Shown here piece by piece: positions 1 to 64,000 of a stretch of DNA of 64,000 bases. Source of the stretch: Chrysomallon squamiferum (lineage: Eukaryota; Animalia; Mollusca). The notes under the pieces were generated by a model. It was given only the letters and a program-made list of their open reading frames with translations. It had not been told where the DNA came from and made no database searches. Numbering within the stretch: the stretch's first letter is position 1; each line of letters opens with the position of its first letter. The translations under genes were made by a program, and so were the position numbers. The stretch is taken from positions 5,642,001 to 5,706,000 of the forward strand of contig CM022675.1 in NCBI GenBank assembly GCA_012295275.1, in the 5' to 3' direction.

Positions 1-362
1 ATAAATAATCAAACTGAATATGAAGAAATAAATTAAGTATTCCCTTACCTCGAAAATAGTAGCAATTAACTAACCAATTTCTGCTAGTTTTTTTATTTTA
101 ATTTGCGCTGCGACTGCCATCCAACAACTAGCCTCGGTTTTAATCGCGTGATTCATAATCGCGCGTGAGTTCTAGAGATTATCACTTTGTAAACATACGT
201 CACCGTATCCAGTTAGTCCCGATTACGTTCATTAGCTGACATAATTATTTATTTATTTAGTGCAATTCATGTCAAGATCAAAATGGTTTAGGTCTTTTAG
301 ACTTTTTAACAAATTTAATCATATTTTTTAAATAAAAATTATTATTGTTGTTGTTGTTGTTG

Positions 363-403
<41 letters not shown>

Positions 404-451
404 TTTAGTAGTAGTAGTAGTATTGTTGTTGTTGTTGTTGTTGTTTTGTCC

Positions 452-695
452 TTAATATTTTAACCAAGTTACGCCAAATAACAAACATCGCAAACGGCAT
501 TTTGCTAATTAAACATTTAGAATATAGTTTTCCCGTTCTGTTTTATATGTATCAATGACTGTTACCTACATCTGATTCAGACGTGCACCATCCGTCCTCA
601 CATGTAAAAGCCTTATAACACAGTTATATATTTTTTCTATTTCGTTCCAGTAATTGCAATGTCGAATTACGCATATGCCATCCGCTTGATTTTAA

Positions 696-740
<45 letters not shown>
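452..740 (+). repeat. Dispersed ~250-330 bp repeat ending in an (AAT)n tail; other copies at ~34650-35010, ~35835-36130 and, inverted, ~41500-41858
   Basis: Shared core ttttcccgttctgttttatatgtatcaatgactgttacctaca..gattcagacgtgcaccatccg..tttcgttccagtaattgcaat. Confidence 0.8.
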
Positions 741-746
<6 letters not shown>

Positions 747-1939
747 AATAAATAAATGAAAATTAATAAGAAATTAAATGAAATATAATATATATTTAAA
801 ATGAATACCGACATTTAAAAAATAACAATGACATTTTTGAGTTACCTTTAACTGTATCATTAAATAAGTTGATCCTTTTAAAACAGTATTCAAAATATTA
901 AATTCAAATATAATAACATATAGACTTTCAACAAAAGCAGTGTTCTTTCCCTCAACTACTACACTGATCAGATGATTATGCCGAGCATTTCCGACCCCAG
1001 TATCATAGGTTGAAAAATTATTTTAAAACTCATCTTTCAAGGGCAAGTATCATTTGCATTGTTGTTTGCCCGAAAAAAAATTAACTTGCCCAGTAAACAA
1101 ATTTCTTTGTAAATACATGAATAAAGCATGTACATGCATAATATATATATATATATATTACATTACTTCTATTTGAGTGTATTATAAATATTATATCATA
1201 TTTAGTTACCAAAATTTAACATGTTGTATTTTACCATTTTAATATTTTTTTTTTCTGTCGCAAATTGAGTTTTACTAGCGACACGAAGCGATAATGGTAA
1301 AGCTGATATTTGGAACAATAAAACTAACATTAACGTCCGCAAAGGGTAAAAAACCCAACAAGAAACAAAAAGTGTACATCTAATTATCAGTATTCAATTT
1401 CAACAACGGCATTTGTCATATGTTATTTTTCGAACTCAAACCTCGTCACAACCATTTTTTCAAATCACCCTTCTTATAGAATATAGTGCAAGTAAAGTTA
1501 CAAATGGTGTTTGTGTGTTCCACGGTTTTTTTAGTTTTCTTAATGACAAACTTTCGGGTGTAATACTAAAATATATTTATAATCGTCCACGTACTGTAAC
1601 TGTAGTTGTAACTCATTCTTTCAGAGTCCGTGAAATTTACAAATATTTTATAGGTAAAGTATAAATCGTTTTACACTTGTCAGCCTCCTGTACTGAACTT
1701 ATCAACCAGCAAATAGCTCAATCATCGGTTAAAAATGCAAGTATCTGTGCGGTTACCGAAGAGGCAGATGTTGAACGATCTGAATCCTGTATTGATAATG
1801 ATAACAGCGGAACGGTTTCTATAGAGACAGATATGGAAGAATTTGAATCTTATTCTGAAATGCTAAAACTGGCATTGATACTCCATCAGTTCCAACGTAT
1901 GACGTTGCAGATATAGTCAAGATATAGAAAGATTGTTAA

Positions 1940-2860
1940 GAATAAGTGCTGATGAAAAATTAAAATACATCGAAACACACTTTAAGCATGCATCAAATTA
2001 CAAACGTTTTTGTGAACACACAGTGACGAAGGGACGCTGTAGCAATTCAAAGCATTAAAATGTCAGTCGTCGTGGCTAAAGCGATACACACGTTTGGTTT
2101 ACAGTCTGTCAGATGCTGGTGGATATCGTAAATATTGCGTGTTATTTCCTCCAGAAAACTGAAGATTGGTGAATGCAGTTCTTGTTAATAGACCATTCAC
2201 AAATCTCCAGAAAGCAAAAGGAAAACAAGGCATCCTTGATACACATAGGGAAATGGAATATCACAGTGAAGAATCAGAATTCAGAGTGGTTTGGCGATAC
2301 CGAGCAACTTGTTCACAAACTAGGTGGAACATTTTCCAAACTTCGGACAAGTCAACGGCAAAGCTGCTGTTAGATTACTATAGAAGAAACTTAGCTGTTC
2401 AGTCTTTGGACCATTGACAGTATGAAATGGAGACATCTTCTGACACTGAAACTATAACATACGCTAATATATTTGAACTTATACCATAATTATTGTTTTA
2501 AAAAGGCAACATATCTGATCTTTGTAATCAACTACTCTTTCGGCAAAACGACTTACCCTCCAACTTATACAGAAATTAAATTTTCGATATCGCATAACTC
2601 CAAATGTGAAGTTCAGCCATCCAGTCTGATCGAATGTCTTCGTGTCTGCGATCGAGAGGTGTTCACGATATTTATGAACTGCTGTGCATTGGCTGGGTGT
2701 CACCTGTGGGAACCTGTAAAGCAGAACGTTCTGTAGCAGAACTGACATGGATAAAGACGTACACAAGAACTACCAGTTTTAATGCACGTGCACCATGACA
2801 TTGAAATAGATGTATACAGTATAGCAGACATTTTCATTAAGAATGCAATAGGCGGCTATT
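1940..2860 (+). mobile_element. Decayed, internally deleted hAT transposase (THAP12/ZMYM1-like), copy 1
   Basis: Fragments across frames: SWLKRY..LVYS..AGGY.KYCVLFP..LVNRPFTNLQKA..LDTH..MEYH (N-terminal Zn-finger-like region), and SSLIECLRVCDREVF..VSPVGTCKAERS..WIKTY..LMHVHHDIEID (hAT C-terminal dimerisation region). Multiple stops and frameshifts. Confidence 0.75.
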
Positions 2861-3189
2861 TTCCAGTAACATTCTTTTTGAGTAAACTACAAAACTCCAG
2901 ACTATTTGTTAGGCCAGAAAATGTATGTGACAGTGGTGATATTTTTCGTTTGAATTTTTTCAAACATTTATATTAAACTTTATAGTCATAAGAATCCACT
3001 TCGTCAGTATATGTGTGCTATAAGTCTGATATTAAAACTTGTATTTTCATTCTTCGAGGATGGATTTTATCGTACAATCACCTATTTTGAACTGTTAAAG
3101 GTAAGTACATGTAATTATATTTAATCAAACATTGTAAAACTTATGTGTACAAATTAAAGCTACGTTCTGTAAAATATTTAAGTGTCTAT

Positions 3190-4643
3190 GCAGTTACAAG
3201 AAACAGGTCGGTTCTGTCTCGAAGCTGCAACGCATTCACTTTCTGTTCTCAGTTTATCTACGTTCCAGACAAACGCTATATAGGCCATTTCAAACGATCA
3301 GATTGGTCCAGTCCGCCTTCCCTTTCCGCTTCCAACTTCCAATGGGGTCACAACCCGGTGTCAGAGTCGGAATGAAGCTTCTGCAAAGAATTTGCTATCA
3401 TCACAGTTAATGAGCGCACATACGACTTAAAAGATTGAGTCTAAAATCTTACAGTATCAGACTGAACTACGCGCAGATAACTCTCATCAAGGGCGACAAC
3501 TCCATTTTCAGGAGTTCTCTCCTCTCACGCCGACTGAATTAAAGAAGAACTGGAAGTCTTCCTATTACACGACATTATGTAAGGTCGGAAAGGTCATTTC
3601 CGCCAGTATTATTACTCAGTTGACGGCATGCATAAAATAAAATATAAGATAAATTTTATTGATGCATAATTATTAAAGAATAAATAAAATTAAAATACTT
3701 ATCAATAATAGATATTGAATAATACATTATTCACAATTTTTGAATTTATAAATAAAATGAAAATACTTTAATTAATAACAGTGAATGGTATAATTTATAT
3801 CATTTATTACAATTCATTTTTCAAAATCACATTAAATTACAAGTAAATATAAAAATAATATATTACAATCAATAAAGATAATACAATAAAAATATGATAA
3901 TTAAGTACATATCACCATTTAATAAAATATACGATCAAAATAAAAATAAAACAAAAGTTAAATAATAAATAAATAAATAAATAAATAAGTATATAAAGAA
4001 ATGTATATTATTTTAAACTATTTCATCAAGTCTTTTTACTTTTAAGTAATTCATTAAATTTATTTCTTAATATTCAGACAACACTCTTTAATAATCTTTT
4101 CTGCTTCTTCTTTTCCAAAACTCCCCACTAAATATGTCTTACAAAAAGTAGTAGACTTGAATAATACATAAGGTACATACAATGCTCGTAAGCTCACTTT
4201 ATTCTTTTCTTCTATTGGCTTATTTATATTCTTTACTAAATATAAATAATCACTGGCCTTTTTATCATTACAAGGTAATGTTCTTTTATACATTCCCAAT
4301 AAATGAGGGTCAGTTGATCCGAGAAAGATGTATTCGTGCCTCCTAAGTACAGACAAACCTTCCATAAGATCCTCACCATCTACTCTTTCAAAAGATAGAC
4401 TGAATACATTGTTTCAGGCCAACAGATAATTTTTCATCTTTTAATAGTAAGATCACTGAATTTCATCACTTTATAAAACCTATTTCATAGCACGTGCATG
4501 TGTGTGTACTCGGGACAACTCACCTTATCAGACGGACAGATGGAATACGACTTCTTTCTCTTTTGCATTTTCTCTTTCGATCTATGAATGAAAGAAATTG
4601 TACTCACATCGTCCGGATAAGGTGGAAAACCAAAATCTTTTGC
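3190..4643. pseudogene. Truncated copy of the unknown intronless ORF block
   Basis: Near-identical to 38150-39578; the remainder is absent and replaced by a short filler at about 4643-4700. Confidence 0.4.
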
Positions 4644-5654
4644 ACGATGAAAGAATCGGAATATTGGAAAATGTGAAAACTTTTTTTTTTAACAAGAATT
4701 TTATTTTTATGGACATAAGGAAGGAAAAAGAATATATAATTTTGAAGGTAGATGTATAACTGGCTTCGTCTCGATAAAAACTGAATGACTAAAACTTCTC
4801 AGAGGTGATTGGCTTGTTTCAACATTATTTATTACTGTTGTTTCCTTTTTCTGGTTTTTTTTCCAGTACAAATGCAGTGCTGACGTTGGTTTGACAATAT
4901 TTGTAGAAGAAAATGCAGATCGCTATTATAAAAAAGGGAGATAATTAAAGTACTGTATGTCTCACAGAGTTATCTTCACAAATGATATCTTATTTGTCCA
5001 AACTGCTAGGAAGTTTGTCAAGTAAGATTTTATTATCATTGTTGTTGTTTGTATTATTAATATTTCATTGTTGTTGTTGTTATTATCATTTTTATTATTA
5101 TTATTATATACATTCTTAAAAACTATAAACACATGGGTATGTATATGAATAGTCAGATCAACACATTTTGGTAGTATAGTAAGACAGGAAACATACACAC
5201 ACACACAAACATCTTTATTTAAAATTCTTTATGATAAACATTCATATATAGTGTAATTATGCTCTGAAAAACAGTTGAAATGGAACTCTCCAGGTTTCCT
5301 TGAATCTGGAGTTACCTGCCCTGCTGACTCAGACGTCCCTCCACAGAAAGAGTTATCTCTGAGAGCCCCTTGTTGTGCATTTTCATTTTCACCAAATGTT
5401 TATGCAATAATATTTTACCTCGTTTTTGTATTTTTCGTACGTACATCATCTTGATGTATAGCTAGCTTTTAAAGCGTTTTACTTGTTTTTAATTTAATTT
5501 TATTTGAGTAGACATGTTTATTTTTAGACCCAGTATTTTAAAGATGTTATATTAGTTATCATGTCAGAGAAAAACAGATCTCTAGAGTTAATTATTCTAA
5601 TTTCTGGTGCTTATGTCTTCTGTGCATTGCTCTCAGTATTTCTTTGTTTCTGTT

Positions 5655-5734
5655 TCTGTGTGTGTGTGTGTGTGTGTATGTCTGTGCATGTGTGTGTGTG
5701 TGTGTGAGTGTGTGTGTGAGAGAGAGAGAGAGAG

Positions 5735-5812
<78 letters not shown>
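5655..5812. repeat. Compound microsatellite (TG)n(AG)n(AT)n(AG)n
   Basis: Directly visible. Confidence 0.97.
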
Positions 5813-5815
<3 letters not shown>

Positions 5816-6068
5816 ACAATGAGGTGTTTACTTTAACTGACTTTACTGCAATACACTCTTTAGACATCAGTTTTGATAAAACTGTATTTGATTACTTACT
5901 GTTTTACTGTCTTCACATTAAACATTTTAAATATTGTAGATGCCTTATTCGGCATTTATTTTCAATAACATCATGAATACACGTTTATCTGTTAATGTGC
6001 ACTGATTTACATTGTGCTGTTTTGATGATTTTGTTTTTAATACATAAATACATTACGTGTGTGTGTGT

Positions 6069-6127
<59 letters not shown>

Positions 6128-9100
6128 GGCGTGTGTCTATGTCTTAATCCAATAAGTGCCAACAGTACGCAACCATATCGTATATTTCTGCAGTGTTATC
6201 ATTATTTATATGGTAAAAAATAAAATGATTGACTTTGCAGTTTTTCTTAAAGTGCTTTATGTATAAGTTCTACTTACGATTATAAACTGTTTTTGTACGC
6301 TAGATTTTGCATAGAAAGAATGTGACAGGGACAGAAAAACTGCAAATAATGAAGGATGGGAAAAAGAAAGAATGTTACTAATTTACTAAAATACTGTAGT
6401 ATAAACGTTTTTCATCACGTGTATTATTTTCACATCATATCAATATGTTTGTTAGAAAATTCTATTTTATATGTATGTTCATTTTGAACTTATGAATTAC
6501 TGGTGCTTTTTATAAATGTTTTTGAGCAATAGTAATGGGGGATATTTGCTTTTTATTCTCAAAATCTATATTTGAACTTACGAAATTGTTTTAATATCGT
6601 ACACTGTATTAATGAAAATATGAATAGAAGAGGAACTTTTATCAATATTTTATAGTATTTTTAAAACATCAAGCATTCTTTTGATGTTGGTTATCTTTCC
6701 AGTTTTTTTAAAGATGAATGGCTTTTTAAAGTCTTCGGTTTTTGCACATTTTTGTTCATTTAATTTTTTGTTTGTTTGTAAAGGAGTCAATGTGTTTCAT
6801 TTCTTTCTCTTTTTGTTTAAATTTTATTTTTATGTCTACCTGTTTACCTATATTAGACTGACAGGTAGATTAATGTAAGTCACAGTAAATACAGAGTTCC
6901 TTTGTTTATGAAGAATTGTTCCTCCGTTTCATTTTTCCATTATACATTTTATTATATTGGTCTGGATAGATTAATGTAAAGTGAACATAATTCCAGAGTT
7001 TCTTTTGTCTTCAAATGAAACATGGATTTACAAATATCTCACTTAATTTTTTTATTACATGTTTTAACATTTTGTGTATGTTTATGAGAAAGACAGTTGT
7101 GAAGGCATGTGTGTGTTTATTTTTATTTGTGTTCCGTATATTGTTACAAGTGTATATTTATATTTGTTTTTGTTGTCGTTATTCTGTGAGTATATGGCTG
7201 AAATGTTTTTTGAAATTGAAAATTTGACATGTTCCACATGAAGCTTGTTTTTTGTTTTTTTTTTTCTCGACATTACTCAGAGAACTACAGTAGCATTTTA
7301 GATCTTGTATTCTAATTTATTCAAGAATAGCGTGTTCAGTGTAGTTATCCTTTGTATTGAATAAATTATATATACCATGTAACACCAGTTTGTTTTCTGA
7401 GTCCTTTAACTGATAGCTGTTAAGTAGATGGAATTTTGTTGTTTTTCTTTTTCTTTTTTATCTTTTGATGTTATTTCTTAATTTCTGATTTATAAAATTA
7501 TTTTAATTGTTCGTTTCTCTTTTTTCTTGTACTTATTTATTTAATTTCTCATTATTGTTGTTGTTCTTATTTATTTATTGTTTTTATTTTATTGTTTTTA
7601 TACTACTTATAAAAACCTACTCTGTTTACTTTGTTTTGTGCATTTAGAGCAAGATGCATGCTGATGATCAACAATCGATCTGATTTCATAACTCAACTAT
7701 GGAAATCGCTAGGTTGAAAAGAAAAAAAATGTTTACATAATCAGAAATCTACATACTGATTCCTTCAGAATGACAGAGCAAAATGAAAACAACAGTTAAA
7801 TGTTTACAAACAGTAGTTATTTGAGAACATGAATATGCCGAACCTAAATATGTTATGATAAAGTTCAAGAGAAAAGTTTCATTGTAGCAGAAAGCATCTT
7901 CTGCAAGAGACTTCCAGTTTGGTTTGTTTTATATAAATTATTAGCTGCTGCTTGGAAAATCAATTTTTGAAAATGTTATTCCATTTCTTTAATAATGTAT
8001 AAATAAAGACTTAAGTAAAAATATGCTAATAAGAAAAAAAAATACATGAAGACTCAGATTAAAATATTTATTGTATTTAATAGTTAATAGTGTATAGAAA
8101 AATGATAATAGTAATAATGAAATCTACGTAATTTGTACATTTCTATATATATATAATCTTTCTTTCTTTTTCTCTATGTGTATCTGTTTATCTATAACGC
8201 AATCCCCCTAAGAGGCATCTAATTAATATGTGTGTGTGTGTGTGTGTGTTTGTGTGTGTCAATTACTTTACAGTTGTCCACACTATTTCATATAATTGTG
8301 CAGCTAATATTACATGGTAGCCATAAATGAAAAGAAATTCAATTTAAAAAAACCCACAAAAAATCAAAAAAAAAAGAAGAAAAGAAACACAACAAAACAA
8401 TAACACCAAACATTAATTTAACAATAAAATAAAATAAATAAACAAATAATAATAATCATCATCAACATCATAAAAGCAAAAATAGTTTCTCAATCAAAAA
8501 CACTAAGCTGCGATTCCTTAAATGAAACGATTATAAATGCTATAATAAAAACTTAAATCCTAGTTTATTTTTCATTTGATGACAAACTCATAAGAAATAG
8601 ACTTTGTAATATTTTCTCTTTCATGATTGTGTAAATCAGTTTTTATTTATTTACTTCTGTGACTGCTAACCTATTAATTCTTATATATTACGTGAATTAA
8701 ATTTTATAATAAAATTAACACATTTACTTTCTTGATACATTTGAAATAATTACTTAAATCAACAAATGTAAATAGTAACTAAATGAATACTAAATTATTG
8801 TTAGAAATAAAAGGATAGAAAACTAATTAAATAAATAAGCAAATTACTTTAGGAATAATCTACAAAATTACACCAAGGTAATAATAATAATAATGACAAA
8901 CAGTTCTTGAAAATAAATAAACAAAATATATGCATCAAAATCAATAAGATACACAAGTATTATAATGGAAAAATGCTGTTTAATTTAAAAAATTATATTT
9001 TAAGATCGGTATGTGATAAAACATCAGGAATAATGCAAATTTAATATGTCATCAGCTGAAGTATTTTAACAGTGAAAACAACAACTGAACATAAAAATAA

Positions 9101-9623
9101 AAAATACGAGAAAATATTCAAGGAAAATGTAGTGGAAGCATATTTGTACAAATATATTATAAATCAACAAAGTAGTAGTAGTGATAACAACAACAGCAAA
9201 AGATAAAAAAGCTTTTTTAAACAATACAACAAAAAGAAAAAACAAGTCTAAGTAATTAATAAAAGCTAATACCAAATCCTGTTCAAAAAAAAAAAAAAAA
9301 AAAAAAAAACAGTAAAAAAATTAAAAATGATATTAATGAAAATAATAAATTGGGTTAGGGCTAGAAAGTTTTTGCTTGTTTTCTTCTTAAAAAAATAAGT
9401 GTCTTCAATGTCAAAGTGTACTTTTAGTAAACACATTCGAGTTTCAACTGAAATATTTTAACAAAGTCAAAACAATTATTATTATACATAAAAACAATAT
9501 ATATTCAAGAGGAAAATATACTGGAATCATATCTGGATTAGATACATCATAAATCAACAATATAGTGTTAGTAGTAGTAGTAATAACAAAGAGAGAGATA
9601 TGTTTTAAACATATCCATAAAAC

Positions 9624-9684
<61 letters not shown>

Positions 9685-12602
9685 CATAATAATAATAATG
9701 AAAAACATAAATAAAATGGCGTCATATATGTATCAAGAATTTTGTTTTCACTTTTGAAGTGCACTTTCAGTAAAGACACTGAGTAAACAAAAAATTTAAC
9801 AAAAAATAAGAAATTAGATAAAAACCAGTCAGTTAAAAAATGTACATATTTTTAAGACATAACTATCTGAAAACATTACATAAACAATAAAGCCAGATGA
9901 AACAGTTACAAATATTTCACAAGTCAATGTCTATCAGAATGAAGTACATAATTAAGATAAACTTCATACCTCAGAAATTACAAACATAAATTAGTTTCCT
10001 TCACAACTACAGTTATATTCATTATTATCCACACCTGTTTCAAACAAAACTATTTGAACATTTATTTTGGAATATTAATTTTCATTTGATTAAATAATCT
10101 GTCTCAAAATGGGAAGAAGAATTCAGTGAAATGTTATTCGAGACGGCAAACTGAGTCAGTTGTCACTCATAAAATACAAAAGTAGCAACAGGAATATCAC
10201 TTCTGTTTTAAGTATTCTCAGTTTTGTTAATGTATATAATATAAATTATCTAACACCTGCAATTAGTAATCGTCTCATACTAACAATCATCATTATTTAT
10301 CTGAACAAAACTAAGAACAAAATATTATTATAATAATCTTGCCCCTTCTATCAGGGATATCCCCGATATCCTGTTATCACTGAAAAGCCAGAAATATCTT
10401 GTTTGTTATTTTGTAGAAGTTGTTATCATATTAACAGTGATATCATGATCAACGAAAGTAAATAATTTATAAAGATAAACAAAATGTCTTGTTGCCAAGA
10501 TACAGATGATGGTGTGGCATATCCAGTATGTTGATTGGCGTATGAACTCTGTGCTAAGCTTTCTCGGTATTCTAAAGACAGCACCCCCTTTCACTAAACA
10601 CATGCTTAAATAAGTAATTTTGTATTTCACTTTCATTTGCTAAATGATTTATAGCAGTTTACAGTTAATAGTAAAGTAGTTTTTTGTTTGTTTGTTGTTG
10701 TTTTTTTTTTCAGTTCAGAAGAAATGTCTTTTAGATGTATTTGCTTTGTATCCCTGTCCTATTGATAATCATCATTAATTATAGATGATTCTTTATATAA
10801 AGATCATTCTTTATGTAAACCAAATAAAGAAAAACACACTTTTAAAATTATAATATTCTACCATATCCCAATTAGGATATCCCCAACATACTTCTGTTTT
10901 GAATCCTCATTTACAAGAACGTTTTTCATTATAGACATGGGACAAAGCCCAAGTGAATAGTTTGTTCTCAGATTCTGACGAAGGTAGTGATGAATATGGA
11001 GTTTCAATTCTTGCTGATTCAGATAACCAGAATGGGACTGACAAGATCAGTGATGATTACATTGATAGTGCTAGAAAAACACAATCGATTTATTAGAATC
11101 TCTAAAGGAATGAACTGTTTTTGTTGTCAAGGATCAGAGAATTGGAGAAACTAGAAAAACGCATTCAAAATAAATGATGGAAAATCCCATTATGAGATTT
11201 TTGACCAAAATACCATTTATCATTTAAGATTGTGTATGGCTTCATTAACATATTATGAAAAGAATTCGATTATTTTGGGAAGTTCCTTTCTGATCAACAA
11301 AGGAGACTCCACAGTGGTGTAAAAAAACAACAACCAAAAAACAACACTCAACCCATCCCCTAAAAAAAGCCCTGCATCTTGAGTATAAATGTAAGAAAAT
11401 CATCGTACTGTTCATAAACTGATTTTAAATCCAGACTCCATTTTTGAGAAGAAATATTCTGATACTGGTCAAGAATTGGTGACCTTGCTTAATTTAAGAC
11501 AGCTCCAACCAAAGAAATAATTATGTCACTAGGACTGGACAGGAAACACCAACACTATTTGTATAAACACATCTAGAAGCAATGAATACAGCCCATCAAA
11601 AACCAGCAGACTGTGACGAATCGAGTAATAGTGATGAAAGAACAGACTTCTGTGAAGAGATATGGTAGTACAACGAAAAAAAAAGAATTTGAATGATAAA
11701 ACACTCAAGTTATGACACCATTTTCATATTTCTTAACTTAGAAACATAAAATTGAAATTCTGAATTTCTTTATTATTAATTATTAAAAAATCACATTTTG
11801 AGAATTTCAAAGAATTTTTATAATAATAATTTTTAAAAATAATAATACAAATTAAATAAATCAATATAAAAATCACATTTATTTGTTGTTGTTGTTTTTA
11901 AATATCAAAACCTATTTCAGAGAATATTATTTTTCATAGAATTATTTCTGTATTGCTTTATGATGAAATGTTTTCAGGAAAGAAAAATAACTGAATTTAA
12001 AAACATATATATAGTATTATTTTTTTTTTCAAAGAAATCTTTTTTCTTAAACTTTATTTGAGTCCAGCTAAATCTAAATTAATTTGTTGAAATTATTTTT
12101 AAAATATAATTGTCAATATCACTGAAAACATTCAAAATAAAAATGTATATAATTTTCTGATTTTACCAATGTACATTGTTTTATTTTTATAATGAAATGT
12201 GGATTCCAAAATGAATAGCATTACAAATAAAGAAGCAACTATTTAGCTTTCACACTTTGTTCACATATCATTTGTGTGAAATTTTGGTGACTTTTAACAA
12301 TAAACAAGTGATTGCTAACGACACACATCGCAAATGACACAACTTCTTTAAAGTCAATTTTCTCCAAGATGACTATACTCTCAAAGATGGATTCGGAACA
12401 CATTTTTGTCAATTTTCGAGATGTCTTAGAAATTTTGGTCTTATTTTACAGATGATGGTCTCAACAACATTTCTATCTAAAATCATTTTTCACATTTTGG
12501 AACGTCACCAATTTTCCTGTCACCAGTCAAATTACATTTGTCTCCATGCTGTAGTAAATATTATTAGTATTAGTTTTATTTATACAAAATACGTTTTATC
12601 AT

Positions 12603-15600
12603 TTAATTTTCCTTAGCACTATGACTCAATAAATAGGAAACAATCTTCTGTTTTTCCCTAAGTCTACCACCAACCATCTTGAGAGGTGTTTGTCCCATAG
12701 CATTAGGAGTGTTTACATCAACACCTCTTTCCACAAGGGCCTTCACAACTTCTGTTAATCCACGTATAGCTGCTACATGTAAGGCAGAATTTGTATCATT
12801 GTCTATTACATTAGGATCAGCTCCATGTTCCAGTAAATACAAAGCTGTTTTCCCCATTCTTTTATTAAGAGCTGTAAAAAGAGGAGTTACATCTTCATTG
12901 TTTTTGATATTTACATCAACACCTCTTTCCATAAGTGCCCGCACAACTGCTGTTAATCCATGTTTAGCTGCTATATGTAAGGCAGAATTTGTATCATTGT
13001 CTATGACATTAGGATCAGCTCCATGTTCCAGTAAATACAAAGCTGTTTTGTACTGTTTGCTGTTCATAACTATAAGAAGAGGAGTTTTACCTTTATTGTT
13101 TTTAATATTTACATCAACACTTTTATTAATCAAGGCTCTGACAATTTCTGTATTTCCCTCCTTAGCTGCTATGTGTAAAACAGAATTGTTATGTCTGTCT
13201 TTTAAATGAGGATCAGCTCCATGTTCCAGTAAATACACAACTACGTTGTTCTGTTTAGAGTGAACAGCTGTAAAAAGAGGAGTTTTACCTTCACTGTTTT
13301 TAATATTCATATCAACACCGTTTTTTATCAGTGTCGTCACAATTTCTATATTTCCTTCTTTAACTGCTGTGTGTAAAACAGAATTATTAGATCTGTCTTT
13401 TAAATTAGGGTCAGCTCCATGTTGCAGCAAATAAACAACAACTTCATTGTGTCTGTAGTTTACAGCTGTATAAAGAGGAGTTTCAAGTTCTTTGTTTACA
13501 ATATTTACTTTAGCACCTTTTTCAATCAGAGCTTTCAGAATTTCCATATTTCGCTGTTTAACTGCTATGTGTAAAGGCGAATTGCTATCAGTGTCTGTTA
13601 AATTAGGATCAGCTCCATGCTCCAGTAAGTACAAAACAACATTGCAATATATATCTTTTAAAGGTGGACAATAGCTAATATAATTTATAGTTGTAAGGAG
13701 AGGCGTTTTACCTTCTTTGTTTCTAATATTTACTTTAGCACAGTTTTCAATCAAAGTTGTCACACTTTCTATATTTCTATTTTTAATTGCCATGTGTAAA
13801 CAAGAATTCTTACATCTGTCTGTTAAATTAGGATCAGCTCCATGTTCCAGCAAATACAAAACTACTTTATTTTTGTAAGAGTTTACAGCGCTAAATAGAG
13901 CAGTTTCACCTTCATTGTTTCTAATGTTTACATCAACACCTTTTTCAATTAGTGATGTCACTATTTCTATTTTTCCACGTTTAGCTGCTAAGTGTAAAAC
14001 AGAATTGTTATTACTGTCTATTAAAATAGGTTCAGCTCCCTGTGCCAGTAAATACAAAATTATTTCGCAATGTTTATCATCAAAGCATGTACCATCTGGA
14101 TATCTGTTTATAGCTGTATAAAGAGGGGTTTCACCTCTATTGTTCTTAATATTGACATCAACACCTTTTTCTATGAGTGCTTTAAAAATGTGTATTTTTT
14201 TTTGTTTAGGTGCTATGTGTAAAACAGAATTGTTATCATTGTCTGTTATTTTAGGATCAGCTCCTTGTTCCAGTAAGTAGAAAAATACTGCACAACGTCC
14301 ATCATTAAAAGAATCATACCAGAGGTATTCATGATTTATAGCTGCAAGCAGAGCTGTTTCACCGCTATTGTTTTTGATATTTAGATCAACACCTTTTTCG
14401 ATAAGAGCTGTCACAATCTTTACATTTCCCAGATTAGAAGCTATGTGTAAAACAGAATTGTTTTTACTGTCTGTTAAATTAGGATCAGCTCTATGTTCCA
14501 GTAAGTACAAAACTACTTTGATTTGATTTGCTCTAAAAAGAGCAGTTTCACCTTTATTGTTTCTAATGTTTACATCAACACCTTTTTCTATTAGTGCTAT
14601 CACAACTTCAATATTTCCATGTTTAGCTGCGAAGTGTAAAGCAGAATTGTTATCACTGTCTGTTAAAAAAGGATCAGCTCCATGTTCCAGCAAAGAGAAA
14701 ACTACTGCACAATGTTCATAATTACGAGAATCATGACAGAGGTATTGATAATTTGTTGCTGTAAGAAGAGGAGTTTCACCATCATTGTTTCTAATGTTTA
14801 CATCAGCACCTTTTTCTATCAGCGCTGTCACAATTTCTATTTTTCCATATTTAGCTGCTAGATGTAAAACAGAACTGTTACAAGTGTCTGTTAAATTAGG
14901 ATCAGCTCCATGTTCCAGTAAATACAAAAATACTTTGTCCTGTCCGTAGTTGGCAGCTGTAAGAAGAGGAGTTTGACCGTCATTGTTTTTAATATTGACA
15001 TCAGCACCTTTCTCGATCAGTGCTTTCACAGTTTCTATTTTTCCATACTTAGCTGCTAGATGTAAAACAGAACTGTTATCACTGTCTGTTAACATAGGAT
15101 CAGCTCCTTGTTCCAACAAACACAAAATTATAGTCCAGGGATCATGATCAAAGTCCTCAACGTATTCATCATATTCATCAAAGCATATACCCATAAGTTC
15201 AAGAAGAGGAGTTTTACCTGTATTGCTTTTAATATTAACGTCAGCACCTTTTTCAATCAGTGCTGTCACTATCTCTAATTCTCCATACTTAGCTGCTATG
15301 TGTAAAGCAGACTTGTTATCACTGTCTGTTAAATTAGGATCACCTCCATGTTCCAGTACACAGAAAACAACATGGATGTGTTTGAACTCCACAGCTGTAA
15401 AAAGAGGAGTTTTACCTTCTCTGTTTCTAATATTTATATCAACACCTTTTTCTATCAGCGCTGTCACAATTTCTATTTCTCCTTGTTCAGCTGTTATGTG
15501 TAAAGGCAAATTCTTATCAATGTCTGTTATATTTGGATCAGCTCCATGGTCCAGTAGATAGAAAACAACATGGTTGTGTTTGTACTCCACAGCTGTAAAA

Positions 15601-18600
15601 AGAGGAGTTTTACCTTCACTGTTTTTAATATTCAGATCAGAAACGTTTTCTGCCAATTTTGTCACAATTTCTATATTTCCTACTTTAGCTGCAATGTGTA
15701 AAACAGATTTGTTATCACCATCTGTTATATTAGGATCAGCTCCATGTTCCAGTAAATATAAAACAACTTTCCATTCTTTATCATTTGCAGATGGATGTTT
15801 TTGATAACAATTCAGAGATAGATTTCGTTCATAAGAAGTGAGGACTGCAAAAAGAGGAGTTTTACTTTCGTTGTTAATAATGTTCACCTTAGCACCATAT
15901 TCAAACAGTACTGTCACAGCATCCAGATATCCAAGTTCTGCTGCTAGGTTTAAAGCTGAATTCTTATTCTGATCTGTAATGTTAACATCAGCTCCATTTT
16001 CTAGCAAAATCAAAGCTAATTCTTTTCTATGTTCTTTGATAATGACAGCATCGTGAAGTGGAGTTTTTCCTTTACAGTTCACTGCATTAACATCAGCATT
16101 TCTTTTCACCAGTGATTTCAACAAATGTAAGTAACCAAGCCGAGCTGACGTGTGGAGAGGTGAATCAGAATCGAAGCATTCTAATCTAGTTTTCTTTTCA
16201 AACCAATCAGTCAATGACGTATCAACTGATACCTTAGCATTAGGATCAGCTCCTTTATCAAGCAGACACTGAACAACATCTGCACTGTTAAACATTACTG
16301 CTACTTTCAGTACTTGACTTTTCTTCCAGTTGTTCTCATGTGTATCACTATGTCTCTCATAAATGAGAAAATCCACTGTGTCAGCAGAACCGCACATTGC
16401 TGCTGCTAAAAGAACTTTATCTCTGTTCTCATCATTTAAACAATCAGGTTTCAGTTTTACTATTTCTTTTATAACTCCTGAATTCATCTGACCAGCCGCA
16501 ATGATGGCAATGTTTTCAATTTTGTTTATTATTTCAATGGTAACCAGTTTCTTAAAAAGAGAGCTTGTATCAACAGATTCATCAGTGAGTGGTTTTACTT
16601 GTGTATGGAACCTAACCAATAATAGTTTTACAATGTTTTCCTTTAATTTACTGTTGCCTTCCTCATTGTTTATAAAGTCAGCCAACAAACAGGCAATGTT
16701 CATGTTACGCGAAAAAATTGAAAGTTGTAACAACAGGGAACACTGATTCAAAGCCACGTTTTTACACCTTGAACGTTTTTTAATTATGGTAACATTTTTA
16801 TATTCTAACAATTTTTTGAGTATGGTAACATTGTCTGTTTTTGAACATGCAGCTGTTCTGATTGTATCGAATGTTGGAACAACACCTGATTGTAACAACA
16901 TTTTCACAACATCTTCATCACCAAACAAACAAGAAATATTCAAAAGTTCTTTTTTCTGATTCTTGGAATCCATTTTACACAGATGTGTTGTCAAACACCT
17001 CGACATTGTTCTCAGGCCATTCACAACACACTCACTTGCAACAGATGATGAATACATCCCTTTTTCTTTAACTGTCAAATACCGGTAGGATATGGTCCAA
17101 CATTTTGAATGACTGTAATCGAAATGTACAATTTCCTCAAATATATTAAGGAAACCTTCACATACCTGAAATGCAAAATGATGCCTTACTCGATGCAGAT
17201 TCTGATGCAGTATTTGGGACAATTTACCATAGAAGTGTTTTTTCTCAATGAGATATTTTAGAAATTCTTCATCTTTCAGTGATGGATGCGAAATAATCTC
17301 TCTGGCACTGCTTGATGCCAGCAAGTCAGTAAATCTACGAGCAAGAACTTCAAAGCAGTCAGGTCTGACAGTCATTGTAATGTGACTTTTATTAGACACT
17401 CCAGGTGTCACAACATATTCTAGCAACATGGAGACAGGACACACTTCTAGCAACTCTTCTACTTTCTTTGGAAATTCTGATGAAAACATCAGAAACAAAG
17501 AGTCAAACACTGACTGGTGAATAAATGTGTATCTATTGTTGTAACAATTCAAATAGGTGCCACACATTACATCAGCTGTTGTCTTTATGTGTGCAAGATT
17601 AGTGTGTTTTAAACTCAGACAGGCACCCTCCAGCACTCTTACTAATTCCATTATGTCAGCGTCATTTTCAAATGGGTTCAACAAATCAATACTGAGACTG
17701 CCTTGCTGAAACATGATCAGCAGTAGAACCAGATAATTGATCTGTGAGGATTGATCATTTTTCATATTTCCTAATTGTTCTCTGAGATATTCTACAGGTT
17801 TCTTAAAAAACTCAGCTCCTCTTTTTTGTGCATCACTTGAATTAACATAATAAACACATACCTGAGGAAATCCTAACTCTGTACATGCTCTGTAAATGAC
17901 CTTCCGTTTGTCATGTTCCTCCATTGTAACGTCATTTTGTTTGAGATATTTGTTTAGAATTTCTTCCTTTTCATCCCAACTGAGACAAAATTCATAACTC
18001 TGTAGATCAAGAAGATGAGTCTCATTAAACAGATCAAATTCCTTCAAACTGGTTTTACTTTCTGCAAATATTTGATTACGTAAGGTAATAATACATTTCA
18101 CAGAACCATCCTGAACAAGACTCCATACCGTTGTAAATTTTGGTTGCCATGACAGCCTAAAATCTGAAATAAGATTAGTTTTACCAAATATGTCATCGAT
18201 GAGAATAATACATTTTTTATCTTTAGATACAGGGATATCATTGAATTCAGTGTGATGAGTCAGCAAGTAAGATTCTCTTTTCTCTTCAGTTTCTATCTGC
18301 CTCATAATTCTCAAAGCTAGAGTTGTCTTTCCTGAACCAGGACAGCCTGTTACAATCACAACACCATTCTTCTTCAAAAGTTCAACACCTGTTTCTTCTG
18401 CTCTTGTTTCAACATAGAGATTCCAGTCAACTGAGTTTATCCTTGATGTGGTAGACACTGTATCAGAACAAGTTAAAAAATATTAAAGTCGACTATAAAC
18501 TGTTTTATAATTGTTTGTACTATATAAAGATTAAGTTTATTATTTCTTAGTAAGAATTAGTTTATAATATTTATTCATTAATGTTAAGATTAAAAACAAC

Positions 18601-20632
18601 TAGATGATTATCATATTATTAATGAACATGTTTGAAAACAATGTAAGGAAAAAAATCACCTTTCATATTTGATGCTCTTCCATCACTCTTTACTGAAATA
18701 ATATAAAAATAAAAACAATAATTTTCTGTTGTTTACAAGTAAACAAGAATTATTAACAGCAACCTGTACAATTACACTTCAGCTGAGTCATAACAGGTCA
18801 AATGTGTAACATTATTTTTATATATTTCTGATTGATTTTACTATAATCTGTACTGCTACTGTTGTTGTTTCTTGATAATATTATTAATTTATTTATTGTT
18901 ATAATTGATTTTCTCATTGTTGTTATTGTTGTTGTTGTTGTTTTATATATACGTTGCGGAGCATTTCAATATTTATTGATGATCTTTTAAAATCACTGAA
19001 AAATGCACACCATTTAGAAATATGTGTGCATGTGTTTGTGTGTGTGTGTGTATGTGTGTTGTGTGTGTATGTGTTATTCTTATCACAGAGTGTGGTAGAA
19101 AATTACTAATGATTATCTATCAATCTAGCAAAAAAAAATTAAACTTTCAGTTTTTAACTTACTAGTGTTCACAATTTGATTTCCTATCACAACATTTTTG
19201 TTATGAGATAGGGCATGGTAATTGTGAACTGAGCTGATATTTACATTTTGTTCTGTCACTGTCTGTGTTCTTGTGTGATCTGTAAAATAGTAAATGAACT
19301 GACTTAAATGCACTGCTTAAAAACAATTTCTAAAAAAAAAATTGTTTATCTATATATAGAACAGTACAGCATACAGTATTAATTAAATGTATTATTTTTA
19401 AATATAACTATATAAAAAAAATCTGTTTAATATTATTTGTTAACTGATTATTTTTGTAAGTACTAAGAAGTAAGTATTACTTCACAGTATTAAAATAAAC
19501 AAAAGTAAATTCAAAAATAATTACAACAGTCATGATTGTAATCAAAATAGTAATTGGTGTGTGTTCTGCTTTAAAGTTTTCATAGGTCAAAGAAACAGGA
19601 TATAAAAGTTTTTGAATTGTTAATGTTTTATCAATATAAATCAGTAAAGTGTGTATGTTCAATAGTGTTATAACCATAAGATTGTCAGCACACACTTTAA
19701 AGTGAAAGTAAAAACAACAGAAATAAACAATAACTTTGTCTTCTGTCAGAGTAGAACTGTTAGAGATTAAACAATATACTGAAAAACTGCACTGTTACAT
19801 TTATAAAAATTAATTTTGTTTGGTTTTACCTGCCCATCAAATTAGTAAACTACATTGTAGAAAACTACTGTGCTATTAATTACCTTTACAAGATGTGACT
19901 GTTGACACTTGTGGCTGTGCAGTATCCATGCCTGAAGTAGTTGCTGCTGTGATGTTGTCCTGTTTTTCGTCATCTGAATCAGAAGTAGTTGCAGCTGTGA
20001 TGTCCTCATCTTTTTCATCATCTGAGACAGAAGTAGATGCAGCTGTGGTGTTGTCTGAATCCTTTTTTTCATCATCCATATTGGCTGAAATGTAAAATAT
20101 CAGTTTACATTACTGATAGATTGCTAATATTACATTCAGTTCTGTGTTTAAGTTGTTATATTGTGACATTGGATTCTGTTAAATAAACACACACATACAC
20201 ACACGCTCATGTGTGTATATCACGGGGTTCACACCTTTAAACACCTTATATAGTTTTTTTTATGGCTCAGTCTATGGCCACCTAACAAAGAATATAAAAG
20301 CTAAATTGACAGCAATCTATATAAATCAATAAGTCTATTTATCCATCAGAGAAATAAACACAACACCAGTTAATTATGAAATACAGGTGACTTGATAATA
20401 ATGCATTATACAGTCATAAAACATACGTTTAAGTAATTTTGATTAATGATAAGACAAAGGTCATACGAAAAACCAAGAAAAAATAAGAATCTGCACGAAG
20501 GACAGATTAAAACCTTAAAGTTTTATAATAAATGTTATTGACACAGGTTAATTGCACATTACACCGTATCAAATTAAGAATAGACAATTGCTTACCATAC
20601 TTGTCTGTAAAGGCAATGTCATTCAAAAACAT
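12603..20632 (-). CDS. NLR-like STAND NTPase (nSTAND3-like) with ankyrin repeats, copy 1, intact. Exons (minus strand): 20632-20596, 20084-19884, 19279-19163, 18692-18660, 18457-12603; 2080 aa
   Basis: Open 5.85-kb terminal exon with Walker A GCPGSGKT, Walker B IILIDDIFG, the ITLR motif and GFPQVC, followed by a helical region and a long ankyrin array (TPL..A / HGADPN / LH.AA..G / KG.DVN). The four upstream exons have canonical CAG/GT borders, are all joined in phase 1 (37+201+117+33+5855 = 6243 nt) and are conserved at equivalent positions in copy 2. The ORF-track start at 18458 is the G of the acceptor AG, not a start codon. Confidence 0.88.
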
Positions 20633-20888
20633 TGGTTTCCCCTCTGACCGAATTCTCGTCTTAACCGTTTTCTTCGCTATCGCTTACTTCGCTTACTTTA
20701 TTTACCAAACGCCAGTCTTTTTTTATAACAAATCCACAGATTTGAAAAATTAGCAGAAATAACAAAGGGCCTTTGGATTGTAATTGCAATTAAGGATGCG
20801 CAATTTCAATTCCATCGCTTAAAAAAAAAAGGAGTGGATCTGTGATTGAACTAACAAATTTGATTACGCAATCTGAATTCCATCAAAG

Positions 20889-21088
20889 NNNNNNNNNNNN
20901 NNNNNNNNNNNNNNNNNNNNNNNNNNNNNNNNNNNNNNNNNNNNNNNNNNNNNNNNNNNNNNNNNNNNNNNNNNNNNNNNNNNNNNNNNNNNNNNNNNNN
21001 NNNNNNNNNNNNNNNNNNNNNNNNNNNNNNNNNNNNNNNNNNNNNNNNNNNNNNNNNNNNNNNNNNNNNNNNNNNNNNNNNNNNNNNN
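20889..21088. other. Assembly gap (200 N)
   Basis: Run of exactly 200 n, which suggests an unsized scaffold join. Confidence 0.99.
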
Positions 21089-21452
21089 TCTAAGATCCTT
21101 GTAGCGTTGTATTTTCAGTGTGCAATGTGTGTGTATGTGTGTGTGTGTGTGTGTGTATGTGTGTGTGTGTGGGTGGGTGTGTGTGTGTGTGTGCGTTTGG
21201 TTCTTAAGTTTTAATTTGTGAAGTAAAAGAATGTAGAATGAAAATAGTCCAAAGAAGAAGAAACGACTCAATGCTTTACAGGTTCTGGATTTCAATATTC
21301 ATTGAAAATATGTAATACATTAAAGATATAAATAGGTTAAATATATATAATTAAATAAAAGTATTCAATCAGAAGGATCACACAATCTCAGTCAAATTTA
21401 GGATATATGTGCACTGATCTCACAATTAAATTTCTGTGTTTCTCTTCAACAG

Positions 21453-27786
<6,334 letters not shown>

Positions 27787-27966
27787 TTAACCTCACAAAT
27801 ACTTCACATATTGTAGTAGCAAACTGAACTTGAAAAAAATGGCATGCATTTTACGCGTAAAAGAGTCCAATCAGTGAAAAGAAGATGTTAACAAACATGA
27901 CAAATATTCCAAACTGCACTTGAAATCTGTTTCAATGTTTTATTCAATTATTATTGTTGCTTTTAC

Positions 27967-28015
<49 letters not shown>

Positions 28016-29005
28016 TTGTCGTTAATAATTGATTTTTTTTTTTTTTTTATTAATTTATTATTGCAAATACTTTTATTCGTATTTTTATTATTATAATTAT
28101 TATTATAATTTGTTTTTTAATTTCAATTTATGTATTGCTTTCTCCCAGGTTAATTTCTTTTGTTTATTCATTTCGATTTTGGAAAATTTAAAAAAAAGAA
28201 AAAGAAAAAAATGTGTTTGTATGGCTTTAGACACAAGTTCGCAATGCTCGGATTTGGTTTTAGTCTTTCTTTTTTTTTTCTTTTCAAATGCACTTAAAGT
28301 TAGTTGTTGGTGTTGGCTTTCTGATTGATATTGCTACTGCATAGTAATTAAAAATATTAAACTGATTACATTCTGCTGTTAGAATAGATTCGGATGCTTT
28401 AAATAATTGTGCATTTATTCGGAGTCTTACTTTTTGTCTTTTTTCGCTTTTCTGGCTATCCATCATAGTTTTCTTTATCAAACATTTATTTATTTATTTA
28501 TTTGTTTGTTTGTTTGTTTGCTTGTTTATTTATTTGTTTATTTATTTATCCGTCTGTTCGTTTACATACTGATGTTTTTAAAAGTTTGTTTTGTTGTTTG
28601 CTTACAGTTAAATTTCACTGGTTTAAGGAATCGTTCAAAGAACAGTAATTTTTATGACCATTCCTTTTCATTATTTCATTTCTTTATTATTTATTTGTTG
28701 TTTTTCTTCTACTAAAGTTTACTTATGTATATTTTCATTTATTGTACTTTTTATTTTTGTTTTATTTTTATTTCAATTATTATTATTTAAGTTTACATTT
28801 GTTTTACATTTGATTTTAACTGCTATATATTAATTAACCTTAATTGATCTTCCTTTTGTTCTTCTTTATTTTCAATAAAGCATGCAGGAAAATAATTTCA
28901 TGTATTTTGTTTTGTTTCTTATACAAGAATCTGACAGCTCATTTTAGATATCATGCAGACTTGAAACGTATTCAGGACGAAGAATTGTATATATATATAT
29001 ATACA

Positions 29006-29186
29006 CACATTAAAAAACCAGAATGTTATTATTGTGATATACTTCTTACAGTGCTCTCTGGGGTAAAAAGCAGTGCATCATATTATGTCACTAACACATT
29101 ATATATATATATGATGCATTGCTTTTTACCCCAGAGAACACTGTAAGAAGTACAAAACAATAAGAAGATTCTGGTTTTTTAATGTG
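29006..29186. repeat. Long inverted repeat / foldback (MITE-like hairpin)
   Basis: Arm cacattaaaaaaccagaat...acttcttacagtgctctctggggtaaaaagcagtgcatcata pairs with tatgatgcattgctttttaccccagagaacactgtaagaagt...attctggttttttaatgtg; ~77-bp arms around a short AT loop. Confidence 0.9.
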
Positions 29187-29540
29187 AAGAAACAGTAATT
29201 ATGTTCAGTTTCGTACACAATCTCCATGTTTACCCCTGAAAAATACCACGTCAATGTTTTCGAGAGGAAAAAAAAAATACTTCAATTTCGGCGGTCTTGT
29301 GTATTTGCAAATTTAAACTTATCGTCAAGTAAATAAATAAAGGTAAAACATCAAGTAGAAATTAAATACATATTTATGTACACACATACTGTGACATCAC
29401 GCTTAAACATAACACAAATTTTGCACTTTTCTTTTTGACAATAAATATTTTTTGTTATCTAAATTTCATGGTATGCTTCTTGTTGATACTCTGGCGACAT
29501 GTGCCGTTGACGTTGAATTTTCAAGATAGGAAACAAACAG

Positions 29541-29636
<96 letters not shown>
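29541..29636. repeat. (CT)n microsatellite
   Basis: Directly visible. Confidence 0.97.
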
Positions 29637-29637
<1 letters not shown>

Positions 29638-30926
29638 AGTGCTGTTAATTAAGAATCAATATACTGCATTACGTACTAACATTCAGCTTTCGTATGATAA
29701 CTGAAGTGTTGAAACTAAATAAAAGTGTTCTTTAAATGTCTACAATTCGCTTTCATTGACTTATGAGCAACACAACGATAAAAGAAATTACGATATACAT
29801 AATTATCTTTCCTTTCTTTCAGGCCATTCTATGATAAGTGTGTGTGTGTGCGTGTGTGTGTGTTTTAACAACAGTTAATTGAAAATCACTGAACTGTATA
29901 TTACATAATAACTCCGTTTTGTTAGTTTCAGCTCAGTTGTACAGACTAACTAAAAGTCTACTTTCACTTTGAAGTCTAACATTTGTATGAGTAACATTTT
30001 AGCAACACTATGATAAAAGCAGTTCATATACATTTATGTATGTATAATTATGTTTCTCTTCTTTTAAATCATTTATGTGTGTATAAGTGCAGTTAACTCA
30101 AAATCAGTATTTTGCACCGTCACTGACAGTTTTTAACTGTTAACTAAAGCGTGGATTGTAAATGAAGTGTTCTTTCTTTTTAAAGGTGCACAATTTGTAT
30201 TACTTTGTAATTAGCAACAGTGCGATAATAATAGTGCATGTGTTCGAATGTATGCATCTTAGCATTTTCACCCCTAGTGTTCCTCGTTTTATGTGTTAAT
30301 TGTATATGAATTGGAACTTTTATGAATATTTTATTATAGTTTTAAAATATCAAGCTTTCTTTTCTAGTTGATTTCTTTCCACTTTTTTGAATAATTTTTT
30401 TTTTATCTATTTCTTTCTTTATTTCTTTATTTTTGAAGGTATTATTATATTTTGTTTGTTAATGTTTTCTAAAGATGAAAGGATTTTTTTTTTTCAAGTT
30501 TTTGTTTTTGCTTCTCTTTTTCTTCAGTTTATTTTTGTATTTTTTGTCTTCTTCTTCTTATTTTTTTAATAACTCTTTCGTTTATGTGAAGTTTAAAAAT
30601 GATATTTTTCAGTCATTTTCCGTCGAAATGTTTGACCGATTGAGAATACCAATCAGATAATCTAAATCATTTTCAGTGATGTCAATACTGAAAGGCCAAG
30701 ATTACTTTAATTTGACGTAGAACAAGCATACCTTCATCCTTTCATGGTTGTCTTCTTGTCTTCTTTTCTATTATCTTCTTTTATCGTTTCATAAACAACG
30801 CTTCAAACTTTGGAAAACAAAGTGTGGAGCATGCGATAAGATTTCACTCAAATCATTACACAATTTGCACAGAAGTTCCTCTAATATTAATGTCTAGGAA
30901 ATCCCTCACTGAAATGTCTTGTTTGA

Positions 30927-31012
30927 ACACACACATACAGAGACACACAAACACACACACACACACAGACAAAAACACAAACACACACACACACACACAC
31001 ATACACACACAC

Positions 31013-31067
<55 letters not shown>

Positions 31068-31072
31068 CACAT
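30927..31072. repeat. Imperfect (CA)n microsatellite
   Basis: Directly visible. Confidence 0.95.
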
Positions 31073-32211
31073 ACGCAAACGTGTTTTTGGTGGTTGTGTA
31101 ATTGACGGCCCACAGTGCAGGTTTGCTAAAGGTGTGCGGGAGCAGATCCCCATCGAAAGTGCATTAAACTCTCAGGGGAAATAATAAAGTTAGAGCCTAC
31201 GAGAATGTATCAGCGGAAAAAAGAGGTTTAGCACAGAAACTTTAACATACCGAACTCGTATTGTCTTTTCTTGCGAGAATTCCTGTAATATCTAAGTGTA
31301 GGAAATACCGTGTCACACACACACGGAGGAACATATGCAGAAATGTATACCGACGGTTAAAAGTGCGGAAGTTTCTAGGCGTATCCTACCCACCTAAATT
31401 TTGTTTAACTCTAGAATGCAGGAGATGAATTTTCTGAATACTGGGAACAAAACTGGTAAGGGAGACAATTAAGTTAGGATCTTTCAGAACGGACCAGCGG
31501 AAAAAAAATAACGGGATTCGTTACGATACAGCTCACTTCTCCTGCGTAAAACGACATGGAACCGCCATAACTTAAACCGCCATACAGTTCACGTCTTCGA
31601 CCTATTTTAATTTTTCTTACATGTATACGGACGGATCTCGGCAGAATACATGGGGATGGGTGCGTACACACTCCTGGCATTCCTTGCTGCAAACGGGATT
31701 CATATGTGAATGACATAGGTTACCTTTCTCGAGAACTGTACCGCATGAGAAAAGAAAACAACTACATTATTTTCCTCGTGAAATTCGGTGTGTCATTCAA
31801 ATAGCCCCGCGGGCTACAGTTTGTTCATGAATGTTGTATATCAATAATAAGTACATAGAGCAGTAAATTAAGATTTGTCAACACTGCCAAACACTTGTAA
31901 TAAAACTGTATGAGGTAACGTTTTTCTTCTTGTTCTTGTATTAGAAAAATGACATCACGAATTAGTTTTAAATGGAAGCAGATAAGATTAAAATTAGATT
32001 TCGTTAAATAGTTATTTTGATTTGCTCTTAATTTCCGTAATAAACTATGTGAATTTTATTGGACTAGGTTTATGTAAAGTTTTCGTTTCTATTTATCTAA
32101 TCCCTCTCCGATTTTACATCCGAATAATCGTATTTTTACTCATTTACCTTTACTGAAAAGAAATAATTATAGTCATTTTTTTTTATTTTGTGAGAATGTG
32201 TATATATATGT

Positions 32212-32264
<53 letters not shown>

Positions 32265-32939
32265 ATTCAAAGCATTAAACGTAAGCATGCAAATGATTGA
32301 CACAAATATCTATGTTATAACTTCTTTCATTATTATTATTCTTTACTTCCTTTGACTTCAACTTTTGCGTTTGGTAAAGGAAACATTGGAAACAAGGCAG
32401 AGTGAACCAGCAATCATTTCTCCCGCCATTTTGTTAATTGTAGTGATGACAAATGTTACCGAGTTCTCCAGTGACTTGATGTACACAGTCTCTGAAGTGT
32501 CACTTTTCTAATAATAAATGTTTAGTTCTTTTACAACTGAGTGTAGTTCAAAATCTACCAAATTACCTAAAACAGCAATTGCAAAGAAAGAAACAGTTTT
32601 ATCTTCTTCGTTCATTTTTCTTTTTCATTTTCTCAGAACATTTTATTTATTGGTTTGTTACTATCTGTGAAATGGCTGAAATTATGTATCTCATTTAGAA
32701 CTGGTCGCTTTTGAGCTGCAACTAAATTATGGACAGAACAAGTTGCAACAGAAACAAATTTCTCAATATTCAGAATATTCACTATTTCAATAGTCAGAAC
32801 TATCACTTTCACGCTAAAAACCGATTCCTTCTTCAGAACGACACAGGCAGATCAATTCACATTATAGTCACCTTTCATTCAGTGTAATAAATTTGATCAC
32901 AATGAACAAATGAATAAGTTACAAACGGTAGGTATTTCA

Positions 32940-34160
<1,221 letters not shown>

Positions 34161-36079
34161 ACTTTTCGAATTTAATCCGTTTTAGGAAATCGTTTGAACT
34201 TTAAATTGTTCTAAGTTTGAATCAATATCCCCGCCCATTACTAATAATTTTTAATGAATTAATCAGTTCCCTGACACTAAACAATACTTATTTAAATTAA
34301 CTAAACAACAAATACACACTCATACATAACCAAAAACACACTAAAAAGCCCACTAAAAGAACAGGATAACAACACTAGCATTATTATGTTGTACACACAT
34401 GTCACCGTATCCGCTTACTCACGATTACGTTCATTAGCTGTCATACTTATTTATTTATTTAGTGCAATTCATGTCAAGATGAAAACAGTTGAATGACTAT
34501 TACATCGCTAATTCAACGTTTTAATTTTATTTATTCTAATAATTATACAACAATTATCTACAAGTCGATGTCTTTCCAGTTGGAAATTGTATGAAGAAAA
34601 GTGATCATTTTAAGCACCGCATTTTGCACGAACTCTTGTTTATACTTAATATTTTAAGCAAGTTACATCAATTAACCGATATCGCAGACGGTATTTTGCT
34701 AATCATTTCTAAGTTGTGATGTAACGTAACCCGTGAAATAACGATATATTTCTAGGTAAAGGAACATTGAAGGGACATTGTTTAGAATATTTTTAATAAT
34801 TAAACATTTAGAATATAATTTTCCCGTTCTGTTTTATATGTATCAATGACTGTTACCTACATACGATTCAGACGTGCACCATCCGACTCACATGTAAAAA
34901 CCTTATAACACAGTTATATATCATTTCTATTTCGTTCCAGTAATTGCAATGTCGAATTACGCACACGTCAACAACTTGATTTTATAATAATAATAATACT
35001 AATAATACTAATAATAAAAATAAATAAAAACTAAATAATAAAAATTGAATTTAATACTGAAGAGAGAAAAATTAAGGTACATGTGTAAAAAATGTATGCT
35101 GTGCTGTTTAAAGCGTTATATACCTATCTCATTTTTTTGTTTTAAATTAAACTCTCTGACATTTTAGCCAGTTTATAATGTAATGATAAATATTATGACC
35201 TACATACTTTAAAAATGCAGAATTTCAAACACATCATGTCAAAGTAGAAATTAAAAGAAACAAATAAAGAAAAAAAGAAAAAAATGATAAATGGAAATGT
35301 AATTAAATGGCGGCAAAAATGGCAGATCAGTCACGCTTTAAATTCAGACAAATGTGCGGAGAACACAATTAAATTTTAATTCATTACTGCTTTTTTTCTC
35401 AAAGTTTTTAGTATCAAGGCACCCAAGAAACGAATGGTTTCTATGCATTTCTGGTACGAATATATGGGGAAACTTCAAAAGGCGTTTTTCTCAATTAATA
35501 ATTCTGAGAAATTCAGCAATAGACAACTCTAGAAAGGTCATAGTTTAATAAATTTAAATGATAATTAACAAAGAATTTGTAGGAATCTTTGTTTGTTTGC
35601 TTTGTCCTTTAAATGTACAAAAGTTGAGCTAAAGATCATTTCCGACCGCATCTCCTTGGCTAGTAAAACACCTACGGTGACATGGAGAAATAACATCCGC
35701 AAGGAAAATTTAATCATATTTTTTAAATATGTTGTTATTATTATTATTATTATTATTAGTGGTAGTAGTAGTATTTTCAGTAGTAGTCGTAGTAGTATTA
35801 GTATTAGTATTGTTGTTGTTGTTGTTGTTTTGTACTTAATATTTTAAGAAAGTTACGCCAAATAAAAAACATCGAAGACTGCATTTTGCTAATTAAAAAA
35901 TTAAGAATATAATTTTCCCGTTCTGTTTTATATGTATCAATGACTGTTACCTACATCTGATTCAGACGTGCACCATCCGACTCACATGTAAAAACCTTAT
36001 AACACAGATATATATTTTTTCTATTTCGTTCCAGTAATTGCAATATCGGATTACGTATATGCCATCCGCTTGATTTTAA

Positions 36080-36113
<34 letters not shown>

Positions 36114-36531
36114 TTGATAATAATAATAATAAATAAAAAAATAAATAAATGAAAATTAATAAGAAAATAAATGAAATATAATATATATTTAAAATGAATA
36201 CCGACATTTACAAAAATAACAATGACATTTTTGAGTTACCTTTAACTGTATCATTAAATAAGTTGATCCTTTTAAAACAGTATTCAAAATATTAAATTCA
36301 AATATAATAACATATAGACTTTCAACAAAAGCAGTGTTCTTTCCCTCAACTACTACATTGATCAGATGATTATCCCGAGCATTTCCAACACCAGTATCAT
36401 AGGTTGAAAAATTATTTTAAAACTCATCTTTCAAGGGCAATTATCATTTGCATTGTTGTTTGCCCGAAAAAAAATTCACTTGCCCAGTAAACAAATTTCT
36501 CTGTAAATACATGAATAAAGCATGTACATGC

Positions 36532-36562
<31 letters not shown>

Positions 36563-37349
36563 TACATTACTTTTGTTTCAGTGTATTATAAATATTATAT
36601 CATATTTAGTTACCAAAATTTAACATGTTGTATTTTACCATTTTAATATTTGTTTTTCTGTCGCAAATTGAGTTTTACTAGCGACACGAAGCGATAATGG
36701 TAAAGCTGATATTTGGAACAATAAAACTAACATTAACGTCCGCAAAGGGTAAAAAACCCAACAAGAAACAAAAAATGTACATCTAATTATTAGTATTCAA
36801 TTTCAACAACGGCATTTGTCATATGTTATTTTTCGAACTCAAACCTCGTCACAACCATTTTTTCAAATCACCCTTCTTATAGAATATAGTGCTTGTAAAG
36901 TTACAAATGGTGTTTGTGTGTTCCACGTTTTTTTTTTAGTTTTCTTAATGACAAACTTTCGGGTGTAATACTAAAATATATTTATAATCGTCCACGTACT
37001 GTAACTGTAGTTGTAACTCATTCTTTCAGAGTCCGTGAAATTTACAAATATTTTATAGGTAAAGTATAAATCGTTTTACACTTGTCAGCCTCCTGTACAG
37101 AACTTATCAACCAGCAAATAGCTCAATGATCGGTTAAAAATGCAAGTAGCTGTGCGGTTACCAAAGAGGCAGATGTTGAACGATCTGAATCCTGTATTGA
37201 TAATGATAACAGCGGAACGGTTTCTATAGAGACAGATATGGAAGAATTTGAATCTTATTCTGATAATGCTAAAACTGGCATTGATACTCCATCAGTTCCA
37301 ACGTATGACGTTGCAGATATAGTCAAGATATAGAAAGATTGTTAAGAAT

Positions 37350-38020
37350 AAGTGCTGATGACAAATTAAAATACATCGAAACACACTTTAAGCATGCATC
37401 AAATTACAAACGTTTTTGTGAACAGACAGTGAAGAAGGGACGCAGTAGCAATTCAAAGCATTAAAATGTCAGTCGTCGTGGCTAAAGCAATACACATGTT
37501 TGGTTTACAGTCTGCCAGATGCTGGTGGATATCGTAAATATTGCGTGTTATTTCCTCCAGAAAACTGAAGATTGGTGAATGCAGTTCTTGTTAATAGACC
37601 ATTCACAAATCTCCAGAAAGCAAAAGGAAAACAAGGCATCCTTGATACACATAGGGAAATGGAATATCACAGTGAAGAATCAGAATTCAGAGTGGTTTGG
37701 CGATACCGAGCAACTTGTTCACAAACTAGGTGGAACATTTTCCAAACTTCGGACAAGTCAACGGCAAAGCTGCTGTTAGATTACTATAGAAGAAACTTAG
37801 CTGTTCAGTTTTTGGACCATTGACAGTATGAAATGGAGACATCTTCTGACACTGAAACTATAACATACGCTAATATATTTGAACTTATACCATAATTATT
37901 GTTTTAAAAAGGCAACATATTTTATCTTTGTAATCAACTTTCGGCAAAACGACTTACCCTCCAACTTATACAGAAATTAAATTTTGGATATCGCATAACT
38001 CCAAATGTGAAGTTCAGCCA
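37350..38020 (+). mobile_element. Decayed hAT transposase, copy 2, lacking the dimerisation segment
   Basis: Near-identical to 1940-2620; the sequence equivalent to about 2621-3061 is deleted at ~38020. Confidence 0.72.
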
Positions 38021-38149
38021 TGGATTGTATCGTACAATCACCTATTTTGAACTGTTAAAGGTAAGTGCATGTAATTGTAATTAATCAAACATTGTAAAAC
38101 TTATGTGTACAAATTAAAGCTTCGTCCTGTAAATATTTTAAGTGTCTAT

Positions 38150-41125
38150 GCAGTTACAAGAAACAGGTCGGTCCTGTCTCGAAGCTGCAACGCATTCACT
38201 TTCTGTTCTCAGTTTACCTACGTTCCAGACAAACGCTATATAGGCCATTTCAAACGATCAGATTGGTCCAGTCCGCCTTCCCTTTCCGCTTGCAACTTCC
38301 AGTGGGGTCAGAACCCGGTGTCAGGGTCGGAATGAAGCTTCTGCAAATAATTTGCTATCATCACAGTTCAAGAACGCACACACGACTTAAAAGATTGAGT
38401 CTAAAATCTTACAGTATCAGACTGAACTACGCGCAGATAACTCTCATCAAGGGCGACAACTCCATTTTAAGGAGTCCTTTCGTCTTACGCCGACTGAATT
38501 AAAGAAGAACTGGAAGTCTTCCTATTGCACAGCATTATGTAAGGTCGGAAAGGTCATTTCCGCCAGTATTATTACTGAGTTGATGGCATGCATAAAATAA
38601 AATATAAGATAAATTTTATTGATGCATAATTATTAAAGAATAAATAAAATTAAAATACTTATCAATAATAGATATTGAATAATACATTATTCACAATTTT
38701 TGAATTTATAAATAAAATGAAAATACTTTAATTAATAACAGTGAATGGTATAATTTATATCATTTATTACAATTCATTTTTCAAAATGACATTAAATTAC
38801 AAGTAAATATAAAAATAATATATTACAATAAAAATATGATAATTAAGTACATGTCACCATTTAATAAAACATACGATAAAAATAAAAATAAAATAAAAGT
38901 TAAATAATAAATAAATAAATAAGTATATAAAGAAATAAATATTATTTTAAACTATTTTGTGAGGTCTTTTTACTTTTTCGTAATTCATTAAATTTATTTC
39001 TTAATATTCAGACAACACACTTTAATAATCTTTTCTGCTTCTTCTTTTCCAAAAGTCCCCACTAAATATGTCTTACAAAAAGTAGTAGACTTGAATAATA
39101 CATAAGGTGCATACAATGCTCGTAAGCTCCCTTTATTCTTTTCTTCTATTGGCTTATTTATATTCTTTACTAAATATAAATAATCACTGGCCTTTTTATC
39201 ATTACAAGGTAATGTTCTTTTATACATTCCCAATAAATGAGGGTCAGTTGATCCGAGAAAGATGTATTCGTGCCTCCTAAGTACAGACAAAACTTCCATA
39301 AGATCCTCACCATCTACTCTTTCGAAAGATAGACTGAATACATTATTACCGACCAGTAGATAATTTTTCATCTTTTTAATAGTAAGATCACTGAATTTCA
39401 TCACTTTATAAAACCTATTTCATAGCACGTGCATGTGTGTGTACTCGGGACAACTCACCTTATCAGACGGACTGATGGAATACGACTTCTTTCTCTTTTG
39501 CATTTTCTCTTTCGATCTATGAATGAAGGAAATTGTACTCACATCGTCCGGATAAGGTGGAAAACCAAAATCTTTTGCTCGATCATTAACCCCTTTACCA
39601 GACATCATCCCTTTGAGTAATGTCAAGGACATAAATCGAGGACTCCATTCTGAAGGTAAATCAGTTGGAGTACCCTGTTTATCTACAGTACTATTTCTGA
39701 AATTATTTTTATCCGTATACTCATAGCAATGAAATTTATTAAAAAAAAAAAAAATTCAAATTCACTTTCATAGGATTAACATATTTTATCTCAAATACTG
39801 AAGGATCTTCTGTCTTCGATCGAAAATCGTCTCCAAATGATACTGTGACAATACTCGAGTCGTCATCCATTTAAACATCTCCGACAGCATATTCTTTCAC
39901 TTTGAATAGTACATCACTAAAAGCTTCTGCTGATAAATATTCTTCTAATTCTTCTTTTTCGTTGACTTCTGGCACATCACTTTCATCTTGGAAATCTTCT
40001 TTTGATAATTCACTTTTGATACATTTTTCTTTTGCCTCCAAATTCTTCATCATGTCTTTTACATCTTCTGGATTTCTAATAATGTTTCCCAAGCAACTTC
40101 AACTAGCTTCTTCTACCACCCATTTCTGACCATTTCATTTTCTTCTTAAATTCTTAATAAGTCAATGTCTACAAAATATAAAGTTATAATATATTACACT
40201 ATTAAATAACTCGTATAAAATATACATAATTAGAAAATAATTTAAAATATATTTTAATATTATTTACTATACAGTTGCACACATCACAATTAACTTTTGC
40301 ATCTTTCTTCTATGAGTTCAAAAATGTAAATAAACTACGCATGCGTAGTATCAGCTCAGCAACAAAAATAAAAATGACACATACCTTATTTTGAAATTCC
40401 TACTGCAGCTATTTTTCTCTGTTACTTCCTTAGCAAATGCCGAAAGGATCGGACCGCCAAAGCTTTATTACTACTATTCATACTGATGATTGTGCAGTAA
40501 TATGTAGGTGTCACTTCACCTACTACTGATAGTTATCTTTAATACTATAAATAAATAAATACACAAACTGAGTTATCTCCCTCGATATACAATTCACTTT
40601 GATTATTAAATATCGTAAATACAGTTATCCTTATATGGGCTTATTGAAAACTAAGGATGACTCACCAAAATGTCGTAAGTGCATGATGAATAATGACGAC
40701 TACAATTTTCACCTTAAAATATTCAGTTTGTACTAGCTCCTCCATTTGACACTAATTTGTACAAATAAAAATATAATTAATTTATTAATTTTAAATGAAA
40801 TTTTATCATTTGAAACTGAATTTAAAAATTTTCTTAGCGATCTAACTTCCTTAAACTGTGCTTACATTACAATCATAATTATATAACATTGAATATATTA
40901 TATATCCGAAAACTATCATAATCAGGTTTTGTGATGTTAATAAATAAATGAATAACTCTAACTGTGATCGAAGAAATAAAACAAATTAAGTAATAAAAAG
41001 TTAAATAAAATCAGTAAAGCAGGTTAATGAAAAAAAATGAAGAAACACAAAATAAATAGTGATTGCTAAATTAAGTAACAAATTTAAATTTCGACTGATT
41101 TGTACTTTTAAACAACTTAACTCGC
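38150..41125. pseudogene. Block of decayed intronless ORFs of unknown, possibly viral or Maverick/Polinton-like, origin
   Basis: Minus-strand ORF pieces 39871-40092, 39420-39632 and 38994-39404 join into one ~380-codon frame with two stops and one frameshift near the A-run at ~39741. A convergent decayed plus-strand frame ends at ~38600. The two are separated by an AATAAA-rich spacer. Confidence 0.4.
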
Positions 41126-41499
41126 TTTTTTTATGGACATAACGAAGGAAAAAGAATATACACTTTTGAAGGTAGATGTATAACTGGCTTCGTCTCGATA
41201 AAAACTGAATGACTAAACTTCTCAGAGGTGACTGGTTTGTTGAAATATTATTTATTACTGTCGTTTTCTCTTTTTTATTTTTATTTTTCCAGTATAAATG
41301 CAGTGCTCACGTTGGTTTGACAATATTTGTTGAATGAAATGCATATCTCTGTTATAAAGAAGGGCAGATAAGTAAAGTACTGTATCTCTCACAGAGTTAT
41401 CTTCACAAAAGATCCCTTATTTGTCCAAACTGCCAGGAAGTTTGTCAAGTAAGATTTTATTATCCTTTTTGTTTTTATTATTAATATTTCACTGTTGTT

Positions 41500-41858
41500 G
41501 TTATTGTTGTTATTATTATTATTATTATTATTATTTTCAAATCAAGCAGATGGCACGTGTGTAATTCGATATTGCAATTATTGGAACGAAATAGAAATAA
41601 TATATAACTGTGATATAAGGCGCACGTTTGAATCGAATGTCGGTAACAGTCATTGATAAATATGAAACAGAACGGGAAAATTATTTTCTAAATGTTTAAG
41701 TACTGAAAAATAGCTTAGACATTGTTTCTTCAATGTTCCTTTACCAAGACATATATTGTATTTTACGGGTCCCGTTACGTCATAACTTAGAAATTATTAG
41801 CAAAATACCGTTTCTGACATCGGTTAATTGGTGTAACTTGATTAAAATATTAAGTATA
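41500..41858 (-). mobile_element. Inverted insertion of the dispersed (AAT)n-tailed repeat, present in unit B only
   Basis: Reverse complement of the 34650-34983 sequence, located where unit A has only an (ATT)n tract at ~5090-5110; the flanks resume colinearly. Confidence 0.7.
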
Positions 41859-42380
41859 AATATTCTTTAAAACTATAAAAACATGGGTATGTAAATAAAT
41901 AACCAGATCAACATTATGGTTGTAGAGCAAGACAGGAATCATACACAAACACATATGTATTTAAAATGCTTTATGTTAAACTAATGCTCTGAAAAACAGT
42001 TGAAATGGAGCTCTTCTGTTTTCAGGAATCCGGAGTCACCTGCCCTGCTGAATCAGACGTCCCTGTACAGAAAGAGTTATCTCTGAGAGCCCCGTGTTCT
42101 GCATTTTCATTTTCACCAAATGTTTATTGAATATTATTGTTGTTTTGTTGTTGTTTGTTTGTGCTTTTTCTCGATATATATCTAGCTGATGGAGTGTTTT
42201 ACTTCTTTTTAATTTAATTGTATTTGTGTAGACATGTTTATTTTTGGACCCAGTATTGTAAAGTTATTTAGTTATCATATCAGAGTAAAGATATATCTGT
42301 AGAGTTAATGATTCTAATTTCTGTGCTTTGCTCTGTTTTGCTGTGTATTTCTATGTTTCTATTTCTCTCTCTGTGTGTGG

Positions 42381-42430
<50 letters not shown>

Positions 42431-43398
42431 TATCACACTCAGGTGTTTCATACAGTGGATTGTACTGCAATAAACTGTTTATATATCAGTTTTATTTAAC
42501 TGTATTTTATTGCTGTTTTATTGTCTTCACAATAAACGTTTAAAATATTGTAGATGCCTTATTTAGTATATGTTTTTAATAATATTATAAATAAATGTTG
42601 GTCTGTTAATGTATATTGATTTACACAGTGCTGTGGTAATCACTTTGTTTTTAATACATACATATATACATATATATATTTTTAATACATATATATATTA
42701 CATGTGTGTGTGTGGTCTCTCTGTGTGTTAATCCAATAAGTGCCAATATATTTATCAAGTGTTGTCATTATTTATTTTGTAAAAAAGTAAAATGCTTGAC
42801 TTTGCTGTTTTTCTAAATGTGGTTTATGAATAAGTTCTACTTACGATTATACAGTATGTTTTTGTACGCTAGATTTTGAATAAAAAGAATGAGTGGGAGA
42901 GAACAATCACAGTAAATGATGAAGGATGAGAAAAAGAGAGAATATTACTAATTTACTAAAATACTGTAGTACAAACGTTCTTCATCACTTGTATTATTTT
43001 CATATCATATCAATATGTTTGTTAGAATATTCTATTTTATATGTATGTTCATTTTGAACTTATGAATTAATGGTGTTTTTTATAAATGGTTTTGAGCAAT
43101 AGTAATGGGGTATATTTGCTTTTTATTCTCAACATCTATATTTCAACTTATGAAATTATTTTAATATCGTATACTGTATTAATGAAAATATGAATAGAAG
43201 TGGAACTTTTATCAGTATTTTATAGCATTTTTAAAACATCAAGCATTCTTTTGATGTTGGTTATCTTTCCAGTTTTTTGTATAATTTTTGATTTGTTGTA
43301 TTCAGTTGTTTTGTTTTTTTGTGTTTTGTGTTTAGTTCATTTTAGCCTTTTGTTTTATTTTTATTTATTTATTTATTTATTTACTTATTTATTTATTT

Positions 43399-43433
<35 letters not shown>

Positions 43434-45030
43434 CTTATTTATTTATTTAATTAATTATTTATTTATTTATATTGGAAGTTATTCTTTTATTTAGTTTTAG
43501 TTTTTTTTGTTTTTTTAAAGATGAATGGATTTTTAAAATCTTCGTTTTTTGCTCTTTTTTCATTTGATTTTTTGCTCGTTTGTTTGTAAAGGAGTCAACG
43601 TGCTTCATTTTTCTCCTTTTGTTTAAATTTTATTTTTATGTCTACCTGTTTACCTATATTAGACTGACAGGTAGATTAATGTAAATCACAATAATTACAG
43701 AGTTCCTTTGTTTATGAAGAATTGTTCCTTTGTTTCAATTTATCATTATTTGTATATATTTGATTATATTGGTCTGCATAAATTAATGTAAAGTGAGCAT
43801 AAGTCCAGAGTTTTTTTTGTCTTCAAGTGAAAGATGAATGTACAAACATCTCAGCTAATTTTTGTATTATATGTTTTAACATTTTATGTATGATTATGAG
43901 AAAGACACTTGTTGAGGCATATGCGTGTTTATTTGTATTTGTGTCCATTTATTGTTATAAGTGTATATTTATATTTGTTATCATTATTCCATGTGTATAT
44001 GGCTGAAATTGTGTTTTAAGAATTAAAAAATTGTCAATTTCCATATGAAATATTTTTTCTTCTCGATATTATTCAGAAAACTGCAGTAGCATTTTAGATG
44101 TTGCGTTTTAATTTATCACAGAATGGTGTGTTCAGTGTAGTTATCCTTTATATTTAATAAATTATATATACCATGTAACAGCTGTTTGTTTTCTGAGAAT
44201 TATTTTTTTTTTCAGTCCTTTAAAAAGGGCATCTTTACTCATACTTGTTAAGCCGATGGAGTTTTGTTGTTTTTCTTATTTTTTGTTTCTTATTTTTCTT
44301 GATGTTATTTCTTCATTTCTAATTTCTACTTTGTTTGCTTTGTTTTTTGTATTTAGAGCAAGATGCATGCTAATGATCAATCTTCGATCTGATTACATAA
44401 CTCAACTATGGAACTCGCTAGGTGCAAAAGAAAAATGTTTAACTAGTCAGAAATCTCTACAAACTGATTGCTTCAGAACAATAGAGTCAAATAGAGTCTT
44501 TAATAAGTGTAAAGTAGAGACAATTAAGTAAAAATATGTTAATAAGAAAAAACAAAATACATGAAGACGCAGATTAAAATATTTATTGTATTTAATTTTT
44601 AATAGTGTTAGATGGTTAATTTAACACCGACACCTTAAAAATGTATACATAATTTGTATTAATTCTTTGACTTGACAAATTCGATTTTCTATGCAACTAC
44701 TTGTACAAACGTTTGTATTATATATGTATATATATATTGTTCTCTATATTGTATGTATCTGTCTAACTGTCTATATAATGTATTCCCCCAGATAGGCATC
44801 TAATTAATATAAATGTGTGTATGTGCGTGTGAGTGTGTGTTTCTCTATGTGTGTGTGTCAGTTACTATAGAGTTGTTCACAGTAGTTCATATAATTGTGT
44901 AGTTAACATTACATGGGTGGCATAAATGAAAAGAAATTCAGTTTGAAAAAAAAAACTATCAATAACACTAAACATTAATTTTGCAATAAATAAATAAATC
45001 ATCATCATTGTCATCATCATCATCATCATC

Positions 45031-45066
<36 letters not shown>

Positions 45067-48000
45067 GTTTCTCTGAATCAAAAACACTAAACTGTGATTC
45101 CTTAAAGGAAATATAATTATAAACGTTGTAATAAAACAACCAAAAATCCCAGTTTAGTTTTCAATTTATGGCAATGTTATAGGATATAGACTTTGTAATA
45201 TTTTCTATGTGATGACTGTATAAATCAGTTTTTATTTACTTACTGCTGTGACTGGTAAACTATTAATTCGTATTTCTTACATGAATAAACATTTATAATA
45301 AATTTGAAACAAAATAATAATTAAGTATTAGTAATAGATTCTTACTTTCTATATATCAGTCATTCACCATCCTCAGAATCTAGACAACTGTTTCAGACAT
45401 TCACATTTACTTTCAAGATATATTTTAAATAATTATTTAAATCAACAAATGGAAATAATAACTAAATGAATTCTAAATTTTAGTTAGAAAAAAAAATGAG
45501 GCTATAGAACTATATTAAATACATAAACAAATATGATAATAAAAAAATATATGCCAAGGTAATAACAATATTAAACATATCTTGAAGATAACTAAACAAA
45601 TCATTTATATCAAAATCAGTAACATATATAAGTATTATAATGGAAAGATGTAGTTTAATTTTAATTTAAAAATTATATGTTAAAAATTATATGTGATAAA
45701 ACATCAGGAAATATGCAAATTTAATATGTCATCAATTGAAGTATTTTAAAAAAGTGAAAAAATAACTGGACATAAAAACTAAAAATACAATAAAATATTC
45801 AAGGAAAATATCAAGGAACCACATCTGCATCAGATACATCAAAAAGCAGCAAAGTGGTAATACTAGTAGTAGTAGTACTAGTAGTAGTAGCAGTGATAAC
45901 AAAAACAAAAGATAAAAAAAAGTTTCTTTCAACAAAAAAACAAACAAATACAAATCTAAGTAATTAATAAAAGCTAATACGAAATCCTGTTCAATAATAA
46001 TAATAATAATAATAATAATGATAATAATAATTAAAATAAAAAGCTGGGTTAGGGTTATAAAGAATGTTTTTCCGTTATTTTTGTTCTATTTGTTTGTTTT
46101 TTTCTTCTCAAAATACGTGTCTTCAGTTTCAAAGTAGACTTTTAGTAAACACATTGAGTAAAATAAAAATTCAAGAAGGAAAAGAGAGAAACAATTCAAT
46201 ATTGACATTTTGTTGACTTGTGTATTAGTTATTATTTTTTTTTTTTTTTTTTGTTGATAAACAAATATAAAAACCTATAGAAAACAAAACTATCCTAAAA
46301 CAAGATTACATAAGCAATAAATGCAAATGAAACAGTTCAAAACAAAACTATTTCACAAGTCAATGGGTCTCAGAATAAAGTAGTAAATTAAAGTAAACTT
46401 CATACATCAGAAATCACAAACATAAATTAGTTTCCTTAACAGCAACAGTTATATTCATTATTATCCATACATGCTTCAAACAAAAATTATAAACTTCACT
46501 GTTTAGTTAACTAAACAATATATTCATATCTAAATCATTAGATGCATAAGTCTTATAATGGAAAAATGCAGTTTAATTTTAAATATACCTTCACACTGGT
46601 ATATGATGAAGCATCAGGAAATTTGCAAATTTAATCTGTTATCAACTTATATATTTTAACAAAGACAAAACAATTATTACACATAAAAAAGAAAATATAT
46701 TCAAGGAAAATATGCTGGAATCATATCTGGATTAGATACATCATAAAACAACAAAGTAGTAGTAGTAGTAGCAGCAGTAGTAATAATAAATAGATAGATA
46801 AGTTTTAAACATCTGGGCTGACTTGTGTATTAATTATTATTCTCTTTTGTTGATAATAAGTATAAAAACCTATATAAAACCAGTCATTTAAGAATGTACA
46901 TATTGTAAGAAATAACCATCCTAAAACAGCATTACACAAACAATAAAGTTAAATAAAACTATTTCACAAGTCAGTGTGTGCTGCTTTAAGAGCTCATTTA
47001 CAAGAACTTGTTTCAATACACATATCGGACAAAGCCAAAGTGAATAGTTTGTCCTCCGATTCTGATGAAAGTAATGGTAAAGACAGAGTTTCAATTCACG
47101 ATTCAGGTAATCATAATGGGTCTGACAAGATTAGTGACGATGACCGCATTGCTTCTAGTGCTTTATAGCACACTCGATGAATTATATTTTCTAAATGAAA
47201 TAACTGTTTTTGCTGACAAGGATGATACTGTTTTATTAGCATTACCATTTTAAGAAGTCTGGTGGAAGAAGATCTACTGACATACGATGATGGTGTTACA
47301 AGAGTAGTTTCCTTTGTTCTCATCTTTTCAAAATACAACGCTCTTGTACTGCCAGGAACACTTTTGTTTTTAATCATGTTACAGTGCTGTAATAGAACTA
47401 TATATATTAAATTTAGAAGAGCAGAGATTTAGAGATGGAATGAAAATGATCAACAATAAAATCAAAGATAAGAAATAACTGAAATAAGTGTTCAGAAAAT
47501 ATATGTTCAAACGGTTTTCTTTCTTTGTTTATGTAAAGCAGGGTGCAGAAAGTAGCTACTTGATACATTTAATAAAGCTACAAGAATTTTCTTCATCATG
47601 ATGATATTTATTTTACTTGTAATAATTATGGAAACTGTCAGGCCCAGATTTGATATTAATAACAGCTCAGATAACTGAATTATTGATCAATAAGTGATAG
47701 GCTCTAATAATTACTAAGTCTTTTTTTTTAATAAAAATATCTGGTCATCGAGCTCTTATAATACACCCATGGAGAATATTTACTTAATATATAACAATTA
47801 CCTGCCCAATGCCAGAAAAATAAAAATCTGATCATGTAAAAGTCCAGGAAGAACAAATTCAAAACGTTACTTTGGAGCTTTCACTATTACAACACATGGT
47901 CCAGAACTCAAATGAAACTGTTCTGGGTTTGTGTTTACATTTGCCCCGAAATGTTCCTTGTTCAAAGAAAATAACAAATCATCATAACATATTTGACGAC

Positions 48001-48424
48001 ACACATACCCCATGCAGCCAGGACTACTGTAGTTTTTAACACAGAAAAGCTTTGGATTGTTTCTGTTCATTTGTGACGCAGTTCCCCAGGATCTCCGAGG
48101 GACGTGTGTCAGCAAAATATCAAATGGTGGCATTAGCTTCTTTGACGATTTCTTTGTTTTACAACCAACTGTGTTTGTGAGGAACATCTGCATTTACAAT
48201 ACGAAAAATGTTCCAGTCATAATAACCATAACATTGTTTTGTGTTATTTACTTTGACATGTGCCTTCACAAATCAGTTTCTTTAAATTTCTTAATTTGCT
48301 CCTGGTAAATGTTTTGGCCTGATAAAACAAAATTACAGAGGAAACTGTTTCTTATTTAGATAGCGCTGTAAATGCTGTTAACCGTTGTAGAATCACTTAT
48401 CCTAAAATTGCCCAAAAAGTTGTC

Positions 48425-51400
48425 CTAAAGAGGTGTTTTAATCACAGAATTACCAATATTTACGTTAGCACCTTTGTCAATCAGTGCTTTCACAATATTT
48501 TCAGTTTCATGTTTAGCTGCTATGTGTAAAACAGAATTGTTATCAGTGTCTTTTATATTAGGATCAGCTCCATGCTCCAGTAAATACAAAACTACTTTGT
48601 CCTGTTGGTGATTAACAGCGGCGAGAAGAGGAGTTTCACCTGCATTATTTTTAATATTTACATCAACACCTTTTTCAATCAGTGCTGTCACAAGTTTTCT
48701 ATGTCCAAATTTAGCTGCTAGGTGTAAAACAGAATTATTATATCTATCCGTTAAATTAGGATCAGCTCCATGTGCTAGCAAATTAAAAATTATTTTTTTG
48801 TCATCATCAGTAAAGTGCAGACAGTAAGATACATCAACGTATCTGGCTGTAAGTGCAAGAAGAGGAGTTTCACCACTACTGTTTTTAGTATTCACATCAG
48901 CACCTTTTTCAATCATAGCTCTCACTATTTGTGCATTTCCATAGTTAGGTGCTGTGTTTAAAAAATAAATTCTATCACTGTCTGTTAAATCAGGATCAGC
49001 TCCATGTACGTTCGTGTGATCATCAGCATGGTAGCGATAATCTTCAAGTTTATCAGGGAAATTAGCTGTAAGTGTGAGAAGAGGTGTATCACCTTCGTTG
49101 TTTTTAATATTTACGTCAGCACCTTTTTCAATCAGTGCTGTGAAAATTTCTACATTTCCATATTTAGCTGCTATATGCAAAGGAGAATTGTTATCATTGT
49201 CTGTTAAATTAGGATCAGCTCCATGCTCCAGCAAATACAAAACTATATTGCTGTGATAATAATTAAGGTAATTATAAGGTTGACACATAGTTGTAAGTAT
49301 AGGAGTTTGACCTTTATTGTTTTTAATATTTACATCAAACCCTTTTTCAGTCAGCGCCCTCAAAATTTTTATTCGTAACCCCTTAGCTGCCATGTGTAAA
49401 ACAGAATTGTTATCCCTGTCTGTTAATTTAGGATCAGCTCCATGTTCAAGTAAACACAAAACTACTGCATATTCCCCATATTTCACAGCTATATGAAGAG
49501 GAGTTTTACCTTCGTTGCTTTTTTTATTTACATCAACACCTTTTCCAATTAGTGCTGTCACAATTTCTGTTTTTCCACATTGAGCTGCTAGGTGCAAAAG
49601 TAAATTGATATGGTTCTCTGTTATATTAAGGTCAGCTCCATGTTCCAGTAAATATACAAATACTTTTGAAACGTTAACATTAGAGAATCGATTATGCTGA
49701 GGTCCATTACAATATATAGCAGTAAAAACAGGATTTTCTCCTTTACTATTCAGAATATTTACATCAAAGGCTTTTTCAATCAGTGCGGTCACTATTTTTA
49801 TATGTCCATGTTTAGCAGCTAGGTGTAAAACAGAATTTTTATCCAGGTCTGTTATACTAGAATCAGCTCCATGTTCCAGCAAATACAAAAATACATTGCA
49901 ATATTGATCAGGAAACATTTCGGATTTATCACAATCTACAGCTGCAAGGAGAGGCGTCTCACCTCTGCTATTTAAAATATTTACGTCAAAACCTTTCTCA
50001 ATCAGAGCTGTCACAATTTCTATATTTGCATCTTTAGCTGCTATGTGTAAAAGAGAATTGTTATCACTGTCTGTTAAATTAGGATCAGCTCCATTTTCCA
50101 GTAAATACGAAACTACTTTGTCCTGTTGGTGATTAACAGCTGCTAGAAGAGGAGATTCACCTTCATTGTTTCTAATATTTACATCAACACCTTTTTCAAC
50201 CACTGTTGTCACAATTTCAATTTCTCCACATACCGCTGCCATAAATAAAACAGAAATGTTTCTATTATCTGTTAAATTAGGATCCGCACCATGTTTTAGC
50301 AAATACAAAGCTGCTCTGCAATGTTCATTACTACAGTCAGGATGATTGTGCCATATATGAAAACATAAAGCTGTAAGAAGAGGAGTTTTACCTTTGTTGT
50401 TTTTAATATTTACGTCAACACCTTTTTCAGTCAGTGCTGTCATAATTTGAATATTTCCATGTTCAGCTGCCAAGTGTAAAACAGAATTCTTATTACTGTC
50501 TGTTAAATTTGGATCAGCTCCATGTTCCAATAAATAAAAAAATAGTTTGCTCTGTTTCTGGTTCACAGCTATAAGAAGAGGAGTTTCATCAAAATTGTTT
50601 TTAGTATTTACATCAGCACCTTCTTCAATCAGTGCTGTCACAATTTCAATATTTTCATCTAAAGAAAAATTAGTATCACTTCGAAATAGTTGTAAATATA
50701 AAAAAAATCCATAGCTGACGAAAGAGTCCACAGCTGTAAGAAGAGGAGTTTCACGTTTATTGTTTTTAATATTTACATCGGCACCTTTTCTAATCATTGC
50801 TGTAACAATTTCTATTCTTCTGTGTTCAGCTGCCAGGTGTAAAACAGAATTCTTATCCCTGTCTGTTAAATTAGGATCAGCTCCATGTTCCAGCAAATAC
50901 AAAATTACACTCAAGTGATCATGATTAAGCTTCTGATTAAGCCTCTGATGTTCCTTACAGTATGTAGCTGTAAGAGCAAGAAGAGGTGTTTCACCTTTAC
51001 AGTTTTTTACATTTACATCAACACCTTTTTCTATCAGTGCTGTCACAATTTCTATATTTCCTAGTTTAGCTGCCAGATGTAAAACAGAATTGTTATCACT
51101 GTCTGTTAAATTAGGATCAGCCCCATTTTCAAGTAAATAAAAAGCTACTTTGTTCTGTTTGTAGTTCACAGCTGTAAAAAGAGGAGTTTTACTTTTATTG
51201 GTTTTAATATTTACATCTACACCTTTTTCTATCAGTGCTATCACAATTTCTAAATTTCCACATTTACTTGCTTTGTGCAAACTAGAATTGTTATCACTGT
51301 CTGTTAAAATAGGATCAGCCCCATGTTCCAGTAAATAAAGAGCTACTTTGTTCTGTTTGTAGTTCACAGCTGTAAAAAGAGGAGTTTTACCTTTATTGTT

Positions 51401-54400
51401 TTTAATATTTACATCTACACCTTTTTCTATCAGTGCTGTCACAATTACTAAATTTCCACATTTACTTGCATTGTGCAAAACAGAATTGTTATCAGTGTCT
51501 ATTAAATTAGGATCAGCTCCATGTTCCAGCAAATACAAAACTACTCTGCAGTGAACTATATACGGGTATACAGCTGTAATTGTAAGGAGAGGAGTTTCAC
51601 CTCTACAGTTTTTAATATTTACATCTGCACCTTTTTCAATCAAAGCTGTCACAATTTCTATATTTCCGTTTTTAGCTGCTGTGTGTAAAACATAATTATT
51701 ATCAGTGTCTCTTAAATTAGCATCAGCTCCATTTTTAAGCAGATAGAAACTTACATTGTCTTCGTTATGTTTCACAGCTGTAAGAAGAGCAGTTTCACCT
51801 GCATTGTCTTTAATATTTACATCAACACCTTTTTCTGTCAGTGCTGTAAAAATGTCTATTCTTCCATGTTTAGCTGCTAGATGTAAAATATAATTGTCAC
51901 TACCATCTGATATATTTGGATCAGCTCCATGTTTCAGTAAATAAAAAATTACTTTCCAGTGTTCATCACTGGCGTAACTCAGAGCTGTAAAAAGAGGAGT
52001 TTTACTTTCATTATTCGTACTGTTCACATTAGCACCCTTTTCAATCAATGTTGTTACAGCATCCACATATCCAAGTTCAGCTGCTAGGTGTAAAGCTGAA
52101 TTCTTATTTTGATCTGTAATGTTAGTATTAGCTCCATTTTCTAGTAAAAACGATGCTAATTCTTTTCTGTGCTTCCTTACAACTACAGCTTCATGAAGAG
52201 AACTTTTCCCCTTCCTGTTTACTGCATTAATATCAGCATTTCGTTTTACCAGTGATTTTATCAAATCTAAGTTTTCACGGAGAACTGAAATGTGGAGAGG
52301 TGAGTCAGAAGGCAATAAATGCACACTGGTCTCTCTACGGAGAAGTGAAATGTCGAGAGGTGAGTGAGAAGGCAATAACCACCGAATCACATCATTAGTA
52401 CAGTTTTCATTAACCCTGTTAAACCAATCAATCAACGTCCTGTCAACAGCTACAAGAGCATTAGGATCAGCTCCTTTATCAAGTAAACACTCAACAACAT
52501 CTGCACTGTTAAACATCACTGCTACTTTCAATACTTTACTTTTATTCCAGGTGTTATCATCTTTATCATTTCGTCTCTTGTCAATGAGAAAATTCACTGT
52601 GTCAACAGAACCCCATATTGCTGCTGCTAAAAGAACTTTATCTCTGTTCTCATCATTTAAACAATCAGGTTTCAGTTTTACTATTTCTTTTATAACACCT
52701 GAATTCCTCTGACCAGCGGCAATGATGGCAATGTTTTCAATTTTGTTTAATATTTCAATAGTAACCAGATTCTTAAAAAGACGAGTCGTATCTATATCTT
52801 TATTGATCGGTGAGTTTTGGATATATCTATCACTTAAAGTTTCATGTACAGATGTATGGAACCTAAGCAATAACAGTTTCACAGCTTTTCCCTTGATTTT
52901 ACTTTTGTCCTTCTCATTATTAATAATGTTAACCAACAAACAGGCAATGTTCATGTTACCTGAATAAATTGAAAGTTTTAACAAATGAGAATACTGGTTT
53001 AAATTCACCTTTTCATACTGTAAAACTTCTTTGAATATGGTAACATTGTCTGTTTTGCAACAGGCAGCTACTCTAAATGTATCAGATGTTGGAATAACAC
53101 CTGAATGTAGCAACATGTTCACAACATCTTCATCTCCAAATAAACAAGAAACATCCAAAAGTTCTCTTTTCTGGTCTGTGAACTTCATTTTACACAGTTC
53201 TGATGTCAAATACCTCGACAGTGTTCTTAGTCCATTCACAACACACTCACTTGCAACAGATGATGAATACATCTGTTTTTGTTTAACTGTCAAATACAGG
53301 CAGGATAATGTCCAACAGTCTGAATGACCGTCATGGAAATGTGCAATATTCTCATATATATCAATGAAATTTTCGCCTACCTGAAATGCAAAATAATAAC
53401 TTGTTCGATGCAGTTTCGTTTCCAGTATTTCGGACAATTTACCATAGAAGTGTTTTTTCTCAATGAGATATTTTAGAAACTCTTCATCTTTCAGTGATGG
53501 ATGTGAAGTAATTTCTCTGGCATTGTATGATGCCAGCAAATCACTAAATCTGCGAGCAAGAACATCAAAGCAGTCACGTCTGACAGTCATTGTAATGTGA
53601 CTTTTATTAGACACACCAGGTGTCACAACATATTCTAACAACATGGAGACAGGACACACTTCTAGCAACTCTGCTGCTCTCTTTGGAAACTCTGATGAAA
53701 ATATTAGAAACAACGAGTCAAATACTGACTGGTGAATAAAAAAGTATCTTTTGTCATAACAACTCAAATAGGTACCACACATCACATCAGCTGCTTTCTT
53801 TATATCTGCAAAATCAGTGTTTTTTAGACTTGGACAGACACGCTCTAGCAATTTTACTAATTTCATTATTTCACTGTCACTGTCAATTTCAAATGGGTTC
53901 TACAAGTTAATATCGAGAGTGCCTTGCTGAAACATGATCAGCAGTAGAACGAGATAATTGATCTGTAAGGATTGATCAGTTTTCATATTTCCCAATTGTT
54001 CTCTCAGATATTCTACAGGTTTCTTAAAAAACTCAACTCCTCTTTTTCGTGCATCACTTGAATTAACATAATACACACATACCTGAGGAAACCCTAGCTC
54101 TGTACATGATTCCTCAATGACAGTTTCTTTGTCCTCTTCGTGCACTGTAACATCTTTTTGTTTGAGATATCTGTTTAGAATTTCTTCCTTTTCATCATAA
54201 CTGAGACAAAATTCATAACTCTGTAGATCAAGGAGATGATTCTCATTAAATAGATCAAATTCGTTCAAATTGGTTTCACTTTCTGCAAATATTTGATTTC
54301 GTAAGGTAATAATACATTTCACAGAACCATCCTGAACAAGACTCCAGACCGTTGGAAATTTTGGTTGCCATGACAGCCTAAAATCTGAAATAAGGTTAGT

Positions 54401-56810
54401 TTTACCAAATATATCATCGATGAGAATAATACATTTTTTATCTTTAGATACAGGGATATCATTGAATTCAGTGTGGTGAGTCAGCAAGTAAGGTTCTCTT
54501 TTCTCTTCTTTTTCTATTTGCCTCATAATGCTCAAAGCTAGAGTTGTCTTTCCTGAACCTGGACAGCCTATTACAATCAGAACACCTTTCTTCTTCAAAA
54601 TTGCAACACCTATTTCTTCTGCTCTTGTTTCAACATAGAGATTCCAATCAACTGAGTTTATCCTTGATGTGGTAGACACTGCATCACAACAAGTTAGAAA
54701 ATATTAAAATCTACTATAAACTGTTTTATAATTGTTTGTACTATATAAAATTAACTTTATTTTTTCTTAGTAAGAATTAGTTTATAATATTTATTCATCA
54801 ATGTTAAGATTAGAAACAACCAGATGATTATCTTGTTATTAAAGGACATATTTCAAAACAATGTAAGGACTAGAACAGGAAGAAAAAAAAAATCACCTTT
54901 CATATTTGATGCTCTTCCATCACTCTTTACTGAAATAATATAAAAATAAAAACAATAACTTTCTGTTGTTTACAAGTAAACAAGAATTATAAACAGCAAT
55001 CTGTACAATTACACTTCAGCTGAGTCTTAAAAGAGTAAATGTGTAACATTATTTTTATATCTTTCTGATTGATTTTACTATAATCAGTACTGCTACTGTT
55101 GTTGTTTCTTGATAATATTATTAATTTATTTATTGTTTTAATTGATTTTGTCATTGTTGATATTATTGTTGTTGTTGTTGTATATATACTTTGAGGAGCA
55201 TTTCAATATTTATTGATGATCTATTAAAATCATTGAAACATGGACATTATTTAGAAATATGTGTGCATGTGTGTGTGTGTGTGTGTGTATGTGTTGTTCT
55301 TATCACAGTCTCGTAGAAAAATACTAAAGATTATCTATACGTCTTGCAAAAAAAAAAAAAACCTTCAGTTTTTAACTTACTAGTGTTCACAATTTGATTT
55401 CCTATCACAACATTTTTGTTATGAGATAGGGCCTGGTAATTTTGAACTGAGCTGATATTTACATTTTGTTCTGTCATTGTCTGTGTTCTTGTGGTATCTG
55501 TAAAATGGTAAATGAACTGACTTAAATGCACTGCTTAAAAACAATTTCTAAAAATGTTTTTTTTTTTTTTTTTTTTGTCTATATATAGAACAGTACAGCA
55601 TACAGTATTTATTAAATGTATTATTTTTAAATATAACTATATAAAAAAAAAATCTGTTTAATATTGTTTGTTAACTGATTATTTTTGTAAGTACTAAGAA
55701 GTAAGTATTACTTTACAGTATTAAAATAAACAAAAGTAAATTCAAAAATAATTACAACAGTCATGATTGTAATCAAAATAGTAATTGGTGTGTGTTTTGC
55801 TTTAAAGTTTTCATAGGTCAAAGAAACAGGATATAAAGGTTTTTGAATTGTTAATTTTTTAGCAATATAAATCAGAAAAGTGTGTATGTTCAATAGTGTT
55901 ATAACCATAAAATTGTCAGCACACACTTTAAAGTGAAAGTAAAAACAACAGAAATAAACAATAACTGCTTGAGATTAAACAATATACTGAAAAACTGCAC
56001 TGTTACATTTATAAAAATTAAATTTGTTTGGTTTTACCTGCCCATCAAATTAGTAAACTACATTGTAGAAAACTACTGTGCTATTAATTACCTTTACAAG
56101 ATGTGATTGTTGACACTTGTGGCTGTGCAGTATCCATGCCTGAAGTAGTTGCTGCTGTGGTGTTGTCCTGTTTTTCATCATCTGAATCAGAAGTAGATGT
56201 AGCTGTGGTGTTGTCTGAATCCTTTTTTTCATCATCCATATTGGCTGATGTGTAAAATATCAGTTTACATACTGATAGATTGCTAATATTACATTCAATT
56301 CTGTGTTTAAGTTGTTATATTGTGACATTGGATTCTGTTAAATAAACACACACATACACACGCTCATGTGTATATGTCAAGGGGTTCACACCTTTAAACA
56401 CCTTATATTGTTTTTTTATGGCTCAGTCTAGGGAAACAAGGTGCTTTAATGGCCACCTAACAAGGAATATAAACTCTAAATTGACAGCAATCTATATAAA
56501 TCAATAAGTCTATTTATCCATCAGAGAAATAAACACAACACCAGTTAATTATGAAATGCAGGTGAGTTGATAATAATGCATTATACAGTGATAAAACACA
56601 CGTTTAAGTAATTTTGATTAATGATACGAGAAAGGTCATACGGGGAATGAAGACAAAATAAGAATCTGCATGGAGGCAGATTAAACAATTACAATGTTAG
56701 GAATAATAAATGTTACTGACACAGGTTAATTGCACATTACAACCTATCAAAATAAGAATAGACAATTGCTTACCATACTCATCTGTAAAGGCAATGTCAT
56801 TGAAAAACAT
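48425..56810 (-). pseudogene. NLR-like STAND NTPase-ankyrin gene, copy 2, with an in-frame premature stop. Exons: 56810-56774, 56244-56092, 55497-55381, 54929-54897, 54678-48425
   Basis: Same exon structure and motifs as copy 1. TAG at 53902-53900 replaces TTG (Leu) of copy 1. The frame continues unchanged (11 codons, then ATG at 53866) into an 1813-aa ankyrin ORF, which ends at KTPL* in the middle of a repeat. Confidence 0.8.
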
Positions 56811-56860
56811 TTGGTTTCCCCCCCTGACTGAATTCTCGTCTTGACCGTTTTCTTCGCTAA

Positions 56861-56870
56861 CTTTATATAC
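56861..56870 (-). promoter_or_regulatory. TATA-like box upstream of the copy-2 first coding exon
   Basis: Minus-strand GTATATAAAG about 55 nt upstream of ATG 56810; copy 1 has GTAAATAAAG at the equivalent site. Confidence 0.3.
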
Positions 56871-57090
56871 CAAATGCCAGCCTTTTTTATAACAGTGCCA
56901 CAGAAAGAACAAAAGGAGCAGATGTGATTGTAGTTGCAATTAAAGTTATGCAATTTCAATTCAATCTCTTAAAAATAAAGGAGAGGATGTGATTTGAAGT
57001 AACAATTTTGATTATGCAATCTGAATTCCGTATATATATATATATATATTCCCCCCGCTGGGGTTATCTAGAATTCAGGAAAGATAAATA

Positions 57091-57142
<52 letters not shown>

Positions 57143-57585
57143 GTATTTTTATGTGTTTTACAGTACAGTTCTTTCTTCCAGATAATAATAATGATAATAT
57201 TTCGTCACACACACACCCAGGGTGTGCATTTAATATTTAGCTGCTCCCCATGGCAGCTTAAAATATCAAGAAATTTGCACATATTGCATTATGTATCAAA
57301 ATTCAAATAACTGATGTTTCAAAGTCACTAAGAACTTATTTTCTATACATTGTTTTCTACTGGTTCCTACACGGTCCCTGACTACTCATGTAATAGAAAT
57401 TAGCCTTTGAAACCGCCTGCTTCTGGAATGTATAAGCTATTCTTTCCTTTGGTAAATACAAAACAATAGACCATTGATTAAGCAGAATGAAATATGCCTT
57501 CGTCCAACTTCTTTGTTTTTATGATATCTTTACATAAGATGCGCCTGCAAACATATATTAAATAACTTTTGTAGTTATTAATAAC

Positions 57586-57732
57586 CTTTACAAGATGTGA
57601 TACTTGACATTTGTGGATGTAAATCGTGTACAGTATCTGAGTTAGAAGTAAATGCAGCTGTGTTGTTATCAGACAAAGGAACAAATCTGGTTTTATAACT
57701 GACTGAACCTTCTTTTGCACAATCCATATTTG
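57586..57732 (-). other. Paralogous copy of NLR-like exon 2 (147 nt, phase 1-1, open frame NMDCAKEGSVSYKTRFVPLSDNNTAAFTSNSDTVHDLHPQMSSITSCK)
   Basis: CAG acceptor, GTTATT donor, no stops; same termini (NMD...TSCK) as exon 19884-20084. Confidence 0.6.
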
Positions 57733-58424
57733 CTGAACAGTAAAGTTTCAGTTTTAGTACAAATCTTAGCCTTATAGATTGATATTATTACATTTTGTTC
57801 TATCGATAGGTTTAAAAGCAACATAATAATAACAACGAATTAAAAGTTCGCCATAAAAGAGCAATGTTTTTTATTGACTTTGCTATAATTACTGCTATTA
57901 TCATTAAAATGACTGACGTTGTTGTTGGTTTTTTTATGTATACTTTGTGTAGTATTTCAATATTTAATTGAGATAATAATGATACTTTGTGTAGTATTTC
58001 AGTATTCACTGGAGACGATAATGGTACTACTTACAGTGTTTCAATATTTAGAGTGATCTTTTAAAAACACTGAAGTACACAGACCATTACAAATGTGACC
58101 AAAAACGTAATTGGTTTAATAATGTTAATGAGAAATGTGTGTTTCTGTGTACATATAAATCAGAAAACTGTGTACAGATCAAACTAATTCTTTATTTCCT
58201 CCAACAGTGCTATAACTTTAAAATTATCAGCATACACTATAAAGTGAAAGTAAAATCAACAGAAATAATAATAAGTCAGTCCTCTGTCAGAGTAGAATTG
58301 TCTGACATTAAACAATAACCTGAGAAATTGCACTAATGCAGAGATAAATAATAACTGTTTCTGTTTAGATGTAACCATGAAAGTATTATACTACATTGTA
58401 GAGAAATATTGTGTGATTAATTAC

Positions 58425-58529
58425 CTTCCCAAGATGCAATACTTGACAATTGTGGCTGTGCAGTGGCCGAATCTGAAGTAGCTGCAGCTGTGATGTCGTC
58501 TGAATCCTCTTTTTCATCATCCATAATGG
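58425..58529 (-). other. Paralogous copy of NLR-like exon 2 (105 nt, phase 1-1, open frame IMDDEKEDSDDITAAATSDSATAQPQLSSIASWE)
   Basis: CAG acceptor, GTAATT donor, no stops; the flanking intron 58200-58420 is similar to 19660-19880. Confidence 0.65.
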
Positions 58530-58577
58530 CTGAACTGTAAAGTATCAGTTTTAAGTATTGTTAACATTACATACATA

Positions 58578-58731
<154 letters not shown>

Positions 58732-59884
58732 ATTATTAATACATTGTTTCCTACTAGTTCCCCTATGGTCCCAGACTACTGATTTAATAGCAATTAGCCT
58801 TTGGAAACTCCAAATGCTGGAATGCTTAAACTATGCTTTCCTTTGATAAATACAGAACAATGGACCTTTGATTCAGCAAAATTAACCATGCCTGCCTCCA
58901 GCTTCTCTGTTTTTATTGTATCTTTACATAATATGCAACTGGAGAGAGACATCAAAGAACTTTTGTAGTTAAATCACAAAATTCACCAAGTGATGTTTCT
59001 TTTGCTTACAAATGAGTGTATCGTGTAATTCTATTTGTGATATTTAAATACCAGTTATGTTGTGTGGTATTACAAGACACTGTAGTGAAAGACAATTTCT
59101 TTAAGAAACCACAGAAACATTAATTACTTTTTAGGGCAATGATATTTTGAACTGATGATGTTTATTAATAATTAAGCTTCACTGCTAGTTTTCACTGCAT
59201 TAGACACCATAAGCCACACACCAGAAGAACTGTGACTTCAGCCTTCCTTATTGGATATGTTTTTTCTATTAAAATGAGCTACGAACCAGTTTTGGTGAAT
59301 TAAAAGTAGGATGCTTCAATGATTTACATGTAAACAATGCAATTTAGTTGCTGTGATTAGGCTGCGACAAGTGCGCTGATTCGCCAGATAGCATCCGAGT
59401 CTGCAGACTTCAGGTTTTGCCGACTACTGTCTGTTCTGCTCTGAGACATAAACTGTTATCTTGTTTGCAGAATTTTAGTATCACAAACTAAACAAAACAG
59501 CAGAACAACCAATGACTATTTTGGGTTTTTATTTTTTTTTTTATTTTTAGTAGCACCATTAGTAAAAATGTCAGAAATGGTCATATGATAGGAAACTTTT
59601 GTTTTGCAGTGAAAGTTATGTTTCTGTTTCACATATACAACTTATCACACGTGGATGTTGAATTAACCTCTGTCTCATGAATACAGACATTTTATTGCCA
59701 CTAATATGTATCTGCAAGGAATTTTTGTTTAAAGTAATAAAAAGAGAGTATCTGAAACGAGGGCTTATTTTCGTATCTACGTTGTTTTGTTTTGTAATAT
59801 TATTTATTTTGTTTTATTTTCAATACATTCTTTGAGTCCAGGTACCTATAATATTGCACAACTAACCAATAAAAAACTAATGAT

Positions 59885-59923
<39 letters not shown>

Positions 59924-62285
59924 CATTAATTGATCATTTATTATTTATTTATTCATTTATTTATTTATTTATTTATGTATTTATTTATTTATTTATTTGT
60001 GCTTGAAATATTTATTAGCACCGTTAGTGAAAATGTCAGAATGGTCATGATAGGTAACTTTTGTTTTGCAGTCAAAGCTATGTTTCTGCAACACCATTCA
60101 AGCGTAGACTCCATGTACAAGCTCAGTGTGTATTTTCTAGTGGATTACAATTAAACATCAAACTGTTTGACGTCTTTTTAACAAATATATACATCACAGT
60201 AGTTTGTTTTTAACATATTACCTCTAATTATTTAAAATACATAAGAGTAAAACATTAAGGAATATGTCTAAAAGAAAGTTATGCTGTGCTCTTTAAAGAT
60301 TTTTGCATATATCTCATTTTTTGTCACTCAGTGTCATTTTCAACCACCTTGTAATGCAATAATCAATTTTACGACCAAATCATTTAAAAATGCAGAATTT
60401 CAAATATAATGTGAAACTATAATGTAAAAAAAATAATGAAAATAAATGAATAAATAATAATAGTAATAATAATAATCATAATAATAATAATAATAATAAT
60501 AAAACAAATAAATTAAAATACAATTAATTCGGGCAAAAATGGTAGTTTAGCCACTCTTTAACCTCAGACAAATGTTAGCAAATGTGGAGCGAACACAGAT
60601 AAATTCTAATTCATTCTTGCTGACACTACCCAGACTTCTTTTCTCAAAGTTTTTGGCTTCATGGCGCCTTCTAAAGGTATGGTTGCTATGCACGTCCTGA
60701 CATGAGGGGAGAGTTCAGAAACCATTTTAACCATGACAGATTCTGAGAAATTCCGTTTGAGACAATACTAAAACTGTCAAAGCTCAGTCAGTTTAAATGG
60801 AAATAAACAAATATTTTGTATCTTGTCTCTTTGTTACTTTGTTTTTTAATTTAAAATAAATGAGCTAAAAATAATTTCCGACAGAATCTCAATGCCTAGT
60901 AAAACCGCCATCACTGACAAGGACATATAACTTCTGCACGAAAAGTGCCTTAATGTCACGTTGCTAATTTTGTAAACAAAGTAAATCGACTGATCTGCCT
61001 ATCATTTCGATTGTTTATATTTATCTGTTAATTACAGGGTATATGTAAATATAAGAAGTAATAATTAACTAGCTATTAACTTTTATAGTTTAAATATATT
61101 AATGACATGTAATATTTTTGTGTAAATAGAAACATCGTTTATCAAACTGCAGACTCGACTGACAGTCGACTCAGTGTCACAGTGACCCTGCCTAACAACA
61201 ATCCGCCATTTTAATCGCGTGATTCTAAATCCCGCGTGAATCCTCGAGATTATTAGTTCGTACACCTCCGCGATTGTACCTGGTTACACCCGACTACATT
61301 CATTTTATATTTACTGGCATTCGTATCAAGATGAAAAGTAGTTTAACAAATATCATTTGGCTGAATAAACGTTTTACTTTTATTTATTCTAAAAATTATC
61401 TTACAATTATCTAAAAGTCGACAGATTTACAATTCGAAGTTGTAAGAAAACAAGTATGAAGTTTTTATGAACAGTTTAATCCTTTCTCAACGATTTGTCA
61501 TTAACTTGACAGAACTGGGGCGCATTAAATCATTTTGAAAATGCTCTGCGCAAAACTTATCGTCTCGGATTTCGAAGGTTTAGGAACTTTTAATGTAATA
61601 CAAAGAGAGTGTCCGAAAGAAGGGTTTGTGCACTTAGTCTACATTTTCTTATCTACATTGTTTTGTTTTCTAATATTATTTATTTTGTTTTATTTTCAAT
61701 ATATTCTTTGAGACCAAGTACCTATAATATTGAACAGAACACTGATAAATTGTAATTCATTCTTGCTGAAGCTACCTAGACTTTATTTATCAAAGTTTTT
61801 TCTCGTCGAAATGCTTGGTTGCTATGGACATCAGGGCCAAACTTCCAAAGCAGTTTTTCTCAATTCATGATTCTGAGAAATTCAGCTTTTGGTAACATTA
61901 AGAATATCAATGCTAAGTCAATCTTCATTGTAACTAACAAACATTACAGTGATAATCTCTGCACGAAAAGTGAATTAATGTCACGTTCCTAATTTTGTAA
62001 ACAAACTAAACTGACTGATCTGCCAATCGTTTCCATTTTTTATTTTAATTATACGATATATGTAAACAATCAGAATTAATAATTACGTAGATATTTAACT
62101 TTTATATTTTATATGACTTTTTTAAACCACAGACTGGACTGTCAGTGGACTCAGTATCACACAGTTTGAGAGTGAAAGTGACAAACCACATCCGCATGAC
62201 CTATAATTAATATTACATGAAAATACAGTGTCATATTATAAAAAATGAAACTAAATATGAAGAGACAAATTAAATACACCCTTAC

Positions 62286-62420
62286 CTCCAAAATAGAAGC
62301 AATTAACTAACCAATTCTTTCTAGCTTTTTTCATTTTAATTTGCAGTGCGACTGCCGCCTAACAACAAGCCGCCATTTTAGTCGCGTGATTTGAGATAAC
62401 GTGAACCCTCGAGATTATTA
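62286..62420 (-). promoter_or_regulatory. Putative promoter / non-coding first exon: YY1-type AAAATGGCGG followed by donor GAG|GTAAGG; repeated at 63597-63725, degenerate at 49-180
   Basis: ccgccatttt at 62370-62379, a CpG cluster (gtcgcgtga, ctcgag) in an otherwise CpG-poor background, and ccttacctc at 62280-62288. Confidence 0.4.
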
Positions 62421-62510
62421 TTTTGTGCACTTTGTACCCGGTTATTACCCTGACAGAATTTAGAGAGATTAATAGTCGGGCAACGGTTACTTTTGGGTTT
62501 ATTTTGTTCG

Positions 62511-62546
<36 letters not shown>

Positions 62547-63827
62547 ACTAATAAATCTGTTCCATCAACGTATTCGAAATCTATTACAATTAAGTGAGAA
62601 AATTAATCAGCTGAAGTGAAAACTATTTATAATGTATATAAATAAAAGATTATAATTTATGACTGAAGAAATAATAATTTTATATTGCAAAGTTGTATGA
62701 AAACAAGTATGAAGTTTTTATGAACAGTTTAATCCTTTATCTACGATTTCTCGTTAAATTGACAGAACTGAGGCGCATTAAATCATTTTCGAAATGCTCT
62801 ACACAAAACTTATCGTCTCGGATTTCGAATGTTTAGGAACTTTTATTGGAATGTAAGCTGAATCTCCGAAAGAAGGGTTTCTGCACATAGCCTACATTTT
62901 TTTATCTACATTGTTTTGTTTTCTAATATTACTGATTTTGTTTTATTTTCAATATATTCTTTGAGACCAAGTACCTATAATATGGAACAGAACACAGATA
63001 AATTTTAATTCATTCTTGCTGAAACTACCCAGACTTTATTTATCAAAGTTTTTCTCGTCGAGGCGTCTCGCAATGTGTGGTTGCTATGGACATCATTGCT
63101 GAACACAAGGCCAAACTTCCAAAGCAGTTTATCTCAATTCATGATTCTGAGAAATTCACCTTTTTACAACACTAAAAATACCATTGCTAGTTCAATCTTC
63201 ATTGTAATTAACAAACATTACAGTGATAATCTCTGTACGAAAAGTGAATTAATGTCACGTTTCTGATTTTGTAAGCAAAGTAAACTGACTGATCTGCCTA
63301 TCGTTTTGATTTTTTATTTAAATTACACGATACATGTAAACAATCAGAATTAATAATTATGTAGATATTAAATATTTTTATTTTAAATATATTAATGGTA
63401 AACATTTTTGTATTTACCATTAAAACTGTTTTTTAAACGACAGACTCGACTGTCAGTGGACTCAGTATCACACAGTTTGAGTGTGAAAGTGACAAACCGC
63501 ACCCGCATGACCTATAATTAATATTACATGAAAATACAGTGTCATAATATAAAAAATGAAACTAAATATGAAGAGACAAATTAAATACACCCTTACCTCC
63601 AAAATAGAAGCTATTAACTAACCAATTCTTTCTAGTTTTTTTCATTTTAATTTGCGTTGCGACTGCCGCCTAACAACAAGACGCCATCTTAGTCGCATGA
63701 TTTCAGATCATGTGAACCCTCGAGATTATTATTTTGTGTACTTTGTACTCGGTTATTATCTTGACAGAATTTAGAGAGATTGATAGTCGGGCAACGGTTA
63801 TCTTTTGTTTGTTTTTTGTTCGGGTTT

Positions 63828-63834
63828 TGTGTGT

Positions 63835-63915
<81 letters not shown>
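63828..63915. repeat. (GT)n microsatellite within the 1.3-kb tandem unit; shorter equivalent at 62511-62545
   Basis: Directly visible. Confidence 0.95.
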
Positions 63916-63916
<1 letters not shown>

Positions 63917-64000
63917 AATAATAAGTCTGTTCCATCAAGCTATCAGAAAGCTATTACAATTTAGTGAGAAAATTAATCAGCTGAAGTGAAAACTATTTAT

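Follow-up and report, generated by a model that had tools for sequence, protein, structure and literature searches.

Variable inter-helix loops on the ankyrin array of a gastropod nSTAND3 gene, a candidate NLR-like receptor of Chrysomallon squamiferum

Background

The closest described counterparts of the gene studied here, referred to as copy 1, are the STAND-ankyrin receptors of fungi. The accessible part of PMC4986451 reports positive selection on the inner helices and hairpins of their repeats. These receptors share with copy 1 an N-terminal segment, a STAND NTPase, C-terminal repeats that vary at inner helices and hairpins, and probably changes in repeat number (PMC4986451). They differ in that the fungal NTPase is NACHT whereas that of copy 1 is nSTAND3, and in that the host is a fungus rather than an animal. 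The Podospora ankyrin repeats analysed in the available portion of PMC13449251 are 33-36 amino acids long, whereas the diversity of copy 1 also includes loops that vary in length and reach 23 residues. Repeats that are at least 85% identical are the mark of the fungal HIC (HNWD-type) arrays, and the units described below fall short of it.

The phage sensor Avs5 also uses nSTAND3 as its NTPase (10.1101/2025.07.08.663546, seen in part). Avs5, other AVAST sensors and human SAMD9 resemble copy 1 in joining an nSTAND3 or related STAND core to a C-terminal helical-repeat sensor. Unlike copy 1, which has ankyrins and no recognisable enzymatic effector, the AVAST proteins use TPR, Sel1 or PPR sensors, with an enzymatic Sir2 effector in Avs5.

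Molluscs are reported to be poor in classical NLRs, Aplysia having four NACHT proteins of which one carries LRRs (PMC9334734), and to be without APAF-1 (PMC11463336), as far as the accessible text of these sources goes. Ankyrin proteins are among the expanded immunity-related families of Gigantopelta aegis (PMC7895826, in part), and the available sections of PMC8195603 do not mention nSTAND3. No description of the loops of this family was found in the main texts of the openly accessible literature searched.

In antibody CDRs and lamprey VLRs, too, the frame is conserved and the loops or modules on it vary, but these are somatically assembled, unlike the loops described here, which appear to be germline and are common to several samples. 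Among engineered ankyrin proteins, the added loop of LoopDARPins replaces the central beta-turn. DARPins and LoopDARPins resemble copy 1 in their constant ankyrin frame, variable beta-turn and helix residues, and added randomised loop (PMC4384111, accessible part). The loop of copy 1 differs in lying at the turn between helix 1 and helix 2 and in recurring many times along one natural array.

Predicted gene and domain layout

The window is the whole stretch analysed, 64,000 nucleotides of contig CM022675.1 (assembly GCA_012295275.1). Copy 1 is predicted to encode a gastropod nSTAND3-ankyrin protein of 2080 amino acids in five exons (Table 1). Most of it lies in a single open frame of 5.9 kb (12603-18482, minus strand) in which every indel is in frame. 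None of the predicted introns is represented among the splice joints listed from the RNA runs, which give only a cluster of loose ends at 18439, near a predicted acceptor. A tandem paralog, copy 2, has the same exons, an in-frame stop codon and two irregular units, and is probably a pseudogene or null allele.

Table 1. Coordinates within the window of copy 1, its domains and long loops, and the tandem paralog
Feature	Positions	Strand	Size or score	Description
Exon 1	20596..20632	-	37 nt	predicted coding, with ATG; GT donor, in-frame, kept in copy 2; no RNA joint
Exon 2	19884..20084	-		predicted; acidic Thr/Ser/Asp-rich low-complexity segment with 48-bp repeat; AG/GT borders, in-frame
Exon 3	19163..19279	-	39 codons	predicted; Asn/Val/Ile-rich; AG/GT borders, kept in copy 2
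Exon 4	18660..18692	-	33 nt	predicted linker; AG/GT borders, in-frame
Exon 5	12603..18457	-	5855 nt	last exon: NTPase, helical/winged-helix region and entire ankyrin array; stop at 12603-12605
nSTAND3 NTPase domain (PF20720)	17940..18416	-	E 1.5e-26; 93 bits (cut-off 27)	Walker A and Walker B intact
Helical domain, winged helix and helical/degenerate ankyrin arm	16200..17939	-	pLDDT 89; pTM 0.87	AF2 model
Ankyrin array	12606..16163	-	34 repeats	15 complete two-repeat units, 66-aa base length
Long inter-helix loop 1	15768..15836	-	23 aa (+18)	coil, pLDDT<50
Long loop 2	15132..15188	-	19 aa (+14)	coil, pLDDT<50
Long loop 3	14706..14750	-	15 aa (+10)	coil, pLDDT<50; clear homolog of loop 4 (z 9.9)
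Long loop 4	14289..14333	-	15 aa (+10)	coil, pLDDT<50
Long loop 5	14064..14105	-	14 aa (+9)	coil, pLDDT<50
Long loop 6	13641..13682	-	14 aa (+9)	coil, pLDDT<50
Tandem paralog (copy 2)	48425..56810	-		same five exons; in-frame TAG 53900-53902; two irregular units

The protein has the STAND layout of a nucleotide-binding domain, then a helical domain with a GxP motif, then a winged helix. The Walker A Gly and Lys, the Walker B Asp, the GxP motif and the Phe and His of the winged helix are nearly invariant across 54 sequences. Foldseek matches the region after the NTPase to SAMD9, the archaeal STAND protein 6mfv, NRC1, Avs5 and Avs4 (E 1.6e-5 to 6.5e-4), and the matches of a profile search of PDB sequences were swamped by ankyrins. 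In the strict sense copy 1 is not an NLR, since NACHT scores 24 bits against a cut-off of 26.7, NB-ARC falls under its cut-off, and the repeats are ankyrins only, with no LRR sensor. In the broad sense it is NLR-like, because its C-terminal repeats form a superstructure (34 ankyrins).

The N-terminal segments are harder to place. The exon 2 segment has no Pfam match, and no known Pfam effector domain was found at the N-terminus. By eye, the exon 3 segment may resemble a RHIM-type amyloid signalling motif; a Pfam search for RHIM gave no match. A RHIM-like motif occurs in 5 of 75 homologs (shuffled sequences: mean 1.5, maximum 6), a marginal enrichment.

The ankyrin array and the site of the loops

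The original prediction described a 198-bp, 66-residue two-ankyrin unit, and both the period and the base length are seen in the array. The anchor sequence that it listed recurs exactly at 12814, 13012, 13210, 13606 and then 13831 (+225), and the copy at 13408 is a one-mismatch variant. All six of the inserts that it quoted are present where it placed them.

Repeat length is fixed in one half of the unit and variable in the other. In copy 1 every A-type repeat, 16 in all, has 33 residues. Its TPL-type ('B') repeats have 30-51, and differ in length solely between helix 1 and helix 2. Copies 1 and 2 together have 28 regular units, the two irregular ones of copy 2 being excluded; the inter-helix loop has the standard 5 residues in 14 of them, 8-23 in 13 and 2 in one. 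Thus all length variation (14 of 28 units) falls at the helix 1-helix 2 turn of the TPL-type repeat, as had been predicted. Long loops are equally numerous in the two copies but differ in set and order. The low confidence at the loops comes from a single-sequence structure model that is weak there.

The scaffold on which the loops stand had been called fixed, which goes too far. Mean identity among the 28 units is 61% in protein (maximum 85%) and 76% in DNA, and the variable scaffold columns are helix-1 ends and the hairpin.

Available parts of 10.1101/858845 describe the helix 1-helix 2 turn as one of two generic insertion sites in ankyrin repeats, and insertions of over 5 residues as rare. 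Because the site generally tolerates insertions, loop position alone is no evidence of function. A PSSM scanner, which misses some loops, finds insertions of at least 5 residues at 11 of 62 inter-helix junctions in the window copies and on the hairpin side at 0 of 62. The inter-helix counts are 84 of 696 in 158 nSTAND3 homologs and 111 of 3062 (3.6%) in 120 other long ankyrin proteins.

Loop composition and selection

Long loops differ from the scaffold in composition. They are richer in Tyr, Trp and Phe (17% versus 4%), Cys (8.6% versus 0.9%) and His (8.6% versus 3.6%), as the original prediction had it; the Asp enrichment that it also claimed is not significant (9% versus 6%, p=0.16). Tyr, Trp, Phe and Cys make up 26% of long-loop residues against 15% expected from base composition (0 of 2000 shuffles reach this). 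The 5-residue loops are likewise aromatic-rich (14%).

The inserts had also been described as unrelated, which the alignments contradict. When loop pairs are aligned against shuffles, 14 of 78 exceed z = 3 (mean z 2.05). The penultimate position is Cys or Trp in 10 of 13 long loops, and His precedes it in 7 of 13. Judged by these alignments, the loops descend from related ancestors and have a conserved end in common.

The loops show an excess of amino-acid change. Pooled over the four equal-length, ungapped loop pairs, three of them only 48-58% identical, pN is 0.45 and pS 0.20, a ratio of 2.2. Codon-shuffled controls give 0.98, and neutral simulation gives a median of 0.87 (P=0.001). Scaffolds of the same pairs have pN below pS. 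Loops 4 and 3 differ by nine nonsynonymous and no synonymous changes, a count that alone is not significant. Against selection on the loops, the best-aligned loop pair is not more diverged in DNA than its own scaffold (0.80 versus 0.79). In the pooled short loops, pS (0.64) exceeds pN (0.42).

Selection on the scaffold is less clear. A site model of the 28 scaffolds prefers M2a over M1a (LRT 16.8), with omega of about 3 at A9, B7 and B16, two of which are helix-1 ends; these statistics are inflated because units recombine, and the unit tree is poorly resolved. Against the ratio of 2.2 in the four loop pairs stands an omega of 0.51 (0.44 for the remainder) in an a-priori partition of DARPin-type binding positions, the paratope. 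Synonymous and nonsynonymous rates are both about doubled in this partition (tree length 21.4 versus 10.1), and therefore no omega above 1 is found there. Nonsynonymous changes account for 14 of 18 of the best-supported single-base differences listed in the array and 23 of 35 in the N-terminal half, a biased subset without significance.

We consider it somewhat probable that copy 1 is a gastropod nSTAND3-ankyrin gene with inherited variable loops that encodes an intracellular NLR-like immune sensor, with loops and helix-1 ends as its diversifying binding edge. It would be a germline, loop-diversified variant of the STAND-ankyrin (NLR-like) receptors, in which the loops may bind ligand. By analogy with other STAND proteins, the array would keep the NTPase in a closed state until ligand arrives; the bound protein would then oligomerise and might signal, possibly in an amyloid-type manner, through the short segment at its N-terminus. 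A limited number of units with loops would be spread by duplication and exchange of 198-bp units. The middle of each loop would be remodelled by indels that keep the frame and by selected point changes, while the His-Cys/Trp end, which makes up the opening turn of an extended helix 2, would stay conserved. The receptor frame that the original prediction proposed is supported by the nSTAND3 and STAND fold matches, the large paralog family, the excess of amino-acid change in the loops and a parallel in abalone (see below).

It is unlikely, but worth weighing, that the classical ankyrin groove binds and that the loops are tolerated insertions, drifting because loops of unequal length escape the homogenisation between units that keeps the scaffold alike. 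The generic nature of the insertion site (10.1101/858845, in part) would fit such drift, as would the doubling of both rates in the paratope partition, the abundance of long loops in stop-bearing copy 2, and the 8 of 15 copy 1 units that have only a 5-residue loop. However, loop pS is not above that of the scaffolds (0.29-0.49), and pN is about double. Drift also sits poorly with a composition far from base expectation, with the absence of stop codons from 193 loop codons, with the rarity of long insertions in other ankyrin proteins, and with A-type repeats and hairpins that have none.

Relatives and a parallel in abalone

The first 750 residues of the window copies are 37-42% identical to unannotated nSTAND3-ankyrin proteins of Gigantopelta aegis (for example, XP_041375010.1) and Haliotis. 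Searches with the ankyrin half, including the Atlas, return only generic ankyrins (best 32-54% identity) and no same-species paralogs. In quick trees (8 of 80 rows dropped from the first for short matches, 28 rows chosen for the second) the window copies group inside the Gigantopelta clade. Gigantopelta members lack the regular 66-residue unit, and their inter-helix insertions are sporadic (0-4 per protein); among Haliotis nSTAND3-ankyrins, loops occupy every second repeat in just one clade.

Two Haliotis rufescens proteins of this clade, XP_048243699.1 and XP_048244137.1, are built of 75-residue two-repeat units in which a Cys/His loop occupies the same inter-helix site. Their units are 77-79% identical in scaffold, and four loop positions of XP_048243699.1 have 1.8-2.6 bits, where the scaffold averages 0.52. 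Grouping of the loop-bearing abalone clade with the window copies is rejected (p-AU 1e-5), the group having been defined by the trait but after the first tree was seen. The abalone relatives thus appear to have evolved the same loop layout separately. Abalone genes of orthologous type are annotated only as uncharacterised or PP6-ankyrin-like.

A bolder reading, possible but on balance doubtful, is that gastropods evolved at least twice a germline STAND receptor repertoire with Cys/His-pinned, possibly zinc-held, hypervariable loops in every second ankyrin. Such loops would form a multi-loop paratope, with unit exchange across dozens of paralogs and amyloid-type N-terminal signalling, and would provide an NLR-equivalent anticipatory immunity missed by NACHT/LRR surveys. 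Given selected loops of variable length, a large nSTAND3-ankyrin family would offer a candidate for the intracellular sensors missing from molluscs, and loop display would add to the known diversification routes of repeat receptors. Farmed abalone allow a direct test of the sensor idea. For protein engineers, the turn is, in addition, a natural place for grafting on the ankyrin frame, and one used repeatedly.

Fairly improbable is a mainly structural or regulatory role, in which the loops bind metal through Cys and His or sense redox state or metals, and tune curvature, autoinhibition or host-protein contacts (as in a guard) rather than grip foreign ligands directly. The Cys and His content of the long loops, the two Cys in 5 of 12 of them, and the conserved His-Cys/Trp end are consistent with this role, as are the abalone loops, whose last residues are Cys-x-x-His and which come after helix ends rich in His. 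Yet in the window Cys spacing is not conserved and some loops have one Cys or none, and recognition accounts better than a fixed metal site for the nonsynonymous excess in the middle of the loop. A loop pinned by metal could still have a binding role.

Paralogs and variation among samples

Copies 1 and 2 belong to a large, tandemly expanded paralog family. They are 86% identical in DNA over 16200-20881 and 52421-57029, and 72% in the array. Four DNA runs contain 1037-3135 matching contigs each, mostly 85-99% alike, with up to 34 contigs at one variant site. Summed contig depth, which is no copy number, suggests tens of copies.

The loops appear to be germline and inherited, and they recur between samples. 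Contigs from another sample are identical or nearly so across loop 6 (0 differences over 352 nt), and loops 1, 2, 5 and 6 are found at unchanged length in other runs. Contigs from other samples give no sign of somatic loop shuffling, bearing in mind that assembled contigs drop rare variants. The likeness to CDRs drawn in the original prediction is overstated because the loops appear inherited, and are related by descent, conserved at one end and of the same length in other samples. That the loop pattern is an assembly artefact or somatic rearrangement is very improbable: no contig in seven runs crosses the entire gene (the best run contains 53% of its words), but the long frame with all indels in frame, the matching loops of other samples and the same layout in annotated abalone proteins speak against it.

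Paralog contigs break preferentially at the B loop, which makes up 26% of the array and accounts for 18 of the 32 joints and 7 of the 12 loose-end places listed there (a filtered, non-independent subset from five non-RNA and two RNA runs). Contigs from RNA libraries cover the long exon far above the introns and span four of the six loops with 6-25 differences.

Loop variation in the ankyrin array

Copy 1, the first of two tandem nSTAND3-ankyrin genes in the window, has a long open frame embedded in AT-rich animal DNA with many microsatellites. When split at helix-1 anchors, its array comprises 34 ankyrin repeats, in which A repeats, constant at 33 aa, alternate with TPL-type B repeats of 30-51 aa. 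The original prediction described a fixed scaffold bearing unrelated, CDR-like inserts at a single place. Its positions for six inserts (long loops 1-6) and for the 198-bp anchors are correct. The single place is also confirmed: among 28 regular two-repeat units from both copies, two irregular units being excluded, length varies only at the helix 1/helix 2 junction of B (the B loop). This loop is 5 aa long in 14 units, 8-23 aa in 13 and 2 aa in one. The long loops have no stops in 193 codons, and the pattern is real and beyond chance.

Other parts of the prediction need revision. Tyr, Trp, Phe and Cys do exceed base-composition expectation in the long loops, but the proposed Asp enrichment does not hold. 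The loops are in fact related (z > 3 in 14 of 78 pairs), and 10 of 13 carry a penultimate Cys or Trp. Mean identity between units is only 61%, which is hardly a fixed scaffold, and the CDR analogy holds only loosely. A single-sequence AlphaFold model (mean pLDDT 67) resembles ankyrin solenoids by structure match. Its six long loops form low-confidence coil between helices, with their final residues lengthening helix 2.

The B-loop position by itself is not special, because ankyrin insertions generally cluster at positions 6-7 and 17-20 (10.1101/858845). The same study reports insertions in just 9% of ankyrin repeats, seldom longer than 5 residues (10.1101/858845). What are special are the frequency and length of insertions at the B turn. 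Inter-helix insertions of at least 5 aa occupy 11 of 62 junctions in the window copies, 84 of 696 in 158 nSTAND3 homologs (two proteins supply 24 of the 84) and 111 of 3062 among the top 120 generic ankyrin matches. Hairpin-side insertions of this size number 0 of 62 in the window copies.

Gene architecture

An nSTAND3 Pfam match (E 1.5e-26) starts the open frame, and the protein belongs to the nSTAND3 clade. A computed exon model adds four small, in-frame upstream exons with GT-AG borders, giving a predicted 2080-aa product; all four are conserved in copy 2. Comparison of copies 1 and 2 shows purifying selection on their N-terminal halves, with an omega of 0.59 overall and 0.38-0.94 in individual regions. 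As modeled from an alignment (pLDDT 89), the N-terminal 752 aa match SAMD9, archaeal STAND 6mfv, NRC1, Avs5 and Avs4. Across 54 sequences, the Walker A and B, GxP and winged-helix residues show almost no variation. The nearest proteins are from Gigantopelta aegis (37-42%), followed by Haliotis and bivalves, which makes a gastropod the most likely source.

No known effector domain was found at the N-terminus. Exon 3 is rich in Asn, Val and Ile and looks by eye like a RHIM. In weak tests of 75 homolog N-termini, one RHIM-like pattern occurs in 5 (shuffle mean 1.5, maximum 6) and a second in 8 (shuffle mean 3.0, maximum 10). Many nSTAND3 homologs have short Asn/Gly/Val/Ile/Thr-rich stretches immediately before the NTPase that resemble, by eye, amyloid signalling motifs; others have HEPN-like (PF18738) or caspase-like domains instead. 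A 200-base assembly gap lies directly upstream of predicted exon 1 of copy 1, and its promoter region is therefore incomplete.

Proposed mechanism and alternatives

In STAND proteins, the array holds the NTPase closed until ligand binding, which leads to oligomerization and signaling via the N-terminus. Ankyrin repeats stack in register, with helix-1 ends bordering the binding groove, so that inter-helix turns should line one edge beside these ends. By analogy, this array would keep its NTPase closed, and a ligand would trigger oligomerization and an N-terminal signal. Duplication and exchange of units would disperse those that bear loops and change their order. The loop middle would be remodeled by indels and by selected substitutions, with the His-Cys/Trp loop end retained, perhaps to cap a helix or bind metal. 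We lean toward this combination of a STAND switch with diversifying loops.

The evidence for diversifying selection in long loops is real but limited. In all four equal-length long-loop pairs pN exceeds pS, and in the scaffolds of those pairs pN is below pS. The pooled loop ratio is 2.2 (pN 0.45, pS 0.20), compared with a pN/pS of 0.67/0.69 for codon-shuffled control pairs and a neutral simulation median of 0.87 (P = 0.001). A site model of 61 scaffold codons supports an extra class of sites whose omega is about 3 (LRT 16.8; A9, B7 and B16). Exchange between units can inflate these selection tests, and resolution of the unit tree is poor. However, a partition by DARPin-type binding positions, fixed in advance, yields omega 0.51 versus 0.44 for the remaining positions. 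The best-aligned loop pair is no more diverged than its scaffold, and short loops have pS > pN. That the loops are simply tolerated drift is unlikely. A mainly structural or metal-binding role is less probable still.

Parts of the gene are present in nine public runs from three studies. Each of four DNA runs yields 1037-3135 contigs, most of them 85-99% alike, and a single variant site is represented in up to 34 contigs; these numbers point to a large family. In two RNA-library runs, coverage of the long exon is far above that of introns, and contigs carrying 6-25 differences span four of the six loops. Family members therefore appear to be transcribed, an observation at family level that is not specific to copy 1. 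Several loops recur at the same length in other samples, one with 0 differences over 352 nt, which argues that loops are inherited; an artefact or somatic origin is very improbable.

Paralogs show their greatest differences at the B loop, which makes up 26% of the array. Both ends fall there in 18 of 32 distinct array joints (binomial p 3e-4); another 5 joints lie at the corresponding A turn and the remaining 9 elsewhere. The B loop also accounts for 7 of the 12 loose-end places. Both counts come from the best-supported rows of longer tables, and the rows are not mutually independent.

Relation to known receptors

The protein is not a strict NLR, because NACHT and NB-ARC do not score above the cut-off and LRRs are absent here. 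The 85% rule also places it outside HIC receptors. Fungal STAND-ANK receptors are probably the most similar in working; these have variable sites on their inner helices and hairpins (PMC4986451) and repeats of 33-36 aa (PMC13449251). A G. aegis study notes an ankyrin expansion with no STAND link (PMC7895826). No description of molluscan nSTAND3-ankyrin arrays that bear loops turned up in the literature searched, which included few subscription papers and no supplements.

A parallel case occurs in abalone. Two Haliotis rufescens proteins, XP_048243699.1 and XP_048244137.1, show a two-repeat unit of 75 aa in which alternate repeats bear a Cys/His-containing loop at the turn used in the window copies. 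Across 17 units of XP_048243699.1, four loop positions reach 1.8-2.6 bits, compared with 0.52 on average in the scaffold. Three more proteins of this clade carry shorter loops of the same kind. In NTPase-region trees, the window copies group with Gigantopelta proteins that carry at most a few loops; the abalone loop clade groups with loopless abalone proteins. A single clade uniting window copies and abalone loop proteins is rejected (p-AU 1e-5). Regular loop arrays thus have either two origins or a history of many losses. Annotated isoforms of the abalone loop-array gene LOC124125868 span 198-219, 1865 and 2562-2688 aa; the short, N-terminal-only forms could be regulators or annotation noise.

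Tandem duplication and neighboring features

Copy 2 lies within a ~36-kb tandem duplication. It is 86% identical to copy 1 outside the array and 72% inside, and has its own loop set. Its in-frame TAG reflects a recent pseudogene, a null allele or an assembly error. A non-coding flank with up to 95% identity across 2.3 kb was duplicated together with the receptor gene and marks the block. The isolated exon-2 copy is possibly an alternative exon or a leftover of another paralog. Judging from its domains, the gene between the copies encodes a DMBT1-like scavenger receptor.

Features of the receptor locus and its neighbors (window positions)
Feature	Position	Strand	Remark
Open frame of copy 1	12603-18482	-	1959 codons; includes the region originally predicted
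Assembly gap	20889-21088		
Copy 2	48425-56810	-	
In-frame TAG, codon 373 of copy 2	53900-53902		Within helical domain; next 5.5 kb still open
Isolated third copy of acidic exon 2	58202-58551	-	Upstream of copy 2
Multi-exon gene between copies 1 and 2	22001-27786	+	SRCR and ZP-C domains
SRCR domains, PF00530	22001-22198	+	E 2e-10
ZP-C domain	26874-27149	+	E 1e-5
Likely transmembrane exon	near 27600-27780	+	After ZP-C domain
61-bp minisatellite, ~14 copies	24128-25020		Inside SRCR-ZP gene
Duplicated non-coding flank	311-11134 and 34639-47223		
Decayed transposon-like frames	near 37100-37800 and 39000-40100		Within duplicated flank
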